Shown one piece after another: positions 1 through 64,000 of a stretch of 64,000 nucleotides of DNA. The stretch comes from Alphaproteobacteria bacterium UBA6376 (lineage in GTDB: Bacteria > Pseudomonadota > Alphaproteobacteria > Rs-D84), in assembly GCA_002437665.1 (NCBI GenBank), contig DJQW01000001.1, forward strand, positions 392,727 to 456,726, in the 5' to 3' direction. The notes under the pieces were generated by a model. The model was not told the origin of the DNA and did no database searches. It worked only from the letters and a program-made list of their open reading frames with translations. A program made the translations under genes and the position numbers. How positions within the stretch are numbered: position 1 is the first letter of the stretch; every line of letters begins with the position of its first letter.

Positions 1-1314
1 CAATACCAGATCTAATTTCAAATGTGCCATGGTATAACTGGACATCATGATTTCAAACCCGTGCATACGTGGCAACAAATCGTTTTCAACGTAATTCGGC
101 CAAATGCCAGCATTATTCTTGAACTTATCATAAATATAGTTCACTGCGGTTGCTAAAAATGTTCCTGTGCCGGTTGCAGGGTCAAGTAATTGAACACGAT
201 GGTACTCTTTGTCTTCTGCTTTTGCGTGTCCTTGTAAATGGACTTTTTTTATGATTTTTGACTTGTCCGCCAATCCATTTGGTAATTCAAAATCCGTTTT
301 CAATATGTCGTCCATCGCACGGACTATGTAATCAACAACCGGTTGTGGGGTATAATAAACACCACGCATTTTACGCAACGTCTTGTCATATTTGCTTAAA
401 AACGTTTCATAGAAATGAACTATAGGATCGGCTGTCTTGGTTTTACGTCCAAAATCTTTCAAAATATCTGCAACATCAGTATAACTAAAAATGCTTGCCA
501 AACTGTCAACAGACCACACAATACGCTCATCAATATCATTTCCAGCAATATAATCAAACATTTTACGCAAAAACGGCACCGTCTTAGGTATCAGGGTGGC
601 GGCTTCCTGGCGGGTGAAATCATGCATAGTTTTGTCGTGCAAACGTGCAACAAACATACCGTACGCAATCGTTTGTGCATAAATGTCTGCAAATTCTTGT
701 TCTGTCATTGTGCGAATAAGAATCTTTCGGAATGATTCCAGCTGTTCATATAATGATTGGTTTTCTGATTGATCCTTTAATGCGCCTTTTATCACGTCTG
801 CAATCAAACGTGCTTTACCGGCCATCAATTCGGCCAATTTCAATGGTGATTTTATAGTTGCGGTTTTGATGACATAAAAATCTTTTATCAAATCAACCAA
901 TGTTTGATACCGTTCTGGTAACGGTGTAATTGTTTTGCCATCAAATTCAGCTATGCGCACTCTGGCGGTTTCTTTGCCTTCTTGATAAAATCTGAATTCC
1001 AAATAATCTGTATATATCAAATTTGGCAATGCATCCAAATAACGACTTTTTTGTTCTATCTCCCTGTCTGACAAATTATCTAACCGATTAATTCCGATAT
1101 CTTTTGCCTCTATAAAACCCAACACCGCATCACTGCGTCGGACCATAAAATCAGGCGCGCCAAACGTTCCACGCGCCGGTTCATTTATTGCGACTATCCC
1201 CGTTTCAATAGATTCAAGCAATCGTTTCAGGGCGGGACGATAAGAATGTTCTTTTGCGACCCCTGTTTTGAATTCTTTATCTATATCAACCAAATATTCA
1301 CAAGCACCATACAT
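1..1314 (-). CDS. Type IIG restriction-modification enzyme, N-terminal part only (PD-(D/E)xK endonuclease + gamma-class N6-adenine methyltransferase); C-terminus lies beyond window start
   Basis: Minus-strand ORF starting at ATG 1312-1314 (AAGGA RBS 8 nt upstream) and running off the window. Translation shows GAPDFMV...GFIEAKD (PD-(D/E)xK nuclease), then YYTPQPVVDYIV and LLDPATGTGTFL (MTase motifs X/I). Not in the ORF track because there is no stop inside the window. Confidence 0.6.
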   Translation of the reverse strand, partial: MYGACEYLVDIDKEFKTGVAKEHSYRPALKRLLESIETGIVAINEPARGTFGAPDFMVRRSDAVLGFIEAKDIGINRLDNLSDREIEQKSRYLDALPNLIYTDYLEFRFYQEGKETARVRIAEFDGKTITPLPERYQTLVDLIKDFYVIKTATIKSPLKLAELMAGKARLIADVIKGALKDQSENQSLYEQLESFRKILIRTMTEQEFADIYAQTIAYGMFVARLHDKTMHDFTRQEAATLIPKTVPFLRKMFDYIAGNDIDERIVWSVDSLASIFSYTDVADILKDFGRKTKTADPIVHFYETFLSKYDKTLRKMRGVYYTPQPVVDYIVRAMDDILKTDFELPNGLADKSKIIKKVHLQGHAKAEDKEYHRVQLLDPATGTGTFLATAVNYIYDKFKNNAGIWPNYVENDLLPRMHGFEIMMSSYTMAHLKLDLVL

Positions 1315-1348
1315 GAGCCAATCCTTGATGGCCCAATCTGTTTTCTTT

Positions 1349-1371
1349 ATACAGGCAATCTAAGGACCATC
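1349..1371. repeat. Left 23-bp inverted repeat (atacaggcaatctaaggaccatc) of putative invertible promoter segment
   Basis: Perfect 23/23 reverse-complement match to 1453-1475; read directly from the sequence. Confidence 0.85.
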
Positions 1372-1400
1372 TTTTTGCCATAACCATCATTTACATGCTG

Positions 1401-1429
1401 ATTCTACCAGATTTTAACCCGTTTTGCAA
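1401..1429 (-). promoter_or_regulatory. Sigma70-like promoter TTGCAA-N17-TAGAAT inside the invertible segment, currently facing the Type IIG gene
   Basis: Minus-strand -35 TTGCAA (1424-1429), 17-nt spacer, -10 TAGAAT (1401-1406). An AAGGA RBS and the ATG of the methyltransferase gene follow about 90 nt downstream. Confidence 0.55.
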
Positions 1430-1452
1430 TAAAGGCATACTCTGGACATTCT

Positions 1453-1475
1453 GATGGTCCTTAGATTGCCTGTAT
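1453..1475. repeat. Right 23-bp inverted repeat; overlaps last 5 codons plus stop of the recombinase gene
   Basis: Reverse complement is identical to 1349-1371. Confidence 0.85.
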
Positions 1476-2054
1476 GTATCGTCCCAATGTTCTCGGACTA
1501 ACATTTAGTGCCATTGCCACGCGTCTTTTTGATATCCCCATTGCCAACATTTGTTTTGCTAATTTACTCTTGCCGTCCATTTTATGATGCTTGTTTTTGC
1601 TTCCCGTCTGTCGTCCAAGTTGCATGCCCGCCAGTTTTCTACGTTGCAATGCTTCTTTGGTCCTTTGCGCAATCATGTCACGTTCTATCTCTGCGGCCAT
1701 ACCGAATGCAAAGGCCAGTACCTTACTTTGAATTGATTCATTCAAGGTATACCCATCCTTTACACTGTAAACCTGCACTCCACGCTTTAATAGAAATTCT
1801 AATATGCGAAACAGCATGAACAGGCGTCGCCCGAAACGTGACAATTCAGAAATGATTACGATGTCCCCAGGGTGGATATTTTGCATCAAAATACCAAGCG
1901 CACGCTTTTCTGGTTCACGCGTGCCGGATATGCCAGAATCTTCTATATATTTATCTATCCGCAACCCAAGCGCCCCCGCCTTGGATTCAATACCCAGTTT
2001 TTGATTCGCACAATCTTGTTTATCCGTTGAAACCCGTATATAGCCATATATCAC
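1461..2054 (-). CDS. Serine recombinase (resolvase/invertase family, Hin/Gin/Tn3-resolvase-like)
   Basis: 197 aa; N-terminal YIRVSTDKQ catalytic-serine motif, resolvase core, C-terminal HTH (ISKRRVAMALNVSPRTLGRYI). Confidence 0.85.
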   Translation of the reverse strand: MIYGYIRVSTDKQDCANQKLGIESKAGALGLRIDKYIEDSGISGTREPEKRALGILMQNIHPGDIVIISELSRFGRRLFMLFRILEFLLKRGVQVYSVKDGYTLNESIQSKVLAFAFGMAAEIERDMIAQRTKEALQRRKLAGMQLGRQTGSKNKHHKMDGKSKLAKQMLAMGISKRRVAMALNVSPRTLGRYIQAI

Positions 2055-2220
2055 AATAAACTCCTTTGGTTCGTTGTTCTATATGTCGTAGATTTCAGTT
2101 TATTCAAGTAAATAAAGATGGTTTAAGAGTGTTCAGTAACAATACTTTTTTTATCCATCGGCACTTGAAAATAGTGGACTTTTTACCTAGTTAATATAAA
2201 ACATACAAGGATTTAGAAAC

Positions 2221-3684
2221 ATGAAAACAGTTTTAGATTTAAATGCAGAAAAGGCAAAAAATTTTTTTCTGGCAGGGGAAAATTATTTTACGGGGGATTT
2301 GCCTCCATATTTTAAGTTTAATGATGTTTTACAAAAGGCAACTGCGATTTTGCAAAACAATGAGTTTAAGCAAATATATCACAGAAAACCCAATGATGTT
2401 CCAGACATCAATTATGATATAATAATCAATAAAAATGGGGAATACGATTGGCGTAAATTGACGATAATAAACCCCATATTGTATGTAAACCTTGTAAATT
2501 GTATATGCAATGCCGATGCATGGGAAAAAATATGTAATAGGTTTAAAGAATTTAGATCAGACAATCGTATTGTGTGTTCAAGTATACCGGTTGTAAAAGG
2601 TATGCGTAGACATCAAAGAGCGCAACAGATTTCAAATTGGTTGACAGAATTTGAACAAGATTCTGTGAAACAATCGTTAATTTTCTCTCATATGGTATGT
2701 ACGGATATAGTAAATTGTTATTCATCTATATATACTCATTCTATAGCTTGGGCGCTACATGGAGAAGACGTAGCAAAAAACAATAAAACAGATATGTCTT
2801 TCTTAGGAAATATTATAGATGTCGGTATAAGAGACCTTTCATATAATCAAACTAATGGGATTCCACAAGGTTCGGTATTGATGGATTTTATTGCAGAAAT
2901 TATATTAGGCTATATAGATACCTTAATAGCAGAAAAATTAAAGCGAGAGAACATAAAAGATTACAAAATATTAAGATATAGAGATGATTATAGAATATTT
3001 ACAAATAATCCAAAAGACAGTGAAATAATATTAAAAACTATAAATGATGTTTGTCAGCATATAGGTCTAAGATTAAACACACAAAAAACATTCGCCACAG
3101 ATAAAGTTATTTCAAAAGCGATAAAAAAAGATCGGTTTGATATACCCATAAGTTTCGTGCAACCAAATTATAAAATATTTTTACAATTGTATAAAATGTC
3201 TGAAGAACAGCAGAATTCAGGAGCATTACAAAGTACGTTATCGGCATTAAATAAAAAAATAAAGATAACAAAAAAAGATAAATCAGAACTATTGATAAGT
3301 ATAATTACAGACATCGCATATAATGTCCCAAAAGTTATACCACAAGCATTTACAACTATTAGCCATATTTTAAGAAAAGAACCCAGAGAAATGCAGTTGG
3401 AATACATTACAAAAATCAAGAACAAGTTCTCTAGAAAAGCCTATACAAGTTTTGTTCATATATGGTTGCAAAGATTGAGTATAAATATTGATTATCAGAT
3501 TGAATACGAACCAGATATTTGCAAGTTTGTTAAAGATAAATCTATCGAATTGTGGAATTTTAGTTGGTTAAAAAAAGAATTTTTAGACCAATTAAAACCA
3601 TATGACATAGTAAATGCATATTTGCTTAGACGTGCAAAATTACCAATTGAAAGCAAAGAAACGAATATTTTTGAATACAATTAG
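2221..3684 (+). CDS. Stand-alone reverse transcriptase of the Abi/UG (defence-associated) class, with a C-terminal alpha-helical extension
   Basis: 487 aa. RT motifs: A (MVCTDIVNCYSSI), B' (NGIPQGSVLMDFIAEIIL), C (ILRYRDDYRIF, YxDD), D (IGLRLNTQKT). No endonuclease, maturase or integrase domain is evident. Confidence 0.7.
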   Translation: MKTVLDLNAEKAKNFFLAGENYFTGDLPPYFKFNDVLQKATAILQNNEFKQIYHRKPNDVPDINYDIIINKNGEYDWRKLTIINPILYVNLVNCICNADAWEKICNRFKEFRSDNRIVCSSIPVVKGMRRHQRAQQISNWLTEFEQDSVKQSLIFSHMVCTDIVNCYSSIYTHSIAWALHGEDVAKNNKTDMSFLGNIIDVGIRDLSYNQTNGIPQGSVLMDFIAEIILGYIDTLIAEKLKRENIKDYKILRYRDDYRIFTNNPKDSEIILKTINDVCQHIGLRLNTQKTFATDKVISKAIKKDRFDIPISFVQPNYKIFLQLYKMSEEQQNSGALQSTLSALNKKIKITKKDKSELLISIITDIAYNVPKVIPQAFTTISHILRKEPREMQLEYITKIKNKFSRKAYTSFVHIWLQRLSINIDYQIEYEPDICKFVKDKSIELWNFSWLKKEFLDQLKPYDIVNAYLLRRAKLPIESKETNIFEYN

Positions 3685-4138
3685 GTTTATTTTTACTCTA
3701 TTTAGGAATATTTTGTTTGGTCGCCCACGAACATTATCCCGAACCATTTGCATAAAAAGGCAAAGCGTGCCTGATATGTTGTTGCGCGAACTTGTTTTGC
3801 TTGTTTCAGCTGATAGACAGCATTTCTTTATAAATTGATTAACGACCGATGAAAATTTGGTAAGCCCAGAATGACTATGTTACTTCAATTAAGTGCTATC
3901 CGCACATCCTTCCATCAGGAACTACCCCTGTCTTAATGCCCTGAAACATTTACAGTTAACAAAAACGTCTAATGCAGAAATTGTCAAATGAGATTTACTC
4001 CCGTCAAAAATGTATCATTTTGTTGTTTCAGATACTCTTTATTAACCTTGTACTGCTCTGGAAATTGCTGAAACTCTCTTTTCATTCGCTCTACCCCTGC
4101 CGAGCAAAGATACGCCGGAGTATTGCGCCCCTTTTTGT

Positions 4139-4692
4139 TCAAAGGTGGAATAGACGGATTAAACAGAGCCTCTTGAACATTAACATTGAACAATTCTTAA
4201 CCACATCATTTGTTAGCTGGATAAAGTAAGGAATACGAACCACTTTGTAGCCAAGCTTCATATATAATTTAGTATTTTTTTCATCCCTTAAAATGATATC
4301 AGGGTTTGTGTAATGGTGTATCCCATCAAACTCAACAATTAACTTTAATGTCTCACTTCGATAATCGGGCCGCTTCATGTATTTGTTTCTGCCTACATTT
4401 CCCAATGATTTATCATGAATCCAATCTTGCACATCAGGAAATATGATAGCCAAATACTCTTCAAACCAGTTCTGTGCAACCCGGTGTCTGCATCAAAACC
4501 CGCAACCTGTTTTTCATTAAGTTTTAGATTAAAAGCATAAGACAAAACGCATTCCCCAATATCGCCAAGCATTCTGCCATCAACAGCAAAAGTTTTATGG
4601 ACTTTTTCATGCATGCCCACTGTAGTGGCATGAAGTTTCAGATACTCTCCTAATATAAAATTGGCTTGCTCTTCTGTTACCGTTAAGCTCAT
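4139..4692 (-). pseudogene. DUF559-type (PD-(D/E)xK-like) endonuclease-domain gene, apparently frameshifted
   Basis: ORF 4139-4453 carries LIVEFDGIHHY...KLGYKVVRIPY (DUF559 signature). Overlapping upstream ORF 4393-4692 is in another frame, with a stop just before the DUF559 frame resumes. A third fragment, 3984-4193, may also belong. Confidence 0.35.
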
Positions 4693-4904
4693 TTTATCAC
4701 ATCTTTTTCAAACTACTGTAACACGCCTCCCAGCATCATACAGAGAAAGAAACACCAGCACAAACAAAAACACCAAATTTGTTAAACACACTTTACAAAA
4801 GTGTTATTTTTGACAATTATGAAAAATAAAATAACATAATGGCCGAATTGACTTTCTACCCCGAAATTGCTACCATTATCCGATGATAATAATGGGGCAA
4901 AAAC

Positions 4905-7391
4905 ATGACGTTTGATAAATTACGTGATGACAACGAGGCATATGCTCGTTTAAAAATAAATCAGAAGTTGATTGACGCGGGCTGGTTTTTAACAGATGCC
5001 CATGAACATAAACGCAATGTGAATGTTGAGCAACGGGTTGATTCTGGCTTTGCTGACTATGAAATGTTAGATTCAAACGGCTTTCCTTTGTGTGTTATTG
5101 AAGCCAAAAAACCATCAATCAACCCATTAAGTGCAAAAGAACAAGCACGCAGATATGCAACAGAACACGGTATTCGCTTTGTTATTTTATCAAACGGTGA
5201 AATTTATTATCTGTGGGACATAAAAACGGGTAATCCACAAATCATAACCCAAATACCAACCCAAGAATCTTTGGAAATGCGCTTTGGTTTTGACCCAAGC
5301 ACCAAAGATATAATGAAAGAAAACATTATTCCGGAATATGTTGCATTACAAAAGAATCCGCGCTTGTTGGATGTGCCTGAATATCAAAACCCAAAGACTC
5401 GTGGCGCTTATTGTTGGAATAATGGTTTACGAATATTGCGTGATTATCAGCTTGGTGCCGTTCATGCAGTGCAGCAAGCTATTGCAGATGGTAAAGATAG
5501 ATTCTTGATTGAAATGGCGACTGGATTGGGCAAAACATTGACGGCTGGTGCAATAATTCAAATGTTATTACGCACCGGACACGCGCATAGGGTTTTATTC
5601 CTTGTTGACCGTATTGAATTGGAACAGCAAGCGTGGAAAAACTTTAATGATTATCTGTGTGATTTTGTAACCGTAATTTATAAAGAAAATACAAAAGATT
5701 GGCATAAAGCGGATATTGTTGTTTCAACCATCCAAACATTGATGGCCAGTGATAAATACAAACATTTTTCACCAACTGATTTTGATTTTATCATATCAGA
5801 CGAAGCGCACCGTTCAATAGGTGGTAACAGCCGCGCAGTATTTGAATATTTTATCGGTTACAAATTGGGATTAACTGCGACACCACGTGATTACATCAAA
5901 AATGTGGATATTGATAAAATCAAGGTTAATGACCCAAAAGCACTTGAACGCAGATTGTTATTGGATACATATAAAACATTTGGTTGTGAAAGCGGTGAAC
6001 CAACATACAAATATACAATGATTGACGGTATTAAAAATGGTTATCTGGTTGCCCCAATGGCTATTGATGCGCGCACAGATATAACCACAGAAATGTTATC
6101 CGAAAAAGGTTATCACGCGATTGGTGTTGACGATAATGGCGAGGATGCAGAAGCCGATGTTGTTGTGAAAGATTTTGAAAAACGCTTTTTCAATGACAAT
6201 ATAAACGCGGTATTTTGCAAAGCGTTCTTGGAAAACGCAGAACGCGACCCAATCAGTGGCGAAATTGGTAAAACATTGGTATTTTGCGTTAGTCAATCAC
6301 ACGCTGCAAAGATTACCCAGATGTTGAATGAATTGGCTATGCAGGCATTCCCAGGCAAATATAATAGTGATTTTGCAGTCCAGGTTACCAGCAATGTTCA
6401 AAATGCACAGCAAATGACAAATCAGTTTATGACGGATAATAATAATCTGGGCGGTAAATCAACATTTTTGGAAGGTTATGATACATCAAAAACGCGTGTA
6501 TGTGTAACCGTTGGAATGATGACGACTGGTTATGATTGCAGCGATTTATTAAACATCGTATTTATGCGTCCGGTATTTTCACCAACTGATTTTGTGCAAA
6601 TGAAGGGGCGCGGAACCCGTAAATATACATTCAAGTATGTTGACGCAGATAAGAATGAAACCAGAAAAGACAAAGAAAGATTCAAGATGTTTGACTTCTT
6701 TGGCAACTGCGAATATTTTGAAGAAAAGTTTGATTACGGTCAGCAATTAAAATTACCTGCATTAACAAAAGGCGCTTTGGCAGGGCCAGGACAACAACGC
6801 ACATTTACAACCTTAACATCCGAAGAGATAACGAAACTGATTCAAATGGAAACGCTTAATATCCCAGACAACGGAATGCGTATAGACCGCGAATTCTGGG
6901 GCAATTTCCAAAAGACAATCAGTGCTGATACAGATATTAAAAATGCGGTTGAAAACAGCGATTGGGATTATGCTGTATCATTGGTTAAAGACAGATACGA
7001 AAATAAACCTGAATTATATCCTAATCTGGAACGGATTAAAAAAGCGACAAAATTGGACCGCCGTTTGTCCTGGCGCGAAATATTGGAACATATATTCGGC
7101 TTGCTGCCCCGATTTAAGACACGCGATGAAATGTTAGAAGATGAATGCGATAAATACATATCTATTGTTAAACCTGACGCTGAAATTGTGCCGTCTGTTA
7201 AAAATTTCATAAAATTGTATGTCACAGACAACACATTTCGTGATATAATAGAAAAGCAGGAGTATCCGCGCCTTAATGCTGAAATTCCTGGCTTTAGTAT
7301 GCAGGATTTGAAAATGATGGGCAAAGACATCCGCGAAAATTTACCTGAATACATCAAAGAAAACATAGTATTGAATAAATATATGGGGTAA
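4905..7391 (+). CDS. hsdR: Type I restriction enzyme R subunit (HsdR)
   Basis: 828 aa. N-terminal nuclease motif (DSGFADY...IEAKKP), SF2 helicase motifs MATGLGKT, DEAH, LTATP, QMKGRGTR. Confidence 0.8.
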   Translation: MTFDKLRDDNEAYARLKINQKLIDAGWFLTDAHEHKRNVNVEQRVDSGFADYEMLDSNGFPLCVIEAKKPSINPLSAKEQARRYATEHGIRFVILSNGEIYYLWDIKTGNPQIITQIPTQESLEMRFGFDPSTKDIMKENIIPEYVALQKNPRLLDVPEYQNPKTRGAYCWNNGLRILRDYQLGAVHAVQQAIADGKDRFLIEMATGLGKTLTAGAIIQMLLRTGHAHRVLFLVDRIELEQQAWKNFNDYLCDFVTVIYKENTKDWHKADIVVSTIQTLMASDKYKHFSPTDFDFIISDEAHRSIGGNSRAVFEYFIGYKLGLTATPRDYIKNVDIDKIKVNDPKALERRLLLDTYKTFGCESGEPTYKYTMIDGIKNGYLVAPMAIDARTDITTEMLSEKGYHAIGVDDNGEDAEADVVVKDFEKRFFNDNINAVFCKAFLENAERDPISGEIGKTLVFCVSQSHAAKITQMLNELAMQAFPGKYNSDFAVQVTSNVQNAQQMTNQFMTDNNNLGGKSTFLEGYDTSKTRVCVTVGMMTTGYDCSDLLNIVFMRPVFSPTDFVQMKGRGTRKYTFKYVDADKNETRKDKERFKMFDFFGNCEYFEEKFDYGQQLKLPALTKGALAGPGQQRTFTTLTSEEITKLIQMETLNIPDNGMRIDREFWGNFQKTISADTDIKNAVENSDWDYAVSLVKDRYENKPELYPNLERIKKATKLDRRLSWREILEHIFGLLPRFKTRDEMLEDECDKYISIVKPDAEIVPSVKNFIKLYVTDNTFRDIIEKQEYPRLNAEIPGFSMQDLKMMGKDIRENLPEYIKENIVLNKYMG

Positions 7392-7395
7392 CGGT

Positions 7396-9288
7396 ATGTT
7401 AGACGCCAGAACAAAACAAACCATTGATAATGCCTGCGATACATTGGTGGGTAAAGTGCCAAGTCCACAGACACAGGTTGATATTATTACAACCGCGCTA
7501 ATTTATAAGTTTATGGACGATATGGATTTGGACGGCCTTGAATTGTCGGGCAAGCGTACATTTTTTGCCGGCGATTTAGAAGCATACGCGTTTTCAACCG
7601 TTGTTAATACCAAGGGTAATCAAGAACGGATGAACCTGTATTTGACAGGGCTTGAAAAGGTGCAGACCGCCAAATCGGTGCCTGAATTATTTCGCCGTAT
7701 TTTCAAAGAAGCACTTATTCCATTTCGCGATCCTACAACATTTGCATTGTTTCTAAAAGAAATCAACGAATTATCATACGATGATTCCGAGACAATAGGT
7801 GATGCTTTTGAATACCTTTTGAATAAAATGGCGACTGCAAAAAATGCGGGGCAGTTCAGAACGCCACGTAATATTATTGATTTCATCGTTGATGTTGTGA
7901 ATCCTACTAAAAATGATACTATTTTAGATCCTGCCTGCGGAACGGCCGGATTCTTGATTTCTGCATACAAGCACATTACACAAAATCGTAAATTGACACC
8001 AGATGAATTAAAACAGATTACGAATAATGTTGTTGGAATGGATATTGATCCAACTATGGTGAAATTAAGTCTGGCCAATCTGTATTTGCATAAATTTGAA
8101 CAACCAAATATTTATGAATATGATACTTTGTCGAATGATACACGTTGGGGTGACCGATATGATGTTATTTTAGCAAACCCACCATTCATGACCCCAAAGG
8201 GCGGAATTACACCGCATAAGCGATTTGCCATAAACGCCAACCGCAGTGAAGTTTTGTTCGTCGATTATTTTATGGAGCATTTGACAATAAACGGGCGTGC
8301 TGGCTTTGTTGTCCCAGAGGGTATTATATTCCAAACCGCAAACGCATATAAAGATTTGCGTAAAATGATGTTGGATGGTTATTTATACGCGGTTGTATCT
8401 TTACCATCTGGCGTATTCAATCCGTATGCTGGGGTAAAAACATCAATACTATTCTTTGACCGCGCGTTTGCAAAACAAAACAACAATATATTATTTGTGC
8501 GTGTTGATAATGACGGCTTTTCTTTGGGCGCACAACGCACACCGATCAAACAGAACGATTTACCAGAAACGTTAAAGATTATCAATGAATACCGCGATGG
8601 TAAAGATGTATCAGGTTATGAACGCGCAATGGTTGTGTCCAAAGAACGCATAGCAGAACAAAATTATGACCTAACCGCTGCAAAGTATGTTGAGAAAGAA
8701 ATTGTTCAATGTAATTATGGAATGGTTAGATTGGGTGATGTTTGTGAATTGTTAAATGGATATGCATTCAAAAGCGAATTGTATACGGATACTGGTATTC
8801 GTGTGATGCGTATAACAAATGTGCAGAAAGGCGAAATTGTTGATGATAACCCAAAATTTTATCCGATAGAAAAACAATCCGAAATACAAAATTACATGTT
8901 ACATGAAAATGACTTGCTTGTATCTTTAACGGGTAATGTTGGGCGTGTTGGTTTGTTGCCAAAGAATTTATTACCTGCAGGATTAAATCAACGGGTTGCA
9001 TGTTTAAGACCGGATACAGATAAAATTTTGAAGGGATATTTGTTTGCTATATTAAATCAGGATAAATTTGAAAAAGATTGTATTGAATCGTCTGGCGGAA
9101 TTGCGCAAAAGAATTTAAGCACAGTATGGTTACAAAATTACACAATCCCACTTCCGTCATTGGATGTGCAACAACAGATTGTGGATGAAATTGAAAATAA
9201 GCAATCAGCAATCAACCACGCACGCAAAATCATTGAAAATCTAGAGAGAGAGAGAGAGAATATTTTGCCTGCCTTCTTGACAGTATAG
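7396..9288 (+). CDS. hsdM: Type I methyltransferase HsdM fused in frame to an HsdS half (target-recognition domain 1 + conserved coiled-coil)
   Basis: 630 aa. N6-MTase motifs (DPACGTAGFL, NPPF). Typical HsdM C-terminus (SKERIAEQNYDLTAAKYV) runs directly into an HsdS-like TRD (VRLGDVCELLNGYAFKS...). Ends just after an (AG)8 tract. Confidence 0.8.
   Translation: MLDARTKQTIDNACDTLVGKVPSPQTQVDIITTALIYKFMDDMDLDGLELSGKRTFFAGDLEAYAFSTVVNTKGNQERMNLYLTGLEKVQTAKSVPELFRRIFKEALIPFRDPTTFALFLKEINELSYDDSETIGDAFEYLLNKMATAKNAGQFRTPRNIIDFIVDVVNPTKNDTILDPACGTAGFLISAYKHITQNRKLTPDELKQITNNVVGMDIDPTMVKLSLANLYLHKFEQPNIYEYDTLSNDTRWGDRYDVILANPPFMTPKGGITPHKRFAINANRSEVLFVDYFMEHLTINGRAGFVVPEGIIFQTANAYKDLRKMMLDGYLYAVVSLPSGVFNPYAGVKTSILFFDRAFAKQNNNILFVRVDNDGFSLGAQRTPIKQNDLPETLKIINEYRDGKDVSGYERAMVVSKERIAEQNYDLTAAKYVEKEIVQCNYGMVRLGDVCELLNGYAFKSELYTDTGIRVMRITNVQKGEIVDDNPKFYPIEKQSEIQNYMLHENDLLVSLTGNVGRVGLLPKNLLPAGLNQRVACLRPDTDKILKGYLFAILNQDKFEKDCIESSGGIAQKNLSTVWLQNYTIPLPSLDVQQQIVDEIENKQSAINHARKIIENLERERENILPAFLTV
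9243..9259. repeat. (AG)8 dinucleotide simple-sequence repeat at the hsdM-S/hsdS' junction
   Basis: agagagagagagagaga read directly. It lies about 30 nt before the stop of the HsdM-S ORF (ends 9288). The downstream half-S frame is open through the tract. Confidence 0.8.
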
Positions 9289-9305
9289 ATTACAACGAAG
9301 TAAAA

Positions 9306-9800
9306 TTGGGCGATGTTGTAAAGGTTGATTGGGGAAATACCAATTTAACAAAAGCCGCATATGAAGAAAATGGCAAATATCTTGGTGTCAGTGCTGCAGG
9401 TTGTGACGGGCGTATGTCAAATTTTGAACACGATGTGGGAGTTAGTGTTTTATCTGCGATAGGTGCAAACTGTGGAAGGGTTTTTTATCCGGATGAAAAA
9501 TTTACGGCGATTAAAAATACTATAACTTTCACACCGAATAGAACAGTTGTTGTGCCAAAATATTTATTTTTTGTTATGCGGAACAATCAATTACCACAGC
9601 GTGGCGGAGCACAACCATTTATGGCGAAAGCGGATGTTGAATCATATATTATACCACTTCCATCCATTGACGACCAGAAGCGTATAGTTGCAAAATTGGA
9701 AGCAGAACAGGAAATCATTGATACAAATAAACGCTTGATTGATTTGATGCAAGAAAAAATCAACCAAGTTATAAAACGTATATATAGGTGCAATATGTAA
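9306..9800 (+). CDS. hsdS: HsdS half-subunit (target-recognition domain 2 + second conserved coiled-coil)
   Basis: 164 aa, TTG start. TRD followed by LPSIDDQKRIVAKLEAEQEIID...; its frame is open upstream through the (AG)8 tract. Confidence 0.65.
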   Translation: MGDVVKVDWGNTNLTKAAYEENGKYLGVSAAGCDGRMSNFEHDVGVSVLSAIGANCGRVFYPDEKFTAIKNTITFTPNRTVVVPKYLFFVMRNNQLPQRGGAQPFMAKADVESYIIPLPSIDDQKRIVAKLEAEQEIIDTNKRLIDLMQEKINQVIKRIYRCNM

Positions 9801-9802
9801 TT

Positions 9803-10492
9803 ATGACTGAATATTCTGATGATAATCCAGTTTATGTATTAGCGGATTTTTTGCCGCCACTTGATGAAACTGTTGCTTATCTATATAAATACAAAGATGA
9901 TTTTGCATATCATTATGAACGAGAATTTTATAATCTTGCGTTATTCTCGTATCACCAATTGTATATGGCAATATTGCATATGTATTTGTTAAAGTTCCAC
10001 AGGATGGATATAAAAATCGCTAGTGCCTGCAGGCAGAATCGTCCAATTATAAGTGTTTTATCTCCTTCTTTTTATTCTGATGTTATGGATGAAAAAGCTC
10101 GCATTGGGTTGTTTGGTCGTAGAATTTCAACCGAAATTAAAAAGAAACATGTAGAATTAGTTCAACAAAGGGATAGAATTGCGCATTTTACTGGGAATGT
10201 GTTAACCAAAGAACAAATTGACGAACATATATCAATATCGGCGGTTGTGTTAAAAGAAATTCAATCTGTTGCTTTTTATGAATTACTTTTGCATCCAACA
10301 GACCGTTTCGGGGTTCAAGTAAACGATATAGTGACAGAAATAGACAAGTCGGAAAGGTTTTCAAAAATTTCATATCTGATTCAGGACTTCTATTTATCTA
10401 AAAATGATATAGATTTTTTACAGAGATATCCTGATTTTTGTTTTTGGAATGAATATATACAGGAAAATGGTTATGAGCCAATTGAAAATTAA
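9803..10492 (+). CDS. Hypothetical protein with HEPN-like Rx4H motif (Abi-like candidate)
   Basis: About 229 aa, directly after hsdS'; RDRIAHF motif; no other recognisable domain. Confidence 0.35.
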   Translation: MTEYSDDNPVYVLADFLPPLDETVAYLYKYKDDFAYHYEREFYNLALFSYHQLYMAILHMYLLKFHRMDIKIASACRQNRPIISVLSPSFYSDVMDEKARIGLFGRRISTEIKKKHVELVQQRDRIAHFTGNVLTKEQIDEHISISAVVLKEIQSVAFYELLLHPTDRFGVQVNDIVTEIDKSERFSKISYLIQDFYLSKNDIDFLQRYPDFCFWNEYIQENGYEPIEN

Positions 10493-10613
10493 TGCCTGTA
10501 TTTATATTAAGGAACACAAGATTTAAATTTTTCTATCAAAATTTAGGAATAAAATACAAGATAATACCACATATTTCAACCACGGGTTGAAACAAGCGGC
10601 GAATTTCCGATAT

Positions 10614-11402
10614 CTACGCAACCGCATTCTCAAATCGGTCTACGATTTCAAGTAATGTGTCTGGTACATATTTTCGGGCGGTCGCCTGTATGTCGGCTGG
10701 CACGCCATAGTACGCACCGGCAACTGCGCCCGTAATGGCGGCAATCGTGTCACTGTCGCCACCGATTGAAATTGCATTGCGTATTGCGTCTTCAAAATCG
10801 GTGGATTCTATAAAGCACTGCAACGCCTGCGGGACTGTGCCTTGGCACGAGGCATCCCAACGATAACTTTTTTGCAATTCAGAAACCGGTAAGCACGCCC
10901 CATAGTAGTTTTTGATTATGTGCCGACCTATCTCGGCTTTGTCACGGCCGGTGCGTGCCAGAAATACGGCAACGGCGGTTGCCTCGGCCCCTTTGATGGC
11001 CTCGATGTGGTCATGACTGACCGATGTTACCATGTACGACAGGCGTTTAACCTCTGATAAACTGCGGCCAACCCAGCCAGCCGCCGACACGCGCATTGCG
11101 GCACCGTTGCCCCAACTGTCGTACGGTTCGCTGTCATAGCTATCCAGCCAACGTGCAAATCTGAATCCATAGCTCTTGTCCGGGAACTGTCGGCCAATCG
11201 TGCGCATAGACCGGCGCGCCAAATCCGACAGATCGCCACCATCACGCCGCCATTTCAACAGCGCATCCGCCACCGCGATGGTCATACAAGTGTCATCTGT
11301 GATAAATCCACACGGTGAAAATAATGGAAAATCCTTGGTTCTGATATTATCAAATTCATAAATAGATCCGACAATATCACCAACTATCGCACCCCACAGC
11401 AT
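10614..11402 (-). CDS. ADP-ribosylglycohydrolase family protein (DraG/ARH-like)
   Basis: 262 aa; GAIVGDIVGS, GNGAAMRVSAAG, GGDSDTIAAITGAVAGAYYG motifs. Confidence 0.8.
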   Translation of the reverse strand: MLWGAIVGDIVGSIYEFDNIRTKDFPLFSPCGFITDDTCMTIAVADALLKWRRDGGDLSDLARRSMRTIGRQFPDKSYGFRFARWLDSYDSEPYDSWGNGAAMRVSAAGWVGRSLSEVKRLSYMVTSVSHDHIEAIKGAEATAVAVFLARTGRDKAEIGRHIIKNYYGACLPVSELQKSYRWDASCQGTVPQALQCFIESTDFEDAIRNAISIGGDSDTIAAITGAVAGAYYGVPADIQATARKYVPDTLLEIVDRFENAVA

Positions 11403-11414
11403 ATTGCGCCCCCT

Positions 11415-11936
11415 TTATAACGTGCTTAAAAAATTCTCTAACTCTTTAATCTTTTGTTTTTTCCAACCGCGATTGCTTTTTTGAAACTGGGTGTAAGTGC
11501 GCAACTCTGTGACCTTGCGCAACCATGGGGCGGGGTAATAGCCGAACACCGGTACATTTCGCGCCATGCATTGACGCAATATGGCGATGTTTTCATCACG
11601 TGCGTCACGCGCGCCCTTGGGCCACGTCGCCTCTGGCGGAATACCGCGCGATGATGCCGTGTGATACGGATAGTATTCCAGAAACAGAACCTCTGAATTT
11701 TTTACACCATGTTCACGGAACGCAGCGCAAAAATCGTCCCACCAATCGTTGTATTCCTGCAAACTGTCCAAAGGCATACCGGTTGGGGCATAGCAGCCGT
11801 CTGAGCGCATTGCGTACTCTGGCAATCGTTTTGGCCACTGCGGATTGCCACCCGGATTCCATAACAATATGACAAGACGTGGATTTCTGTCGTTACCCAA
11901 ACGCACCACCGGCAAATCGTATAAATCTCTACTCAT
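11415..11936 (-). CDS. Hypothetical protein, co-oriented 12 bp upstream partner of the ADP-ribosylglycohydrolase
   Basis: 173 aa ORF (W/Y/P-rich, YYPYHTASSRG); no domain recognised. Confidence 0.4.
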   Translation of the reverse strand: MSRDLYDLPVVRLGNDRNPRLVILLWNPGGNPQWPKRLPEYAMRSDGCYAPTGMPLDSLQEYNDWWDDFCAAFREHGVKNSEVLFLEYYPYHTASSRGIPPEATWPKGARDARDENIAILRQCMARNVPVFGYYPAPWLRKVTELRTYTQFQKSNRGWKKQKIKELENFLSTL

Positions 11937-12054
11937 ATTGTATTCCCTCCACAGTCAGACCCAAAAAAATGATGTGAAATATTTATATAAAAATTCTGCA
12001 AGAACCAGACGACAAAATCAATAAAAAACACCCCGCACGGGGTATTTTTATTAC

Positions 12055-12144
12055 TGGCGGATGGGGAGGGATTCGAACCCCCGGAAGAGTTGCCCCTTCA
12101 GCGGTTTTCAAGACCGTCGCATTCGACCGCTCTGCCACCCATCC
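12055..12144 (-). tRNA. tRNA-Ser (anticodon UGA), long variable arm
   Basis: Reverse complement GGATGGGTGGCAGAGCGG...CUUGAAAACCG...GGTTCGAATCCCTCCCCATCCGCCA folds as a class II tRNA. A terminator hairpin (12029-12050) follows the 3' end. Confidence 0.85.
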
Positions 12145-12264
12145 GAAACTGTTTCATTTTATCCGCCGGTCTTTCAAACCTGCGGTTTTGTTCGCACCGC
12201 GTTGCGGGCTCACCATTCGTTCGCGCGCGGCGGCGTTCCACTTGCCTTGCTGACTCATAAGCAA

Positions 12265-12303
12265 GACCGTCGCTATTGTCCCGCTCTGCCACCCATCCGA
12301 AAC
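12265..12303 (-). repeat. Partial duplicate (about 88 percent identity) of the 5' half of tRNA-Ser
   Basis: gaccgtcgcTATTGTCCcgctctgccacccatccgaaac versus the tRNA at 12112-12148. Confidence 0.6.
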
Positions 12304-12389
12304 GGTTTCTGGTGTTTGCCGGCACTTTTGTTCAGTGCGGTCGCATTGTATATATTTTTTTTATACTTTGCAACCGTAAAATCTGAATC

Positions 12390-12656
12390 TTATTTCGTTT
12401 TTTGCGCCTGTGCGATTTTTGCCGCGCACATTTTTGTGTAATTCGGGGCTGTGCGCGCGTATTCACGCCACAGGTCGGGTATATAAAACGCATTTGCCCC
12501 GCGCGCCAGTGTCCAGTGCACAACTTTGCCATCAGGGGCTTCGCATTGCAATTTGAAACACGCCGGAAAGAACCCGTTAAAGCAACATTTATCACACGCG
12601 CCGCGTTCGGTCAGGTTCGCAACCAAAACATCGGGCAATTTATAATCCAGAATCAT
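12390..12656 (-). CDS. Small Cys-containing protein (CxxCC), start overlaps lgt stop (ATGA)
   Basis: 88 aa from ATG 12654-12656, MILDYKLPDV...; function unknown. Confidence 0.4.
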   Translation of the reverse strand: MILDYKLPDVLVANLTERGACDKCCFNGFFPACFKLQCEAPDGKVVHWTLARGANAFYIPDLWREYARTAPNYTKMCAAKIAQAQKTK

Positions 12657-13750
12657 TTGATTTGTCCTTTGGTTTTGTCCCCCCGCATTGCACAGACAAA
12701 CAGCGTCGCGCCGGCGGCAAACATTATCGCCGACAGTAACTGGCCCATGGTCAGCCCCCAATTTGTTAAAAATCCAATTTGTGCGTCCGGCATGCGGAAC
12801 TGTTCACAGAATATGCGCGCGGTGGCATACGCCATCCCCAGCATCCCGCCAATCGCACCCGCGTGCCGACGCAGTCCCGTGAAACGATACATGCAATACA
12901 TAAATATGAACAAGACGATGCCTTCGGCGGTGGCCTCGTACAATGGACTGGGGTGCAATGGGATTTGGGTATATCCGTTAAACACGACGCCCCACGGCAT
13001 ATCGGTTGGACGACCCATAACCTCCATATTTATAAAGTTCGCAATGCGTCCGAAAAAGAATCCAATCGGGGTCACCACGGCCAGCAAGTCCAATATGCGC
13101 AGCGCGATATTCATTGTGCCACCCGTGATACCGCTGTTCGGCGCGCGATGCAGTTTGCGCGCATACAAGAACGTTGCCACGATTACACCAATCAGCCCGC
13201 CATGGAAACTCATCCCGCCATTCCATACCATAAATATCTGTAACGGGTGCGCCAGAAAATAGGGCAGGTTATAGAACAAAACGTACCCCAACCGACCCCC
13301 AAGAATCACGCCAAAAATCACCGCGGTCAACAGGTCGTCCATTTGCGCTTTGTTTAATTTAATCTGGCTGTCACTGCGCCGCATCAGGTGGCGGAACAAA
13401 TAATACCCCGCAATGAATCCGGCAATATACGCCAACGCGTACCAACGAATGTCCACGCCCAGGACAGAAAACGCAACAGGTGAAATTGGGTTGACTGTTA
13501 TTGCCATCTTAAATCCCTTGAAATTACGGGGGCATTGTATTATATATTCGGTGAATAACAAGGAGAAAGTTATGATTGCAAAGAAATCATTAAACCAGGT
13601 ATCGCCCGCCGCCACACGTAACAACGGCATGGGATTGTATCTGAAACGCGTATTCGCACTGATGTTTGCTGCGATTGGCGTAACGGCATTGGCATCGTTT
13701 GTCACGATGGTAACGCCACTGATTGACATGATGTTTACAGAAACCGGCAT
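12653..13750 (-). CDS. lgt: Prolipoprotein diacylglyceryl transferase
   Basis: 365 aa polytopic membrane protein with Lgt-like N-terminus (ITVNPISPVAF...YALAYIAGFIAGYYL). Confidence 0.8.
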   Translation of the reverse strand: MPVSVNIMSISGVTIVTNDANAVTPIAANISANTRFRYNPMPLLRVAAGDTWFNDFFAIITFSLLFTEYIIQCPRNFKGFKMAITVNPISPVAFSVLGVDIRWYALAYIAGFIAGYYLFRHLMRRSDSQIKLNKAQMDDLLTAVIFGVILGGRLGYVLFYNLPYFLAHPLQIFMVWNGGMSFHGGLIGVIVATFLYARKLHRAPNSGITGGTMNIALRILDLLAVVTPIGFFFGRIANFINMEVMGRPTDMPWGVVFNGYTQIPLHPSPLYEATAEGIVLFIFMYCMYRFTGLRRHAGAIGGMLGMAYATARIFCEQFRMPDAQIGFLTNWGLTMGQLLSAIMFAAGATLFVCAMRGDKTKGQIK

Positions 13751-14303
13751 GTCGCCACTGTATTACATTTTGTTGTTTGGTGGACTGGGACTGTCCGTCT
13801 GGGCACAGGCGCGTGCATTTTCAATGTCACCGGCGGCCGCGGCGGCAATTCTGTTTATCTATGCCGCAACATTAGGTATCGTGATGACGCCTCTGTTGCT
13901 GTTCGCATTGTATAACAGCCCGATTACAATTATCGCGGCGTTTGTACTGGCGGCGGTAATGTTCGCATGCATGGCATTGTTTGGTTACAAGACCATCAAG
14001 AATCTGTCATTCTTGGGCGTGTTCTTGACCATGGGTATGATTGGTTTAATCTTGGTTGGATTGGCGTCATTCATTTGGCCGGCGATTATCGGCGGTACAT
14101 TTGGCACAGTCGTATGCCTGATTGGCGTATTGGTATTTGCATTGTTCACCGCGTATGATATGCAGAATTTGAAGTATGCATACAACGCAATGGGCGGTGA
14201 CGAACACCAGAAAAACCAGTTGGCGGTATTGGGCGCGTTGCACCTGTACATCTCGTTCGTGGCAATGTTCCAGTATTTGCTGAGTTTGTTTAACCGCGAC
14301 TAA
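13572..14303 (+). CDS. Bax inhibitor-1/YccA family membrane protein
   Basis: ATG after AGGAGA RBS; seven TM segments; C-terminal FTAYDMQNL...LLSLF pattern. Confidence 0.75.
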   Translation: MIAKKSLNQVSPAATRNNGMGLYLKRVFALMFAAIGVTALASFVTMVTPLIDMMFTETGMSPLYYILLFGGLGLSVWAQARAFSMSPAAAAAILFIYAATLGIVMTPLLLFALYNSPITIIAAFVLAAVMFACMALFGYKTIKNLSFLGVFLTMGMIGLILVGLASFIWPAIIGGTFGTVVCLIGVLVFALFTAYDMQNLKYAYNAMGGDEHQKNQLAVLGALHLYISFVAMFQYLLSLFNRD

Positions 14304-14325
14304 GAAACCAAAAAAGGAAAGAAAA

Positions 14326-14508
14326 ATGGCGTATAAAATTGATCCATCTAAATGCATTGGCTGTCACACATGCATGGGCGCGTGTCCGGTGTGTGCGATT
14401 GCAACCACATCTGATGGTAAATGTGCGATTGATCCGGCAAAGTGCATTTCGTGCGGTACGTGCGCGGCGGTGTGTCCGGTTGCGGCGATTGCCCCTGATG
14501 TACAGTAA
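14326..14508 (+). CDS. 2x[4Fe-4S] ferredoxin
   Basis: 60 aa with two CxxCxxCxxxCP motifs. Confidence 0.8.
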   Translation: MAYKIDPSKCIGCHTCMGACPVCAIATTSDGKCAIDPAKCISCGTCAAVCPVAAIAPDVQ

Positions 14509-14608
14509 TCGTGCATGGGTTATAAAACGGGGCGTTTGCCCCGTTTCTTTTTGTTGCAAATACATAAAAACAGTATAATAATTGGTGCGTTAAAAATAGA
14601 GGATTAAA

Positions 14609-15970
14609 ATGCCAGCAAAATCAGTAAATGATATCGTCGCATTGTGCAAGCGGCGCGGTTTTATTTTCACAGGTTCTGAAATCTATGGCGGTTTGGGTGG
14701 TGCGTACGATTACGGCCCATACGGCGTCGAATTGATGAAGAATATCAAGAACGCATGGTGGAACGCCATGATTTATTCCCGTAATGATATCGAGGGGCTG
14801 GATGCGGCATTGATTTCTAACCGATTGATGTGGAAATATTCAGGGCACGAGGGCAGTTTTTCTGACCCATTGGTTGAATGCAAGAAATGCGGTGCACGCA
14901 TGCGTCAGGATAAAATGAAAGACCCAACCAAGTGCGATAATTGTGGCAGCACGGATTTAACCGACCCACGTGCGTACCAGTTGATGATGGGGCTGTCCAT
15001 TGGGGCAACCGCCGATGGTGCAATCAATGCGTACCTGCGCCCAGAAACAGCGACCACAACGTATGTGAATTTCAAAAACGTATTGGACGCATGCCCACAT
15101 AAATTGCCATTTGGTATTGCCCAGATTGGCAAGGCGTTCCGTAACGAAATTTCCCCACGTGGATTTGTATTCCGTATGCGTGAATTTGAACAGGCGGAAA
15201 TGCAGTACTTTATCAATCCTGCCGATGATGCGAAATATTTCGAAGAATGGAAGAAAACGCGTATGGCATGGTGGGTAAATGTACTGGGCATTCCTGCGGA
15301 AAAATTGCGTTTCACACCGCACGAAAAATTGGCCCATTATGCCAAGGCCGCGGGTGATATCGAATACGCGTTCCCAGATGGCTTTGACGAGGTTGAGGGC
15401 ATCCACAACCGTCAGGACTTTGATTTGGGTTCTCATACCAAGGCGCAAAATGAATTTCATATTTCTGCGCATGTTATGGAAAACCACGACAGCACGGTTA
15501 AATTGGCGTATTCTGATCCCCAGACGGGTGAAAGTTTCATCCCATTCGTCATTGAAACCGCAATGGGCGTGAACCGCGCAATGTTGGCCGTTATGATAGA
15601 GGCATATACCGAAGAGCAGTTGCCAGATGGCAAGACCCGCACAGTTCTGAAATTGAAACCAAAACTTGCACCGGTCAAGGCGGCGGTTATTCCATTGGCG
15701 CGTAATGTTCCAGAATTGGTTCAGACCGCGAACGATATTGAAAATGCGTTACGTGCATTGCATATCGGCCGCATTGAATTGGAAAATTCTGGCAACATTG
15801 GTAAGAACTATCGTCGTCATGACGAAATCGGTACACCAGTTTGCATCACCGTTGATCACCAGACGATGGAAGATGGCACAGTTACCCTGCGTCACCGTGA
15901 TGACATGAGTCAGGAACGCATCGCCATCGCGGACGTACCGCGTCGTGTGACTGAGATTATAAATGCATAA
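14609..15970 (+). CDS. glyQS: Glycine--tRNA ligase, single-chain alpha2 (GlyQS) type
   Basis: 453 aa; FTGSEIYGGLGGAYDYGPYG N-terminus and class II motifs typical of the dimeric GlyRS form. Confidence 0.85.
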   Translation: MPAKSVNDIVALCKRRGFIFTGSEIYGGLGGAYDYGPYGVELMKNIKNAWWNAMIYSRNDIEGLDAALISNRLMWKYSGHEGSFSDPLVECKKCGARMRQDKMKDPTKCDNCGSTDLTDPRAYQLMMGLSIGATADGAINAYLRPETATTTYVNFKNVLDACPHKLPFGIAQIGKAFRNEISPRGFVFRMREFEQAEMQYFINPADDAKYFEEWKKTRMAWWVNVLGIPAEKLRFTPHEKLAHYAKAAGDIEYAFPDGFDEVEGIHNRQDFDLGSHTKAQNEFHISAHVMENHDSTVKLAYSDPQTGESFIPFVIETAMGVNRAMLAVMIEAYTEEQLPDGKTRTVLKLKPKLAPVKAAVIPLARNVPELVQTANDIENALRALHIGRIELENSGNIGKNYRRHDEIGTPVCITVDHQTMEDGTVTLRHRDDMSQERIAIADVPRRVTEIINA

Positions 15971-16268
15971 AATAAATAAACGGGGCGTTGCCCCGTTTTT
16001 TTTACCCAAACGAATCGGTTGGGAATAAAATGTCAAAGACATTTGTCCCAAAAACGCAGGACAAATGTCGTATCGAAAAATTTTTTACTAAGAAAAAAAT
16101 CGTCGTTTTTTACTGTTTTTGTGAATTTTTCCCAGATTTCTGCGCCTTTTGCTGCGTGCCCCGATTTATACATGATCACATATAAAAGGAGTATAGCCGG
16201 AAAAATCCCCACTGGGTTTATATTGTGAATGTAGACAAAACAACAAACAGACAAAGGTGAAAAAACAA

Positions 16269-16511
16269 ATGACACACAGTGATGTATGGTATGCAATCGA
16301 TTGCTTTGCCAGTGCGCACAAAATGTCCTGTTCTGGATTGGCGCGTCGCAGCGGTCTTGACCCAACAATTTTTAACAAGAGCAAGCGTTGGTCAAAATAC
16401 GGTCAGCCGCGTTGGCCATCAACCGGCAGTATAGCCAAAATTTTGGCAGCGACCGGCGAAACGGTCAGCAATTTCACCAAATACTTTTCGAACAAGCAAA
16501 ATGAATTGTAA
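16269..16511 (+). CDS. Small HTH DNA-binding protein (Ner/Nlp-like candidate), paralog of 57816-58061
   Basis: 80 aa from ATG after AAGGTGA; MTHSDVWYAID...MSCSGLARRSGLDPTIFNKSKRWS...GQPRWPSTGSIAKIL, about 60 percent identical to the paralog. Confidence 0.55.
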   Translation: MTHSDVWYAIDCFASAHKMSCSGLARRSGLDPTIFNKSKRWSKYGQPRWPSTGSIAKILAATGETVSNFTKYFSNKQNEL

Positions 16512-16689
16512 AATCTGTAAATAATACCGCGCGCGAATGCACGCGGTATTACATTTTTGTAAAATAAAAATATTTTCAAAAATCTGTCTTTTGTGCTGTT
16601 TTTCGATTAAAGAATCGTGTATAATAAGAATAAACAATCATATTCACGTATTTTTGTTGTCTTTTTTTCTTTAATCAAAAGGTATAGCG

Positions 16690-17589
16690 ATGGCTACTAT
16701 AAAAACCAGAGTGACCTTGTTGAAAGAACTGTTAGCGTTAAAAGAAGTAATCGATACGGGTCAAATCCAAATCGCCGCGAATAAAAACGGCATCAAACAT
16801 TCCAATATGTCCAAATTGATTTCTGATTTGGAAACGCGCCTGAATGCGACGTTATTGCAACGTACGCCCATGGGCAGTTTGCCAACCAATGCAACACCAG
16901 AAATCTATTCTGCGATTGAGACAATATGCAACGCATTGAATAAAATAGAACAGACCACCCCCGAAGGTGAATTGACCGGTTATATTTCCGTTATGATTGC
17001 CGAAGGTTTGGTTGGCAGTTATATCTTGCGCGAACTGTCACGGTTCTATGCATTGTATCCAAAAATTCGTTTAGATTTATTGACCAATCGGCAACAGAAC
17101 CTGTCGCATATAGAGGTTGCGCTTGTTGATTCAAATTCCAATTATCAAATCCCAGGGCGCACGTTGTTCCGCCTGCGCACACCGGCATATTTCTTTACAA
17201 CACAGGAATATTTGGACACCCACGGTGTGCCACGCGATATGGACGATATGTTGGAAAACTTTGACCTGTGCATGTACCAGTCATATTTGAATATGCCCGA
17301 ATGTTCTTTTATTGCAAAGCGGGCACGTAAACTGAACACGACAACGGATTCGGTTGGATTGATATTCCGCCTGATACGTGACGGCGACGGTATCGGATTA
17401 CTGCCGGCGTGGACGGTGCAACAGCCACCAAAATTGGTGCGCGTACCGAATATAGATTTTGAATACGAACATCGTATGATTGCAGCGTGCAGTCCTAAAT
17501 TGATTGATACACCAAAAATTCGTGCGTTTATCAGATTCCTTGACGATTTCTGTAAAAAACATAATATACCTATTGAAAGGGTATATTAA
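16690..17589 (+). CDS. LysR-family transcriptional regulator
   Basis: 299 aa; N-terminal HTH, C-terminal substrate-binding domain pattern. Confidence 0.7.
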   Translation: MATIKTRVTLLKELLALKEVIDTGQIQIAANKNGIKHSNMSKLISDLETRLNATLLQRTPMGSLPTNATPEIYSAIETICNALNKIEQTTPEGELTGYISVMIAEGLVGSYILRELSRFYALYPKIRLDLLTNRQQNLSHIEVALVDSNSNYQIPGRTLFRLRTPAYFFTTQEYLDTHGVPRDMDDMLENFDLCMYQSYLNMPECSFIAKRARKLNTTTDSVGLIFRLIRDGDGIGLLPAWTVQQPPKLVRVPNIDFEYEHRMIAACSPKLIDTPKIRAFIRFLDDFCKKHNIPIERVY

Positions 17590-17592
17590 ATT

Positions 17593-18075
17593 ATGTTGGT
17601 TAAATCAGAATACGCATCGCCGATTGGTAAATTGACATTGGTCGCATCTGATAATGCGCTGGTGGGGCTGTGGATTGCAGGGCAACGTTATCATGGCGAT
17701 GTGTCGGATATTCCATTTGGCGACAATGCGATATTGCAACGCGCATCGCGTTGGCTGGATGATTATTTTGCGGGTGGCCGCCCAACTGTTGATTTTGAAT
17801 TGTCGCCACGCGGCACGGCATTTCAGTGTGCGGTGTGGCGTGCATTGCGCGAAATACCATATGGTGCGCGCGCATCATATTCCGATATCGCGCGTCGTGT
17901 CGGATGCGCATCTGCGCGGGCGGTTGGTGGTGCGGTCGGTCGCAATCCGATTTCGATTATTGTTCCATGCCATCGCGTTGTGGGCGCGCATGGTACAATG
18001 ACGGGCTATGCCGGTGGGATCGCAACCAAGGAAAAATTATTGAATTGGGAACAGGGCGTTATTCGCGCCAAATAA
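17593..18075 (+). CDS. ogt: Methylated-DNA--protein-cysteine methyltransferase
   Basis: 160 aa; PCHRVV active-site motif. Confidence 0.85.
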   Translation: MLVKSEYASPIGKLTLVASDNALVGLWIAGQRYHGDVSDIPFGDNAILQRASRWLDDYFAGGRPTVDFELSPRGTAFQCAVWRALREIPYGARASYSDIARRVGCASARAVGGAVGRNPISIIVPCHRVVGAHGTMTGYAGGIATKEKLLNWEQGVIRAK

Positions 18076-18760
18076 CAGACGCAAACATTCCATTTATTGT
18101 ATCGCGCAAATTCGCGTCATCAAAAAACTGATTGCGCTGGGCGGGTGTTGTGCCGTGTTCGTTATCTTCGAAATGCGGAATGTATTTCTGAATGGCAATT
18201 TTTTGCACACCACGATTGTGCAAATCGCGGGTGATTTCCATTAAATCCAGTTTTGAAACAAATCGCGGATCACATGTAATGCGAACCTCATAATCTTTGC
18301 CGGTCGCCTGCCATATGTCCAAACTGTGAATCATGCGGTCGTGGGCAATATTTTGACCCGACAACGCACCATATTTATCACGCGTGGTCTTATAATCCAA
18401 ACCAATCCAGTCAACTGTATCGGCGGCGCGTGCCAAATTTTCAGGGTAAAAACCATTTGTGTGCAGGCCGATTTTGAAACCCAAATCGCGAACGCGTCGC
18501 ATATAATCAATCGCCGCGTCCCCCTGCATCAATGCTTCGCCGCCGGAAAAGACGACGGCTTCTAATTTGCCGACGCGATTACGTAACCAATCAAAAACCT
18601 TGTCTGGGTCGTATTCGCCATCGCCAACATTCAACAAATGGGGATTTGAACAGTACACGCATCGCAACGGACACCCGCGCAGGAACAGCACCGCGGCCAG
18701 TTTCCCTGGGTAATCAATTGTTGTAAACGATACCAAACCCCCAATTTGAATGTCAGACAT
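18059..18760 (-). CDS. nrdG: Anaerobic ribonucleotide reductase activating protein (radical SAM)
   Basis: 233 aa; CPLRCVYCSNP cluster motif; downstream of nrdD. Confidence 0.85.
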   Translation of the reverse strand: MSDIQIGGLVSFTTIDYPGKLAAVLFLRGCPLRCVYCSNPHLLNVGDGEYDPDKVFDWLRNRVGKLEAVVFSGGEALMQGDAAIDYMRRVRDLGFKIGLHTNGFYPENLARAADTVDWIGLDYKTTRDKYGALSGQNIAHDRMIHSLDIWQATGKDYEVRITCDPRFVSKLDLMEITRDLHNRGVQKIAIQKYIPHFEDNEHGTTPAQRNQFFDDANLRDTINGMFASVIWRE

Positions 18761-18764
18761 TTTA

Positions 18765-18950
18765 TTATGCGGCCTTCTTTAACAATTCACTGTGACGTGC
18801 ACCGGTGGTCAAACTGTTTGCCTCTGTGAACGTTTTTCTTTCGCAAAATTCAGAGTATTTACCAATGTTAAAATTGGACACTGGTCTGATAAATCCCATT
18901 GAACGTGAAAAAACTTCACATGGTGTTCTCTGATTGCTGGCTGCCTGCAT
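18765..18950 (-). CDS. Small hypothetical ORF between nrdD and nrdG
   Basis: 61 aa ORF filling the nrdD-nrdG gap; no motif. Confidence 0.25.
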   Translation of the reverse strand: MQAASNQRTPCEVFSRSMGFIRPVSNFNIGKYSEFCERKTFTEANSLTTGARHSELLKKAA

Positions 18951-18983
18951 AATTTTCCTCCTTTCTTGTGCAATGCGTGTTGT

Positions 18984-21056
18984 TTATTCGTGATTACATT
19001 CACAGTTCTGATTTGCGGCGATTTCCGCGTCGCATTTCGGACAGAACTCATGACGCCCCGGCAAATACCCGTGTTTTGGACAAATCGAGAATGTCGGTGT
19101 CAATGTCATGTACGGAATCTTGTAGTTTTCAAAGATTGTACGTACGATTTTCTGGGCGGCTTCGCCACTGGATACAGGTTCGCCCATATACAGGTGCAAC
19201 ATTGTGCCACCGGTATATTTGCGCTGTAATTCTTCTTGGTGTTCCAACGCGACAAATGGGTCATCGGTAAAGTTCACCGGCAACTGTGTCGAATTGGTAT
19301 AGTATGGTGCATCGTGTGTACCCGCCGTGATGATGTCTGGGAAATTTTTCACATCGGTTTTGGCAAAGCGGTATGAACAACCCTCGGCAGGGGTGGCTTC
19401 CAAATTATACAGGTTGCCTGTTTGTTCTTGGAAATTTGCCAAGTTTTCACGAATGAAATCCATCACATCCAGAACCAATTTCTTGCCCATTGGGGTTGCG
19501 ATGTTTTCGCGGTCGCCCGTAAAGTTGCGAACCATTTCATTCGCACCATTTACACCAATGGTTGAAAAGTGATGATCCCAGTTACCCAGATAACGGCGTG
19601 TGAACGGATACAGTCCACGTTCCATATTCTTGGTAATAATCTTGCGCTTGATTTCCAGCGAATCACGACCCATATCCAGCAAACGTTTCAGTTCGCGGAA
19701 CAGCCCGTCGCGATCGCCACGATGTACATAGCCCAAACGCGCCAAATTGATTGTAACAACACCGATTGAACCGGTCTTTTCCGCCGACCCAAACAGGCCA
19801 CCACCGCGCTTTAACAATTCGCGCACGTCCAAACGCAGACGGCAGCACATAGAACGCACATCGGTTGGATTCAGGTCAGAATTTAAGAAATTCTGGAAAT
19901 TTGGAATCCCATATTTTGCCGCCAAATCAAACAACGGTTTGACATTTGGATGTTCCCATGGAAAATCATCGGTAATGTTATATGTTGGAATTGGGAACGT
20001 AAACGGACGACCCAACGCGTCACCTTCGGTCATAACCTCCAAGAACGCTTTGTTGATTGTGTCCATTTCCGCTTGCAGGTCGCCATACGTAAAATCAACC
20101 TGCTTTTTACCAATAAATGGATGCTGGTCACGCAAATCCTTTGGACATGTCCAATCGAATGTAAAGTTGATAAACGGTGTCTGCGTACCCCAACGACATG
20201 GCACAGCACAGTTAAATATCAACGTCTGCATTGCGTTTTTTACGTCTGCATATGTCAGGTTATCAATTCTGACATATGGTGCAAGGTACGTATCCACGGA
20301 CGAGAACGCCTGTGCACCCGCAAATTCATTCTGTAATGTGCCCAAGAAATTCACCATGTGCGAAATCGCGGTCGCCATGTGCTTGGCCGGTTCGCATTGC
20401 AAGTACCCTGGGACACCATTGAACCCCTCGTACAACAATTCACGCAAAGACCAGCCCGCACAATAACCCGTCAGCCAGCCCAAATCGTGAATGTGAATAG
20501 ATGCATTTTTGTGTGCCTCTGCAATTTCGCGTGGGTACAGGTTCAACCAGTATTCCGCCGTTACGCGTTCGCTGGTACGCAAAATCAACCCACCAATGGA
20601 ATAGCCAACGTTGGCATTTTCCTTGATGCGCCAGTTTGATCCACCAACGTAACCCTCAATCACCTCTACGGCGTCAACGTATGAATCGCGAATTTCGCTG
20701 CGTTTCTGGCGATATATAATATATGATTCTGCGGTCTTGTATGCCTTGGCATCCATCAGTGCCTGAATCACGGTTTCTTGGATTTGTTCAACCGATGGCA
20801 CACGGTCTGTAAATTTTGCATCCAACGTGTTCAAGACGTTTTGGGTAATTGTCGCCACATCCGCATCAGATATTTCACCTGTGACCGCAACGGCCTTTTT
20901 AATTGCATCAAATATCTTTTTGGAATCGAACGGGACAGTTTCGCCACCGCGCTTTTGTACCGCAACCAATTTGGTCGTCAGCGTTGGAATAACCTGAATT
21001 TTTGTTTCGTTTTCTGCATCAGACATCTTTCTGTCCCTTGTTTTGTTAAAACACAA
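18984..21056 (-). CDS. nrdD: Anaerobic ribonucleoside-triphosphate reductase
   Basis: 690 aa; N-terminal ATP-cone, class III RNR core, C-terminal Zn ribbon (CPKCD...CECNHE). Confidence 0.9.
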   Translation of the reverse strand: MCFNKTRDRKMSDAENETKIQVIPTLTTKLVAVQKRGGETVPFDSKKIFDAIKKAVAVTGEISDADVATITQNVLNTLDAKFTDRVPSVEQIQETVIQALMDAKAYKTAESYIIYRQKRSEIRDSYVDAVEVIEGYVGGSNWRIKENANVGYSIGGLILRTSERVTAEYWLNLYPREIAEAHKNASIHIHDLGWLTGYCAGWSLRELLYEGFNGVPGYLQCEPAKHMATAISHMVNFLGTLQNEFAGAQAFSSVDTYLAPYVRIDNLTYADVKNAMQTLIFNCAVPCRWGTQTPFINFTFDWTCPKDLRDQHPFIGKKQVDFTYGDLQAEMDTINKAFLEVMTEGDALGRPFTFPIPTYNITDDFPWEHPNVKPLFDLAAKYGIPNFQNFLNSDLNPTDVRSMCCRLRLDVRELLKRGGGLFGSAEKTGSIGVVTINLARLGYVHRGDRDGLFRELKRLLDMGRDSLEIKRKIITKNMERGLYPFTRRYLGNWDHHFSTIGVNGANEMVRNFTGDRENIATPMGKKLVLDVMDFIRENLANFQEQTGNLYNLEATPAEGCSYRFAKTDVKNFPDIITAGTHDAPYYTNSTQLPVNFTDDPFVALEHQEELQRKYTGGTMLHLYMGEPVSSGEAAQKIVRTIFENYKIPYMTLTPTFSICPKHGYLPGRHEFCPKCDAEIAANQNCECNHE

Positions 21057-21280
21057 TATCTAGTGGTTATTTTGTTTATTTGATACCAATATATAGTTTT
21101 ATAGGTTTTCTATCAATACGTAAAACAGAAATTTTTTTTCATTTTTTACTTTACTTTTCAAAAGGCGGGTTTTCCGTACGTTTGCGCCGCAGCCGATTCC
21201 TCGAATCGGAATACTAAATATGTTTTTGTGTCAATAATTTGACCAAAACGCGCCCAAAAACGATTCGTAAAATGCAAAAA

Positions 21281-21299
21281 ACACAAAATATAGGGGTGT
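21281..21299. promoter_or_regulatory. NrdR-box-like palindrome upstream of nrdD
   Basis: acacaaaatataggggtgt resembles the acaCwAtATaTwGtgt consensus; about 225 bp upstream of the nrdD start. Confidence 0.25.
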
Positions 21300-21469
21300 T
21301 TTTGTAAAACTATGTCTATATGTTGACAAAATGATGTGTTTTTCAGTGCAAAATAGACCAAAATGTTAAAATAGGTTGTGTTTCCCATCCAAAAATGATT
21401 TAGTGTAAGTATGTCTGGGTAATGGTTATCCAGATTTTTACTTAAAACTAACAAAAGAGCATAATCATT

Positions 21470-23053
21470 ATGATGAAAAATGTATATGAAATGCTGCGTG
21501 ATGTTTGTTCCCAGAATAAAGACCGTATTTTCTTTGTCAGACAGAATGAAACATATGCAGACCTGTTAAAGAAAGTAAAGCAACGTGCAGTATTGCTGGC
21601 ACAACGTTTTGGTATTAAAAAGGGCGACACGGTTGCGATTCTGTCGGGTAACACCCCAGAATTTATCAAATCGTATTTTGCCATTTTGTCCCAAGGCGCA
21701 CATGCATTGATGCTGGACACTGGTCTGTCACAGGCAGAACACCTGAACATGATGGCACGCACAAATTGCAAATTGGCATTGGCGCAAAAATCGCATTTTG
21801 TGGACGGGGGCCCGACAATGTTCGATATCGAAACCATCGACGACACCGACGAAAACGATTTCGTCGCGGCGGATGTTGACAGAAACGATATCGCAATGAT
21901 GTCTTTTACATCGGGTTCAACCGGCAATCCAAAGGTTGTTGGTCTGACGCATGACAACCTGTTGTCATTGGCACAGGGTGCATTGTTCTATGAACCGGTG
22001 ATTCATCCGGGGTACACATTCTATGGGTTCTTGCCGCTGTATCATATATATGGTGTCGTCATCAATATTATTGCCCCGATTATTTTGCGTGGCCAATTAT
22101 TGCTGCAACCAATTTTGAACCCACGCGAATTTTTGAAGGATTTCAAAGAATACAGACCAGAGGTTATACCCGCCGTCCCACGTATATGGGAGGGGTTCTA
22201 TAAAAAGATTGTGGACAGTGCACGTGAAAAACACATGTACACCGTTATGCGTATGGTGATGTCATCACGTCGCGTACTGCGCGCAATCGGATTGGGATGC
22301 ATCGTGGACAAGGTTACAAAACCCGTTCACGATATCTTTGGTGGCAATACCAAGGTTCTGGTGTCTGCGGGCGCAACACTGAAACCAACAATTCGCAAAT
22401 TCTTTGAAAGTTTGGATTTTGTGGTTGGTGATTGCTATGGCCTGACAGAAACCACGGGGCCGGCAAACTTTAACTTTGCATTCCGTCGTCCTGATGGTTC
22501 GATGTATTATGCGGGCCCATTACCAGGTAATGAAATCCAGATTCATGATCCAGACAAAGACGGCGTTGGTGAAATTTGGATGCGTGGCAATATGGTCATG
22601 CCAGGGTATCTGGATAATGACGAGGCAAACGCCGCCGCATTCGAAGATGGCTGGTTCAAGACCGGCGATTTGGGCAAATTGGACAAGTATGGTCGCCTGA
22701 TTGTCAAAGGGCGCAAGAAACAGGTCATCGTTCTGGACAGCGGTAAAAACGTCTATCCCGATGAATTGGAAGACCTGTATCTGCAAAACGATGAAATATT
22801 GGCGGCGGCGGTATTTGAATATGTCATCGCTGGCAAAATCGTACCGTTTGCGGTATTTCAGGTAAAGCCCGGCACAACGGTTACCCGCGTCGCCATGTTG
22901 TTAAAGGCATCTAATTTGAAGATTGCACCATACAAGTGGGTTAAACACTTTGCAATCACCGAAGAAGAATTGCCACAAACATCGGCCAAGAAAATCAAAC
23001 ATTTCGCGGTCAAAGAAATGTTGGACAATGGTGCGTTCCAGCGCGCAGAATAA
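21470..23053 (+). CDS. AMP-dependent acyl-CoA synthetase/ligase (FadD-like)
   Basis: 527 aa; TSGSTGNPKVV and GWFKTGDLG AMP-binding motifs. Confidence 0.85.
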   Translation: MMKNVYEMLRDVCSQNKDRIFFVRQNETYADLLKKVKQRAVLLAQRFGIKKGDTVAILSGNTPEFIKSYFAILSQGAHALMLDTGLSQAEHLNMMARTNCKLALAQKSHFVDGGPTMFDIETIDDTDENDFVAADVDRNDIAMMSFTSGSTGNPKVVGLTHDNLLSLAQGALFYEPVIHPGYTFYGFLPLYHIYGVVINIIAPIILRGQLLLQPILNPREFLKDFKEYRPEVIPAVPRIWEGFYKKIVDSAREKHMYTVMRMVMSSRRVLRAIGLGCIVDKVTKPVHDIFGGNTKVLVSAGATLKPTIRKFFESLDFVVGDCYGLTETTGPANFNFAFRRPDGSMYYAGPLPGNEIQIHDPDKDGVGEIWMRGNMVMPGYLDNDEANAAAFEDGWFKTGDLGKLDKYGRLIVKGRKKQVIVLDSGKNVYPDELEDLYLQNDEILAAAVFEYVIAGKIVPFAVFQVKPGTTVTRVAMLLKASNLKIAPYKWVKHFAITEEELPQTSAKKIKHFAVKEMLDNGAFQRAE

Positions 23054-23172
23054 TCGCGCGAACACAAAACTGCCCGCGAATGCGGGCGGTTTTCTTTTGT
23101 GCAATATAACATATTGACAAAACGTGTATTTGGGCTATATTAAACAGTGTGAGGAAACAAAAGGATTTGCGC

Positions 23173-23988
23173 ATGACTACACTGGACAAAGAACAGGTAC
23201 GGTCTATCATCAGTTACAGTACCCATATTCCATACTTTGACAAAATGACGCCTGCGGCGTTGCATGATGCGTACGGCCAGATTAAATCCACCAGTTCATG
23301 GGACACACCAACGCATTCGGTGGCAATACGCATTGGTAAAATTGATGGCAATGTTATTTGCAATGCACTGTGGAAAGAGATGTCGTTAAATCCTGTGCGC
23401 TTTGGCACAGTATCGCCATTTATGTTTGGTGGTAAAAATGACATTTATCGTTTCTGCAAGACCAGCGTTGTGGACAAATCCAGTGTTACGGGTCATTTGA
23501 TGGACGAAATTCGTCATAACTTGATTGCATATATGACATTAAACCGTGGGCACAATAACGCATGGCGTGATCACGTTTTGACAATGCCTGATGGCACAAT
23601 CAACATATTCTTGGACGAAAATGGTGCACCGAACAAGCAATACAAAATGTTGGCAAAATTGAACAAGAGCGTGCATTCGATTGCATCACAAAATATAGCA
23701 GATTTTCGTGTAAAGCGTTTCCGTAATGAAATCATCGCAGCGGTATCGGCACGTTACCCAGAGGGTATGCGTCGGGGTATGGTTACAAAAGAATCGCCGG
23801 TGTTGACCGCGCCCGCATCAGTGACAAATGTTGCGCCATTTTCTGACGAAGAATATCGTTTGGACGAAATGGCGGAAAGCGCGCAAATCACATTGGACAA
23901 TGCCCAGTATGTCAGTGGCGCACAATTCGAACAGGCGCAACAGGATTTGGAACAAATAAGAGCATTACGCGATGCGCGTACATATTAA
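23173..23988 (+). CDS. Hypothetical protein
   Basis: 271 aa ORF from ATG after AAGGA; no recognised domain. Confidence 0.5.
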   Translation: MTTLDKEQVRSIISYSTHIPYFDKMTPAALHDAYGQIKSTSSWDTPTHSVAIRIGKIDGNVICNALWKEMSLNPVRFGTVSPFMFGGKNDIYRFCKTSVVDKSSVTGHLMDEIRHNLIAYMTLNRGHNNAWRDHVLTMPDGTINIFLDENGAPNKQYKMLAKLNKSVHSIASQNIADFRVKRFRNEIIAAVSARYPEGMRRGMVTKESPVLTAPASVTNVAPFSDEEYRLDEMAESAQITLDNAQYVSGAQFEQAQQDLEQIRALRDARTY

Positions 23989-24010
23989 AAAACGCCCGTT
24001 TGGGCGTTTT

Positions 24011-25249
24011 TTATTTGCAAACCGCGGTGTATGGCGCAAATGATTCTTCGGTATCAATTTCCCCATCGCCACAGTCCAGACAGTTAAATCGTCTGTTCTG
24101 GTTATGTGTGCGGTCAATCGGAACATTCTTGCCCGACATTTCTGGAATGTTGCCGGCATAATTTTTGTTTGGAAAACCGAAATAGAACGCACGGCTGCGC
24201 CCACTGCATTCGCGTGTTGTGGCGTAACAACTGGGGTCATTCAGTTTTGATGTATCGGGCACACAATATGACGTGCATGTGTCGCTGTCCAATATCATTT
24301 TTTCGCACGGTGTGCATGACGTTTGGTTCGCGCGCAGGGTCGCGCCAACCGAACCATATATTGCACCGCTGGTAAAACGGCTGCACTTTGTTATGTTTTC
24401 CCCCTTGGACGCGTCTGCCACGCATTCCCATTCCAATGTGTCATAGTTCAAACGTGCCACCATATTATCAGGACACGATTTTGTCGGAAATGGATTGATG
24501 CATTCCCACACGTCGTCAACAATAACCGCGGTCTGTTGCGATGCGCACAACGGTTTTCTGGATTCGTCCGCCACGCATTCCAATAAATCAGAATCCCAAA
24601 TCATATCGCCACCACAGTCGGTCTTGGTATTTATGCCAACGCATTGCCAGCGTCCAAATCGATACGTTTTAATTGTCCCCGTCGGGCATTTAATGTCCGT
24701 GGTGGTGTTTGTTGTGCTGCTGCTGGCGATATTTGTAATATCGTATTGCGTCATGTACACCAGTTGACCACTGTCCAATTTCATCGTTTTCATAATGGTC
24801 TTGGGCACGGTGTACTTTGAACCAATCGCCCCCGACACAATTTTTCCGTCCATCAAAATCCCAAACGTGCCGGCGTCAGAATAATATTGTTCCAGTATTT
24901 CAAACATACTGTTGTATTCATCTGGGTTCAACGCGCCAGTTGCGGTGATAATATAACTGTATGTGGGCTTTTTATTTTTAACGATTTTGCATTCGGTTTC
25001 CTTCATACTGGCATTCATACAGAACAGCCGACTGACAATCTGGTTCTGGGCGACGCAAACATCATCAAATGTTGTACCCTTTATCTGGGCGTTGTGAACG
25101 GCGGCCGCGCATTGGGCAATCGCGTGCAAATCGGCGCGCTGGGCGGCATATTCGGTTTCAATTTCTGGGACGCGGACGCTGGGGCTGTCGATGATATAGT
25201 ACCCCAACATAAATATAGCCACCAATACCATCAGAAAAATATTCATCAT
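24011..25249 (-). CDS. Secreted Cys/Thr-rich protein (family member 1)
   Basis: 412 aa; N-terminal hydrophobic segment, more than 25 Cys, T-rich tracts, CxxC/CxPC spacing. Confidence 0.55.
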   Translation of the reverse strand: MMNIFLMVLVAIFMLGYYIIDSPSVRVPEIETEYAAQRADLHAIAQCAAAVHNAQIKGTTFDDVCVAQNQIVSRLFCMNASMKETECKIVKNKKPTYSYIITATGALNPDEYNSMFEILEQYYSDAGTFGILMDGKIVSGAIGSKYTVPKTIMKTMKLDSGQLVYMTQYDITNIASSSTTNTTTDIKCPTGTIKTYRFGRWQCVGINTKTDCGGDMIWDSDLLECVADESRKPLCASQQTAVIVDDVWECINPFPTKSCPDNMVARLNYDTLEWECVADASKGENITKCSRFTSGAIYGSVGATLRANQTSCTPCEKMILDSDTCTSYCVPDTSKLNDPSCYATTRECSGRSRAFYFGFPNKNYAGNIPEMSGKNVPIDRTHNQNRRFNCLDCGDGEIDTEESFAPYTAVCK

Positions 25250-25340
25250 TCCCTCTTGCGATTTATTAAAACTCTAAGTAATATAATAACAAAAAGCAAC
25301 AGGAAAACGCACACGAACATAAAAAAAGGGTACATGCGCA

Positions 25341-25823
25341 ATGAAGAAAATTCTGGTGATTTTATGTTTTTTGATGTTGGGGGCGTGTGGTTTTCGGCCT
25401 ATGTTTTCTGGTGGCGATACAGACATTTATGTTGCACCAATCAGCGGCATCAACGGGATTGAATTACGTAATGCTTTGAACGCAAAATTTGGCGGCGCAC
25501 GCACGTCGGATGCCGAATACACTTTGACCATCAATTTGGCCGAACCATATACCCAGTACAAGGCACTGGAATCAACCGGTGACGCCACTTGGCAAGAGGT
25601 TGGCCTGCGTGCAAATTACACATTGCGTCGTGGTGACACAGAAATCGCGCACGGTGTCGAACAGGCATCAGAATCATACACATTTGTGCGGTACTTGGTT
25701 GCGGCGAACGCGTCATATAACAATGCCGTTAAAAACGCAATTATGGTGTTGGCCGATAAAATCAGCACACGTACAATCGCCGAAACATCGCGCGTGCAAT
25801 CACAATCCGGTGGTCAAAAATAA
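25341..25823 (+). CDS. lptE: LPS-assembly lipoprotein LptE-like
   Basis: 160 aa lipoprotein (LGACGFRP lipobox) directly upstream of holA, the conserved lptE-holA arrangement. Confidence 0.55.
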   Translation: MKKILVILCFLMLGACGFRPMFSGGDTDIYVAPISGINGIELRNALNAKFGGARTSDAEYTLTINLAEPYTQYKALESTGDATWQEVGLRANYTLRRGDTEIAHGVEQASESYTFVRYLVAANASYNNAVKNAIMVLADKISTRTIAETSRVQSQSGGQK

Positions 25824-26815
25824 TGAAATGGAAAGAACCAGATTTTAACACAGGTATTGAAAAAATCACGGCGGTATTGCTGTATGGGCCGGACGCCGGT
25901 CGTATTGATGAATACTGTGATACGGCAATCAAAAAATTGGAAATTGACAAGGATAACCTGTTTGCGCTGGACGCCGATGATTTTCGGGACAAGCAAGATG
26001 CCTTGTTCGCGGAAAGTTGCACACCATCAATGTTTGGCGGCCGCAAGATGGTTATTATATCTGGCGCGGGCGATGCAATGACAACACGCATTGCCGAATT
26101 GATTGAACACAGTGGCCTGTGTGCGACGGTATTGGTATGCGCCGGCGATTTGCGCACGGGGTCATTGCGCACATATTTCGAAGATGATAAAAAAACAAAC
26201 GTTGCCGCATTGCCATGCTATACAGACGATGCGCGCGCATTGGCAACATTGATACGCAGTGAACTGTCCGCGGCGGCGGGTATCAAGCAAATTACACCCG
26301 ACGCAATGGCGTATATGACGGCGCACTTGGGCGGTGACCGTGCAATTACACGTGGTTTCTTGACCAAGATTGCATTGTATGTCGATGATAAAAAGACCGT
26401 CGAATTGGACGATGTGGAAAAATGTCTGCCGGATACGGGCGCGGTTGTTGCGGACGATTTCTTTTATTCGTTGACGGCGGGGTATATTGCCCAAACGATG
26501 CAGGCGCTGGACAGATTATTGTACACGGGCGTTGATTCAAATAAACTGTTGCGCCAATTACAAATGCATTTCAAAAAATTACAGGTTGCGGTTGTTGATG
26601 GACAACTGCCGAACCTGTTTTGGAAAGTTCGCGATAAATTCAACATGGCGATGAAGATTTGGCCTGCGTCTGAAATTGATGCGGTGCTGGTACGCCTGTC
26701 TGAATTGGAACGACAAATTCGTACAACCGGTATGCCGGTCGAGGTTTTATTTCGTGATTTCGCACTGAAATTGGCCCTGCGCGCAAACCGCTTGTCAATC
26801 AAGAGAAGGAACTAA
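25823..26815 (+). CDS. holA: DNA polymerase III delta subunit
   Basis: 330 aa; N-terminal LLYGPD clamp-loader delta pattern. Confidence 0.7.
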   Translation: MKWKEPDFNTGIEKITAVLLYGPDAGRIDEYCDTAIKKLEIDKDNLFALDADDFRDKQDALFAESCTPSMFGGRKMVIISGAGDAMTTRIAELIEHSGLCATVLVCAGDLRTGSLRTYFEDDKKTNVAALPCYTDDARALATLIRSELSAAAGIKQITPDAMAYMTAHLGGDRAITRGFLTKIALYVDDKKTVELDDVEKCLPDTGAVVADDFFYSLTAGYIAQTMQALDRLLYTGVDSNKLLRQLQMHFKKLQVAVVDGQLPNLFWKVRDKFNMAMKIWPASEIDAVLVRLSELERQIRTTGMPVEVLFRDFALKLALRANRLSIKRRN

Positions 26816-26820
26816 GAAAA

Positions 26821-27582
26821 ATGTTAGCATCTGTTTATGCACCAAAAGATTTCAAACGTCTGCGTGCGTCTGGCGATTTGGTGGCACGTTGTTTTGATTA
26901 TATTACACCATATATTCAGGCGGGTATTTCCACCGGTGAAATCGATCGTATGGTTGCATCGTGGTTGCATGCAAATGGTGCGCGTTCGTCTGACTTGGGA
27001 TACGAAGGGTATCCAAAAAGCATCTGCACATCTGTCAATGATGTTATTGTGCACGGTATCCCCAGCGATGATTGTATTTTGAAAGATGGCGATATCGTCA
27101 ATGTGGACCTGACCGCGGAATACAAGGGGTTTCATGGCGATATGTCGCGCATGTTTATGATTGGCCACGTTACGCCACGCGCGCGCGAATTGGTTCAAAC
27201 ATGCCAAGATGCACTGAATGCCGCAATCGCCGTTTGCGCCCCAGGCGTGCCGTTATCTGAAATCGGCAAAACAATCGAGGCCGTTGTTAAACCACATGGG
27301 TTTTCAATCTCGCGCGATTTTGTTGGTCATGGCATTGGCAAGGTTATGCATGATGACCCACAAATCTATCACTTTTATGACCCCATGTGGGACAAGGTAA
27401 AGATGGTGCCTGGTTTGGTGTTCACGATTGAACCGATGATAAACACGGGGCGTCCCGATTGCAAAATCGATGCCGACGGTTGGACGGCACGCACGGTTGA
27501 TGGCGGACTGTCTGCCCAGTGGGAACACACGTTGGGCATCACCGAAGATGGCGTTACGATTTTCACCGAACGCATGATGTAG
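26821..27582 (+). CDS. map: Methionine aminopeptidase type I
   Basis: 253 aa; pita-bread metal ligands (D..D..H..E..E pattern, FVGHGIG). Confidence 0.9.
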   Translation: MLASVYAPKDFKRLRASGDLVARCFDYITPYIQAGISTGEIDRMVASWLHANGARSSDLGYEGYPKSICTSVNDVIVHGIPSDDCILKDGDIVNVDLTAEYKGFHGDMSRMFMIGHVTPRARELVQTCQDALNAAIAVCAPGVPLSEIGKTIEAVVKPHGFSISRDFVGHGIGKVMHDDPQIYHFYDPMWDKVKMVPGLVFTIEPMINTGRPDCKIDADGWTARTVDGGLSAQWEHTLGITEDGVTIFTERMM

Positions 27583-27599
27583 GGGTGGGGCGCACAACA

Positions 27600-28280
27600 A
27601 TGGCGGGTTCGGACACTGATTTTCATACGGGACATCGCGAACGCCTGCGCCAGAAATTCTTGGACGGCAAATTGGCCGATTATGAATTGCTGGAAATGCT
27701 GTTGGGCTATGCAATACCACGTCGCGACGTGCGACCGTTGGCGCGCGGTCTGATGGCACAGTTCGGTGGTGTTCATCAAATTTTGACCGCCCCGTTGGAC
27801 AAATTGGTCGCGTTTCGTGGTATGGGACGCAACACCGCAATTTTCTTGAAATCAATAAACCAGATTATGGCAACCGGCTATCGCGAAAAACTGAGTGAAC
27901 AGCCAATCTTTCGTGATGCGACGGCGGTTGCCAATTATTGCCGCACGATATTGTCCGGTAAAACAACCGAAGAAATGCATGTGTTTTATCTGGGCTCTGA
28001 ATTATGCATGTTGGCGGACGATGTGCACAGTTGTGGCACAAATGACGAAGCGGTCGTGTACCCACGTGAAATTCTGAAACGTGCGCTGGTGCTGAACGCG
28101 CGCAGTGTTGTTCTGGTGCATAATCACCCAACGCCAAATAAATCATTTTCAACCGCTGACATAGAAATCACCACCGTGGTCAGGGATTTGCTGGCCGCGG
28201 CGGGAATTGAATTATTTGATCATTTTGTTGTGTCGGGCTCGATTGTGTATTCGGCACGTAATATGTTTTTGTTAAAATAA
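27600..28280 (+). CDS. radC: RadC-family JAB-domain protein
   Basis: HNHPT JAMM-like motif, HhH N-terminus; ATG at 27600 chosen within ORF 27519-28280. Confidence 0.75.
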   Translation: MAGSDTDFHTGHRERLRQKFLDGKLADYELLEMLLGYAIPRRDVRPLARGLMAQFGGVHQILTAPLDKLVAFRGMGRNTAIFLKSINQIMATGYREKLSEQPIFRDATAVANYCRTILSGKTTEEMHVFYLGSELCMLADDVHSCGTNDEAVVYPREILKRALVLNARSVVLVHNHPTPNKSFSTADIEITTVVRDLLAAAGIELFDHFVVSGSIVYSARNMFLLK

Positions 28281-28895
28281 ATCTGCAACATCGCATACAA
28301 CGCGCATTTGCTGTGCGTCCGACGCATTCAGTTCGCCATGGCGAAACGTGTACGTTGTTTTCGTTGCCATTGTTGGCGTAATCCATGTGTCCGACCATTC
28401 GCGCGAAATAATATCAACCCGAAACGCCGGCCGAAATACAAAGCGCAATTTGCGCAGGGCGCATTCCGCCCCCTCGGTCGTGCGGAATCCATCGGGCGTA
28501 ATGTCCGTGTACCCATTCTTGGTATTTAATTCCAATTTATATTCATAATAGAAATGGTCTGTACCGTTTTCAACGCGGGTGCGTGTTATGCGGTCAATGC
28601 GCCCATCGGAATTTATATCGCGATTAAATACATCAATGGCGGCAATGCCCGCGCCATATTCGTCCAGTTCGCCGGTTGTGGCGGCGTCGGGTGCGCCCAA
28701 CCCGTCGTTAAATTCGCCGTTCGCATCGCGTGATGGTGCTGCGTCGTCCACAATGCCGGCGGGTGACACAACGGTATTTGTATTGGTTGTAAACGGATTT
28801 TCCCCACCCAGTAAAATGTACAGCATAACCCCAATCGCCACCAACATAATGGCGAACATAATATTGAATCCGATACTGCCACGTTGTGTGTTCAT
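28272..28895 (-). CDS. Membrane-anchored hypothetical protein (third gene of a minus-strand operon)
   Basis: 207 aa; single N-terminal TM, D/G/N-rich periplasmic part. Confidence 0.5.
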   Translation of the reverse strand: MNTQRGSIGFNIMFAIMLVAIGVMLYILLGGENPFTTNTNTVVSPAGIVDDAAPSRDANGEFNDGLGAPDAATTGELDEYGAGIAAIDVFNRDINSDGRIDRITRTRVENGTDHFYYEYKLELNTKNGYTDITPDGFRTTEGAECALRKLRFVFRPAFRVDIISREWSDTWITPTMATKTTYTFRHGELNASDAQQMRVVCDVADLF

Positions 28896-28898
28896 GAA

Positions 28899-30152
28899 TT
28901 ATTCCTCTATGATGCGGCCCGCTTCCCAGCCCTCAATCGCGCGAATTGCGTCGACCACGCGGGACAGTTCGCTGTCGCTTAAATCGCTGATGCGACGATT
29001 TATGTTCAGGCCCGTAATCTGTTGAATCCGTCTGTGATACGCCGCAGTATTGTTTTCGGACGGCGGTGCGTATCGCGTGATTGCCCGCGCAATGGTCAGG
29101 TTATTGTACGATTTTCCGCGCAGAAGCGATGACACCGCGCGCGTTCCCGTTTCTTCGTCGGGGAATACGGCGAATCCGCCCGCCTGACCAATCGCGCCCG
29201 CCTTGCGCGAAAATTCAGAATAACGAATGTTCCCCGGATTCAGGTTTCGCCATGCGCGCGTACCACCCGTGCGACGTACGCGACGCCCATCGGCGGTTGT
29301 GTACACAACATCGCGCCCAGATGCCGCCGCCGACGTGTATTCCTGTGCCGATGGTTTGCGGGGGGAGCGCACAGACGGATTATTGGGCGTCGCATCACGT
29401 TGGGACGGTAATGGTATCAGCCGTTCGGGCGGGAATTCACCAGATGGCATATTTTCCACCGGCAATTCGCCATTTGGCAATTTATTAAACACACCATCAT
29501 CAATTTGTATCTTGTCGCGTGGTACGGTTATCGTGCCATTGGGCGCACGCCCCAGAATATCAAGTAACCGTTCTTTGTCTTCGTCTGATAATTGTTGTGA
29601 AATCGGTTCAAAGCCATTGCCTGTGTCATCTGGCATATCAATTTTGTCGCCAATAAATGTGTCGTTGGCTGGCGCGGAATCATCGCCATTGACATCGTCC
29701 GCCGCAACATTCGCACGCACCACACCAGAATCATATATATCAATGCTTTCGTATAAATCGGTCTGTTGGGGTGACATCTTTTTTTTGCGCATGTCCAACA
29801 TTTCATTGACCGTATTGATATCTACTGCAACCGTCCGACATCCGCGCGCAAACAAATCCCCGCCGTATATCATATTCAGTATCGCACCCGCGGCGGCCAA
29901 TGTCCCAAACATAATCGTTAAATTACGCAGGTTCATAAATATGTTATTTTTTGCCCCGCGTATCATTGATATGGCCCAGCCAAAAATCAACATACCCGTG
30001 ATAAAGGTTATGATAATCCATGCATATTCGGTGAATGTCTGAAAACTGCGCAGAATGCAAGACGGGTCTTCGATGTACAGGTTCGCCCCGTCCGCCCCCA
30101 AAACGTGGAATCCGGCATTGGACAGCAATCTAATAATTGTTGCAGTTTCCAT
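28899..30152 (-). CDS. Membrane protein with conserved C-terminal domain (WRNLNPGNIR motif)
   Basis: 417 aa; three TM segments then P/D-rich linker and a conserved-looking C-terminal domain. Confidence 0.5.
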   Translation of the reverse strand: METATIIRLLSNAGFHVLGADGANLYIEDPSCILRSFQTFTEYAWIIITFITGMLIFGWAISMIRGAKNNIFMNLRNLTIMFGTLAAAGAILNMIYGGDLFARGCRTVAVDINTVNEMLDMRKKKMSPQQTDLYESIDIYDSGVVRANVAADDVNGDDSAPANDTFIGDKIDMPDDTGNGFEPISQQLSDEDKERLLDILGRAPNGTITVPRDKIQIDDGVFNKLPNGELPVENMPSGEFPPERLIPLPSQRDATPNNPSVRSPRKPSAQEYTSAAASGRDVVYTTADGRRVRRTGGTRAWRNLNPGNIRYSEFSRKAGAIGQAGGFAVFPDEETGTRAVSSLLRGKSYNNLTIARAITRYAPPSENNTAAYHRRIQQITGLNINRRISDLSDSELSRVVDAIRAIEGWEAGRIIEE

Positions 30153-30169
30153 GTGCGCTCATTCGTTGC

Positions 30170-31264
30170 CTATTTTTTTGATGCAACACCTGTAAAGAAT
30201 CCTGGCATGGCAAAGTCATCGTCATTTGCGGCAATGCCCGCCCATCCAAACAAATCGCCCATCAGGCCGGTATCGTCGCGTTTCGCCTTTTTGAATGGTA
30301 AAATGTTTTTCAGTTTTCCGATTTTACCACGTGCCTCGGTCTTCTTTGGTGTGGGAATTTTGTCCTGATTTTCTGCAAATTCTGTTGCCAACTGGGCCAG
30401 TGTCGCGTCCGTATCGTCATCGTCGGTGTCTGATGGCGTGGCATCTGGGGTGTCAACAGGGGCGGGCGACATATCAAATTCATCATCCGCACTTTGCACC
30501 ACGTCTTCGTCAATGTGATCTTCGCGCAGGGGCGTCATGCTTTCCAACAACTGTTCCAGTGTTTTTTCAATCGGTTCTTCGGGTGCATCATCGGTAATGT
30601 CGGTGGTTGCAACCTGAACAGTATCGGTTTCAGTGATAACGGGTTCGGCATCAACAACTGTTGGTTCGGCAACCACGTTTTCAGTGACGGTTTCGGCAAC
30701 AACATCAACCGGTTCGGTTGTGTCCGCAACGTCAATAACTGGTGCGTCATCTGTGATATCTGTAACCACTGGTTCGGGTTCGACCACTGGTTTTGATGTC
30801 AGCACGGACAGAATTGAACTGACATTCGCGGGTGCATCCGCCACCGTGACCGGTTCGGATTCAACGTCCACCGCGGGGGCATCCGCCACCGCTGTCACAA
30901 CTTCTGCATCTGGCGTAACGTCTGCTGCCTTGGTGGCCTTTGCGGGACGACCGCGTGATTTCTTCTTTGGTTTTTCAGGTTCAATTTCTGGAACTGGGTC
31001 TATATCAATAACAGGTTCTGGTACGATTTCTGGGGTGACCATTTCCATAACAGGGGCGTCGTCCACGTCCATATCGACCGCCGGTTCTGGTTGCGCGTGT
31101 GCACCATCGGTTGCGCCCAATGCGTTATCATTGTCCACTGGAACACCAAACAAAACCGTGTCAGAATCCAACCCCAATGCACCGCGTACCTCTTCAAAAG
31201 CGGCGCGAATATCAGCCATATCAAAGATTTCACTGCCAGAAATATAGATTATTTTCGTTTTCAT
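30170..31264 (-). CDS. Highly acidic low-complexity protein with AT-hook-like KKSRGRPAK and repeated TDITDDAP units
   Basis: 364 aa; conserved-looking N-terminus (MADIRAAFEEVRGALG), long E/P/V/D-rich linker, C-terminal FAMPGFF. Confidence 0.5.
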   Translation of the reverse strand: MKTKIIYISGSEIFDMADIRAAFEEVRGALGLDSDTVLFGVPVDNDNALGATDGAHAQPEPAVDMDVDDAPVMEMVTPEIVPEPVIDIDPVPEIEPEKPKKKSRGRPAKATKAADVTPDAEVVTAVADAPAVDVESEPVTVADAPANVSSILSVLTSKPVVEPEPVVTDITDDAPVIDVADTTEPVDVVAETVTENVVAEPTVVDAEPVITETDTVQVATTDITDDAPEEPIEKTLEQLLESMTPLREDHIDEDVVQSADDEFDMSPAPVDTPDATPSDTDDDDTDATLAQLATEFAENQDKIPTPKKTEARGKIGKLKNILPFKKAKRDDTGLMGDLFGWAGIAANDDDFAMPGFFTGVASKK

Positions 31265-31345
31265 AAAACCTGTCCCCCAATAAACAGGGTTATTATATCA
31301 CATTTTAGTGTTGAACGCATATAAAAAATATCTTACACTGGGGGT

Positions 31346-31555
31346 ATGGCAGACATAAAACAGCAAATTTTTCAAGAATTAAACGCATTGGAAGAGGCCG
31401 CCGCCCGCCTGCGCGGAACGGCCGTTGCCGCCGGCAAACAAACGGATTTGGAGGTTGCAATTCTGACCGAACAGGTTCGAACCCTGCGCGATAAAAACGC
31501 CCGTGCCGTCCAAATGATTGATAAATCTGTTTCGATATTAAAGAAGTTAAAATGA
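31346..31555 (+). CDS. Small coiled-coil protein (DUF4164/ZapB-like candidate) preceding zapA
   Basis: 69 aa, entirely heptad-like. Confidence 0.45.
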   Translation: MADIKQQIFQELNALEEAAARLRGTAVAAGKQTDLEVAILTEQVRTLRDKNARAVQMIDKSVSILKKLK

Positions 31556-31830
31556 GTGTCGTTTCAATACCCATTGTGAACAAAAATTACCCCATGGGGT
31601 GCGAAGATGGCCAAGAATCGCGCCTGATTGAATTGGGAAAAATGGTTGATATGCGTGCGCGCGAGATTTTGGATAAAATCGGCCCACTGCCTGAAAACGC
31701 ACTGTTGGCGACACTGTGTATAGTTCTGGCGGACGAGGTGCATAACAGACCCGCACCCGCCGCAACTGATGCGGACTTAAAGGAAATCTTGGCACGCATC
31801 CGTGAAATTAAACATAAAATTGCACAATAA
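31552..31830 (+). CDS. zapA: Cell division protein ZapA-like
   Basis: 92 aa; VSIPIVNKNYPMGCEDGQ...LLATLCIVLADEV matches ZapA pattern. Confidence 0.55.
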   Translation: MSVVSIPIVNKNYPMGCEDGQESRLIELGKMVDMRAREILDKIGPLPENALLATLCIVLADEVHNRPAPAATDADLKEILARIREIKHKIAQ

Positions 31831-31859
31831 AAAATGCGCCCATTTGGGCGCGTTTCTTT

Positions 31860-32996
31860 TTACATCGTATGTTGGGCAAATTCACGCAACATAATATTTT
31901 GCTGTGGCGCGTATGCCAACATTCCATTGTTTTTTGCCATGGCTGCTTGCGCGGGCTCTTTGAAATAGCGGCTGCGCACCATGTCCAACAATGCCGGACG
32001 TGGCATCGCGTTCAGGTTTGGACGCGGGCCGGTTGTGGTATCGTTACGCTCCAAGAACGACACCAACGCGGAATCAGGCATTGCCTCTATACGTTGCCAT
32101 TCGGCGGCATATTGGGCGCGTGCAATCTTGCGCGTGTCGGCGGCAAATACATTCGATGCATCCCATGTTTCAAACAGGTCGCCGATTGTTTCGCGGTTGT
32201 GGCCGGTATAGATATAGCGACCCTTTTCATCTGGGACAAATTTCCCGTTTTCAATGCGGCCGCGACCCAACAGCATAATCATATGGAACTTGTTCTTGCT
32301 GCCGCGATAGCGGGGCACAACCAACATCGTACCGGCGGACAGTTCGTCTGCGGAAAAATTCTTGGCTGCAAACTGTGCGGCAACCGCATTGTGCACGGAA
32401 TCAGGTGCATCTTGTGCAACCTTGCGGCGGGCCAAATATTTACCCAGCGCGACATTATATGCACTGTCAGATTCAAACATTTGCCCTTCGTGAATGGCGT
32501 TCTGGTATTCAGGCGCGGCGTATTTTTTGCGCATTTCGGATTTGAACGCAATGCATGCGCGGCTGGCATCCGTCGGCACAATGGTCAATGTGTCGCCCAT
32601 ATCGCGCAACGCGCGGTTCAGTTGCGTGTATTGCCCATACACACAGTGATACCCAACCGGCGCACCTGGTAATTCTTGGCGGACGGCACTGCGGTATTTA
32701 ACCGTACCCAACAAAGGTTTCAATTTCTGCTGTGCGGTCAACATGTTATCGACATATTTGCCAACCAAATCGTCGGCCTTTTTGTCCAAAGACATCTGAT
32801 CCAGTTGCGATTTCATTTCTGGATTCATGATGTCAATCATCGCATTAAAAGGCATCGCATTGGTGTCCAGTGCCGCGATGGTGTGCGTACTGGTCGGCGT
32901 TTGCGCGCTGGTGTTGGAATTGCTGGCACGTGACAGGCCCGCCAAAACCACAGACGCCGGAATCAGCACATACGGAACAATTTTTTTGAATGACAT
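31860..32996 (-). CDS. Secreted hypothetical protein (possible Cys/His hydrolase)
   Basis: 378 aa with signal peptide; GYHCVYGQY and FHMIMLLGRG are reminiscent of a papain-like/CHAP fold; speculative. Confidence 0.45.
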   Translation of the reverse strand: MSFKKIVPYVLIPASVVLAGLSRASNSNTSAQTPTSTHTIAALDTNAMPFNAMIDIMNPEMKSQLDQMSLDKKADDLVGKYVDNMLTAQQKLKPLLGTVKYRSAVRQELPGAPVGYHCVYGQYTQLNRALRDMGDTLTIVPTDASRACIAFKSEMRKKYAAPEYQNAIHEGQMFESDSAYNVALGKYLARRKVAQDAPDSVHNAVAAQFAAKNFSADELSAGTMLVVPRYRGSKNKFHMIMLLGRGRIENGKFVPDEKGRYIYTGHNRETIGDLFETWDASNVFAADTRKIARAQYAAEWQRIEAMPDSALVSFLERNDTTTGPRPNLNAMPRPALLDMVRSRYFKEPAQAAMAKNNGMLAYAPQQNIMLREFAQHTM

Positions 32997-33342
32997 TTTT
33001 TACCTCCTTTGCAATCAAACAGACACACCCAGACCGTGCGGTCATGGTATGTTGATATTGTTTTTCGTTTTTGATTGGTTCACCGCGATACAAAAACTTC
33101 GCGATGTACATTCAGACAATTTGGAAATCCAAACCGCCCCGACTTGCCATAATTCTTTACCGGCAGCCCGCCCCATACGGGGAACCAAAGTTTGTATATA
33201 CATATAATAGTTATGCGCGATAAAATTTCAAGTGGAAAATTGAAAAACTATTAAATTTTTTAATGAATTTTTTCATCTCCACCTGAAAAAAAGGATTTTT
33301 TCTGTTGTTATTTTTTTTCAAATGTTCTAAATTTCGGGGGAA

Positions 33343-35574
33343 ATGAGCAAGGAAATAATCGAAAATATTGAATCACAACAACTGTCTGATGCGCTGTCCC
33401 AGCGGTATTTGTCATACGCGGTCAGCACGATTGTATCGCGCGCGCTGCCTGATGTCCGCGACGGGTTAAAGCCCGTACATCGTCGCATCTTGTATTCCAT
33501 GTTGCGCCAGAAATTGTCGCCATCGGCGGCGTTTCGTAAATGCGCGACGGTGGTCGGCGACGTGCTGGGTCACTATCATCCCCATGGGGACAGTTCGGTC
33601 TATGACGCAATGGTGCGCTTGGCCCAGGATTTCTCGGTACGCTATCCATTGATTGATGGTCAGGGTAACTTTGGTAATATCGATGGTGACCCCCAGGCGG
33701 CGTATCGTTATACCGAATCCAAAATGACCGATGCCGCCATGCTGATTATGGAGGGGATTGACGAAGACAGCGTTGACATGATGCCGAATTTTGACGGCAC
33801 AACGTCTGAACCCGTGGTTATGCCGGGGGCGTTCCCAAATTTGCTGGCCAACGGCGGTATGGGTATCGCGGTGGGTATGGCGACAAACATTCCAACCCAT
33901 AATGTGGCAGAGGTTTGCGATGCCTTGAATCTGGTAATTGATAAACCGGACGCCACCACCGCCCAGATTATGAAGAAACTGGTCGGGCCTGATTTCCCAA
34001 CGGGCGGCGTTTTGATTGACAGTTTTGACACAATCGTTAAAAACTATGAAACGGGTCGTGGCGCATTCCGCATTCGTGCGAAATGGGAAATTGAAAAACT
34101 GGATCGCGGTGCAGAGCAGGTGGTTATCACCGAAATCCCATATGGTCTGCTGAAATCCAAATTGGTGGAACAAATCGCCGGCCTGATTGACGCACGCAAA
34201 TTGCCATTGGTTGACGATATTGTCGATGAATCCACAACCGATGTTCGTATTGTTATCACACCAAAGAGCCGTAATGTCCCATTGGACAAAATGATGGCGC
34301 ACCTGTTTGCAATGACCGATTTGGAATATCGGTTCAATATGAACTTTAACGTCATCGATACCAATGGTGCACCGCGCGTGATGGGTATTGGATCGGTTCT
34401 GCGTGAATTTATCGCGCACCAGAAAAACGTTTTGGTACGTCGCACGAATTGGCGTTTGGGTAACATTACGCGTCGCTTGGAAATCTTGGGCGGTTTGCTG
34501 ATTGTGTACCTGAATTTGGATCGTGTGATTGAAATCATCAGAACCGAAGATGACGCAAAATCCGTCTTGATGTCGGAATTTAAGTTGAGCGAGGTTCAGG
34601 TAGAGGCGATTCTGAACACCCGCCTGCGCAGTTTGCGTAAACTGGAAGAAATGGAAATCCGCCGCGAAGATGCCGAATTGTTGGCGGAACAAAAGAATTT
34701 GCAGGAATTGCTGGCATCTGACCAAATGCAGAATGACCAGTTAAAGGCGTGGTTCACCGATATTAAAAAGCGTTATGATAAAAAGACCGCATTGGGTCGC
34801 CGCCGCACCACATGGGCGGAACAGACCGAAGAAATTGTGGTCAACGCCGACGAATTTATTGAAAAAGAACCATTGACCATAATCTTGTCCACGATGGGAT
34901 GGATTCGCGCGGCCAAGGGCACGTTGGATTTGAACAATTTGGATTTGAAATTCAAAGAGGGCGACGAACTGCAATTCGCATTCCATGCGATGTCGACCGA
35001 CAAAATCAACCTGTTCACATCGGCGGGCAAAATGTTCACATTGGCGGCAAACGAATTGCCGTCGGCGCGTGGGTTTGGTGAATCTGTACGTTTGATGGCG
35101 GACATCGCCGCGGATGAAACAATCGTGCGCGCGTTTGTCTTGGATGCGTCGGCAAAGTACCTGTTGGTGGCGCGCCATGGCACGGGATTCATCGTGTCGG
35201 GCGAAAATTGCTTGGCTCAGACCAAGAACGGCAAACAGGTTATGAACACAGACGCCACAAATCAGGCGATTATGTGTGTGCCGGTCACGGGTGACACGAT
35301 TGCAATGTCGGGGTCAAACGACAAACTGTTGATATTCCCGACCAGTGAAATTCCCGAAATGACCCGTGGCAAGGGTGTGATATTGCAAAAATACAACGCC
35401 GACCGTACGTATGTTTTGGACGTTATGTTCTTTAACGCGGCGGACGGTTTCGGTTGGACAACGGGGCGTGGCACGACCAAGTTGGACGATTGGACGCCGT
35501 GGACGGGGCGGCGTGCATCCCAGGGGCGCACCGTACCATTGGGATTCCCCCGCACCGGCAAATTCACAAAATAA
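33343..35574 (+). CDS. parC: DNA topoisomerase IV subunit A (ParC) / GyrA-family
   Basis: 743 aa; active-site region AAMRYTE-like ([11 protein letters not shown]), no long GyrA C-terminal box; size fits ParC. Confidence 0.8.
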
Positions 35575-35639
35575 AAACCGCCCCAAATGGGGTGGTTTTA
35601 TTTTTACCTTGCTTTTATTTTATCAAAAATTTACACTTG

Positions 35640-35873
35640 ATATGAACCCACGGGGACGTGTGGGTTCGGGACTTAGAAAATCCCATAAGAAAGCGGTGCA
35701 TTGCACCGAATGTCCGACGTATGAAAATGGTCGGCGCATATTGCGCCTGTTATTTTCTGTATCCCGACATATTTGGTCGGGAAGCGGTGGTTATATATCG
35801 AAAGCCATCGGGTCATTCTTTCTTATGATTTTTCTAACTTCCCGACCACCATACTCTGGTGGTTTTTGTTTGG
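35640..35873 (+). promoter_or_regulatory. Structured leader element copy C, ending in a terminator 18 nt before the Cys-rich gene 35891
   Basis: Stem1 TCCCGAC(35762-68)/GTCGGGA(35776-82). GTCGGGAAG(35776-84) can pair with CTTCCCGAC(35838-46). Terminator GACCACC(35844-50)/GGTGGTT(35858-64)+TTTTGTTTGG. Further 5' hairpins GAACCCACGGGG..GTGGGTTC and GGTGCATTGCACC. Confidence 0.55.
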
Positions 35874-35890
35874 TTGCACAGCAATAGGGG

Positions 35891-36337
35891 GTGTTAGTGA
35901 TAAATAATAAAATTTGTTTTTATATAATTTCTGCATTTGTGTTATGCGGGGGGCAATCCGCCGATGCGGCTGCCTGGTTGAACGGGTGCACAGAATCCAA
36001 GTATTGCATATGTGGAAATAGGATGGTCGGGGCAACTCAGAATAAATATTGCTGCCCAGAAACGAAAACATCAACAACGATAACATGTCCATCTGGTTGG
36101 ACGAAAGAAACATATTCTGGCATACAAATTCCAGAAGCACCCACTAAATACGTCTGTACCCGCGCTGACGAAACAACATACAACGCGTTATCGCATTCGT
36201 ATGTAAAAACGACGTATTCCACATGTTGGGCGGAATCCACCACCACGACCGAAACACGCTATTGCCCAACGACAACGGATTCGTGTGGTTTGAAACTTGA
36301 CTGTAAACTGGGTGACAGCCCAATCTTGGATTTATAG
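35891..36337 (+). CDS. Secreted Cys/Thr-rich protein (family member 2)
   Basis: 148 aa, GTG start, signal peptide, 14 Cys, T-rich. Confidence 0.5.
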   Translation: MLVINNKICFYIISAFVLCGGQSADAAAWLNGCTESKYCICGNRMVGATQNKYCCPETKTSTTITCPSGWTKETYSGIQIPEAPTKYVCTRADETTYNALSHSYVKTTYSTCWAESTTTTETRYCPTTTDSCGLKLDCKLGDSPILDL

Positions 36338-36355
36338 AAGCAGAGAGAATATCGC

Positions 36356-36682
36356 ATGAAAAAATTATTTTTATTGATTGTTATATTATTATGTGTGTCC
36401 GCGCGTGCTGCGGTAACAACGCCCCCAGATACAGATGCGCAGTGCCTGCCTGCTACAGTCACAACTGTTGCATGTGGGGCGGGGTACTACTTGAAAAATT
36501 CGCGCTTGGGGTGCGCGCGTTGTCCGGAAATTGGTAAAAATTCTGCGGGCAAGGTCATATACGGCACAACGCCCGATAAAAATACAGGTGGCATTGAATC
36601 ATGTTATGCACCATCGGGTGACTACATGGATGATACAGGCGGGTTTACGTTTACCAATCAATGCCAATATTCGTTAAATTGA
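36356..36682 (+). CDS. Secreted Cys-rich protein (family member 3; C..GYY...C..CP motif)
   Basis: 108 aa; signal peptide; VACGAGYYLKNSRLGCARCPEIGKN motif shared with 48911-49729. Confidence 0.5.
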   Translation: MKKLFLLIVILLCVSARAAVTTPPDTDAQCLPATVTTVACGAGYYLKNSRLGCARCPEIGKNSAGKVIYGTTPDKNTGGIESCYAPSGDYMDDTGGFTFTNQCQYSLN

Positions 36683-36758
36683 TTAAGCAATAACTTTATC
36701 ACTCATTCACTTTATCACTGTTACACTAATAAAAAACGCCCCATTTGGGGCGGTTTTA

Positions 36759-36938
36759 TTAGTGAGGCATTTTGCCTTCGGTCATGACCACGTGCTTGCG
36801 CAGTTTTGGGTCATACTTGCGGAATTTCATTTTGCCAGCCGTGTTTTCGGACTTGGTATTCTTGGTTGTTGTATAGAAATAGCCGGTTTCCTTGTTTTCC
36901 AGCTTTACAACTTCCTTGCTGCCTTTTTTAGATGCCAT
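36759..36938 (-). CDS. rpmG: 50S ribosomal protein L33
   Basis: 59 aa MASKKGSKEVVKLENKETGYFYTTTKNTKSENTAGKMKFRKYDPKLRKHVVMTEGKMPH with the L33 YTTTKN / KYDP / RKHV signature. Absent from the ORF track because it is shorter than 60 aa. Confidence 0.85.
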   Translation of the reverse strand: MASKKGSKEVVKLENKETGYFYTTTKNTKSENTAGKMKFRKYDPKLRKHVVMTEGKMPH

Positions 36939-37022
36939 GTTTATTACCTTTTGATTATTCTGATGCCGATTTTATGTTAAAAATTACCAGAAAGCAAGTG
37001 TTTTTTACTACTAATGCATTAT

Positions 37023-37118
37023 TGGTGCGGGCGAAGAGAATCGAACTCTTACGGGTTGCCCAGACACGCCCCTAAATCCAGCGCGTCTACCAGTTTGGTT
37101 GCGGCGCGCCGCAACCGC
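37023..37118 (-). pseudogene. tRNA-like sequence, probably a degenerate tRNA-Leu pseudogene
   Basis: Shares D-arm and T-arm (AAACTGGTAGACGCGCTGGATTTAGG...GTAAGAGTTCGATTCTCTT..CGCCCGCACCA) with the adjacent tRNA-Leu. Acceptor and anticodon stems do not close. Confidence 0.35.
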
Positions 37119-37156
37119 AGGACGCGATGCGCCCTAGTCGCCACGAACATTACTAT

Positions 37157-37241
37157 TGGTGCAGGTAAAGAGATTTGAACTCTTACGGGTTGCCCCACAG
37201 GAACCTAAATCCAGCGCGTCTACCAGTTTCGCCATACCTGC
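37157..37241 (-). tRNA. tRNA-Leu (anticodon UAG)
   Basis: GCAGGTA acceptor pairs with TACCTGC+A+CCA; D-arm GCG/AAACTGGTAGA/CGC; anticodon loop TT-TAG-GT; long variable arm; one U-U mismatch in the anticodon stem. Confidence 0.7.
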
Positions 37242-37254
37242 ACAGTGGAAATTT

Positions 37255-37374
37255 TTAATATACTGGGTAATTGCGGGGGTACGATGGGTCAGGGTGACTC
37301 AGATCTGATTTTACCCCGCACGCCGCCGTCGCCAATGTCGCAATCAATAAAAATCCAATAAATACACGTTTCAT
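37255..37374 (-). CDS. Small lipoprotein (39 aa)
   Basis: MKRVFIGFLLIATLATAACGVKSDLSHPDPSYPRNYPVY; lipobox LATAAC; not in the ORF track (shorter than 60 aa). Confidence 0.45.
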   Translation of the reverse strand: MKRVFIGFLLIATLATAACGVKSDLSHPDPSYPRNYPVY

Positions 37375-37505
37375 GTCCCTGATTATAATCGCGTCACGGG
37401 CATTAGTCAAATATTTACCTGATGCGGATTACTGTCCTGTTAAACGGTGGTGCTGCGCGCGTTATGATTGATACATAACTTTTTCAACCAAAGGGGAAAC
37501 AGATT

Positions 37506-39278
37506 ATGTATTACAGTAACGGTAATTACGAGGCATTTGCCGACGCGCGCAAACCAGCTGGCGCAGACAAAAAATCAGCATACATTATTGGTGGCGGATT
37601 GGCCGGATTGGCGGCGGCGGTATTTATGATACGCGACGCAAAAATGTCCGGTAAAAAGATTCAGATTCTGGAAGAGTTGTCCATTTCCGGTGGCAGTATG
37701 GACGGTATCAAGAATCCAAAGTTGGGCTATATCATTCGCGGTGGCCGTGAAATGGAGGCGCACTTTGAAACCCTGTGGGATTTGTTTCGGTCTATTCCAT
37801 CACTCGAAGATGAAAATGTATCTGTATTGGACGAATTTTATTGGCTGAACAAAGAAGACCCCAGTTTTTCGCACACGCGTGTAATTGAAAATCGTGGCCA
37901 GCAAATTCCAACCGACGGCAAATTGACACTGACGCCACGCGCGATACGCGAATTGGTCGATTTGGCAATGACACCCGAAGATAAATTGCAAGACGCCCGT
38001 ATCGACCAAGTATTTACATCGGAATTTTTTGAATCTAATTTCTGGATTTATTGGGCGACGATGTTCGCGTTTGAACCGTGGTCCAGTGCGATGGAAATGC
38101 GCCGTTATATATTACGCTTTATTCACCACGTGGGCAGTTTGGCGGACATGTCTGCATTGAAATTTACAAAATACAACCAGTATGAATCGCTGATTACACC
38201 ACTGGTTCGGTGGCTGACCGCGCGCGGGGTAAAGTTCCACTATGATACGCGCGTGACCAATGTCGTCATTGATTCTGGTGCATCGAACAAGGTTGCAAAG
38301 TCCATAGAAATGGTGCACGCCGGTCGCAAAAAAACAATCAACCTGTCGCCGGACGATTTGGTGTTTATCACCAACGGTTCTATTACCGAAAGCAGTACAT
38401 ATGGCGACAACAACACGCCCGCACCACGTCCCAGTGGCATCGGGGCCAGTTGGGAATTGTGGAAAAATATCGCCGCACAAAATTCCGAGTTTGGCCGTCC
38501 GGACAAGTTCTGTGAAAACATCCCCGCGGCAAATTGGGTAATGTCGGCGACAATCACACTGACCGACGACCGCGTTGTCCCGTACATCAAAAAGATTTGC
38601 AAGAAAGACCCGCACAGTGGTTCTATTGTTACCAGCGGCCCCGTCACAATCCGCGATTCTAATTGGCTGTACGGTTTTTCCATTTCACGCCAGCCGCATT
38701 TCCGTGCGCAAAAACCGAACGAGATTGTCGTCTGGACATACGGCCTGTTTTCGAACAAAATCGGCAACTATGTGAAAAAGAAAATTGCCGATTGCACGGG
38801 CGCAGAACTGTGCGCCGAATGGTTGTATCACATCGGTGTGCCAATCGCAGAAATCGAAGATATCGCGCACAATGCGTCGCACACCGTGCCGTGCCACATG
38901 CCGTTTATTTCAACATACTTTATGCCACGCGCATTGGGCGACCGACCATTGGTCGTGCCAACAGGGGCGGTGAACTTTGCGTTCATCGGTAACTATGCCG
39001 AAACCGATCGCGATACAGTTTTCACAACCGAATATTCGGTTCGCACCGCGATGCAGGCGGTCTATACCTTGTTGAATGTTGACCGCGCCGTGCCAGAGGT
39101 CTTTCCATCGTGCTTTGACGTACGCGTCCTGATGCGCAGCGTGTATTTCCTGAACGATAAAAAGAAACTGGCAGATATCGAAATGCCATGGTTTATGAAA
39201 ATGCTGGGTGCGGCGGGCCTTAAACATGTGCGCGACACATACATCGCCGAATTGATGCACCAAGAAGGATTGATATAA
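37506..39278 (+). CDS. Oleate hydratase (MCRA/FAD-dependent fatty-acid hydratase family)
   Basis: 590 aa; N-terminal YIIGGGLAGLAAA FAD-binding fold; size and overall pattern of MCRA proteins. Confidence 0.75.
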   Translation: MYYSNGNYEAFADARKPAGADKKSAYIIGGGLAGLAAAVFMIRDAKMSGKKIQILEELSISGGSMDGIKNPKLGYIIRGGREMEAHFETLWDLFRSIPSLEDENVSVLDEFYWLNKEDPSFSHTRVIENRGQQIPTDGKLTLTPRAIRELVDLAMTPEDKLQDARIDQVFTSEFFESNFWIYWATMFAFEPWSSAMEMRRYILRFIHHVGSLADMSALKFTKYNQYESLITPLVRWLTARGVKFHYDTRVTNVVIDSGASNKVAKSIEMVHAGRKKTINLSPDDLVFITNGSITESSTYGDNNTPAPRPSGIGASWELWKNIAAQNSEFGRPDKFCENIPAANWVMSATITLTDDRVVPYIKKICKKDPHSGSIVTSGPVTIRDSNWLYGFSISRQPHFRAQKPNEIVVWTYGLFSNKIGNYVKKKIADCTGAELCAEWLYHIGVPIAEIEDIAHNASHTVPCHMPFISTYFMPRALGDRPLVVPTGAVNFAFIGNYAETDRDTVFTTEYSVRTAMQAVYTLLNVDRAVPEVFPSCFDVRVLMRSVYFLNDKKKLADIEMPWFMKMLGAAGLKHVRDTYIAELMHQEGLI

Positions 39279-39330
39279 CTAACCTGAAACAATCCAAAAC
39301 AAAACGCCCTGTGTGGGGCGTTTCGTTTTT

Positions 39331-39663
39331 TTATTCTGCGAAAATCTTTTCTGGCGTACCCAAACAACAGAACCCGACAATCAAATCAACAAACGCCCAT
39401 ATGCACGAAATAAACACACCAATAATGCTGATGGTCAACACAGTCATCAAAATCGCCGTGCCATATTTTCCGGCATAGTATCTGTGTGCACCAATAATGC
39501 CCAAGAACCAGCACAACAGCAAATAAACAACAATCGATTTTTTGCCCTTGTACAGGCCGTTGATTGTTTTGCCCAGTGTTTTATTTGGACAACCACAGTG
39601 CGGGCACGTGATGGCCTGACTGGACATCTTTTTGCCACATTCGGTACAGAAAATCATCGCCAT
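39331..39663 (-). CDS. Zinc-ribbon + TM2-domain membrane protein
   Basis: 110 aa; CTECG...CPHCG ribbon then two TM helices (TM2 pattern). Confidence 0.6.
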   Translation of the reverse strand: MAMIFCTECGKKMSSQAITCPHCGCPNKTLGKTINGLYKGKKSIVVYLLLCWFLGIIGAHRYYAGKYGTAILMTVLTISIIGVFISCIWAFVDLIVGFCCLGTPEKIFAE

Positions 39664-39855
39664 ATCAAAATCCTTTGTTTTGATATATGATTATATACCC
39701 ACCAACCATTTGCAAGGGTAAAAATGATTGTTGAAATAAAAAATGCCCCAAACGGGTCATTTGTTATTTTTGCTCGGCCGCAGCGCATACTGTACAATTC
39801 CATAAATTGCTGAACTCAGAGAATCACAGATGTTTGTGAAGAAATAGATTCAAAA

Positions 39856-40377
39856 TTAATATTTAATTTCGTCTAATATCAAGTAAAAATCTGGGACATG
39901 TTTTGGTGACATACCATTCAACAAACTAACAGATGCGACCGACCCGAATGGCGTATAAAAATTATCGTCAAATTCATAGTATTTACGAATGCATGCGTTG
40001 ATTTGTTTTTCTAAATCAGACATTGACATATGAATCATCATATCCCAAACTTTTTCTCGAATTTCATCATATTTGTAATCGCCAAACCTGTAATTGTCCC
40101 AGGAATAAGACAAGATTTGTTCTGCTTGTTTTTCGTTCAAATCTTGTATGCTTTTTGGAAAATTGTAACGCGGATGCGCCGCACGATACATATCTAATTT
40201 TTCTTGGTTTACTGCATAAGCATTTTTATGCACATTGACTACGGCTGTTTTTTCTACTGCCTGATTGATAAAATCATCCTTCCTATTGGCAATGGCACAT
40301 GCCGGAATCAACAAAAACAGAACAAACAAGAACTTCTTCATATGCTGATTATGGCAAAGCCCCTGTATAAAAATCAA
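39856..40377 (-). CDS. Secreted hypothetical protein in AT-rich islet
   Basis: 173 aa; signal peptide (MKKFLFVLFLLIPACAIA); K/D/Y-rich. Confidence 0.5.
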   Translation of the reverse strand: MIFIQGLCHNQHMKKFLFVLFLLIPACAIANRKDDFINQAVEKTAVVNVHKNAYAVNQEKLDMYRAAHPRYNFPKSIQDLNEKQAEQILSYSWDNYRFGDYKYDEIREKVWDMMIHMSMSDLEKQINACIRKYYEFDDNFYTPFGSVASVSLLNGMSPKHVPDFYLILDEIKY

Positions 40378-40426
40378 TATCTATTTGTACGAGAGGCATC
40401 GCGATAAATCGCTCTGCTACTCATAG

Positions 40427-40443
40427 TGGCAGCCCCACCGCCC
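40427..40443. repeat. Remnant copy of tRNA-Glu 3' end (tggcagccccaccgccc)
   Basis: Matches tggcagccccac of the tRNA-Glu 3' end at 40797-40808. Confidence 0.5.
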
Positions 40444-40610
40444 CTTGACAAACAATAATCAAACACCATGCAAAAACTCTAATATAAAATATCCGTTTTT
40501 GCGGGTTTGCTAATTGTTTGTCTGCGTATTCGCCATGCGTGCCGTTGGCACTCTGGCGCATCCTTCGTGGGGCTTTTTGCAAAATAAAAAATGGCCCAAA
40601 CGGGTCATTT

Positions 40611-40637
40611 ATTATTTTGGCAGCCCCACTCGGATTG
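40611..40637. repeat. Direct repeat of tRNA-Glu 3' end plus flank (ttattttggcagccccactcggatt)
   Basis: 26/26 identical to 40791-40816. Confidence 0.75.
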
Positions 40638-40796
40638 TTCGCTGTGTGGCGCACGCGCCACCGCTCACCATACGTAAGGCGCGAACGTCGCGCAAAGTAT
40701 TGCGCTTGTTCTTGCCAACTATCATGTCGAACCTGCGGTTCTCATCCGGTGACCGACACAAAATAAAAAGACCACCTTTCGGTGGTCGTTTTATTT

Positions 40797-40871
40797 TGGC
40801 AGCCCCACTCGGATTCGAACCGGGATTCTCGCCTTGAAAGGGCGGTGTCCTAACCATTAGACGATGGGGCC
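40797..40871 (-). tRNA. tRNA-Glu (anticodon UUC)
   Basis: GGCCCCATCGTCTAATGGTTAGGACACCGCCCTTTCAAGGCG...GGTTCGAATCC...TGGGGCTGCCA. One mismatch each in the anticodon and T stems. Terminator hairpin GACCACCTTTCGGTGGTC+TTTT follows the 3' end. Confidence 0.65.
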
Positions 40872-40918
40872 AAAACTTGAAACGCAATTTTCGGTTCTGA
40901 CACCCTCTTTGTCATTCC

Positions 40919-40943
40919 TGCGCAGGCAGGAACGATGGGGCCA
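40919..40943. repeat. Hairpin repeat, family 2 (gtcattcctgcgcaggcaggaa)
   Basis: Also at 42680-42704 and inverted at 42806-42830; stem CATTCCTGC/GCAGGAATG. Confidence 0.7.
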
Positions 40944-41064
40944 AAACTTTTTATTGCCGCCAGATTATAACTGGTGCGTACCATTTTGTCAAGCGGAAAT
41001 ACGTAATAAAAACGCCTTGAAATATTTGGAGGTCATGTTACCATCGCGTGCATAGAGACAAGGG

Positions 41065-41409
41065 GTGGCAAACATGAAATCACACAATATGACATTAAAG
41101 CAACCATACTTTGATTTGATAAAAAATGGTAAAAAAACAATAGAATTGAGGTTGTATGATACAAAAAGACAACAAATAGCCCCAGGCGATGAAATCATCT
41201 TTCAAAATGGAGATAATAGCAACACCGTTGTTGTCGTGGGACTGGTGCGTGCAAGATGTTTTGCATCCCTGTTTGATATTATTGACGTGAAAGAAACGGG
41301 GTTGGAAGAAAGAGAAAAAGCAATCAGTATCATGGAACAATTCTATGACCAGGATGCCCAAAATAAATTTGGTGTTGTTGGCATCGTGGTCAAGAACAAG
41401 AGATTCTGA
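41065..41409 (+). CDS. ASCH-domain protein
   Basis: 114 aa; PYFDLIKNGKKTIELR pattern of ASCH/PUA-like fold. Confidence 0.55.
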   Translation: MANMKSHNMTLKQPYFDLIKNGKKTIELRLYDTKRQQIAPGDEIIFQNGDNSNTVVVVGLVRARCFASLFDIIDVKETGLEEREKAISIMEQFYDQDAQNKFGVVGIVVKNKRF

Positions 41410-41410
41410 G

Positions 41411-41920
41411 ATGGTAACTTACAGAAATTCGTCACGTTTTTGCATAAGGGATATTGGCTTTTACAACCAATTACCGGTATTGACCAAGAGTATTGGTGAA
41501 TCTTACCCAGGGCATTTTAGGTGGTTGAGTAATGTGTTTTTGGGTGGTTCGTGCAACGGAAATAGGGGGTATTCCTTTGCTATAGATAATAATAAATTTA
41601 CTGATGTTAGCTATGGACGTATGGTTCAGATATATAAGTTGGCTGGCTGTGCACTGTTAAAAAATACCGATGAAGAAAAGAAAATTTGTTGTTTATTTGT
41701 TGACCCAGAATACAGACATCAGGGTATTGCATCACGTTTAATAGAAAATTCATTTGAAATGCTGGGGACGAATAAGCCGTTGATGACAGTGGCCGAGAAT
41801 AACTTGTCCCAGTTGCAAAAATTGGTAAACCGTTATGGTTTTGAACTGACGTCTGTGAGAGATTCTGTATATAGACGCGGCATCAAAGAATATTATTATA
41901 ACGAGGGGTTGGCAAAATAA
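41411..41920 (+). CDS. GNAT-family N-acetyltransferase
   Basis: CCLFVDPEYRHQGIASRL (acetyl-CoA binding motif); ATG at 41411 in ORF 41345-41920. Confidence 0.6.
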   Translation: MVTYRNSSRFCIRDIGFYNQLPVLTKSIGESYPGHFRWLSNVFLGGSCNGNRGYSFAIDNNKFTDVSYGRMVQIYKLAGCALLKNTDEEKKICCLFVDPEYRHQGIASRLIENSFEMLGTNKPLMTVAENNLSQLQKLVNRYGFELTSVRDSVYRRGIKEYYYNEGLAK

Positions 41921-41967
41921 AACGGGGTGCATAAATCGCATCCCGTTTTCTTTGTCGGTCGGTTTTT

Positions 41968-42429
41968 TTATTCCACAACCACCGGTGTGTCAACAACGAC
42001 GGCCTCGGTTTCTGTGACGGTAACCGTGTTGTCTGGCGTGGCGTTGGCGTCAACGCGTTTGAATGTCATTGTCTTGCCATTGCCAATCAGGGTCAATGTG
42101 TCGTTATTCAGGTTATATTTTTCCACCGTGTTCAAGAACTGGAAATATTCGCGTTCTGTCGCCATCGCGTTTGCCGGCCCCATCATCATGGTCGATGCAC
42201 CTTGGTCAAACTGAATATGGTTGCCCGCCGCGCGATAAGAACCATTATACAGGTTCACAACCTGACCATAGAAACGCATTTCGTTTTCGTCAAACGACAG
42301 TGTGATGTCTGTGCCGTCACCATTGGCGATAAAGGATTCGCCGCGCAATGCCGCCGGATTTTGTCCGCCGTCGCCACATGCCGCCAGTGCCAATGCCATT
42401 GCGCCAAATGCCAGTGCTTTGATTTTCAT
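41968..42429 (-). CDS. Lipoprotein (META/HslJ-like candidate)
   Basis: 153 aa; lipobox LALAACG. Confidence 0.45.
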   Translation of the reverse strand: MKIKALAFGAMALALAACGDGGQNPAALRGESFIANGDGTDITLSFDENEMRFYGQVVNLYNGSYRAAGNHIQFDQGASTMMMGPANAMATEREYFQFLNTVEKYNLNNDTLTLIGNGKTMTFKRVDANATPDNTVTVTETEAVVVDTPVVVE

Positions 42430-42534
42430 GATTTTTTCTCCCTTTGTTTTTTATGTCGATGTAACGATACCATTATTTTTCATAAATGCAAGGTTGTACA
42501 AGACGTTTATATTCCCACGGCGAATATCTATTTA

Positions 42535-42585
42535 CTGGATTGCCGCGCATCGCTTGCGCCCTTGCTCCTTTGTCATTCCGTGGCT
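42535..42585. repeat. Hairpin repeat, family 1 variant (actggattgccgcgc...tttgtcattcc)
   Basis: Shares ACTGGATTGCCGCGC and TTGTCATT modules with repeats at 52085-52166 and 53238-53481. Confidence 0.6.
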
Positions 42586-42679
42586 TGTCCGGGCCCCGCA
42601 AAATTGATAAATTTTGTGGGTGGCGTCCATCGGAATCCAGGTTATGGTGTCGCGCCGAATGGCGCATTCCTATTGTCAT

Positions 42680-42830
42680 TCCTGCGCAGGCAGGAATAGG
42701 GTCTTTGAAATTACCGATATTCGTTTGTGTACAATCTACGAAAAAATATAAAAACCGCAACGTTTTGTATTTGGCTCACTGCGTTCGCACTGCTTAGTCC
42801 CTATTCCTGCCTGCGCAGGAATGACAAGTT
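42680..42830. repeat. Inverted pair of family-2 hairpin repeats flanking about 100 bp
   Basis: ttgtcattcctgcgcaggcaggaataggg (42677-42707) and its reverse complement at 42800-42830. Confidence 0.7.
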
Positions 42831-42942
42831 TCTAGAACATAACCTGTGGAGGGGTGGCGCGAATGCGACGGGGTGGTCTTTCGGTTTGAGAAAAACAAGT
42901 TAAATAAAAAACACACCGTTTCCGATGTGTTTCTTATTTAAC

Positions 42943-43019
42943 TGGCGGGATTGAAGGGGCTCGAACCCTCGACCTTCTGCGTGACAGGCAGACGCTCTAA
43001 CCAGCTGAGCTACAACCCC
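42943..43019 (-). tRNA. tRNA-Asp (anticodon GUC)
   Basis: GGGGTTGTAGCTCAGCTGGTTAGAGCGTCTGCCTGTCACGCAGAAGGTCGAGGGTTCGAGCCCCTTCAATCCCGCCA; terminator hairpin after the 3' end. Confidence 0.85.
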
Positions 43020-43136
43020 AAAGCAAGGCATATATTATACTGTTCGGATTCTAAACGCAAGTGTTTTTTTTATAAAATGGAAATTTTGTTTTGATGTTGC
43101 GGTCGAAAACAAAAAAACGGGGCGATGCCCCGTTTA

Positions 43137-44138
43137 TTATTTAATCAGTTTTCCCATCGCAACGGCGGTGTCGCCCATGCGGTTCGAGAATCCCCATTCA
43201 TTATCATACCATGCGGTCACGTGTACCAATCTGTCGCCCAAGACCTTGGTCTGGCCGGCGTCAAAGATTGAACTGTGCGCATCGTGTGTGAAATCGATGG
43301 AAACCAGTGGCAATTCGTTATAACCGAATGTTTTCGATTCTGCCGCGCGCATCGCCGCATTGATTGCATCAACCGTCGCGTCGCGTTCCAGATTCACAAC
43401 CAGTTCAACAACCGATACGTCTGGGGTTGGTACGCGGATTGCCATACCGTCCAGTTTGCCCGCCAATTTCGGCAGAACCAGACCAATCGCCTTGGCCGCG
43501 CCGGTGCTGGTTGGAATCATGGACAGGTTTGCCGCGCGTGCACGACGAAAATCCTTGTGATTCTTGTCCAATAATTGCTGATCGCCGGTGTATGCGTGCA
43601 CGGTTGTCATCCATCCCGATACGATACCGAATGTATCGTCCAGAACCTGCGCCACGGGGGCCAGACAGTTTGTTGTGCATGATGCGTTTGACACGATTAA
43701 ATCGGTCGGTTTCAGTGTGTCTTGGTTGACGCCATATACGATTGTGGCATCTGCGCCCGCCGATGGGGCAGAAACCAAAACGCGCTTTGCGCCCGCGTCC
43801 AAATGAACACGTGCCTTGTCCGCGGCGGTAAAGATACCGGTGCATTCCATAACGATATCGATACCCAATTCACGCCAAGGCAATTTTGTTGGGTCTTTTT
43901 CTGCAATGCATTTAATTTTCTGATTACCAACGATGATATATTCGCCGTCCAATTTAACGTCCATTGGCAATTTACCGTGCACAGAATCATATTGCAACAG
44001 GTACGCATTCTGTTCCGCCGGTGCCAAATCATTTACGGCAACAAATTCAATATCATCACGCTTTGATTCCAACGCCGCGCGCAGTACCAAGCGGCCAATG
44101 CGTCCGAATCCATTGATAGCAACTCTGATTTTTGACAT
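43137..44138 (-). CDS. gap: Glyceraldehyde-3-phosphate dehydrogenase
   Basis: 333 aa; INGFGRIGR NAD-binding and ASCTTNCLAP active-site motifs. Confidence 0.9.
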   Translation of the reverse strand: MSKIRVAINGFGRIGRLVLRAALESKRDDIEFVAVNDLAPAEQNAYLLQYDSVHGKLPMDVKLDGEYIIVGNQKIKCIAEKDPTKLPWRELGIDIVMECTGIFTAADKARVHLDAGAKRVLVSAPSAGADATIVYGVNQDTLKPTDLIVSNASCTTNCLAPVAQVLDDTFGIVSGWMTTVHAYTGDQQLLDKNHKDFRRARAANLSMIPTSTGAAKAIGLVLPKLAGKLDGMAIRVPTPDVSVVELVVNLERDATVDAINAAMRAAESKTFGYNELPLVSIDFTHDAHSSIFDAGQTKVLGDRLVHVTAWYDNEWGFSNRMGDTAVAMGKLIK

Positions 44139-44225
44139 ATTACTTCCTTTCGTTTGTGTCGGTTAGACAGATTCATCATAGCGCGCGATTGACAAGATTA
44201 CAATGGAATTTTATACTTAGACAAA

Positions 44226-45098
44226 ATGAAACATTCGTCATATATCATTACCGGCCCAACCGCATCAGGCAAATCTGATTTTGCCGATCGGCTGGCGCGC
44301 GCGGTGAACGGCACAATCATAAATTGCGACAGTGTCCAGATTTACCGTGGTATCGAAAACATTTCGGCCAGTCCGTTTGCCGGCCGTGAAATCACCGATG
44401 AAATCGATGGCGTGCCGTATAAACTGTTTTCCATTTTGCCACTGACCGAACAAATCAGTGTGGCAGATTATATCGCGATGGCGCGGCGTGAATATGATGC
44501 GGCACTGCGCGCGGGTCGCACACCGATATTTGTTGGTGGTACGGGGTATTACATAAATGCAATTATAAACGGTATTTCGCCAATGCCCGATATTGACGAT
44601 GCGGTGCGTGCCCGTGCGCGTGAATTGGTGACAACCGATATCGACGTGGCGCGTCGCATGTTGCCGCCCGAATTTACCGCCACCGACCCCCAGCGTGTCG
44701 CCCGCGGTGTCGAGGTATTCTTGCAAACCGGCCGCCACATTACAGAGTTCCAAAATATGCCACGCACCGGTGCGGTTGCCCCCGCCGCGTTCAAGATACT
44801 AATCAATCCGCCATTGGATGTGTTGCGGGCCCGTATTGCGGCGCGCATACCAAAAATGCTGTCGGGTGGCGCAGCGGCCGAGGGGCGGGCGGTCATTGAT
44901 TCCGGCTGGGACGCACGTCGTGCGATTGGCGCGGCGCAAATGGTTGCGTACCTGCGTGGGGAAATTGATATGGACACATGTGTCCAGAATTGGATTACAA
45001 AAACAAACCAATATGCAAAACGGCAGCGAACTTGGTTTCGTACCCAGTTCGCCGCCGATATTGTTTTGGATTCTGCGGATGCGCCAATTACTTTCTAG
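44226..45098 (+). CDS. miaA: tRNA dimethylallyltransferase
   Basis: 290 aa; GPTASGKS P-loop, MiaA pattern. Confidence 0.85.
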   Translation: MKHSSYIITGPTASGKSDFADRLARAVNGTIINCDSVQIYRGIENISASPFAGREITDEIDGVPYKLFSILPLTEQISVADYIAMARREYDAALRAGRTPIFVGGTGYYINAIINGISPMPDIDDAVRARARELVTTDIDVARRMLPPEFTATDPQRVARGVEVFLQTGRHITEFQNMPRTGAVAPAAFKILINPPLDVLRARIAARIPKMLSGGAAAEGRAVIDSGWDARRAIGAAQMVAYLRGEIDMDTCVQNWITKTNQYAKRQRTWFRTQFAADIVLDSADAPITF

Positions 45099-45621
45099 GG
45101 CCGCGTGACGCACGCGCGCGATTTGCAATCATATTGTTACGTGCCGCGGTCATGCGACGTGCCGCCGCCTGTTTTTCCAACAACCGATTGATATAACCGA
45201 AATCTGTGCACAAGACCTGTTTCAATGCGGCCTTGGCCTCGTTACGAGTACGATAAATGGTGTTGCGCTTTGTGTACGCCGACAGGTAATCCGCCATCAA
45301 GTTAGTCAATGATTTCAAGAATTGTGGGTTGGTGGAATTTGGATCGCGGCTGTCCAGCATACGAATAAAGATTCTGGATTGCAAAATCAGAAAATCTTCG
45401 GCATCGCGTGAATATTCCGCGGTCGCACGCCATGTGTTGCGGGTGTTCTCTTGGGTGGCATATGATGCGCCATATTTGTCCAAAAACAGTTCAGAAATAC
45501 TTCTGGTATATGTTGCAAACACGCGTTGTGATGCTGTCTGTGCATTGCTGAATTTTTTCATATCTTGCCCTTTTTGTGTTCTTGATGAATTTGTTATAGG
45601 ACAAAATATTATGTTTGTCAA
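45088..45621 (-). CDS. Hypothetical protein
   Basis: 177 aa ORF; no motif recognised. Confidence 0.35.
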   Translation of the reverse strand: MTNIIFCPITNSSRTQKGQDMKKFSNAQTASQRVFATYTRSISELFLDKYGASYATQENTRNTWRATAEYSRDAEDFLILQSRIFIRMLDSRDPNSTNPQFLKSLTNLMADYLSAYTKRNTIYRTRNEAKAALKQVLCTDFGYINRLLEKQAAARRMTAARNNMIANRARASRGPRK

Positions 45622-45625
45622 TATT

Positions 45626-46363
45626 TTATTGCGCTGATTCTGAACTTTCTGTGGGGTTCATTTTGGCGTACTCGCGGCGGATTACGTCCATTATGCCCGA
45701 TGCGCGCATATGGCTGGAAAATGCGGTACAGTTGTTAAATTCTGTTTCCAGTGTGCCCCAGCCGGCGTATTCCCAATCAATCAGTCCCGCCACACGCATC
45801 GTGCGCGTGTCAACAATGATATTATTGCAGATGTCGTTGTGATTCCACCCGTCGCCCGCGCCACGTTGCAGGTCGCGAATTTCCGCCGGTCGCGCGTGAT
45901 GTACGGCGGTAATAAATTCCGCCAGTTGCCGTCCCCACAGTTCGCGATTGCGCGCAATGGTGCGTGTTGGCAACTTGTTCATATTGTGCCCGCGAATAAA
46001 GTTGTATTTATAGAACACATATTGGCCCGCATGTACGATTTCGATTTTTGGAATTGCCAATGGCGATATGTGTTCAAACGCATCCGTAATCCGCTTTTCC
46101 CGCATGATGCGTTCGGCGGGCACACTGGTGTCCAAGAATTTACGTGTTTTGAATACGTATTTGTTGTCGACGATAAAACCGATGTTCCATCCGCCCTTTA
46201 TCATTTTTACATGGGTAAAGCGCAGTTCGGGTTGTGCGGCACGCAGTGCACGATATTTGTCGCGCCAATCGAACAGGCGTTTATGGCGAATGCGGTGACG
46301 CACATTGCGATCAGGTATAAAACAGACCAAAATATCACAGATTTCAAAGAACAATTTCCACAT
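45626..46363 (-). CDS. Kinase of the APH/LPS-kinase (Kdo/WaaP/choline-kinase) fold
   Basis: 245 aa; GWNHNDICNNIIVD (HxD catalytic loop) and IDWEYAGWG (DxD-like) motifs. Confidence 0.55.
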   Translation of the reverse strand: MWKLFFEICDILVCFIPDRNVRHRIRHKRLFDWRDKYRALRAAQPELRFTHVKMIKGGWNIGFIVDNKYVFKTRKFLDTSVPAERIMREKRITDAFEHISPLAIPKIEIVHAGQYVFYKYNFIRGHNMNKLPTRTIARNRELWGRQLAEFITAVHHARPAEIRDLQRGAGDGWNHNDICNNIIVDTRTMRVAGLIDWEYAGWGTLETEFNNCTAFSSHMRASGIMDVIRREYAKMNPTESSESAQ

Positions 46364-46426
46364 GTGCGCACCCTTGTTAAATTTGTGAATAATGGTATTG
46401 AAAAAAACGAAAAAAACAAGTACTTT

Positions 46427-48646
46427 ATGGGCATGTTCAAAGCGGGCGATATTGTAAAAGTTTTGATACCAAATGTTGCGAATGCCGGATACGACTATCG
46501 TTTAACGGTGGCGGCTGACATTGGTCAATTTGTTGCGTGTCGCGTCATGAACCGCCCATACGTTGGTGTGGTTTGGGGCATTGGGGATTCGGGGCTGCCC
46601 GCGGAAAAAATCAAAGACATTATTACGGTCTATGATGCGCGTCTGGCGGTTACTGATTTGCAATGGATTGCCAAGATGTCAACGTGGACACTGATGTCAT
46701 TGGGGGCGGTATTGCGATTGATTGTAAATGTGCCCGACGCATTTTTACCGCCCAAGATGGAACAACTCTATGAATTAAATATTGCAGACGGTGTGCGTAT
46801 GACCGCACCGCGTCTGGCGGTTGCCGATGCATTTGCGTCAAACGATGGCGACCCAATGTCGGCATCTGATGTCCAGAATATCGCACACGTCAGTGCCGCC
46901 GTCGTCCGCACAATGATAGGGCAGGGTTTGCTTGTTCCCAGAGAGCAAAGAGCATCCGTCTCCGCTGCGCTCCGCCGCGATATAATATATCACGATTGTG
47001 GTAATATAAAATTAAATGCCGAACAGCAATCGGCGGCGGACAAAATTGGTGCGGCGATTGACGCGGGTGGTTTTTCGGTGCACCTGTTGGACGGTATCAC
47101 GGGCAGTGGTAAAACACAGGTTTATTTTGATGCCGCATGGCGTGCGTATTCGCGCGGTGCGTCAGTATTATTGATGATGCCAGAAATCGCATTGACGGCG
47201 CAGTTTATGCATCGTTTTGCTGCGCGATTTGGTGCCGCCCCCGTCGTGTGGCACAGTAATTTAACCGCCGCGCGTCGTCGTGAAATCTGGCGCGGGGTAT
47301 TAAACGGCGAAATTCGTATGGTCGTCGGCACGCGCAGTGCATTGTTCTTGCCGTGGCAAAAATTGGGTCTGATTGTCGTGGACGAAGAACACGATACATC
47401 ATATAAACAGGAAGATATGGGGAATTATCACGCCCGCGACATGGCGGTCTTGCGTGCCAAGATTGCGGGATTTCCCGTTGTACTGGCCAGTGCGACGCCA
47501 TCGGCGGAAACCCTGCAAAATGTTGCGCTGGGGAAATACCAGTTATTGCGCCTGACATCGCGATTTGGTGGCGCGCAAATGCCAAAAATTGAAACAATCG
47601 ATTTGCGTGAAAATCGCCCCGACACGTACCAGTTGCCATCGGATGATGCAGATTCCGCGCCACGAACGGGCTATCTGTCCACGCCATTGTGCGATGCGAT
47701 TTCAGAAACACTGGCGGCGGGCCGTCAAATAATGCTGTTTATAAATCGCCGCGGTTTTGCCCCGATTGTTCAGTGTAAAAAATGCGGCTGGGTTGCCCAG
47801 TGTCCGGATTGCAGCGTCGGCATGACGTATCACCGCGCGATGGGCAAATTGCTGTGCCATATGTGTGGGCGCACCGCGCCAATGCTGGCCAAATGTCCCG
47901 ATTGCGGCGGCGATGTGTCGACGCGTGGTGCGGGCTTGGAAAAGATAGCAGAGGAGGTGTCCGCCCGTTTTCCATCGGCGCGGGTCGTATTGGTGTCCAG
48001 TGATACAATTTCATCGCGCCAGTCATTGGAACGCTTGGTCGCAAAAATGGAAAACGGCGAAATCGACATCGTCATCGGAACGCAGATTCTGGCCAAGGGT
48101 CACCATTTTCCGAACCTGACACTGGTTGGGGTTGTGGACGCCGATATGGGGTTGTTCGGTACGGATTTCCGTGCCGCCGAACATACGTTTCAGCAATTAT
48201 TTCAGGTTGCCGGTCGTGCCGGTCGTGGCGAATTCCCAGGGCGGGTATTGATGCAAACGTACCAGCCCGACCACCCAGTTTTGCGTGCGATATGTGCGGG
48301 CGATCGTGATGCGTTTATGGCGTCCGACATGGCGGCGCGCCGTGCGGCGGGAATGCCACCGTTTGGTCAACTGATTGCGGTTGTTGTAGAGGGACAAAAG
48401 GAATCCGTATTAAAGGGGTTCTGTGATGCATTGGCGGCGGCCGCGCCGATTGCCGCGGGCGTAAAAATCATGGGCCCAATCGCGGCGGGCGTGTATCAAA
48501 TCAGAAATTGGTATCGTATGCGTTTCTTGGTTGCGGGCGATACAACAACAATGTTGCAACCGGTTGTATCGCATTGGCTGGCCAAGGTAAAACAACCCGC
48601 CAACATTCGGGTCAAGGTTGATGTAAACCCACAAAACTTTATGTGA
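46427..48646 (+). CDS. priA: Primosomal protein N' (replication restart helicase PriA)
   Basis: Walker A GITGSGKT, DEEH, Cys-rich Zn-binding insert (CKKCGW...CPDCS...CHMCG...CPDCG). ATG 46427 chosen; the 45710 extension in the track overlaps the divergent kinase gene. Confidence 0.85.
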   Translation: MGMFKAGDIVKVLIPNVANAGYDYRLTVAADIGQFVACRVMNRPYVGVVWGIGDSGLPAEKIKDIITVYDARLAVTDLQWIAKMSTWTLMSLGAVLRLIVNVPDAFLPPKMEQLYELNIADGVRMTAPRLAVADAFASNDGDPMSASDVQNIAHVSAAVVRTMIGQGLLVPREQRASVSAALRRDIIYHDCGNIKLNAEQQSAADKIGAAIDAGGFSVHLLDGITGSGKTQVYFDAAWRAYSRGASVLLMMPEIALTAQFMHRFAARFGAAPVVWHSNLTAARRREIWRGVLNGEIRMVVGTRSALFLPWQKLGLIVVDEEHDTSYKQEDMGNYHARDMAVLRAKIAGFPVVLASATPSAETLQNVALGKYQLLRLTSRFGGAQMPKIETIDLRENRPDTYQLPSDDADSAPRTGYLSTPLCDAISETLAAGRQIMLFINRRGFAPIVQCKKCGWVAQCPDCSVGMTYHRAMGKLLCHMCGRTAPMLAKCPDCGGDVSTRGAGLEKIAEEVSARFPSARVVLVSSDTISSRQSLERLVAKMENGEIDIVIGTQILAKGHHFPNLTLVGVVDADMGLFGTDFRAAEHTFQQLFQVAGRAGRGEFPGRVLMQTYQPDHPVLRAICAGDRDAFMASDMAARRAAGMPPFGQLIAVVVEGQKESVLKGFCDALAAAAPIAAGVKIMGPIAAGVYQIRNWYRMRFLVAGDTTTMLQPVVSHWLAKVKQPANIRVKVDVNPQNFM

Positions 48647-48739
48647 TTTTTTAATTTTTCACTGGATTTAATTCGTATATTTGTTTAGCATACCTGTTGA
48701 CACGGGGTGTTCCTGTGTCGGGGATTCAAGACCCCATGA

Positions 48740-48880
48740 AACCAGCGTCCACGTGACGATAAAAACTCCAACGCCTATTGCGGGTTGGAGGGCTGCGAAT
48801 ACATTGAATAAGCACGCTATAACTGGTTTTATAGTCTTGAACCTCCAACCACCTGAATTTCTTGGTGGTTTTCTTTTGTT
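48740..48880 (+). promoter_or_regulatory. Structured leader element copy A, ending in a terminator 30 nt before the Cys-rich gene 48911
   Basis: GCGTCCACGTGACGATAAAAACTCCAAC... Stem1 CTCCAAC(48766-72)/GTTGGAG. GGTTGGAGG(48783-91) can pair with CCTCCAACC(48842-50). Terminator AACCACC(48847-53)/GGTGGTT(48864-70)+TTCTTTTGTT. Confidence 0.55.
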
Positions 48881-48910
48881 CGCGATACAGAAAAAAAGGG
48901 AGAGGACAAT

Positions 48911-49729
48911 ATGAAACCAATAAAAATAATTTGCGCACTTGCATTTGCGTGGGGAATTTTGTCCGTGCCCGCATACGCCGCATCAACATGCACGGCAACA
49001 CTGATTGGTTCTACGACCAGTTCGACAACATCAATCGAAAACTGTATCAATGGTGAAAAGTACCGCTGGAAAAACAGCAGTGGCACATATGTAACGGTTG
49101 AAACGTGCTTGGATTGCTCGGACGGTGCGACATTGACCGAAGATGTTTCTTATTCACATTGCACAAATAAATTCACACGCGGTTTTTGCAGAAAAAAATG
49201 CACTGTTCAAACCATAGATGAAACCGATTTTCCAGAAGGTTGCACGGGTATGGCCGCGTACACCAAGAGTTTTGGTAATACAGAGTATGTTGAATGTACG
49301 GACTGTGAAAACGGGTATAAAGGGGTTCGAAAAACCGTTTCGTCCAACTGGTGTACAAATACCACTACCCAATTTCTGTGCGAGGTTGACCCCGACGCCG
49401 AATGCACAACCGATGACGAGTGTGTTGGGAATTTTGTCACCGAACCCGATGCAAATGGCTATGTAGAGGTTTCTACATTTGGTTGGTGCAGTGGCGGACA
49501 ATGCGAGTACGAAGACAGCAAACCCACTTGTATCAAGGGGTATTATGGTGCGGAAGGCAGTACCACTTGCCACAAATGCCCAACCGAGACCGGTGGTATT
49601 CCAACAACAACCGCAAATGAATACGGTGCAACATCAATTACGGAATGTTATGCCGAAAAAGATAACAAGGGTAAAGATACTGCCGGCACGTACAGTTTTT
49701 CACAAAATTGTAACTATTCTAATAACTAA
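48911..49729 (+). CDS. Secreted Cys/Thr-rich protein (family member 4; C..GYY...C..CP motif)
   Basis: 272 aa; signal peptide (AYAAST), about 30 Cys, CIKGYYGAEGSTTCHKCPTETGG. Confidence 0.55.
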   Translation: MKPIKIICALAFAWGILSVPAYAASTCTATLIGSTTSSTTSIENCINGEKYRWKNSSGTYVTVETCLDCSDGATLTEDVSYSHCTNKFTRGFCRKKCTVQTIDETDFPEGCTGMAAYTKSFGNTEYVECTDCENGYKGVRKTVSSNWCTNTTTQFLCEVDPDAECTTDDECVGNFVTEPDANGYVEVSTFGWCSGGQCEYEDSKPTCIKGYYGAEGSTTCHKCPTETGGIPTTTANEYGATSITECYAEKDNKGKDTAGTYSFSQNCNYSNN

Positions 49730-49756
49730 AAAAAACGCCCCGTTTAGGGGCGGTTT

Positions 49757-50002
49757 TTAATGCTGATTTTCTGATTGATGTTTCTTGGCCAATACGGCGT
49801 TTTTCGCGCGACGCGCCAATGCCTTGACCTTGACCGCACCGTCTAATATTTTGTCGGTCAGCCCTGGGCGATTCAAATATTCTTCCTCGCGTTTTTCGGC
49901 CTTGCGCAATTTGGCGGCACTGTATTCTTCCAGTTCGCGACGCATGTCGGGCGAACCCAAATCCATTTCGCGGTCTTCTACGACGATTTCATCTTTGTTC
50001 AT
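49757..50002 (-). CDS. Small charged hypothetical protein
   Basis: 81 aa, K/E/R-rich helical. Confidence 0.35.
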   Translation of the reverse strand: MNKDEIVVEDREMDLGSPDMRRELEEYSAAKLRKAEKREEEYLNRPGLTDKILDGAVKVKALARRAKNAVLAKKHQSENQH

Positions 50003-50035
50003 AATATTTTCCTTTTTTTGTTTCTGATTTTATTT

Positions 50036-50995
50036 TTATACAACCTCGGTCACGGCACGTAGTGCGCCATCGCGCGACAGTTGTACAACACGAATTTTCT
50101 TTTTCATTTCCGCAATTAAATCAGTGCGGTTATACGCCGGTTGGGTATGCAAGATACGATCGGCAAATGCGGCGTATGCGGCCTCGGCACTCTCGGCATG
50201 AATGGTGGTATAGAAATGGTCGTGACCCGTCCCCAGCATTTCCCACAGAACCGCTGCATTGTCGGTTGAAATTTCACCGCCGATAATCACGTCGGGCGTC
50301 ATACGCACAACCAAATCCAGCAATCGGGCATAATTAAACTCGTTTGTCTGTTCCGTACGTGACAAAACAAAGTGAACTCGGTTCGCCTGTGGTACGCGAA
50401 TTTCGCGCGCATCTTCGACCGTAATCACACGACTGTTTTGGTCAATCAGCGTCAGCATGTGATTCAAGAATGTCGTTTTACCGGTTGCGGTTGCGCCACT
50501 GATTAAAATCGGACTGCCGTCATTTATGGCGGACATCAAACGGTCGTACGGGTCATCAGGTCGCACGTTTTCGCGTGGTTTAACCTTTAACAACTGTTGT
50601 CCGCGCGCCAAATGATAGTTTGCAAACGATGTGTCGCCCGCACCACCACCACGAATATTTAACGCCACACCGCCCGTAACGTCGCGGTCATCATATTGAA
50701 CATTCGGGCCCGCAATCGCGGTGAAACGGTGACTGCCCGGCAGGGTTGCATACACCACCGGCACACCGTGAATTGGATCAAACGGCTGTTCATAAATGTT
50801 TGCCACCGTGTGAATTAAATCCACCAAATACTGTTTGGTCAGTACCGGCGCATCATACGCCACCCACGGCACGCGCGCGCCGTGCAGTCGCATCCACACC
50901 TGACCGGCGTGGTTGATTGCGATTTCTTCTACGAATGACGGACGATAAAATTCCGCCAACGGTTTCAGCAAAGAATCCAGAACTACATTTGACAT
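50036..50995 (-). CDS. VirB11-family (type II/IV secretion) hexameric ATPase, orphan
   Basis: 319 aa; EIAINHAGQVWMRLHG, Walker A ISGATATGKTTFLN, VITVEDAREI, PDVIIGGEIS, GHDHFYTTIHAES. Confidence 0.75.
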   Translation of the reverse strand: MSNVVLDSLLKPLAEFYRPSFVEEIAINHAGQVWMRLHGARVPWVAYDAPVLTKQYLVDLIHTVANIYEQPFDPIHGVPVVYATLPGSHRFTAIAGPNVQYDDRDVTGGVALNIRGGGAGDTSFANYHLARGQQLLKVKPRENVRPDDPYDRLMSAINDGSPILISGATATGKTTFLNHMLTLIDQNSRVITVEDAREIRVPQANRVHFVLSRTEQTNEFNYARLLDLVVRMTPDVIIGGEISTDNAAVLWEMLGTGHDHFYTTIHAESAEAAYAAFADRILHTQPAYNRTDLIAEMKKKIRVVQLSRDGALRAVTEVV

Positions 50996-51077
50996 TATGT
51001 TTTGATTTTATCATAAATCCGCCCTTGAATCAAAAAGGATTATTTGATAAAATCAAAAAAACAAGAGAGATACAAAC

Positions 51078-51641
51078 ATGAAAAAATCCTTGCTGTTTAT
51101 GATGTGCGGTGCGTTGATTCTGGGCGGTTGCGCCACGGATTCCGACACCCCTTATAACGAGAAAGATTTTGCCCAGGGCGGCACGGACGCGCCATTGTAC
51201 AACGAACGTACCAGCACGTTTATGCAATCGGACAATCAGTATTCTAATATTGATTCGTACAAGCCCAAGACCGCCGAAGAGAAAGAAAAATCCAATAACA
51301 AGTGGAACACGTCGCGCATGGAAACCCGCTGGCAGGAATACAAGGGTGCAATGGTTCGCGTGCAAATCTTGTTGGGAAATACCGATTTGCGTGAAATGCG
51401 CCTGCGTCTGATTCAGAACGCCGATGGTATGGATGTCGATGGCGACAGCCGCACCATCTTGGGTCAGGTTGCAGATTTCGAAATGAAACGTGTTTGTGGC
51501 CGCAACGCGGACAGCATTGTTATGGTGTACGACCGCCCATCATTTGATGTGATGCGCCCAACACCGTTCTTTGATTATAGAATTGAGGCCGAGGGTGCAA
51601 CCATGCGCGAATACGGTTTCAGATGCGTTTATAACAAATAA
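51078..51641 (+). CDS. Lipoprotein, unknown function
   Basis: 187 aa; lipobox LILGGCA. Confidence 0.5.
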   Translation: MKKSLLFMMCGALILGGCATDSDTPYNEKDFAQGGTDAPLYNERTSTFMQSDNQYSNIDSYKPKTAEEKEKSNNKWNTSRMETRWQEYKGAMVRVQILLGNTDLREMRLRLIQNADGMDVDGDSRTILGQVADFEMKRVCGRNADSIVMVYDRPSFDVMRPTPFFDYRIEAEGATMREYGFRCVYNK

Positions 51642-51660
51642 ATTACAAAAGGGTGAACAT

Positions 51661-51993
51661 ATGAAAAAAATCATGACCGCAGTTATTGCCGCTGGGGCAT
51701 TTGCGCTGGGCGCGTGCGACAGCAATGCAAACGATGTTGCAAAAAACGGTGACACCGTCGTTATTGACTTTGCCGGATTCAAAGATGGCGTTCAATTCCC
51801 AGGGGGCACGGCAACGGGCTATAAATTGACACTGGGCAGCAACACATTCGTCCCAGGATTCGAAGAACAAGTTGTTGGTATGGCGCGTGGTGAAACCCGT
51901 GATATCAATATTACATTCCCAACGAATTATTACCCAGAATTGGCGGGCCAAGACGTGGTGTTCAAGGTCACTGTCCAAGATATCATTAAATAA
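51661..51993 (+). CDS. FKBP-type peptidyl-prolyl isomerase lipoprotein
   Basis: 110 aa; lipobox ALGACD; GDTVVIDFAGF...FVPGFEEQVVGM...GETRDINI FKBP pattern. Confidence 0.65.
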   Translation: MKKIMTAVIAAGAFALGACDSNANDVAKNGDTVVIDFAGFKDGVQFPGGTATGYKLTLGSNTFVPGFEEQVVGMARGETRDINITFPTNYYPELAGQDVVFKVTVQDIIK

Positions 51994-52084
51994 AAAAACG
52001 GGGCGTCGCCCCGTTTTTTTATAGAGAGCAAAGCGCAGAGAGCAGAGAGCAATGAAAGTGCGCCGGATGGCGCACTTTTTTATT

Positions 52085-52166
52085 CACTGGATTGCTTCGT
52101 TACACTCGCAATGACAGAGATTCTAGAACTTTTGTCATTGCGAACGTAGTGAAGCAATCCAGTCAG
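52085..52166. repeat. MITE-like self-complementary element, family 1 (actggattgc...gcaatccagt)
   Basis: About 82 bp hairpin: cactggattgcttcgttacactcgcaatgacagag / ttgtcattgcgaacgtagtgaagcaatccagt. Confidence 0.75.
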
Positions 52167-52184
52167 TAGAGCCGCGCCAACGGC

Positions 52185-52206
52185 GCACATATGTGTCGCC
52201 TGCGGG
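52185..52206. repeat. 22-bp inverted repeat (gcacatatgtgtcgcctgcggg) left of the GT92 gene
   Basis: Reverse complement identical to 53303-53324. Confidence 0.8.
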
Positions 52207-52251
52207 TGCACATATACTTTTCCCTTGAATATTTTCCTGTAATTCTGAAAA

Positions 52252-53214
52252 ATGTGGGCAAAAGGGGTAATTATGTCCGATTTTATCATCAGCAATGCAC
52301 AGAAAAAGTGGACTAAAATCGCAACGTTCCTGATTCCGTCCAAGGTTTATCGCAAGAAACTGCGTGGCATCTTGACCATGGGTGTTGGCAATTATATTCG
52401 CGCGGTGCGTGGTGAACGCAACGCAAAATTCGCGCACGAATTGGCGGTCTTGGCCGTTATGAAGGACGAGGGCGCATACCTGAAAGAATGGTTGGATTTC
52501 CATATCTTGGCGGGCGTTGAAAAATTTTATCTGTATGACAATGAATCAACCGACAACACGACCGAAATTTTGAAACCATACATTGAACGCGGAATTGTGG
52601 AATACAAATACTGGCCCGGTCGCGCCCAACAGAATCCCGTGTATTGGGACGGCCTGAACCGGCACAAGAATGATGCGCGTTGGATTGCGGTGATTGACTT
52701 GGACGAATTTGTCGTGCCGGTGCAAAACAAAACGATAACAGAGTTCTTGCACACGTTGCCACGTGGTGCACGCGAATTGGTTATGACGTGGGTTATGTAC
52801 GGTTCATCGGGCCATGTTCACAAACCAGATGGTTTGGTCATCGAAAACTTTCGCTGTCATGCCGACCGTACGCGTCCGGCGGGTTGCAAATCGATTGTGA
52901 ATCCGCGTTTTATCACGCGCTGGGCAAATCCGCATATCAACGAAGTCGCCGGATTTATCGTTGATGAAAATGGCAAGAAACTGGGCCGCATTGACCAGAC
53001 GAACAACCCACCAACGTATAACAAGATTCGTTGCAATCACTATGTGACGAAATCTTTTGATGAATATATGTCGCGTGGCACGCGTATGGCGGTGTCGGGT
53101 CGTATTGCGCCGCATCGCACACCCGAACGTTTTCGCATGAATGATATGAACGATATTTGCGACCCAATAATGGACGAATGGGCCGCCCGCGTCAAAGCAT
53201 TCAAATTGAAATAA
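52252..53214 (+). CDS. Glycosyltransferase family 92 (DUF23-like)
   Basis: 320 aa; EKFYLYDNESTDNT and downstream DxD-like region typical of GT92. Confidence 0.65.
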   Translation: MWAKGVIMSDFIISNAQKKWTKIATFLIPSKVYRKKLRGILTMGVGNYIRAVRGERNAKFAHELAVLAVMKDEGAYLKEWLDFHILAGVEKFYLYDNESTDNTTEILKPYIERGIVEYKYWPGRAQQNPVYWDGLNRHKNDARWIAVIDLDEFVVPVQNKTITEFLHTLPRGARELVMTWVMYGSSGHVHKPDGLVIENFRCHADRTRPAGCKSIVNPRFITRWANPHINEVAGFIVDENGKKLGRIDQTNNPPTYNKIRCNHYVTKSFDEYMSRGTRMAVSGRIAPHRTPERFRMNDMNDICDPIMDEWAARVKAFKLK

Positions 53215-53237
53215 CGCCACACGCGTGGAAAAATAAA

Positions 53238-53481
53238 CTGGATTGCCGCGCTACGCTCGCAATGACAAGGGTGCTAGAAGTGCAAGGAAAATAGATATAA
53301 CAAGGGCGGCAGCCCGCAGGCGACACATATGTGCTGCGCAACATTATCAACTGGATTGCCGCGCTCCGTTCGCAATGACAAGGGGGGCTAGCAGTTGGTA
53401 AAAACGGATTGTTTTTTTATAACAGGCATTCTGGCTCTTTTGTCATTGCGAGCGAGCGTAGCGACGCGTGGCAATCCAGTA
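53238..53481. repeat. Cluster of family-1 repeat halves (two direct copies 53238-53283 and 53351-53396, one inverted copy 53436-53481) plus right 22-bp IR 53303-53324
   Basis: actggattgccgcgctacgctcgcaatgacaagggtgctagaag; actggattgccgcgctccgttcgcaatgacaaggggggctagcag; ttgtcattgcgagcgagcgtagcgacgcgtggcaatccagt. Confidence 0.75.
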
Positions 53482-53566
53482 AATAAACACGCGCGCCATT
53501 CGGCGCGCTATCTATTATCTATGCTCTCTTATCTATGCTCTAAAAAATGCCCCAATCGGGGCATTT

Positions 53567-54427
53567 TTATTCCACTGCAACGATAAATATTTTTGCGTCA
53601 TTTGCGGCGCGGATTGTGGCCTCTTTATCAACCACAAAACACGTCTTCGCATTTACAATAATCCCACGCAGGTGTGCCGCCGCAACCGCACGCACGGTAT
53701 CAACGCCAATCGCCGGAATATCGATACGCAGGTCTTGCCCTGGTTTTGTCATCTTGGCAAAGACGCCACTGGCGCGACGTTTGTTTTTGCGCATATCAAC
53801 AACGCGTTCCAGCATTTTGGCTGTGCCCTCGGCCGCTTCGACCGCGATTACCTGCTTATCAACCACGACCGATGCGCCAATGTCGGCGGCACCGATGGTG
53901 TGCGAAACATCCACCGCGCGTTCAATGTCGCGCGCATCGCGCGCGGTGGGCTTTGCCTTGGTTTTAACGCCCGCCGTTTCAAATGCCAGTTCTGGCGCGG
54001 CGTCTTGTGCCGCGACAATTTCAAATCCACGTCTTTCCAGTGCCTTGTTCAATGCAACCCCCATAGAATCATAACCCCTTTGATGTTTCATAATACTGAA
54101 CAGCATTCCGATTGACCACCAATCCGGACGAATATCGGAAAAGTTCGGGTGGCCCAGTGCCCCCACAAATGTCAGTTTGTGAATCCCGCGACGGCGAAAT
54201 TCGCGAATTGCCGGCCATGCGCCGCCCAATCGCACCGTTAAATCAGGATTCAATTCGGGATTTACAAAATTCTTTAACCCCACGATATACACATCCCAGC
54301 CGTTACGGCGCAACGCGTCGCGGGTAAAGAACGGCAAATCCAACGCGCCCGCAATCAGGGCGATTTTTTTATCTGTGCTTTTTTTCTTCATGTCCAGAAT
54401 CATACGCGCAAAAGGGGCTGGAATCAA
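53567..54427 (-). CDS. lpxI: UDP-2,3-diacylglucosamine hydrolase LpxI-like (DUF1009)
   Basis: 286 aa; KKIALIAGALDLP N-terminus and IDIPAIG region as in LpxI. Confidence 0.55.
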   Translation of the reverse strand: MIPAPFARMILDMKKKSTDKKIALIAGALDLPFFTRDALRRNGWDVYIVGLKNFVNPELNPDLTVRLGGAWPAIREFRRRGIHKLTFVGALGHPNFSDIRPDWWSIGMLFSIMKHQRGYDSMGVALNKALERRGFEIVAAQDAAPELAFETAGVKTKAKPTARDARDIERAVDVSHTIGAADIGASVVVDKQVIAVEAAEGTAKMLERVVDMRKNKRRASGVFAKMTKPGQDLRIDIPAIGVDTVRAVAAAHLRGIIVNAKTCFVVDKEATIRAANDAKIFIVAVE

Positions 54428-54478
54428 GTTGCAATTTATGATAAAATTTCTGCATAATAAATAAACAGGCGAAAAAAT

Positions 54479-55249
54479 ATGAAACAGATTTCTTGGTTTG
54501 GGGTTCTGGTGGTGCTGATGCCGATGGCGTCCGGCGCGGCTGGGTACAGTAATTCGGCATTCCAGCGCGAGGTTAAAACCGGACTGGATTTGATTGGTGC
54601 GCGCGCAAACGTTGACGTGTTGCCAGACACCGCCCCTGGGGAATTGGGCGCGGATGTGTACCAGACCGTTGGTGCGGCGGACAATGCCGATACCCAGATG
54701 TTTATTCCAACAACAATGTATGTCCGTATGGGTGCGGGGCTGAATTTGGGCTTTGCCACCGATCAGGCGAAAATTGGCGATGAAAAGTTTGATGCCAGTG
54801 GCGGCTATGCAACCCAGATTGGTTTGGGATGGAATTTGTCATCGTATGTCCGGACAGAGGTTGACTTTCAATCCACAACGCTGAAATTTTCAGATATTAA
54901 AAACATCACGGCGGATTATCGTACGGTTGGCGCGATGTTGTATTTTGATTTTGCGCGCCGCTATGTCCAGATGGGTGATATCACGCGTCGCCGTACATTC
55001 GTGCCGTTTATGGGGCTGGGTGCGGGATTTGGCCAGTATGAATTTCAGGGGCGCGACGGCGCAGATGGCTTTGTCATTGCCGCACCGCGCGCCGCGTTGG
55101 GCTTTAATGTAATGTTGACTGATTTGATTGGTATTGATGTTATGTATCAGTACAATATGATGATTGGTCATGGATTTGGTTGGGGTGTACGTGATGGCGG
55201 TGTTGATAACGTCAGCAACGTTATGGCGTCATTCCGTGTGAACTTTTGA
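54479..55249 (+). CDS. Outer-membrane beta-barrel protein (Opa/OmpA-like beta-barrel family)
   Basis: 256 aa; signal peptide, alternating amphipathic strands, C-terminal ...FRVNF. Confidence 0.65.
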   Translation: MKQISWFGVLVVLMPMASGAAGYSNSAFQREVKTGLDLIGARANVDVLPDTAPGELGADVYQTVGAADNADTQMFIPTTMYVRMGAGLNLGFATDQAKIGDEKFDASGGYATQIGLGWNLSSYVRTEVDFQSTTLKFSDIKNITADYRTVGAMLYFDFARRYVQMGDITRRRTFVPFMGLGAGFGQYEFQGRDGADGFVIAAPRAALGFNVMLTDLIGIDVMYQYNMMIGHGFGWGVRDGGVDNVSNVMASFRVNF

Positions 55250-55911
55250 TGGGGGCATGTAAAATGAAATATGGATTCTTGTTTGGTCTGGTGGGTTTAA
55301 TGCCGGCGGTTGCATCCGCGGCAATCCCGTATCGTGTGGAACAGGTCAGAACCCCCGTCGCGGCAATTTCTGGCAATGATGACGAGGCATTTGCCCGCAT
55401 GCACCGTTTCTATGTTGGCGGTATGTATGATTTTTCAATGTGGGACAGTTATACGTCCGATGACATGCTGCATGTGGCGGGCAAGAACACTTCATCGTTC
55501 GAGGCCGTTGCCGGTGTCCGTATCTTTGATACTTTTCGGGTCGAGGCGAACTATGTTCGCACCGCCGCCGAATGGGACGCATTCAAATTGACGAGCAATA
55601 CCGCATTTGTGAACGCAATATTTGATGCCCGTATCGACAGTATGTATCGCCTGTTCCATTCACAGCGCATTGTGCCATACGTTGGCGCAGGTGCGGGTCT
55701 GTCGTGGAACAGTGGAGACGACATCCATCTGGACAAAAAAATCAGCCCAGTTGCCGCGGCATTGGCGGGCGTTGGCTTTGAATTGGGTGAATATTTCACG
55801 ATTGATTTGGGCTATCGTTATATGTATATGTTCAAACCAGAATTTGCGGGTCTGTCTGATTTTGCACCAACCGCGCATCAGTTCCGTGCCGGTGTTCGTC
55901 TGAATTTCTGA
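55246..55911 (+). CDS. Outer-membrane beta-barrel protein, tandem paralog
   Basis: 221 aa; signal peptide AVASAA; C-terminal GVRLNF; start overlaps previous stop (ATGA). Confidence 0.65.
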   Translation: MMGACKMKYGFLFGLVGLMPAVASAAIPYRVEQVRTPVAAISGNDDEAFARMHRFYVGGMYDFSMWDSYTSDDMLHVAGKNTSSFEAVAGVRIFDTFRVEANYVRTAAEWDAFKLTSNTAFVNAIFDARIDSMYRLFHSQRIVPYVGAGAGLSWNSGDDIHLDKKISPVAAALAGVGFELGEYFTIDLGYRYMYMFKPEFAGLSDFAPTAHQFRAGVRLNF

Positions 55912-55917
55912 GAATAA

Positions 55918-56841
55918 ATGAAAACATGTCCGTTCTTTGGCGTTTGTGGTGGTTGCAAATTTGATTTTGCTGCGGCCGATTATCACGACCAGAAAATGGC
56001 ATTGTTGCGCGATTTGCCGATTACAGGCGATGCCGTATGGACGCCGGCGGGGTTGCGCCGCCGTGCCGATTTCGCATTCGCAGACGGCCGTTTTGGATTC
56101 TATGCCCCGCATTCCAAGGATATTGTGCCCGTGCGCACATGCCCGAATTTAGTGCCCGAAATAAACAATATTTTGCCGGCGGTGGCGGCATTGCCGTGGA
56201 CGGCGTCGGGTGCGTGCCTGATTACATCGTGCGACAACGGCATTGATATCGCAATATCATCAAATGTTCCGTACTTTACGGCGGAATTTCGCGATGCGGC
56301 AATGAAAATCTCCGCAATTCGTATTACGTGGAATGACCGCACAATACGGCAAACCGGCGCACCACAGGTGAATTTTTCGGGGCGCGCCGTCGCATACCCG
56401 CCGGCGGCATTCTTGCAACCAACGGTGGCCAGTGCGGACGCATTGCGCAATATGGTTGTTGCGGCGGCGTCCGGCGCACATCATGTCGCAGATTTGTTTT
56501 GCGGACTGGGGAATTTCACATTTGCACTCAACGCCGATGGGTTCGATATCGTGGGTACGGGCGTAAAGCGTGATTTGTTCACGCATCCGCTGACGGTTGG
56601 TATGTTGCGCGCGTATGATTGCGTCGTTATGGATCCGCCACGCGCGGGCGCATTGGCGCAATGCAAAGAATTGGTTAAATCAACCACATCCCGCGTAATA
56701 TACGTATCGTGCAACCCACAAACATTTATGCGCGATGCGCGGGTGTTGACCGCGGGCGGGTATAAAATCCAGCAACTGATTCCCGTTGACCAATTTGTGG
56801 GCAGTGACCACTGGGAACTGTTTGCCGTATTTGAAAAATAA
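55918..56841 (+). CDS. 23S rRNA (uracil-5-)-methyltransferase RlmD/RumA-family (no TRAM domain)
   Basis: 307 aa; CPFFGVCGGC Fe-S motif, DLFCGLGNFT SAM motif, VSCNPQTF. Confidence 0.7.
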   Translation: MKTCPFFGVCGGCKFDFAAADYHDQKMALLRDLPITGDAVWTPAGLRRRADFAFADGRFGFYAPHSKDIVPVRTCPNLVPEINNILPAVAALPWTASGACLITSCDNGIDIAISSNVPYFTAEFRDAAMKISAIRITWNDRTIRQTGAPQVNFSGRAVAYPPAAFLQPTVASADALRNMVVAAASGAHHVADLFCGLGNFTFALNADGFDIVGTGVKRDLFTHPLTVGMLRAYDCVVMDPPRAGALAQCKELVKSTTSRVIYVSCNPQTFMRDARVLTAGGYKIQQLIPVDQFVGSDHWELFAVFEK

Positions 56842-56842
56842 G

Positions 56843-57190
56843 TCAGTTATTATTCATCAATTCGCGCTTTAACATACGTACATTCTGCGTCATATCGTCA
56901 ATCAGGCGTTGCACGCGGTTATAGTCCAACACGCGGCATGGCGCATTTGGAAAATCATTTTCAAAGAATGGTACAACCGACACCCCCAGCGCGTTTGCAA
57001 TTTGGCACATGCGCCACACAGACACGCGATTTGTCCCAGATTCGTACTTTTGAATTTGTTGTGGCGTGATACCGGTGCGTCGCCCCAGTTCTTGTTGTGA
57101 TACGCCCATAAATTCACGTGCACGCCGCAGAAATTCGCCCGCGCAGCGGTTAAATTCTTGTTCGGCGAACGTCTTTGCAATTCCAACCAT
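56843..57190 (-). CDS. XRE-family HTH transcriptional regulator
   Basis: About 115 aa from ATG 57188-57190 (AAGGA RBS); VSQQELGRRTGITPQQIQKYESG HTH. Confidence 0.7.
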   Translation of the reverse strand: MVGIAKTFAEQEFNRCAGEFLRRAREFMGVSQQELGRRTGITPQQIQKYESGTNRVSVWRMCQIANALGVSVVPFFENDFPNAPCRVLDYNRVQRLIDDMTQNVRMLKRELMNNN

Positions 57191-57220
57191 CGGTATTCCT
57201 TTTGTGCGTTTATACAACAA

Positions 57221-57410
57221 AAAACCACCAGAAATTTTTCAGGTGGTTGGAGGTTAAGAACTACTCTACCGATATAGTGTGATTTATTTATGTATATCAT
57301 CACCCTCCAACCCGTGGTTGGAGTTTTACGTCATCACGGACGCGGTAGTCGGAGTTCTTACACCCCGCAACAGCAACACGCCATTGCACGGACATTATAT
57401 GGTTTTTGTG
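57221..57410 (-). promoter_or_regulatory. Structured leader element copy B with promoter and terminator, directly upstream of the XRE regulator gene
   Basis: Minus strand: TTGTAT-N17-TATAAT (about 57410-57380). GCGTCCGTGATGACGTAAAACTCCAACC acg GGTTGGAGGG ... AACCTCCAACCACC tgaaaaatttct GGTGGTT TTTTGTTG, then RBS and ATG. Confidence 0.55.
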
Positions 57411-57631
57411 CTGCAAATACAATAAAAAAACGCCGCCGGTGTTGCCCAGCGGTGTTTCCGAATGCCCTGAAAGGAAGGAAAGGAGAAAAAGAAATGGGCA
57501 TTCTAAACTGTTAAAAGGGTTGGGGCCCAGAGTCCAGAGGAGAGAGAATGTAGGAGGGAGTCTGAATCCCTGAACCCCGCGTCGCTGGGGTTGCCCCCTT
57601 TGACGAATCGAAATGTAATACAATTTTTGTT

Positions 57632-57653
57632 ATTTGTCAAGAATATTTGTCAA
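57632..57653. promoter_or_regulatory. Direct repeats ATTTGTCAA x2 (candidate operator) upstream of Ner-like paralog
   Basis: ttATTTGTCAAgaatATTTGTCAAaaa; related inverted repeat GACATTTGTCC/GGACAAATGTC at 16038-16069 upstream of the other paralog. Confidence 0.35.
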
Positions 57654-57815
57654 AAAAATTTTTAGACAATTTTTATAGGTGTTTTTTCATGGCGGGATTT
57701 ATTGCCTAACTTGTTGATATTCCTAGGAAATGGCGCTTGTTGCGACCGCGGGGGACTGGGCATAAAATCACTGTACAGGTTCACAATAATTGGCACAAAA
57801 CCACAGGAGAATGAT

Positions 57816-58061
57816 ATGACACACGAAGATGTATGGCGCGCAATAGAACGTTTCGCCGATGAACACGGCATGTCTTGTTCCGGATTGGCCCGATGCAGCG
57901 GCCTTGATCCAACCACATTTAATCGCAGCAAACGCTGGTCGCGCGAGGGGCAGCCACGCTGGCCATCAACCAACAGTATTTCCAAAATATTGTCGTCAAC
58001 GGGGGCGAATATCGCCGATTTTACCAAGTTTATTGACCCGCCCGCACGTTCACGCGAATAA
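57816..58061 (+). CDS. Small HTH DNA-binding protein (Ner/Nlp-like candidate), paralog of 16269-16511
   Basis: 81 aa from ATG after AGGAGA; MTHEDVWRAIERFADEHGMSCSGLARCSGLDPTTFNRSKRWSREGQPRWPSTNSISKIL. Confidence 0.55.
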   Translation: MTHEDVWRAIERFADEHGMSCSGLARCSGLDPTTFNRSKRWSREGQPRWPSTNSISKILSSTGANIADFTKFIDPPARSRE

Positions 58062-58146
58062 TCGCACAAATCTGACAATGCCGCGCATGGGGTGTTGCGC
58101 GGTATTTTTTATGGACAATCGCGTGGTGTTCGTTTATGCTGAACGT

Positions 58147-58566
58147 ATGTTAAATGGCATCAGAATCTATTCCGCAGATACCGTATGGCGTCGCATATTG
58201 TCTGATTTGGCGGCGACGGTGCTGGATTCGCCCGATGTGACCGCGGTGGATTTTGATGCGCTGAATATTCCGCCACGCGCCACCGCCATGGAATTAAAGG
58301 CAGCAATATTGGCGGCAATGGACAATTCAAATATTATTCGCAATGTGTTTGGACGTGATGTATCGCTGCCGCGCCTGCAACGCCAGATTGTCGTCCTGTT
58401 GGCCCAGACGGGCGGTATGACCGCGGCACAGTTAAAGGTTGCACTGGGCTATTCCCCCAATGCCGCCACGCATACGGTTGATACGGCGATATATCAACTG
58501 CGCCGGACATTTGGACGGGAACTGATTCAAAATAACAATGGGGTGTATAAAATTGGCCGGATATAA
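58147..58566 (+). CDS. Stand-alone OmpR/PhoB-type winged-helix DNA-binding protein
   Basis: About 139 aa; LPRLQRQIVVLLAQTGGMTAAQLKVALGYSPNAATHTVDTAIYQLRRTFG (trans_reg_C pattern). Confidence 0.5.
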   Translation: MLNGIRIYSADTVWRRILSDLAATVLDSPDVTAVDFDALNIPPRATAMELKAAILAAMDNSNIIRNVFGRDVSLPRLQRQIVVLLAQTGGMTAAQLKVALGYSPNAATHTVDTAIYQLRRTFGRELIQNNNGVYKIGRI

Positions 58567-59221
58567 ACTGATTTCTTTTGATAAAATACCCAGTACTCAA
58601 ACATACGCGTTGGACATGGTGGCGTCCGGCACGGCGCGCGATCACACCATTGTTATGGCAGAGGCCCAATCCGCTGGCCGTGGCCGCTATCGCCGTACGT
58701 GGGTGTCGCACCATGGTAATTTGTATGCCAGTTTTATTTTCAGTGCGCCCGAACGCGATCCGCGTCTGTCGTATATGGTGGCGGTTGCAATCGCAGAAAC
58801 GATTCTGTCGTTTGGAATTACACCCGCGATAAAATGGCCAAATGATATCTTGATTGATGGGAAAAAGGTTTGTGGTGTCTTGATTGAATACGCCGGCGCG
58901 TTTGTAATTGTTGGCATCGGCATCAATATTAAATCCAATCCAACGGTTGCCGAAAATGTGACAACCAAATTGGAAAACTATGCCGATGTGCAAAAGGGGG
59001 AATTATTAAATCGCCTGATGCGCAATCTGGACAAATGGATGAATACGGATTTTGCAACCGTGCGTGCACGCTGGATGGAATTGGCAATCGCATTGCGCAA
59101 AATTGTAAAGTACCGCGACCAAGACGTCGAATTGATTGAAATAAACGAAAATGGTGCGCTGGTTTTGCGCCGTGGTTCGGAATATCTGTTGGCGTATGGC
59201 GACGAAATCAGTATGAAATAA
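58538..59221 (+). CDS. birA: Biotin--[acetyl-CoA-carboxylase] ligase (group I, no HTH)
   Basis: 227 aa; GRGRYRRTW and KWPNDILIDGKKVCGVLIE motifs. Confidence 0.8.
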   Translation: MGCIKLAGYKLISFDKIPSTQTYALDMVASGTARDHTIVMAEAQSAGRGRYRRTWVSHHGNLYASFIFSAPERDPRLSYMVAVAIAETILSFGITPAIKWPNDILIDGKKVCGVLIEYAGAFVIVGIGINIKSNPTVAENVTTKLENYADVQKGELLNRLMRNLDKWMNTDFATVRARWMELAIALRKIVKYRDQDVELIEINENGALVLRRGSEYLLAYGDEISMK

Positions 59222-59265
59222 ATGCCGGATTTCCGCGCGATTGCGCGTGTGATAAAAATACGCAC

Positions 59266-59294
59266 TTGACTTTTTACGCGATTTGTGATACTAT
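59266..59294 (+). promoter_or_regulatory. Strong sigma70-like promoter TTGACT-N17-TACTAT
   Basis: Read directly; followed by two hairpin+T8 terminators before the next start codon. Confidence 0.55.
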
Positions 59295-59320
59295 GCAAAA
59301 CATCAACAAGCAAGATTATG

Positions 59321-59344
59321 TCCGCATCAGGCGGATTTTTTTTA
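59321..59344 (+). terminator. Rho-independent terminator (TCCGC-atcag-GCGGA + T9)
   Basis: Hairpin plus U-run, about 30 nt downstream of the predicted TSS. Confidence 0.5.
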
Positions 59345-59355
59345 TTGCAATTTTT

Positions 59356-59387
59356 GACCGCGATTTTTCCATCGCGGTCTTTTTTTT
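59356..59387 (+). terminator. Rho-independent terminator (GACCGCGAT-ttttcc-ATCGCGGTC + T8)
   Basis: 9-bp perfect stem plus U-run, 24 nt before ATG 59411. Confidence 0.55.
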
Positions 59388-59410
59388 ATACCAAAATATG
59401 GGGGACGCAT

Positions 59411-59800
59411 ATGGAATTGGAACTGATAACGAACGGCGCGCAAATGACGCGTGATGCATATAAAATCGCACGCACGGTTTATGCCGAAACATCTGGCAAA
59501 TCATTACCATTGGTCGAAGCGTTCACATCAATGATTGCAAATATTGCGCGCGCCCGTGGTATCGCGCCAGCATCTGTTGTGGCGGATACCGGTTTATTCA
59601 CGCATGACGCAAACACAGAAATTGATACAACGGGTCGCGCGTTTCAAATGTGCCTGCGCACCGCACAACGAATGTTGCGTGGTAATTTAATGGACGCGTC
59701 GCACGGTGCAACACGATTTCACGCAGCCAATCAAATGCCAGATTGGGCGGTGTCGCGTGGATACATCGCCGATATTGATGGTGTGCTGTTTTATCTGTAA
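59411..59800 (+). CDS. Cell-wall hydrolase, SleB-like (Hydrolase_2 family)
   Basis: About 129 aa; IARTVYAETSGKS...SMIANIARARG...ATRFHAAN..PDWA...IADIDGVLFY pattern. Confidence 0.55.
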   Translation: MELELITNGAQMTRDAYKIARTVYAETSGKSLPLVEAFTSMIANIARARGIAPASVVADTGLFTHDANTEIDTTGRAFQMCLRTAQRMLRGNLMDASHGATRFHAANQMPDWAVSRGYIADIDGVLFYL

Positions 59801-59815
59801 TCGTGTGGTGAAAAA

Positions 59816-60007
59816 ATGCAACGTATAATTCATGGTGGATTTTTATCAGACCGTCGCACGCAAATTATGTCGGGCGTCGGTATATTGTCGGCGGTCGCCG
59901 CATACTTGGTTGGCGACAGCGATATATTCATATTACTGCAAACGATATTTACGCTTGGCGGAATTTATTTTATGCGCAAACAACCAAACACAACCAAAGG
60001 AAAATGA
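59816..60007 (+). CDS. Small membrane protein (holin-like candidate)
   Basis: 63 aa; two hydrophobic helices; follows the hydrolase gene. Confidence 0.3.
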   Translation: MQRIIHGGFLSDRRTQIMSGVGILSAVAAYLVGDSDIFILLQTIFTLGGIYFMRKQPNTTKGK

Positions 60008-60666
60008 TAATGGAAAAGATTCCTGAAAAATTTCAAAACACAGATGGAACATTAAACGCGGACGCATTGATAAAATCATACACTGAATTGGAACGCAAGA
60101 TTGGAACAATGGTATCTGTTCCGACCGCGGACAGTGATGATGCCACGCGTGCGCGATTTAATCGTGCGATTGGTGTGCCCGCATCGGCCGATGAATATCC
60201 AACAAATGATTTGTTTGGTGATGCAGATTTGCAGAAAAAATTTTTGGAAATTGGATTGACATCATCACAGGTTGAACAAATTTATCACATCGCAGATGAA
60301 TTTTTATCACCTGTGTTATCAGATTTATTTGTTGCGCAAAAAACAGAAAATGCATTTGCGGAATTGCAAAAATTTTTTGGCAGTGCGGACAAAATGCACG
60401 ATGCAATAAAACAAATAAATGATTTCGGTACGCGATTTTTACCCGCCGATGCGTTTGATGAATTATGCTCTACACCCCAAGGAATCCAAGGCGTGTACAG
60501 AATGATGCAATCCATTGAGCCGAATGTTGAAATTGCAAATGATGATAATAAAAATTTATCTGATTCTGATTTGCGACGCATGATGCGTGATCCAAAATAT
60601 TGGCGTGATCATGATGCGGAATATGTTCGCAAAATAGAAAATGGTTTCAAAAAATTGTATTCATAA
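60004..60666 (+). CDS. Acidic helical protein (phage scaffold-like candidate)
   Basis: 220 aa; position immediately before the capsid-like gene. Confidence 0.3.
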   Translation: MIMEKIPEKFQNTDGTLNADALIKSYTELERKIGTMVSVPTADSDDATRARFNRAIGVPASADEYPTNDLFGDADLQKKFLEIGLTSSQVEQIYHIADEFLSPVLSDLFVAQKTENAFAELQKFFGSADKMHDAIKQINDFGTRFLPADAFDELCSTPQGIQGVYRMMQSIEPNVEIANDDNKNLSDSDLRRMMRDPKYWRDHDAEYVRKIENGFKKLYS

Positions 60667-60773
60667 CGAAAAAAATTCACTTTCTCCTTTACTAATATTT
60701 TTGTTTCATATAAAATATAAAGTAAGAACAAAAAAATTTGTTCTATCCAAAAAAAATATAAAAGGAGAGAAGA

Positions 60774-61133
60774 ATGGCATTCACATTCTTGAAACCAGCG
60801 GCAAAGAAAGTTGCTGCGAAACCAGCAGCAAAAAAAGTTGCTGTTAAAAAACCAGCGGCGAAAAAGCCAGCTGCAAAACCAGCAGCGAAAAAAGTTGTTG
60901 CTAAAAAACCTGTTGCCAAGAAAGTAGCAGCGAAACCAGCAGCAAAGAAAGTTGCAGTTAAAAAAGTTGCTGCAAAACCAGCGGCAAAAAAAGTAGTTGC
61001 TAAAAAACCAGCAGCGAAAAAACCAGTTGCAAAGAAAGTCGCAGTAAAAAAGCCGGTTGCTAAAAAAGCCCCAGCGAAAAAAGTTGCTGTGAAAAAGCCA
61101 GTTGCCAAGAAAGCACCTGCAAAGAAAAAATAA
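60774..61133 (+). CDS. Lysine/alanine-rich histone H1-like repeat protein (AKKPAAKK)n
   Basis: 119 aa composed almost entirely of (V/P)AAKKPAAKK repeats; the DNA is a tandem repeat. A good RBS (AAAGGAGAGAAGA) precedes the ATG. Confidence 0.6.
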
Positions 61134-61354
61134 TAAATTTCCCCACCGTTTGGTGGGGTTTTTAATTGCATGAAAAATTTCAGTCGTATCGTAATTGGTG
61201 CGACTGAAACTTTTTATCGGATAATTCTGGTGCAATACCCAGAACCCATTTTGTTCGCATCAGGCGGCGCGACATAATCGCACAACCGTTTGATTCGTAT
61301 TTGTCGGACGTAATTCATTACGTCTTTTTTTTATTTTAATCAAAAGGAATTTTT

Positions 61355-62185
61355 ATGTCTGTTTCAATCGATAATGTTTTTATCAAACAATTCGAAGCCG
61401 ACGTTCATTTGGCGTACCAGCAAATGGGCACTAAATTGCGCGGCACAGTGCGCAGTAAATCCGGTGTCATCGGCGCATCAACAACATTTCAAAAGGTTGG
61501 TCGTGGCACGGCCGCAACAAAATCACGTCATGGTATTGTACCGGTTATGAATTTGAATCACGAACCGGTTGAATGCGTGTTACAAGATTACTATGCCGGC
61601 GATTGGGTTGACGCATTGGACGAATTGAAAACCAATATTGACGAACGTCGTGTTGTCGCCAGTGCCGGTGCATACGCATTGGGGCGCAAGACCGATGAAC
61701 TGATTGTGAATGCAATGTCGGGCGCAACCGCATCTGTGGGGGATTATTCAGCCGGCCTGTCCAAAGATTTAATCTTGTCCGCGGTCGAAGAATTGAACAA
61801 GAAAGATATTCCCGATGACGGTCGTCGTTTCGCAGTTGTCGGTGTACACCAGTGGAAAGAATTACTGGGTATCACAGAATTTGTATCGGCGGACTATGTG
61901 GGCAATGACCTGCCGTTGATATCGGGTGGCGCGTCCAAGAAATGGTTGGGCATTACATGGGTGCTGTATAACGCATTGCCATTGTCAGATACGACAAAGC
62001 GTGATTGCTTTATCTATCACGCAACCAGTATTGGTCACGCCTGTGGCCAAGAGGTCAAGACCGATATTTCATGGCACGGTGAACGCGCCGCGCACTTTAT
62101 CAGCAACAGCATGTCCCAAGGAGCGGTTCTGATTGATGGTGACGGTATTGTTCGCATGAAATGCAAAGACGCTGATGGCGAATAA
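61355..62185 (+). CDS. Phage major capsid protein, T7 gp10-like candidate
   Basis: 276 aa; segments LAYQQMGTKLRGTVRSKSG...HEPVECVLQDYYAGDWVDALDEL...ERRVVASAGAYALGRKTDELI parallel T7 gp10 (recalled from memory). Confidence 0.4.
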   Translation: MSVSIDNVFIKQFEADVHLAYQQMGTKLRGTVRSKSGVIGASTTFQKVGRGTAATKSRHGIVPVMNLNHEPVECVLQDYYAGDWVDALDELKTNIDERRVVASAGAYALGRKTDELIVNAMSGATASVGDYSAGLSKDLILSAVEELNKKDIPDDGRRFAVVGVHQWKELLGITEFVSADYVGNDLPLISGGASKKWLGITWVLYNALPLSDTTKRDCFIYHATSIGHACGQEVKTDISWHGERAAHFISNSMSQGAVLIDGDGIVRMKCKDADGE

Positions 62186-62224
62186 CCCCCCAGTTCCACA
62201 TAAACATAACCAAAGGGAAAATAA

Positions 62225-62455
62225 ATGGCTTTTCAGAATAAAAATTTGTCTGTGATTGCGTATGCAAATGGTTTTACATTGTGGCACTATGCCGAAAACG
62301 TAACGATGGCAACAATCACGGCCAGTGGTTATTTCAACGATGTTAAAACATTGATGAACACCGGCGACATTGTGATTATCAATGCGTCTGATAATACATC
62401 ACTGAAAAAGGTTGCTGTTGCGTCTGGCAATGTTACAACCGCCGCATTGGCGTAA
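62225..62455 (+). CDS. Small hypothetical protein in phage-like cluster
   Basis: 76 aa ORF. Confidence 0.3.
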   Translation: MAFQNKNLSVIAYANGFTLWHYAENVTMATITASGYFNDVKTLMNTGDIVIINASDNTSLKKVAVASGNVTTAALA

Positions 62456-62537
62456 TCGCATCTAAAATTTATTGTATGTTGGGTCGGCATGATGTATGTC
62501 GACCCCGTTTTTATTTATAAAGCATGGGAATATTATC

Positions 62538-63059
62538 ATGTTGACCAAAATAGATTTGTGTTCAATGGCATTACTGAAATTGGGCGAAAAACCAATCCAG
62601 TCGTTGTTGGACGATACGGCCGCCGCACAACTGGCGCGCACATTGTTTGACCCGTTGACCGATGCACTGATTGCGGTGCATCCATGGCGATTTGCAACCA
62701 AGAAATTTGAACTGACCAAAAACGCCGATGGCGATTTTTTAATTCCGTCGGAATGTCTGCGCGTGACGCATACCGGTGGCAATGCAATTATTGGCAATCG
62801 CATCACCGCCCAGCCAGACCACATAACGATTGTTGGTCTGACCCGTGTTGCGCCCGATGCGTATCCAGCATATTTCGCATCACTGGTTGCGACAAAATTG
62901 GCAATGGAATTTTGTGTGCCACTGACCGGTGATCAAACAATATTCAGAACACTGGCGGCGTTATATGACGCGGAATTGCAATCTGCAAAATTCATAGACA
63001 GCACCACGACCACCGTCGCGGGTATTGAAAACTTTTCACTGATAAATGCACGATTCTAG
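62538..63059 (+). CDS. Tail tubular protein A (T7 gp11-like) candidate
   Basis: About 173 aa; LKLGEKPIQSLLDDTAAAQLARTL...WRF resembles the gp11 N-terminus ILASIGEPPVSTLEGD...ARRILNKI...WTF. Confidence 0.35.
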   Translation: MLTKIDLCSMALLKLGEKPIQSLLDDTAAAQLARTLFDPLTDALIAVHPWRFATKKFELTKNADGDFLIPSECLRVTHTGGNAIIGNRITAQPDHITIVGLTRVAPDAYPAYFASLVATKLAMEFCVPLTGDQTIFRTLAALYDAELQSAKFIDSTTTTVAGIENFSLINARF

Positions 63060-63075
63060 GATTACGGGGGAACAC

Positions 63076-64000
63076 ATGGGAAATTTTGTAAAAACGACCA
63101 GTTCGTTTGCCAATGGCGATATTGCCCCAGAATTTTATACGCACGATAATTTGTCTGGCCTGTCCGCATTGGTCAATATGGACGTTATTGCTGGGGGCGG
63201 TCTGCGCCGTCGTGCGGGATTGTGCCGCGTTGCCGAATTGGACGCGTCGGCGCGATTGATATCTTTCTCGGTCGGTCAAGATGACGAATACATTCTGGCA
63301 ATAACGGCGGGACACATCAATGTGTACAGCGGCGCGACCCGCGTGTGCGATATCATTGCACCGTGGACGGCGGCGGATATTGCACGGATTCAATATGCCC
63401 AGCGTTTTGGCACAATGATTTTTGTGCATCCGGAATACCAGCCGCGCACATTGCGCAAAACGGAAACTGGGTTTGAATTGACTACATTTGAATTTGCGCG
63501 CAGTGATGATGATATGACACTTCATATACCATTCATGCGATTTGATGACACGCGCGATATAAAAATCACCGTTACCGCAAACAGTGCCGGTAATAATTTT
63601 GCGATATTTACAACCAGCGACGCATTCTGGAACGACGATTGTGTCGGTGGCACATTTTTACTGATGGACAAACAGTGGACTGTGCATCAGGTCACCAGCC
63701 CGACCGTTGCGGTGATGCGTACCAACGGGGCATTCACATTGCCCACCGCCCCCATCACCGATTGGCGCGAGACCGCATTCAGCACCCGTCGTGGTTGGCC
63801 AGTCAGCATTACTTTCCACCAAGACCGATTGGTGTTTGGTGGCGCGCGTGATTACCCATCTGGTGTATGGCTGTCTGGGGTGGGGCGGCATAATGATTTT
63901 GATGTGGGGACAGGATTGGACGATCAGGCGATTTTTATTACCTTGTTGTCCCGCCAGCGTCAGCAAATCTGTACCGTGGTCAGCAGTGATAACCTGCAAA
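63076..64000 (+). CDS. Tail tubular protein B (T7 gp12-like) candidate, 3' end beyond window
   Basis: ATG 63076, open to the window end (more than 308 aa). GGLRRRAGL and HQDRLVFGGARDY segments parallel gp12. Not in the ORF track because there is no stop in the window. Confidence 0.35.
   Translation, partial: MGNFVKTTSSFANGDIAPEFYTHDNLSGLSALVNMDVIAGGGLRRRAGLCRVAELDASARLISFSVGQDDEYILAITAGHINVYSGATRVCDIIAPWTAADIARIQYAQRFGTMIFVHPEYQPRTLRKTETGFELTTFEFARSDDDMTLHIPFMRFDDTRDIKITVTANSAGNNFAIFTTSDAFWNDDCVGGTFLLMDKQWTVHQVTSPTVAVMRTNGAFTLPTAPITDWRETAFSTRRGWPVSITFHQDRLVFGGARDYPSGVWLSGVGRHNDFDVGTGLDDQAIFITLLSRQRQQICTVVSSDNLQ

Follow-up and report, generated by a model that had tools for sequence, protein, structure and literature searches.

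A strain-variable defence island with two switchable restriction-modification systems in an uncultured gut alphaproteobacterium

The window, i.e., the whole 64-kb stretch of DNA analysed, stems from an uncultured gut alphaproteobacterium related to Candidatus Enterousia and opens inside an AT-rich block of 36% GC versus 47%. This block is clipped by the window start and extends about 9.8 kb further left through PDC-S01, Gabija, and Mrr, so that of a hotspot spanning about 20.4 kb, the right half falls within the window (Table 1). The left flank was read from 94%-identical contigs rather than from the window's own contig, and both the flank and the recovery of GC are visible in L092, L153, and L154. 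From left to right, the cargo consists of Mrr (Type IV restriction), Gabija (GajA, GajB), a scar derived from the end of an ADP-ribosylglycohydrolase (ARH) gene, PDC-S01, a Type IIG enzyme, an Mpi-like invertase, AbiP2, a decayed nuclease gene, and a Type I cassette (hsdR, hsdM-S, HEPN). Within the window, PADLOC profiles matched Type IIG, AbiP2, and Type I; shortly beyond its start, they matched PDC-S01 (a candidate defence system only), GajA/GajB, and Mrr. The locus is a genuine but rather ordinary defence island that spans about 20 kb and comprises six or more anti-phage systems; two of these carry switches (on/off or specificity). As the closed genome of a related species measures about 1 Mb, the island would make up about 2% of such a genome. 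All gene identities given in a preliminary description of this DNA (Type IIG, serine invertase, reverse transcriptase, DUF559 remnant, Type I, HEPN, and ARH) were upheld.

Table 1. Features of the right-hand half of the island and its flank (window coordinates).
Feature	Coordinates	Strand	Evidence or remark
Type IIG (MmeI/DrdV-like) restriction-methyltransferase, first 438 aa	1..1314	-	PADLOC REase_MTase_IIG 2.1e-132; N6_Mtase domain
Invertible element with predicted promoter	1349..1475	.	Perfect 23-bp inverted repeats 1349-1371 and 1453-1475, 81 bp between
Sigma-70-like predicted promoter	1401..1429	-	TTGCAA-17-TAGAAT, extended -10 TG; consensus match only; inside invertible segment
Small serine recombinase (DNA invertase), Mpi-like	1461..2054	-	Pfam Resolvase 3.1e-32 and HTH_7
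AbiP2-type reverse transcriptase, single-gene abortive-infection system	2221..3684	+	PADLOC AbiP2 2.1e-169, residues 1-486
Decayed gene, DUF6998 and DUF559 (Vsr-like nuclease) fragments in different reading frames	4139..4692	-	Pfam
hsdR, Type I restriction subunit, 828 aa	4905..7391	+	Pfam HSDR_N_2, ResIII, Helicase_C; PADLOC REase_I 1.5e-60
hsdM-S fusion, 630 aa in the frame state of the window: hsdM with recognition domain 1 and the central helix of hsdS	7396..9288	+	Pfam N6_Mtase 1.7e-58, Methylase_S 2e-19
(AG)8.5 dinucleotide repeat	9243..9259	+	Encodes LERERE end of central S helix, between both recognition domains
Remainder of hsdS (recognition domain 2, C-terminal helix), a separate 164-aa ORF in the frame state of the window	9306..9800	+	TTG start; Pfam Methylase_S 6.3e-15
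HEPN-fold protein, 229 aa, predicted RNase	9803..10492	+	Conserved last gene of hsdR/hsdM-S cassette
Right border of variable region	10575..10761	.	ARH 3' end and terminator hairpin; homology to conspecific L011 stops at 10575
ADP-ribosylglycohydrolase (ARH)	10614..11402	-	Pfam ADP_ribosyl_GH 4.8e-39; conserved right-flank gene of hotspot
ARH partner, 173 aa, predicted uracil-DNA-glycosylase-superfamily fold	11415..11936	-	Fold prediction
tRNA-Ser(UGA), anticodon tga	12055..12144	-	ARAGORN; Rfam tRNA; 3' end towards island

The Type IIG gene leaves the window at its start and encodes 1056 aa at full length in L001 (PADLOC 6.8e-303). A nuclease motif, PD55...E69-A-K71, was read from its translation, and the PDB entry 7lo5, LlaGI, and LlaBIII were matched at about 1e-32. 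That the promoter proposed upstream of this gene lies on an invertible segment was borne out by the perfect inverted repeats and by the occurrence of both orientations among assemblies. The segment is inverted in L002, L003, and L006 and window-like in L001, L004, L005, and L008-L010, and contig L007 terminates exactly at an inverted-repeat arm. The right arm overlaps the stop codon of the invertase, and no further copy of the repeat occurs in the 64 kb (0 expected by chance). The consensus match suggests that the segment carries a promoter: the match is the sole promoter-like site in 1200-2300 and aims at the Type IIG start codon in the window (ON orientation). The invertase was best matched in NCBIfam by the Mpi-family master DNA invertase (5.8e-69; 231.8 bits, under the cut-off of 272); in the PDB, both Gin invertase and the resolvases of Tn3/gamma-delta gave matches of about 1e-13. 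The enzyme would flip the 81-bp segment to turn Type IIG transcription on (the window state) or off.

In 2019, Jiang et al. reportedly described gut "invertons", which include Bacteroides invertible promoters flipped by an Mpi-family serine invertase. As in Bacteroides, a small serine invertase adjoins short inverted repeats around a promoter, and both orientations occur in natural populations. In contrast, the invertase here falls below the Mpi cut-off, has one target in 64 kb, and would control a Type IIG gene, and its inverted-repeat sequence has no known relation to the Mpi site. Phase variation of the Type IIG enzyme of C. jejuni differs as well, as it works via a poly-G tract instead of an invertible promoter (PMC4889913).

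Downstream, AbiP2 matched PDB 7r08 at 3.5e-70, carries the catalytic motif YRDD at residue 253, and has the lowest GC of the block (0.29). AbiP2, Gabija, and Mrr gave full-length profile or sequence matches and are ordinary members with nothing notable in difference. The decayed nuclease gene retains a DUF6998 N-terminal fragment (4393-4692; Pfam 5.9e-10, profile positions 3-54 of 136) and a DUF559 fragment (4139-4453; Pfam 1.2e-5, profile positions 47-88 of 109), and part of the island is therefore eroding.

The Type I system forms a three-gene cassette of 5.6 kb opened by hsdR, which is closest to the EcoAI/FtnUII family (NCBIfam EcoAI family 2.4e-67, under cut-off). Homology to L143-L145 begins exactly at 4905, and the short L146 contig starts only within hsdR. 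The hsdS gene had been described as split, which holds for the window; the split is only one state of a predicted frameshift switch that had been missed. The (AG)n tract is the sole period-2 repeat in 64 kb, is kept at the same position in L143-L146, and occurs in three alleles. The window shares (AG)8 with L005 and L009; L001, L004, L007, L008, and L010 carry (AG)7AC; and L002, L003, and L006 carry (AG)6AC. In the latter three assemblies, hsdM-S is a single in-frame ORF of 800 aa, and homologous cassettes encode 703-826 aa. Tract length would thus toggle between the 800-aa M-S fusion and the 630 + 164 aa split, the read-through in (AG)6 being deduced from the allele sequences.

Repeat-driven switching of hsdS is known from NgoAV of N. 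gonorrhoeae and from AG[n] hsdS genes in Mycoplasmataceae, where it alters specificity instead of abolishing methylation (PMC7383803). The cassette shares with these systems a dinucleotide tract, five or more units long, between both recognition domains, with a length that varies among otherwise identical genomes and leaves S full-length or truncated. It differs in that S is fused to M, because of which the switch yields either M-S, where two domains share a single M, or M-half-S, where each domain has an M of its own. Slippage of the tract would alternate between a full two-domain protein and a half-S form; by analogy with NgoAV, the latter would be expected to form dimers with a different, symmetric target site, and the switch would probably change specificity.

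The HEPN protein carries an Rx4H motif, has RiboL-PSP-HEPN as its nearest profile, and belongs to a rare, unannotated family that is absent at family level from Pfam, PADLOC, NCBIfam, and PHROGs. Six further contexts that differ in sequence were inspected, and in each of them (6/6) its gene comes after an S gene or an M-S fusion; the linkage to Type I is kept down to about 19-28% identity. A comparable arrangement is found in the EcoprrI Type Ic locus, which houses the PrrC anticodon nuclease, and other HEPN clades are linked to restriction-modification as well (PMC3710099). Both loci encode an Rx4H HEPN protein within a Type I operon, but the protein here has 229 aa, lacks the ABC ATPase domain, and follows an M-S fusion. 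By this analogy, it may be a latent RNase restrained by the Type I complex, serving as a PrrC-like back-up.

The composition of the island differs from its flanks, as had been stated. Island genes have a GC of 0.29-0.44 and a GC3 of 0.23-0.42, whereas background ORFs (n = 25) average 0.494±0.027 and 0.526±0.046, respectively. A step upward in GC at about 10,575-10,610 sets the right end of the AT-rich block at 10,575, immediately beyond the terminator of ARH, so the block stops 1.5 kb short of the tRNA-Ser gene that it was thought to abut. The ARH gene and its partner, which had been taken to close the island, are both present, but with GC of 0.523 and 0.490 they are host-like, unlike the AT-rich cargo. 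ARH, for which no PADLOC match was obtained, is the conserved flank of the hotspot and lies outside the cargo.

In the conspecific strain L011, an identity of 99.6% extends as far as 10575, after which other cargo follows, namely Drt3a (DRT3), a KAP NTPase, and ApeA; the ARH protein of L011 is identical to that of the window despite the differing cargo. In the sister lineage L151, the site is empty: the 575-aa left-flank gene lies about 155 bp from ARH, and the ARH cassette still adjoins the tRNA. The empty site and the differing cargo therefore define a defence hotspot with conserved flanks, and the point of insertion is bounded by the terminator of ARH (10,575) and the conserved 575-aa gene and does not coincide with the tRNA. 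A second, 92%-identical copy of a 187-bp ARH-end repeat lies 14.9 kb leftward between GajB and PDC-S01 (L001 16160-16345). It is the scar bounding a 14.9-kb module, and the island has been built up modularly. Mrr-Gabija is common to the window's strain and L153, only up to the end of GajB.

Not one island gene occurs in the 80 representatives of related species. GlyRS-BaxI-lgt synteny is kept in most of them, and tRNA-Ser adjoins lgt in 14 of the 15 such loci scanned for tRNAs. Together with the PADLOC matches, the deviant composition, and the different cargo of L011, this absence sustains the earlier view of a horizontally acquired defence island.

In the pan-genomes of E. coli and Pseudomonas, defence genes are known to cluster in islands and in hotspots flanked by core genes. 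The locus resembles them in its clustered unrelated systems, its conserved flanks with cargo varying between near-identical strains, its empty site in a relative, and its deviant composition. It is unlike them in the lack of an integrase or mobile-element backbone, in its small-genome uncultured gut host, and in one flank (ARH and partner) that is itself accessory at genus level. Most likely, the locus is a defence hotspot between the 575-aa gene and ARH with strain-exchanged cargo, two heritable switches, and a putative HEPN back-up. Cargo would be swapped between strains through recombination in or near the flanks, without a tRNA-targeting integrase.

The preliminary description had implied integration at the tRNA-Ser 3' end, as in a classical genomic island with a tyrosine or large serine integrase, and with integrase and att site upstream of the window. 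The block does lie beyond the 3' end of tRNA-Ser, the similarity shared with L012, L014, L017, and L019 (four other species) ends at 12048-12051, i.e., 4-7 bp from the tRNA 3' end, and a 5'-half tRNA-Ser remnant at 12255-12309 marks a past rearrangement there. However, the 197-aa invertase is the sole recombinase in the island of about 20 kb and its left flank, no tRNA 18-mer (up to 2 mismatches) recurs in window 1-12054, L001, L092, or L011, the within-species border is 10575, and the empty site of L151 leaves the ARH cassette beside the tRNA. This explanation is already largely refuted and extremely improbable. Descent from a decayed prophage or mobile element, of which accessory genes (AbiP2, restriction-modification, ARH cassette) survived the loss of structural genes, is very unlikely. 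It would fit the decayed nuclease gene and the four-gene ARH cassette of L152, which adjoins a terminase, a ParB-methylase, and a large serine recombinase; AbiP2, too, was first described in P2-like prophages. Yet no phage structural, replication, or lysis genes occur in the island or flanks, PHROG matches are confined to ARH, and the differing defence modules within the same flanks in other strains fit cargo exchange better than the decay of a single element.

A role of both switchable methyltransferases mainly as epigenetic regulators (phasevarions) rather than in phage defence, with an incidental position in the island, appears rather unlikely. Both switch types are those described for phasevarions (PMC7383803; PMC4889913), and methylation persists when repeat-driven hsdS switching shifts specificity (PMC7383803). 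Against this, the nuclease parts are retained (the PD...EAK motif of Type IIG and an intact hsdR), both enzymes have Abi, Gabija, and Mrr systems around them, and the Type I cassette includes a HEPN effector. The two roles are not mutually exclusive.

Within the defence hotspot, the two switches can be followed across L001-L010, which, promoter orientation aside, are told apart by a single base and a single 2-bp indel, both located in the SSR, the assemblies showing the majority state per sample only. The orientation of the promoter goes strictly with the repeat allele (L002, L003, and L006 versus the other seven loci), so the existence of two clones, and not frequent switching, may account for the observed states.

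The GC content is 36.4% at positions 1-10,574 and 47.4% in the remaining window, and the sharp step falls between the operon ending in a 229-aa HEPN protein and two minus-strand genes, which encode an ADP-ribosylglycohydrolase (ARH) and its 173-aa partner. Each island gene, with a GC3 of 0.23-0.42, is at or under the lowest of 25 background ORFs (0.526 ± 0.046, minimum 0.419). The ARH and partner genes are host-like with a GC of 0.523 and 0.490, respectively, as is the 1.5 kb between position 10,575 and the tRNA. The conspecific strain L011, which carries different cargo, is 99.6% identical to the window between 21,005 and 10,575; the latter position lies 39 bp beyond the ARH stop and just past a hairpin. 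Beyond this position L011 encodes a 415-aa PDC-S11-like gene, a KAP NTPase, ApeA, and a Drt3a reverse transcriptase. Thus, the AT-rich island of the preliminary description is real and its composition is not uniform with that of the flanks (0.364 versus 0.474, and GC3), but its border within the species lies at 10,575 instead of at the tRNA-Ser, and it extends leftward past the window start.

Between species, similarity to L012 (91%), L014, L017, and L019 ends at 12,048-12,051, at the tRNA 3' end. Conserved synteny of the block in distant relatives was looked for, and neither ARH, the partner, nor any island gene occurred beside the conserved GlyRS-BaxI-lgt block in any of 80 species representatives; the lone weak ARH-like match among them (L061) lies outside this arrangement. 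The tRNA-Ser adjoins lgt in 14 out of 15 such loci scanned for tRNAs.

The left flank was read in variant contigs of about 94-95% identity. Over Mrr-GajA-GajB, the contigs L092, L153, and L154 are 94% identical to L001, one of the near-identical assemblies, and the representative of the Mrr cluster is a 95%-identical variant. About 1 kb past Mrr their GC is back to 0.45-0.54, and the flank genes encode a 575-aa protein, 359- and 366-aa proteins, a U32 peptidase, and CvpA. L153 carries a partly different defence set. The sister lineage L151 (88-94% identity with the window) shows an empty site: its 575-aa gene, which shares 96% identity with the L153 copy, is found about 155 bp from ARH with nothing between them. 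Because of the L011 border, the left-flank contigs, and this empty site, the limits of the cargo slot are the 575-aa gene and ARH. The slot content here amounts to about 20.4 kb (1,240 + 8,540 + 10,574 bp). Genes beyond the tRNA in L012 (HisZ-like, LD-carboxypeptidase, methyltransferases) were considered as the left flank and rejected, being absent from the window, L001, and L092. An ORF of 343 aa in L092 (8580-9611) was dismissed; most of it spuriously extends a small lipoprotein-like gene, and it matches no family.

The layout of the window was obtained from the ORF listing, a tRNA search, and composition, and its features are collected in the table. Leftward beyond the window, the Type IIG gene is completed, and a PDC-S01 ATPase (1e-120), GajB (1e-146), GajA (8e-156), and Mrr (3e-44) follow. 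Profile searches bore out every gene call made from the sequence alone, and PADLOC recognises Type IIG, AbiP2, Type I, PDC-S01, GajA/GajB, and Mrr clustered together. With clustered systems, variable cargo between conserved flanks, an empty site, and deviant composition, the locus is a typical defence hotspot built from known kinds of systems. The Type IIG enzyme combines nuclease (PD...EAK motif), gamma-class N6A methylase, and recognition domain in one polypeptide, with N6_Mtase and Type_ISP_C domains and a full-length PADLOC model match of 6.8e-303. AbiP2, a class 1 Abi/UG reverse transcriptase, is matched over the full model length with an intact YxDD catalytic motif. Few genes occur at 3700-4900, and the 85-aa ORF located there is not related to the 85-aa gene after HEPN in L144. 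An Rfam scan of 1-13,000 returned nothing except the tRNA.

Features of the island and its surroundings (window coordinates unless stated otherwise)
Feature	Position	Strand	Description
Copy of ARH 3' end and terminator	L001 16160-16345 (window-equivalent -4291 to -4106)		187 bp, between GajB and PDC-S01
Type IIG gene	1314 to 1, runs off window start	minus	PADLOC 2e-132; 7e-303 for full 1056-aa gene in L001
Inverted repeats	1349-1371 and 1453-1475		Perfect, 23 bp, 81 bp between
Promoter-like site	1429 to 1401	minus	TTGCAA-17-TAGAAT, upstream TG
Serine recombinase, 197 aa	1461-2054	minus	Resolvase 3e-32; nearest Mpi invertase family 5.8e-69, under cut-off
Reverse transcriptase, 487 aa	2221-3684		AbiP2 2e-169 over full length; PDB 7r08 3.5e-70; YRDD motif
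85-aa ORF	3972-4229
Decayed gene	inside window		DUF6998 and DUF559 fragments, frames differ
hsdR	4905-7391	plus	Type I, tight operon
hsdM-S	7396-9288	plus	hsdM fused to one S recognition domain
(AG)n tract	9243-9259		CT(AG)nA[C/G]AATATT
Half S	9306-9800	plus	Separate gene
HEPN gene	9803-10492	plus	229 aa
ARH end and terminator	10575-10761		Direct repeat with the L001 copy, 92% identical
ARH	10614-11402	minus	ADP-ribosylglycohydrolase profile 4.8e-39
ARH partner gene	11415-11936	minus	173 aa
tRNA-Ser(UGA)	12055-12144	minus	Terminator hairpin between it and ARH gene pair
tRNA-Ser 5'-half copy	12255-12309		Anticodon stem to 5' end
Tandem repeats	60792-61127		Degenerate, periods 15-114 bp, GC 0.37

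By exact look-up, proteins of the window occur in contig DKEE01000001.1 of GCA_002452175.1 and in over 20 further assemblies. The relatives of its GlyRS are uncultured gut Alphaproteobacteria labelled 'Rickettsiales' UMGS860 or Candidatus Enterousia, and the closed chromosome of one member of this group measures 958,618 bp. A gut symbiont with a closed-genome relative of about 1 Mb keeps a 20-kb slot with at least six defence systems, and the content of the slot is swapped between near-identical strains. Modestly new are a Type IIG gene under an invertible promoter, a repeat switch within an M-S fusion, and an unannotated HEPN partner family; none of these findings overturns current ideas.

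The 81-bp segment between the inverted repeats contains the only sigma-70-like site within 1200-2300, which faces the Type IIG start codon at 1314. The segment carries a putative promoter, and its orientation would affect Type IIG transcription. Of ten assemblies with the locus, nine include the complete invertible element; the segment is inverted in L002, L003, and L006 and window-like in the six others. The flipped segment aside, one base and one 2-bp indel are all that separates the ten assemblies from the window. As both orientations occur in near-identical assemblies and the repeats lie beside a recombinase gene, the element inverts. The repeat was not found elsewhere in the window. The recombinase scores 231.8 bits against the Mpi-family master invertase, whose curated cut-off is 272, and is related to this family without being a member by score. 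The contig of L007 ends exactly at a repeat arm (9208-9230), which is typical of a sample with both orientations.

The base difference and the indel among the assemblies both fall within the (AG)n tract, and the 64 kb contain no other dinucleotide repeat. The tract lies between the two recognition domains, where it codes for the LERERE end of the central S helix. One M-S protein of 800 aa is encoded by (AG)6AC in L002, L003, and L006, while the protein is split into 630 + 164 aa by (AG)7AC in L001, L004, L007, L008, and L010 and by (AG)8 in the window, L005, and L009. In four divergent cassettes the tract is kept at the same position, in frame in all four. Repeat-driven hsdS switches have been defined by a length-polymorphic dinucleotide tract that counts five or more units and separates the recognition domains in the ORF (PMC7383803); the tract, with six to eight units and three alleles, agrees with them in criteria and position and is a repeat-mediated phase-variable hsdS. 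In the switches described there, full and truncated S subunits confer different specificities, as in NgoAV (PMC7383803). The genes are not arranged as separate R, M, and S: R is separate, and M and S are united in a single gene in each of the eight full-length homologous loci (800 aa in L002, L003, and L006; 703-826 aa in L143-L145, L156, and L158). The cassette, an M-S fusion variant, would work in the Type I manner.

Promoter orientation and (AG)n allele co-vary perfectly, as the inverted segment occurs with the in-frame (AG)6 in L002, L003, and L006, and the remaining seven loci combine the window-like orientation with out-of-frame alleles. Two clones, or selection for complementary states, could underlie this pattern. 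Two different heritable switches are found within one island, and since both states of each are visible in public assemblies, the locus lends itself as a natural example to the study of bet-hedging in restriction.

The HEPN family is rare, with 12 clusters in a word search and 31 representative clusters among 1.84 billion proteins, and had no family-level match in Pfam, PADLOC, NCBIfam, or PHROGs. R123 and H128 (RDxIAHxxG) are invariant in 26 members, the most distant of which share about 17% identity with the window protein; nine members matched HEPN_RiboL-PSP (best 1.1e-5) and four HEPN_MAE_28990. The conserved Rx4-6H motif and the all-alpha fold place the protein in the HEPN superfamily, and RNase activity is predicted. 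Besides the window locus, six sequence-distinct contexts on nine contigs were analyzed. The gene directly follows the hsdR/hsdM-S pair in L143, L144-L146, and L156, two extra genes lie between them in L158 and L159, and in L157, near where a short contig ends, it comes directly after an S region with two domains. The family is thus tied to M-S fusion (or S) genes in the contexts examined, is missing from current defence profile sets, and could be added to them. HEPN genes linked to restriction-modification and the latent-RNase model of PrrC are established (PMC3710099). Whereas the anticodon nucleases PrrC and RloC fuse an N-terminal ABC ATPase to HEPN, the 229-aa protein has no ATPase domain. 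By analogy, a back-up role of the protein can be inferred. We consider it possible, if rather unlikely, that hsdR, single-chain hsdM-S, and HEPN make up a distinct, unannotated Type I-like subtype, in which the conserved (AG)n tract would toggle between M-S and M-half-S and the ATPase-free HEPN would be a latent RNase freed when the restriction complex is disabled, a new, minimal kind of PrrC-like back-up.

Integration at the tRNA-Ser, with an upstream integrase and a direct repeat of the tRNA 3' end, had been anticipated and is not supported, as neither was found in the island or the extended loci. No integrase occurs in the window, the 9.8-kb extension, or the left flank, and the island's 197-aa invertase is the sole recombinase. 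All 18-mers of the tRNA-Ser, searched with up to two mismatches in the window, L001, L092, and L011, gave no copy within the island and matched only the tRNA itself, its 5'-half remnant, and, by chance, a coding gene at about 26,390. The two 187-bp copies of the ARH end bracket a 14.9-kb module from PDC-S01 to HEPN, and the distant copy is probably a scar of stepwise assembly. L153 has Mrr-Gabija in common only as far as the GajB end. The Type I cassette is a discrete unit as well: similarity to L143-L145 starts at the hsdR start codon and that to L144-L146 stops at the HEPN stop (10,490), with the weaker L143 match fading within the HEPN gene; both recognition domains are swapped in L143, L145, and L146, and the second only in L144. 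The lone invertase, the missing tRNA repeat, the 187-bp copy, the partial sharing with L153, and the discrete cassette all fit a route by which modules would have been gained and replaced stepwise through recombination at or near the conserved flanks.

The block of 575-aa, 359-aa, 366-aa, U32, tRNA-Thr, and CvpA genes lies just beyond GlyRS in most related species (L015, L019, L021, L022, and others) and beyond the island, on the tRNA-Ser side, in this species. Because of this difference, the segment of about 4 kb from tRNA-Ser to GlyRS (window about 12,050-16,000) appears inverted here, with the island at the junction. The tRNA 5' side is also rearranged, since a copy of the tRNA 5' half, with its last 29 bp 97% identical, lies 154 bp upstream of the intact gene, and a GT6 glycosyltransferase gene found between tRNA and lgt in L012 (6512-7776), L017 (717-1960), and L151 is missing from the window.

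At another genomic site in another lineage, beside LysR/Ogt/NrdDG (L155, 10001-14090), an 88%-identical Mrr is followed by a 415-aa gene, equal in length to the one next to ARH in L011 (10462-11709), and by the 272-aa gene located after GajB in L153, in a stretch of 97% identity. This arrangement means that at least the Mrr and 272-aa modules move between sites. The 272-aa genes of L158 and L153 are unrelated to each other.

In L151 (6001-8434) and the phage-like element L152 (5001-7499), ARH and a gene of the 173-aa type, for which a uracil-DNA-glycosylase-like fold is predicted, bracket two genes of 137 and about 228 aa. The full cassette thus encodes four proteins of about 174-196, 137, about 228, and 262 aa, and the window holds a reduced two-gene form (10614-11936) with the middle genes missing. 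The two middle genes had no match in any library searched, and in L152 the cassette adjoins a terminase and two reverse transcriptases. The four-gene cassette may be an undescribed conflict system. Elsewhere in the window, 1-kb pockets at 16001-17000, 21001-22000, and 41001-42000 have a GC of about 0.385-0.387 against a background of 0.47, and the product of the long tandem repeats, with Lys/Pro/Ala-rich units (KPAAKKVAA-like), resembles a histone-H1-like protein or another basic protein built of repeats.

Follow-up and report, generated by a model that had tools for sequence, protein, structure and literature searches.

A probable promoter-inversion switch between a serine recombinase gene and a Type IIG restriction-modification gene in a gut alphaproteobacterium

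Introduction

Promoter invertons are classical bacterial switches, flipped either by serine recombinases such as Hin and Mpi or by tyrosine recombinases such as FimB/E and RecV (PMC11868660). Those that Mpi controls in Bacteroides fragilis are among them (Coyne et al., 2003, PNAS 100:10446; as cited in PMC11868660). Recombinase-driven inversion also acts on defence systems: in host-associated bacteria, Type I hsdS invertons and shufflons vary restriction-modification in this manner (PMC7672463, PMC7641763). For the single-polypeptide Type IIG enzymes, the described routes to variation are repeat slippage and the shuffling of specificity domains. The former is exemplified by the phase-variable enzyme Cj0031 of Campylobacter jejuni (Anjum et al., 2016; as cited in PMC13064476), the latter by the Type IIG genes of B. 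fragilis, in which segments of the recognition domain invert (PMC13064476).

The locus described here was pointed out in an earlier note, made from the sequence of a 64-kb stretch of DNA (the window) alone, and it places a short segment between inverted repeats, with a serine recombinase gene on one side and a Type IIG gene on the other. We regard it as probable (roughly 0.78), judging from sequence, that positions 1349–1475 of the window constitute a promoter inverton that is flipped by the adjacent recombinase and sets the Type IIG gene ON or OFF. While the promoter-inversion switch as such is well known, the present family of switches is apparently undescribed: the full-text literature that we searched mentions neither this recombinase-switch family in gut Alphaproteobacteria nor Type IIG enzymes under the control of a promoter inverton. 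In the following, we describe the architecture of the locus, its orientation in public assemblies and its relatives, and discuss what else could account for the observations.

Architecture of the locus

The relevant features are, in window positions:

1–1314, minus strand: first 438 codons of the Type IIG restriction-modification gene, whose remainder lies beyond the left end of the window
1322–1326, minus strand: ribosome-binding site AAGGA of the Type IIG gene, conserved in the related locus L044
1349–1371, no strand: distal arm of the inverted repeat, toward the Type IIG gene and away from the recombinase gene, ATACAGGCAATCTAAGGACCATC, 23 nt
1372–1452, no strand: invertible segment of 81 bp; in the window, its promoter-like element points toward the Type IIG gene (ON)
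1401–1429, minus strand: sigma-70-like promoter-like element, consisting of TTGCAA (1429–1424), a 17-nt spacer with TG at 1409–1408, and TAGAAT (1406–1401)
1453–1475, no strand: inverted-repeat arm on the recombinase side, overlapping the codons I-Q-A-I and the stop codon of the recombinase gene
1461–2054, minus strand: serine recombinase gene (197 aa, presumed invertase) with a GTG start and the ribosome-binding site AAGGAG

The two perfect 23-bp inverted repeats around 81 bp that the earlier note had reported are indeed present. The arms at 1349–1371 and 1453–1475 are 100% complementary over 23 nt and spaced by 81 nt; in 100 shuffled sequences, a 23-mer match never occurred (0/100) and an 18-mer matched at most once. 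Further copies of the 23-bp arm or of its 18-bp core, with up to three mismatches allowed, are absent from the 64-kb window. The overlap of the right repeat with the end of the recombinase gene is likewise real, as the last four codons and the stop codon TAA (1463–1461) lie inside the repeat; the distal arm, in turn, is a copy of the last codons of the recombinase gene, its stop codon and eight more bases. No Rfam family was found in window positions 1–12000, a megablast of positions 1–2220 against E. coli genomes and PLSDB plasmids matched nothing, and the repeat pattern, in exact or degenerate form, had 0 hits in JGI metagenome contigs and IMG/VR.

The recombinase belongs to the catalytic-serine type, with the N-terminal motif YIRVSTDKQ, a match to PF00239 at 3e-32 and a weak C-terminal helix-turn-helix (HTH_7, 18.9 bits). 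Its best NCBIfam model is that of the Mpi family, NF009949, which aligns over the full length (231.8 bits, E = 5.8e-69) and whose curated equivalog cut-off of 272 bits is not reached. By these profile scores, the protein is closest to the Mpi family, but is not classed as an Mpi equivalog. Relatives with 64% identity carry the NCBI name ‘master DNA invertase Mpi family’; relatives of the recombinase in general come from gut metagenome-assembled genomes labelled Candidatus Enterousia, Alphaproteobacteria or ‘Rickettsiales’. Among solved structures, Gin (4m6f, E = 7.9e-13), Tn3 resolvase (E = 2.9e-13) and, similarly weakly, gamma-delta resolvase are matched, all within E ~1e-12 to 1e-13 and with no preference for invertases. 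The description as Hin/Gin-like, given in the earlier note, thus has to be narrowed: judged by these matches, it holds at the superfamily level only, where Gin fares no better than the Tn3 and gamma-delta resolvases, and Mpi (NF009949) is the nearest family.

The promoter is also less striking than the strong, near-consensus element it had been taken for. It agrees with the consensus at 9/12 positions and has the TG of an extended -10 element, and a scan of positions 1100–2400 found one such site against 3.9 expected per 1.3 kb of shuffled sequence. The hexamer match by itself is within chance expectation, and what supports the promoter is its conservation. L044, for instance, keeps TTGCAA-17-TAAAAT although its 81 bp differ at several other positions, and the pattern TTGnnn-17/18-TAnnnT is found inside the invertible segment in most recombinase subfamilies, ending ~10–20 bp ahead of the inner half-site in the closer relatives. 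In the relatives with a clear element, it points into the recombinase gene (OFF) in 19 cases and toward the downstream gene in 8, as assembled. The orientation described for the window was correct: the element lies on the minus strand and faces the ribosome-binding site AAGGA (1326–1322) and the ATG (1314–1312) of the Type IIG reading frame, with transcription predicted to start near 1394.

The target of the putative switch is matched by the PADLOC model REase_MTase_IIG at 2.1e-132 and features an N6_Mtase domain as well as the motifs PD-x13-EAK of the nuclease and DPATGTGTF of the methyltransferase. In the assemblies L096–L101, where the gene is complete, the protein has 1054 or 1056 residues with Eco57I and Type_ISP_C domains. 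It has the makeup of a Type IIG enzyme, in which one polypeptide combines a PD-(D/E)xK nuclease at the N-terminus with a gamma-class N6-adenine methyltransferase and, at the C-terminus, a recognition region. The window-type reading frame also holds an in-frame (GGCCAG)3-4 tract. Since a scan of the window revealed no terminator between the recombinase gene and the Type IIG gene, the OFF state may be leaky. In a read-through RNA, the two arms would fold into a 23-bp stem (-54 kcal/mol, z = -7.1); we considered this stem as an intrinsic terminator and rejected the idea, as it is not followed by a T-run.

The surroundings look like a defence island, which spans the first ~10 kb of the window. It includes an AbiP2-type defence reverse transcriptase (2221–3684) and a type I restriction system (4905–9800), and its G+C content is 30–41%, compared to 43–51% beyond. 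Three sites in this 10-kb island are hypervariable: the inverton, an (AG)n tract in a type I gene and the (GGCCAG)n tract in the Type IIG gene.

Orientation in public assemblies

To compare orientations, we used contigs that encode a 100%-identical recombinase, retrieved with 10-kb flanks; these represent seven distinct places, to which the earlier retrieved L042 was added, and the counts below leave out 15 further recombinase-carrying contigs that do not show the orientation. The length of the flanks mattered: a look-up with 4-kb flanks, in which similar places were collapsed, gave ON copies alone, and the OFF copies were revealed with 10-kb flanks. The loci are:

ON (window orientation): the window's own assembly, L096 (GCA_002452175.1), L099/L041 (SRR5326219), L100 (SRR5325891) and L042 (ERZ27300194)
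OFF (exact reverse complement of the 81 bp): L097 (ERZ26859178), L098 (ERZ26858478) and L101 (SRR29834442)
Contig stop at the repeat: L102/L043 (ERZ26858443), coverage 23, ending at 1453, the inner edge of the recombinase-side arm

Five independent assemblies are hence ON and three OFF, while a ninth contig stops at the edge of the repeat. The earlier note had staked its proposal on the existence of the alternative orientation, and the three OFF assemblies carry precisely that, the reverse complement of 1372–1452. In every ON and OFF locus, both 23-bp arms are exact and equally spaced, and the recombinase reading frame is intact and identical. In GCA_002452175.1 (contig DKEE01000001.1), the locus as a whole is identical to that of the window. 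Over the aligned flanks, i.e. 9 kb upstream and 5.3 kb downstream, the assemblies differ in one SNP, in the (AG)n tract of the type I gene (window 9243–9259) and in the (GGCCAG)n tract of the Type IIG gene, which has three or four copies of the hexamer, and in nothing else. As the flanks are almost without point divergence, the inversion is as recent as simple-repeat slippage. Furthermore, orientation and hexamer copy number occur in all four combinations, which implies repeated change at one of the two sites or at both.

Orientation and the (AG)n tract, on the other hand, go together. OFF is found with a 2-bp-shorter allele in 3/3 contigs (L097, L098 and L101) and ON with longer alleles in 4/4 (window, L096, L099 and L100). 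The shorter allele fuses the type I gene into a reading frame of 800 aa, which the longer ones split into 630 + 164 aa. A look-up of the 630-aa protein for co-occurrence with OFF returned two places, both of them ON.

In a sample that contains both orientations, a de Bruijn graph forks at this inner edge of the repeat arm. The break of contig L043/L102 at 1453 is an indication that both orientations may have been present in that sample; a search with the Type IIG protein for a contig starting at the other repeat in ERZ26858443 did not return the exact protein. The contig names (k119/k141) and the typical settings of SPAdes and Logan suggest that the assemblers used k-mers longer than 23. If this is the case, the orientation of the contigs rests on reads and not on graph ambiguity. 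With these assemblies at hand, we take the 81-bp segment to be a genuine flip-switch that most probably turns the Type IIG gene on and off.

Relatives of the recombinase

The suggestion to look for the same cassette beside the recombinase in related genomes proved fruitful. Among relatives with 60–84% identity to the recombinase, four further subfamilies hold the segment, and each of them does so in both orientations:

L003 / L006: 223/230 identical after inversion; 89–95 bp inverted; core GGA / TCC
L019 / L023: 280/280 identical after inversion; 102–114 bp inverted; core ACGGAC / GTCCGT
L008 / L015: 216/230 identical after inversion; 63–83 bp; imperfect tie region of ~10 bp, arms ending TGACCATC / GATGGTCA
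L009 / L048: 95% identical over an 82-bp segment in opposite orientation; about 82 bp; core TGAC

In all four pairs, the inverted stretch starts directly after the stop codon of the recombinase gene, and contig L007 ends exactly at the shared core. When the DNA downstream of recombinase homologues was searched for inverted repeats with exact seeds, almost nothing was found, because cores of 3–9 bp are invisible to such a search. The conclusion that the architecture is not conserved in relatives was therefore discarded, as the comparison of locus with locus shows inversions around precisely these 3–9-bp cores.

Downstream of the segment, the relatives have a gene that is co-oriented with the recombinase gene and starts ~70–200 bp past the stop codon of the latter. 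It mostly encodes a DNA methyltransferase or restriction protein (N6_N4_Mtase followed by a type III res gene, EcoRI_methylase, Eco57I or ResIII), and in a minority of cases an unannotated, possibly surface protein or a glycosyltransferase.

In the locus L044, the recombinase is 96% identical to that of the window, and the DNA of the locus is 88.9% identical; the lineage of the window and that of L044, which have diverged by 11%, are both ON. L044 adjoins an arginyl-tRNA synthetase gene, a genomic context different from that of the window. The similarity extends from 2 bp before the recombinase start to ~16 bp past the Type IIG stop and is broken solely in the middle of the Type IIG gene, where a region that is probably the target recognition domain has been swapped. 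A 3.9-kb unit of recombinase gene, switch and Type IIG gene is hence found in two genomic contexts, and the Type IIG homologues next in similarity (87% and 76% identical) have neither recombinase nor switch upstream. From these two contexts and the switch-free homologues, it appears that the switch was added to the gene it would control and moves along with it.

A wider version of this idea is that the switch is a self-contained portable cassette, repeatedly attached to unrelated methyltransferase and restriction genes and perhaps coordinated with the (AG)n switch of the type I gene; we hold it for speculative, and rather doubtful as a whole. Its targets in gut Alphaproteobacteria would be Type IIG, type III mod-res, EcoRI-like and Eco57I-like genes. 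The supported pieces of it are the two genomic contexts, the absence of the switch from the closest Type IIG homologues and the different methyltransferase families downstream. In the coordinated version, Type IIG ON would coincide with a truncated type I specificity subunit and OFF with a full-length one; the underlying association (3/3 versus 4/4) could equally reflect shared ancestry.

Predicted recombination sites

The natural inversion pairs of the relatives also offer a basis for predicting the recombination sites, since their shared cores (GGA, ACGGAC and TGAC) confine the exchange to 3–6 bp. Written as 12-2-12, the site of L006 reads GGCGGAAAAATG-GA-CATTTAATTGCC, and GA within (G/T)GAC is the sole dinucleotide common to every partner pair. 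For the window, this yields two predicted sites of 26 bp:

1354–1379, plus strand: predicted distal site, GGCAATCTAAGG-AC-CATCTTTTTGCC, 12-2-12, with GGCAA/TTGCC ends
1445–1470, minus strand: predicted proximal site, GGCAATCTAAGG-AC-CATCAGAATGTC

The crossover is predicted to fall within GAC at 1365–1367 and 1457–1459, directly after the recombinase stop codon, with a one-base disagreement between the register of the window half-sites and the position of the invariant GA. Since the stop codon lies in the outer half-site, which does not invert, the recombinase protein would be equal in both states.

Discussion

The observations can be joined into the following mechanism. The recombinase (1461–2054) would bind two hix-like sites that share the 23-bp repeat and synapse them; after staggered cuts within GAC (about 1365–1367 and 1457–1459), the 81-bp core would flip. 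In the ON state, a transcript from near 1394 would cross the left repeat to reach the Type IIG gene with its ribosome-binding site and ATG. In the OFF state, the promoter would start transcription at ~1430 on the plus strand and send it in antisense through the recombinase gene, and the Type IIG gene would be left with read-through transcription only. We infer from the arrangement of the genes that the adjacent recombinase catalyses the flip, while anatomy and conservation suggest that the promoter is active and that Type IIG expression follows its orientation. The overall diagnosis of the earlier note, a switch of fim- or hin-type architecture, is supported by the occurrence of both orientations in assemblies, the intact recombinase and the conserved promoter-like element.

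How firmly this reading stands depends on what else could have produced the two orientations. The main rival, to which we assign a low probability, is that one rare or historical inversion now marks a lineage, with each lineage effectively locked in its state. Such a scenario would explain why OFF is tied to the shorter (AG)n allele (3/3) and ON to the longer one (4/4), and why the window-type and L044-type lineages, at 11% divergence, are both ON; moreover, the case for mixing within a sample rests on a single contig break. However, flanks that differ by at most one SNP over 14 kb speak for a very recent event, and L043/L102 breaks at the inner edge of the repeat, just as a mixed population would have it. 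The recombinase reading frame is intact and identical everywhere, and the repeats are still perfect. The same behaviour is seen in the four other subfamilies, which independently occur in both orientations, and in contig L007, which breaks at the core. If the two orientations were instead an artefact of assembly, the inverted copies would stem from an ambiguous traversal of the graph at the repeat. The evidence does consist of assemblies rather than reads, and repeats longer than the k-mer would permit either traversal, but this repeat is just 23 bp long and the k-mers presumably exceed that length, so that the junctions would be spanned by read k-mers. The identical OFF sequence came from two different pipelines and at least two projects, and the 3–6-bp cores of the relatives cannot cause graph ambiguity, yet both orientations occur there as well. 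We consider an artefact highly improbable.

Other alternatives accept the inversion as real or assign the recombinase a different role. The segment might invert with a main output other than Type IIG transcription, e.g. antisense control of the recombinase level or a changed structure of the 5' leader or read-through RNA, the promoter-like hexamers then being incidental. The undistinctive promoter match (1 found versus 3.9 expected) would fit with this, as would the 23-bp stem of the read-through RNA (-54 kcal/mol, z = -7.1) and the majority of relatives that were assembled with the element facing the recombinase gene (19 versus 8). We nevertheless think it improbable: the layout of -35, spacer and -10 is kept in otherwise dissimilar segments at a constant distance to the inner half-site, a same-strand gene always follows within ~70–200 bp and usually encodes a methyltransferase or restriction protein, the absent T-run past the stem means that there is no intrinsic terminator, and a majority of OFF is what one would expect for costly restriction genes. 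Finally, the repeats could be res sites or the transposon ends of a mobile element, with the recombinase as its resolvase. The protein does match the Tn3 and gamma-delta resolvases as well as Gin, and the 3.9-kb unit of recombinase, switch and Type IIG gene is found in two genomic contexts; the sites, however, are inverted and not direct, no transposase is present nearby, the best family match is a DNA invertase family, and the natural product seen repeatedly is the inversion of the short intervening segment. This, too, is a very remote prospect.

Taken as a promoter inverton, the locus would be a concrete, sequence-verified case of restriction-modification under promoter inversion in an uncultured gut alphaproteobacterium, with the effect on expression deduced from its layout. 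Clonal populations would be mixed in restriction and methylation, with effects on the uptake of DNA, on susceptibility to phages and on any binning or strain tracking of these genomes that relies on methylation. The many relatives that invert around identical cores of 3–6 bp would be missed by inverton finders that require long inverted repeats. Likewise, a 10-kb defence island with three hypervariable sites offers a compact natural model for combinatorial variation in defence. The class of mechanism is a textbook one, and the conceptual advance is accordingly modest and will not surprise specialists.

Comparison with known systems

In its general layout, the locus resembles fimS of E. coli, which is also a promoter-only element with short inverted repeats and recombinase genes alongside, and in which ON likewise means that the promoter faces the target. 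It differs from fimS in its recombinase, as FimB and FimE are tyrosine recombinases, and in that fimS is a 314-bp element with 9-bp repeats and fimbriae as its target. With Hin/hix of Salmonella and with Gin, Cin and Pin, it shares a serine recombinase as presumed invertase, the promoter-carrying segment, the presumed ON/OFF control of a downstream gene and, as far as the window sites can be predicted, the 12-2-12 arrangement with a 2-bp crossover. By contrast, the hin gene resides inside its ~1-kb invertible segment, whereas the window recombinase gene lies outside the 81-bp segment, and its product resembles Gin weakly (E = 8e-13) and not more closely than it resembles resolvases.

The Mpi system of B. 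fragilis has the nearest named recombinase family (NF009949), that of a small serine recombinase of ~200 aa, and its short, promoter-only invertible segments lie in inverted repeats and exert ON/OFF control in a gut bacterium. Yet the many polysaccharide promoters under Mpi are distant and are reached in trans, whereas the window has one adjacent and presumably dedicated switch: there is no second copy of the site within 64 kb, and the switch of the relatives also adjoins the recombinase gene. Furthermore, the host is a gut alphaproteobacterium and not a member of the Bacteroidota, the gene presumably switched encodes a restriction-modification enzyme, the predicted recombination site contains the stop codon of the recombinase gene, and the family score is 231.8 against a cut-off of 272.

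Among switches that act on restriction-modification, the hsdS systems shuffle segments of the specificity gene, mostly by means of tyrosine recombinases, and thereby change specificity, whereas the window holds a non-coding ON/OFF switch. With Cj0031 and the B. fragilis enzymes, finally, the locus has in common a single-polypeptide Type IIG enzyme whose activity varies, or in the window would vary, within a clone. The routes to this variation are distinct: Cj0031 varies by homopolymer slippage within its reading frame and the B. fragilis enzymes by inversion in the recognition domain, whereas in the window it is the promoter that would flip, leaving the coding sequence untouched.

Probable edge of the defence island and its content

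The contigs of four samples, L099 (SRR5326219), L100 (SRR5325891), L101 (SRR29834442) and L102 (ERZ26858443), share one start within the window, and the G+C content shifts from 30-41% to 43-51% at the same place. A defence island that varies between strains probably has its edge at this position; it would comprise the type I system and the AbiP2 reverse transcriptase as well as the recombinase switch with the Type IIG gene. The DUF559/DUF6998 ORFs look like pieces of a single disrupted gene.

Features within the probable island and near its edge (window coordinates)
2221-3684, plus strand: AbiP2-type defence reverse transcriptase (PADLOC, 2e-169)
4139-4692, minus strand: a pair of short ORFs that overlap each other and match DUF559 and DUF6998, adjoining the reverse transcriptase
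9243-9259: (AG)8.5 tract within ORF 7396-9288, which is followed by ORF 9306-9800
~10657-10682: shared contig start, in the 3' end of the ADP-ribosylglycohydrolase ORF 10614-11402
12055-12144: tRNA-Ser

Variation in the restriction-modification genes

In the fused type I hsdM-hsdS gene, the (AG)8.5 tract lies between the two recognition-domain halves, and its length differs between assemblies that otherwise match. It reads (AG)9 in the window and L100, (AG)8AC in L096 (GCA_002452175.1), L099 and L102, and is 2 bp shorter in L097 (ERZ26859178), L098 (ERZ26858478) and L101, so that the ORFs are there fused into one 800-aa protein, as opposed to 630 + 164 aa. The tract appears to be a simple-repeat switch for phase variation of type I specificity. 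In three of three cases the short allele goes together with the OFF orientation of the inverton.

The Type IIG gene varies as well. Left of the window, at about residue 821 of its ORF, an in-frame (GGCCAG)n repeat (L096 13203-13226) encodes (Ala-Arg)n, with four copies in L096, L099, L041 (also SRR5326219), L097 and L101 (1056 aa) versus three in L100, L042 (ERZ27300194) and L098 (1054 aa). Copy number and switch orientation are independent of each other. The repeat lies in the enzyme's variable region, which is probably the one for target recognition. The recombinase-switch-Type IIG module itself occurs in two different genomic contexts and in two versions, represented by L096 and the relative L044, which are 88% identical apart from an unrelated central stretch of ~1 kb in the Type IIG gene (L044 6328-7194 versus L096 12329-13369), where the target-recognition domain has probably been swapped.

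Other repeats are found elsewhere in the window. A perfect 29-bp inverted repeat, TTGTCATTCCTGCGCAGGCAGGAATAGGG (arms 42673-42701 and 42799-42827, 97 bp apart), adjoins a tRNA-Asp (42943-43019), and several inverted-repeat pairs of 13-22 bp at 52132-53454 have TTGTCATTGCGA-like ends in common; these are possibly small repeat elements, and they seem to have no connection with the inverton switch. Long imperfect tandem repeats of a AAACCAGCAGC-type unit (60792-61127, periods 15-114) would encode a predicted Lys/Pro/Ala-rich repeat protein.

Recombinase end and crossover point

In the type III-linked subfamily, represented by the inversion pair L006 and L003, the crossover point falls within the recombinase ORF (L006 58-660 versus L003 6001-6618). 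Consequently, the last few residues change with orientation: the C-terminus is KMDI* in L006, while L003 has another tail. Unlike in this pair, the recombinase in the window reaches its stop codon before the crossover.

Follow-up and report, generated by a model that had tools for sequence, protein, structure and literature searches.

A probable Abi-P2 family reverse transcriptase carried as a cassette in the cargo slot of a decayed mobile element

We assigned the gene at positions 2221 to 3684 of the window, that is, the whole 64,000-nucleotide stretch of DNA analyzed here, to the Abi-P2 family of class 1 UG/Abi reverse transcriptases (RTs). With a probability of about 0.85, the RT is a member of this family, a single-protein abortive-infection defense that works with no partner and is encoded in a swappable cargo cassette. 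A weak point of this explanation is the identity of about 31-32% to the characterized Abi-P2 protein. The biochemistry and the antiphage role proposed for the RT would follow from its homology to described enzymes.

Results

Sequence and fold of the RT

The coordinates and the ATG start given in the first-pass annotation were exact, and the reading frame is as follows:

2221..3684, plus strand, RT open reading frame (ORF), ATG start, 487 aa, intact

The fingers and palm of this Abi-P2 family protein comprise about residues 1-295, and a helical (alpha-repeat) domain spans residues ~296-470, which are all-helical in the AF2 model (pLDDT 93.8), as expected from the helical C-terminal extension described earlier. 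Pfam returned RVT_1 (residues 147-293) as the sole domain. No nuclease, maturase, maturase X, integrase, endonuclease, or DNA-binding domain was found in the RT, in agreement with the first reading, which had already noted the lack of nuclease, maturase, and integrase domains. The full set of RT motifs that it had placed in the N-terminal part was recovered as well, with D162 in motif A, QTNGIPQGSxLMD (210-222) as motif B', RYRDDYR (252-258) as motif C, and K289/T290.

The residues of motifs A, B', and C, together with K289/T290, were at least 95% conserved in 119 homologues. Y30, D162, R252-Y-R-D-D256, and QTNGIPQG reached this level in the same set and were invariant in an alignment of 56 sequences. 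D162, D255, and D256 are the predicted catalytic residues. In addition, Tyr30 (DLPPY) aligned ungapped with Tyr61 (ELPAY), located in the loop that joins fingers helices alpha2 and alpha3, of the construct in the solved Abi-P2 structure (7r08) and is the predicted priming tyrosine, a role inferred from the published enzyme (PMC9508834).

Family placement

The first-pass annotation had proposed a stand-alone RT resembling AbiK, Abi-P2, or the DRTs and had suggested a profile-HMM comparison as a check. This comparison placed the RT within the Abi/UG clade, and the PADLOC profile, the 7r08 match, and the predicted fold narrowed the proposal to Abi-P2. The PADLOC AbiP2 profile matched with 562 bits (E 2.1e-169), residues 1-486 of the RT aligning to profile positions 4-485 of 489. 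The phmmer search against 7r08 resulted in an E-value of 3.5e-70 over residues 1-454, and the founding P2-EC30 RT was 32% identical to our query across 99% of its length. The Foldseek TM of the RT model to the whole chain of 7r08 was 0.87. The RT has the active site with the motif A aspartate, the full-length colinearity, the position of the priming Tyr, and the single-gene status expected of Abi-P2.

P2 genes do not flank the RT, as its carrier is a different element. The missing P2-prophage context still allows membership in the family because Abi-P2 has been reported in many phyla (PMC8632793). Among 8000 candidates scored, at least 6472 Abi-P2 homologues were recovered at E<=1e-10. A scan of the genome collection for relatives of the RT returned three loci, two of them distant Limosilactobacillus fragments.

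Cassette and cargo slot

The RT cassette, including its leader, covers 2119-3716 (1.6 kb) and lies between the conserved flanks of a mobile-element slot, with borders at 2118/2119 and 3716/3717. The neighboring features, in which L005, L016, and L013 denote related loci, are listed below:

start 1314, minus strand, type IIG enzyme, left of the RT and running off the window (PADLOC E 2e-132)
1461..2054, minus strand, serine DNA invertase/resolvase, divergent from the RT (Pfam Resolvase E 3e-32)
2058..2118, no strand assigned, left slot flank, 5' untranslated region of the divergent invertase gene
2119..2220, plus strand, cassette leader of 102 bp, with promoter region and AAGGA ribosome-binding site
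3685..3716, no strand assigned, 3' tail of the RT cassette, 32 bp, with L005 as the sole other carrier (L016 and L013 become homologous at 3717)
3717..3872, minus strand, p148 relic, C-terminal ~51 codons of a conserved 148-aa gene, forming the right slot flank
4905-7391, type I-like R subunit, right of the RT
7396-9288, M-S fusion, right of the RT
9306-9800, half-S gene, right of the RT

The placement among restriction-modification genes had been recognized before, and it holds with the type IIG enzyme on the left and the type I-like R, M-S, and half-S genes on the right. The nature of the RT as slot cargo, carried in a cassette, had been overlooked.

The 60-bp left flank reads AAACTCCTTTGGTTCGTTGTTCTATATG...AAGTAAATAA and has no extra copy in the window. 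It is common to the window, L005, L016, and L013 up to ...AAGTAAATAA, past which the loci diverge. The block from about 2000 to 3700 was 98-99% identical to L005, whereas its flanks dropped to 55-77%. The leader was 97-98% identical to that of L005, whereas L016 and L013 have unrelated sequence there. L005 and L016 have both flanks in common (92% and 81%), but their cargo is unrelated. The comparison shows a recent movement of the RT cassette between diverged copies of one locus.

In related elements, the slot holds a DUF4238 gene or an 887-aa AAA_21 ATPase, which recalls the P2 prophage hotspots from which Abi-P2 was first described. The cargo sample consists of three types, with a defense role established by homology for the RT and weakly suggested for the ATPase. 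The carrier is an integrase/Bro-N/p148 element found in gut and rumen metagenomes, some contigs of which are labeled Alphaproteobacteria. The GC content was 29% in the RT, 38% in the island, and 47% in the rest of the window.

In this window, p148 is decayed, and no remnant of the element backbone, integrase included, was found elsewhere. Since this backbone has been lost, the RT may be stranded cargo, that is, a silent or useless leftover of a decayed element, inactive in its host. The p148 relic, the DUF559 and DUF6998 pseudogenes described below, and the promoter scan are in line with this reading. The scan flagged no consensus sigma-70 promoter upstream of the RT and was silent on a weak pair seen by eye in the leader, TTGAAA (2165-2170) and TAGTTA (2188-2193) with a 17-nt spacer; RT expression is putative for this reason. 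However, the RT has kept an unbroken ORF and every catalytic residue, and the leader is conserved as given above. The RT differs from the L005 copy by 5 amino-acid changes against 21 synonymous ones, with a dN/dS of 0.054 (0.086 against L001). Purifying selection acts on the RT, and we consider stranded cargo unlikely.

A broader reading takes the slot, from the 60-bp flank to the p148 stop codon, as an undescribed defense-cargo slot in which the serine recombinase both flips the type IIG promoter and exchanges cassettes, in an integron- or shufflon-like manner. As a whole, we rate it as rather improbable, although its parts differ. The existence of a genuine hotspot whose cargo can be exchanged has fairly good support, whereas cassette exchange driven by the recombinase is purely speculative. 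Neither slot border showed a repeated core site, and the slot data are explained by homologous recombination via the flanks.

The invertase is syntenic with those of L005 (64% identical) and L016 (about 62%). It scored 231.8 bits against the NCBIfam Mpi-family model, under the cutoff of 272, and it probably serves a switch on the side away from the RT, where 1372-1452 is a candidate phase-variable promoter segment for the type IIG enzyme. Flipping of the RT or its promoter by this enzyme was considered and rejected, as the inverted repeats found were AT-rich, imperfect, and inside coding sequence (2137-2157/3565-3585 at 86%; 2963-2983/3696-3716 at 81%). The 23-nt inverted repeat had no extra copies in the window.

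Downstream stretch and candidate partners

The 0.45 kb after the RT consists of the decayed 3' end of p148 and the tail of a frameshifted DUF559 gene, and it lies outside the RT system. The stretch 3685-4138 had been described earlier as unexplained and lacking a convincing ORF. No intact ORF was found there, but gene relics explain the sequence, which is made up of the 32-bp cassette tail, the p148 relic, 111 bases assigned to no feature, and the C-terminal half of the DUF559 gene. The earlier suggestion of DUF559 remnants was correct for 3984-4138 and missed the p148 relic at 3717-3872. The two features that complete this region are:

3984..4462, minus strand, DUF559 (Vsr-like endonuclease family) pseudogene (Pfam DUF559)
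4393..4692, minus strand, N-terminal fragment of a DUF6998 gene (Pfam E 5.9e-10, profile positions 3-54 of 136 only)

The p148 relic lacks the N-terminal two thirds of the gene, and what is left is interrupted by an in-frame stop and has a 14-bp deletion. It aligned at the DNA level with its counterparts in L005, L016, and L013, which are intact, and in tblastn of the L005 protein against the window, a 51-aa match containing a stop was 41% identical (E 7e-7). The DUF559 pseudogene is frameshifted at about 4196, its C-terminal half occupies 3984-4196 on the minus strand, and its first ~36 codons are missing. The joined reading (1-160) was 46% identical to a Segatella hominis DUF559 protein (E 3e-44), whose residues 37-124 map to 4462-4196 and residues 125-194 to 4196-3987 in another frame. 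The DUF6998 fragment is truncated at the start of the DUF559 relic. As for a terminator after the RT, the search gave just a weak 5-bp stem (3758-3772) within the p148 relic.

We also considered that the RT copies a non-coding RNA from 3685-4138 or 2055-2220 into cDNA, as DRT2, DRT9, DRT10, and retrons do. Consistent with this, some 300-450 bp without an intact ORF follow the RT gene, downstream gaps of 180-560 bp occur in several relatives too, and for the gap of the related locus L010, folding was somewhat stronger than in mononucleotide shuffles (z -2.2). However, two minus-strand gene relics explain most of the gap. The closest relative, with a 99% identical RT, carries an intact protein gene there; its homology to the window stops at 3796, and the other relatives have nothing in common there. 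Rfam searches of the whole window (gathering threshold) and of 1900-5000 (E<=1) returned only tRNAs and a spurious IS009 match, which scored 23 bits where the gathering score is 117, and nothing relevant was found in seven related loci. RNA folding showed no excess over shuffles for 3685-3983 (z -0.35) or 2055-2220 (z -0.91), and the downstream gaps of relatives (z -0.4 to -2.2) had no common sequence. Furthermore, the class 1 enzymes Abi-P2, AbiK, DRT4, and DRT6 polymerize DNA without a template (PMC9508834, PMC12783706). The associated RNA suggested for 3685-4138 by the first-pass annotation was not supported, and copying of an RNA by this RT is very unlikely.

The convergent p148 gene might form a two-gene system with the RT, acting as a regulator or antitoxin and broken in the window copy. 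Every locus of the closest clade (the window, L005/L006, and L001) indeed has pieces of p148 immediately 3' of the RT. Nevertheless, p148 homologues (253 clusters; of the 120 listed, the majority share about 80-94% identity with the query) greatly exceed the close RT relatives; elsewhere, p148 adjoins the DUF4238 gene or the ATPase and no RT, and RT relatives at <=68% identity lack p148. The gene is decayed here and split in L001, whereas the RT is still under purifying selection. Such a pairing is highly improbable, and we rejected p148 as a partner, as it had no Pfam or PADLOC match and its context is the element backbone.

Across the eight related loci, the RT neighbors vary and differ in each lineage. 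When 650 bp of downstream and 350 bp of upstream sequence from these loci were compared all against all by blastn, matches were confined to pairs of close relatives. The RT is stand-alone, with no conserved protein or RNA partner.

Other RT families

Assignment to another class 1 UG/Abi family, namely, DRT6, UG14, DRT4, or DRT3b, is very doubtful. The PADLOC matches to Drt6 (179 bits), RT_UG14 (170 bits), and Drt4 (164 bits) were significant, but they remained far below the end-to-end AbiP2 score of 562 bits, and AbiK reached 99 bits over residues 147-427 only. Partial NCBIfam matches were obtained for Drt4 and Drt3b; however, these equivalog models scored far under their cutoffs (117 vs 450 and 112 vs 350 bits, respectively), as did Drt5 (43 vs 550). 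The Foldseek TM was 0.67 to DRT6, 0.63 to DRT4, and 0.58 to AbiK, against 0.87 to Abi-P2. The priming Tyr of the RT lies in the fingers loop, as in Abi-P2, whereas that of DRT4 lies in the palm.

The chance that the RT belongs to a retron, a group II intron, or a diversity-generating retroelement (DGR) is negligible, and this reading was refuted as far as the profile, Rfam, repeat, and fold searches reach: the RVT_1 domain is common to all of these, and the group II RT/maturase model (group_II_RT_mat, NCBIfam) matched weakly (46.9 bits against a cutoff of 300), but the RT has no maturase (X), endonuclease, or DNA-binding domain, and its TM to such RTs was at most 0.38 (about 0.33 to retron RTs and 0.34-0.35 to a DGR RT). 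The intron RNA domains and msr/msd, which the first-pass annotation had listed as contrary signs, were looked for and were absent, along with any other relevant Rfam match and DGR repeats. No suitable pair of retron-type inverted repeats adjoins the RT gene, and direct repeats within 12.5 kb, considered as candidate TR/VR pairs, did not exceed 34 nt; the longest one (34 nt, 71% identity) is unconnected with the RT.

Discussion

Proposed mechanism

The type member of Abi-P2 performs template-independent, protein-primed DNA synthesis as a trimer or hexamer, and the Y61F change in the 7r08 construct abolished synthesis (PMC9508834). DRT4 and DRT6 combine template-independent, protein-primed synthesis of single-stranded DNA (ssDNA) with abortive infection, and the ssDNA-binding protein of the phage was reported to protect their product from exonucleases (PMC12783706). 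The P2-EC30 Abi-P2 excludes T5 in a manner dependent on the YRDD motif; whether other elements of the P2 locus are needed for this defense was unclear at the time of a 2021 review (PMC8632793).

Judging from the work on Abi-P2, AbiK, DRT4, and DRT6, the RT described here would assemble as trimers or hexamers. The hydroxyl of Tyr30 would be the primer, and no template would be needed, as in the published relatives. The product would be random-sequence ssDNA covalently attached to the RT, and the C-terminal helical domain would grip the nascent strand where the template normally sits. During infection, a phage ssDNA-binding protein may shield this DNA from host exonucleases, as with DRT4 and DRT6, and the accumulated product would kill or arrest the cell ahead of phage release.

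Significance

For RT biology, the finding is of little consequence, as Abi-P2 homologues number in the thousands and standard defense-finder profiles would label the gene automatically. A search for a template RNA downstream of the RT is needless because the stretch is gene debris. The context is also of modest value: together with its own leader, Abi-P2 forms a self-contained cassette of 1.6 kb here, in a slot that accepts other cargo, and the logic of the P2/P4 hotspots recurs in another element and another host lineage. As bait for unknown single-gene defenses in gut metagenomes, p148 and the 60-bp leader of the invertase gene, which flank the slot, may be of use.

Comparison with known systems

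The closest known system is Abi-P2 of the E. coli P2-EC30 and P2-EC58 prophages (7r08). The RT is of the same length class and has the same two lobes, RT fingers/palm and a helical domain, and profile, pairwise sequence, and predicted fold each give an end-to-end alignment. The YRDD active site is common to both, as is the fingers loop in which the priming tyrosine lies. As in Abi-P2, a single gene, AT-richer than its surroundings, sits in the variable cargo locus of a mobile element (PMC8632793). In contrast, the query RT is only about 31-32% identical, its host is not an enterobacterium, and its carrier is not a P2-like phage but a decayed integrase/Bro-N/p148 element.

DRT6 and DRT4 (UG15) are the next best profile and fold matches; they are also class 1 UG/Abi single-gene defenses that join an RT to an alpha-repeat domain. 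They are set apart by their scores (179 and 164 bits vs 562; TM 0.67 and 0.63 vs 0.87), and DRT4 primes from a palm tyrosine, whereas the query RT would use a fingers-loop tyrosine (PMC12783706). AbiK of Lactococcus lactis would share the mechanism class, protein-primed and template-independent with a helical domain in the place of the template, but this domain is not homologous in sequence to its Abi-P2 counterpart (PMC9508834), and the TM of AbiK to the query is 0.58.

The slot resembles the P2/P4 hotspots, as PMC9122126 outlines them, in its fixed position between conserved flanking genes, where unrelated defense genes are swapped. It differs from them in its element, in its host lineage, and in its flanks, which here are p148 and the 60-bp invertase leader.

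Family assignment of the reverse transcriptase

The family assignment was based on profile, structure and sequence matches of the reverse transcriptase (RT). The first-pass annotation had described a 487-aa ORF at 2221-3684 encoding a stand-alone Abi/UG-class RT with a helical C-terminal extension of about 190 aa. The ORF list contains this gene (2221..3684, plus strand, ATG start), and the AlphaFold2 model (mean pLDDT 93.8, pTM 0.93) is almost all helical over residues ~296-470, as expected from that description. The sole Pfam domain was RVT_1, at residues 147-293.

The PADLOC AbiP2 profile matched residues 1-486 over profile positions 4-485 of 489 (E 2.1e-169, 562 bits). The runners-up were Drt6 (179 bits), RT_UG14 (170), Drt4 (164) and AbiK (99), and the protein scored far under every cutoff of the NCBIfam equivalogs Drt4, Drt3b, Drt5 and group II RT/maturase. 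The best PDB match was the Abi-P2 crystal structure 7r08 (E 3.5e-70, query residues 1-454). The predicted fold superimposed on it with a TM of 0.87, against 0.67 for DRT6, 0.63 for DRT4, 0.58 for AbiK, about 0.5 for AbiA and at most 0.38 for group II intron, retron, DGR, DRT2 and DRT9 RTs. Additionally, tblastn of phage records recovered the founding RTs of P2-EC30 and P2-EC58 at 31-32% identity over 99-100% of the length. All lines of evidence agree that the RT belongs to the Abi-P2 family, which narrows the original class-level reading; at about 32% identity to the type protein, it is a divergent member. Another class 1 family, to which the runner-up profiles would point, carries no appreciable weight beside these matches.

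Catalytic and priming residues

Abi-P2 makes DNA without a template, and Y61F abolishes synthesis while Y46F does not, in the numbering of a 541-residue construct (Figiel et al., PMC9508834). Residues 32-133 of the 7r08 chain align ungapped with residues 1-102 of our query, and a count along the chain meets one tyrosine at 46 and another at 61, confirming the construct numbering. Tyr61 (ELPAY) corresponds to Tyr30 of the RT (DLPPY), and Tyr46 to Phe15.

Across the query and 118 aligned full-length homologues, conservation was at least 95% for Y30, D162 (motif A), motif B' (Q210-T-N-G-I-P-Q-G-S218 with L220-M-D222), motif C (R252-Y-R-D-D-Y-R258) and K289/T290; an independent alignment of 56 sequences agrees on the conserved residues. 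Codon comparison gave a dN/dS of 0.054 against the 99%-identical copy in locus L005 (21 synonymous and 5 non-synonymous differences) and of 0.086 against the 81%-identical copy in locus L001. Judged from sequence, the catalytic and priming residues are intact, and the low ratios indicate an intact gene under purifying selection.

Relatives, neighbours and RNA searches

Among 8000 candidates scored, 6472 were RT homologues at E<=1e-10, and only five clusters exceeded 60% identity. We compared the neighbourhoods of L005 and L006 (99%), L001 (81%), L004 and L011 (68%), L007-L009 (51%) and L010 (44%). The neighbours vary by lineage and include type I restriction-modification (R-M), NUDIX, integrase, HipA, prophage lysis and ion exchanger genes. 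When the 650 bp downstream and 350 bp upstream of the RT were compared between all loci, only close-relative pairs had sequence in common. Across these loci the RT has no conserved partner.

No Rfam family adjoined the RT in the window or in the relatives' loci, and retron-type inverted repeats and DGR-type repeats were absent around it. Together with the TM values of at most 0.38, these results show no group II, retron or DGR features, and an RT of those types deserves no appreciable weight. The same holds for an RNA-templated system: folding found no excess over shuffled sequence in 3685-3983 (z -0.35) or 2055-2220 (z -0.91), and the class 1 UG/Abi enzymes AbiA, AbiK, Abi-P2, DRT4 and DRT6 require no template RNA (PMC12783706).

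The region downstream of the RT

The 0.45 kb after the RT is debris of two minus-strand genes plus 111 bases without a match:

3685-3716, tail of the RT cassette
3717-3872, minus strand, relic of p148 (a conserved 148-aa gene), from tblastn and DNA alignment
3873-3983, 111 bp separating the p148 relic from the DUF559 stop codon
3984-4138, minus strand, C-terminal half of a DUF559 gene

Loci L005 and L006 carry an intact, convergent p148 gene 34 bp past the RT. Its product matched window 3872-3720 (minus strand) by tblastn (E 7e-7): the last 51 residues align at 41% identity, an in-frame stop interrupts the match, and the conserved C-terminal motif KWFGI(V/M)FVGD-stop is retained. DNA alignment with three intact copies placed the start of homology at 3717, revealed a 14-bp deletion and lost similarity after about 3872. 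The window ORFs 4139-4453 and 3984-4193 together make up a single split DUF559 gene; their joined translation matches a Segatella hominis DUF559 protein over all 160 residues at 46% identity (E 3e-44). The counterpart of residues 37-124 of that protein is encoded at 4462-4196, and that of residues 125-194 at 4196-3987 in a different frame, so the pseudogene is frameshifted near 4196 and misses the first ~36 codons. Its truncated end adjoins an N-terminal piece of a DUF6998 gene (4393-4692), which covers profile positions 3-54 of 136. The 111 bp at 3873-3983 matched nothing compared and may be further decayed p148 or a deletion junction.

Thus, the question left by the first-pass annotation, which proposed a non-coding RNA or DUF559 remnants at 3685-4138, has a mundane answer: the DUF559 part stands for 3984-4138, and the RNA part is not supported (no Rfam family; z -0.35 for 3685-3983).

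The cargo slot and its mobile element

The window and L005, otherwise different contigs, are 98-99% identical from ~2000 to ~3700 (L005 5781-7480). Outside this block, identity falls to 55-72% over the invertase gene to its left and to 66-77% to its right, where similarity does not extend past 3796. Such a near-identical stretch of 1.7 kb within diverged homologous flanks points to recent exchange of the RT cassette between loci by recombination through the flanks.

The p148 family comprises 253 clusters; of the 120 listed, the majority have about 80-94% identity to the query, and one member is labelled Alphaproteobacteria MAG. The gene is the last of a backbone with a tyrosine integrase, an HTH_17 gene, a 159-aa gene and, in some copies, Bro-N. 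Three cargoes occupy the slot convergently with p148:

Window, L005 and L006, Abi-P2 RT
L016-L018, 342-aa DUF4238 protein
L013-L015, 887-aa AAA_21 ATPase, weakly matching the defence ATPases Ppl, GajA, PtuA and AriA

L005 and L016 have both flanks in common (92% and 81% identity) with unrelated cargo between them. In L016-L018 the DUF4238 gene is followed by resolvase and type IIG methyltransferase genes, an order that parallels the invertase and type IIG enzyme of the window. In the alignments, conservation of the left flank reaches ...AAGTAAATAA at 2118 and that of the right flank starts at 3717; the cargo is therefore 2119-3716, in which the ORF lies between a 102-bp leader and a 32-bp tail. 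A two-gene system of RT and p148, suggested by p148 or pieces of it next to the RT in the window, L005, L006 and L001, has no appreciable weight; p148 also flanks the other two cargoes and is a relic in the window.

In L001, p148 is split: its N-terminal 67 codons lie directly after the RT (7487-7687, minus strand, 72% identity), and a separate 93-aa ORF 4.4 kb away (12056-12337, plus strand) is a homologue of the C-terminal module (58% identity). Because these parts occur separately, p148 appears to be built of two modules. A 60-bp leader upstream of the invertase (window 2058-2118; L013 7269-7338) is kept in L013 and L015 without the invertase gene, and could represent either a relic or a recombination hotspot.

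Apart from flank remains, the element backbone is gone from the window. This decay of the carrier, and the lack of a consensus promoter flagged for the RT, speak for stranded or silent cargo; the gene itself shows intact residues and low dN/dS. Among the rivals considered, only this one keeps appreciable weight, and it is improbable.

Genomic surroundings

The placement among R-M genes was confirmed. On the left, a type IIG restriction-methyltransferase gene (minus strand, start 1314, running off the window) matches a PADLOC profile at E 2e-132. On the right lie:

4905-7391, type I-like R subunit
7396-9288, M-S fusion, a methyltransferase fused to a half specificity domain
9306-9800, half-S gene

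The defence-rich segment extends up to tRNA-Ser, followed by housekeeping genes such as lgt, a class II aminoacyl-tRNA synthetase gene and nrdD. The RT gene has a GC content of 29%, bases 1-12000 one of 38% and the remaining window one of 47%. The tRNA-Ser(TGA) (12055-12144, minus strand) is the right end of the low-GC segment, and a 29-nt direct repeat (12127-12155/12281-12309, 97%) copies its 5' part.

A perfect 23-nt inverted repeat (1349-1371/1453-1475) is confined in the window to these two copies, where chance predicts none, and its right arm extends over the stop codon of the serine invertase gene (1461-2054). The 81 nt inside hold a promoter-like TTGCAA-17-(TG)TAGAAT (minus strand, 1429..1401) directed towards the type IIG gene. 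This arrangement suggests that 1349-1475 is a candidate invertible promoter conferring phase-variable expression of the type IIG enzyme. L005 is built alike around another repeat sequence: at the 3' end of a 64%-identical invertase, a 20-nt perfect inverted repeat (5087-5106/5213-5232) encloses TTGTAA-17-(TG)TAGAAT (5177..5149, minus strand), facing a different downstream gene.

An unannotated 234-aa ORF (9788-10492) follows the half-S gene, and this region contains imperfect inverted repeats (9054-9078/10413-10437, 80%; 9883-9907/10483-10507, 76%); 7396-10507 could be a specificity shufflon. The interval from the R-M genes to the tRNA holds an ADP-ribosylglycohydrolase gene (10614-11402, minus strand) and an unannotated 173-aa ORF (11415-11936, minus strand), neither matched by PADLOC.

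Proposed mechanism and comparison with known systems

By analogy with published homologue work (PMC9508834), the RT would form trimers or hexamers, join the first nucleotide to Tyr30 and extend a random-sequence single strand without a template, with the helical domain cradling the product. We assign a probability of roughly 0.85 to Abi-P2 membership together with this polymerase chemistry, the latter by homology. In DRT4 and DRT6, the reported trigger is a phage protein that binds the ssDNA 3' end and shields it from host exonucleases, so that toxic DNA accumulates and the infected cell dies (PMC12783706). The Abi-P2 trigger may resemble this shielding, a step we hold with much lower confidence.

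Abi-P2 is a large, well-described family, to which the window RT adds a new, divergent member. PMC8632793 and PMC9122126 trace its discovery to a region of P2 prophages that is AT-rich and highly variable, and the P2 and P4 hotspots they describe have the same swappable-cargo logic as the slot reported here. Both the cargo-slot context and the neighbouring candidate invertible-promoter switch follow known patterns.
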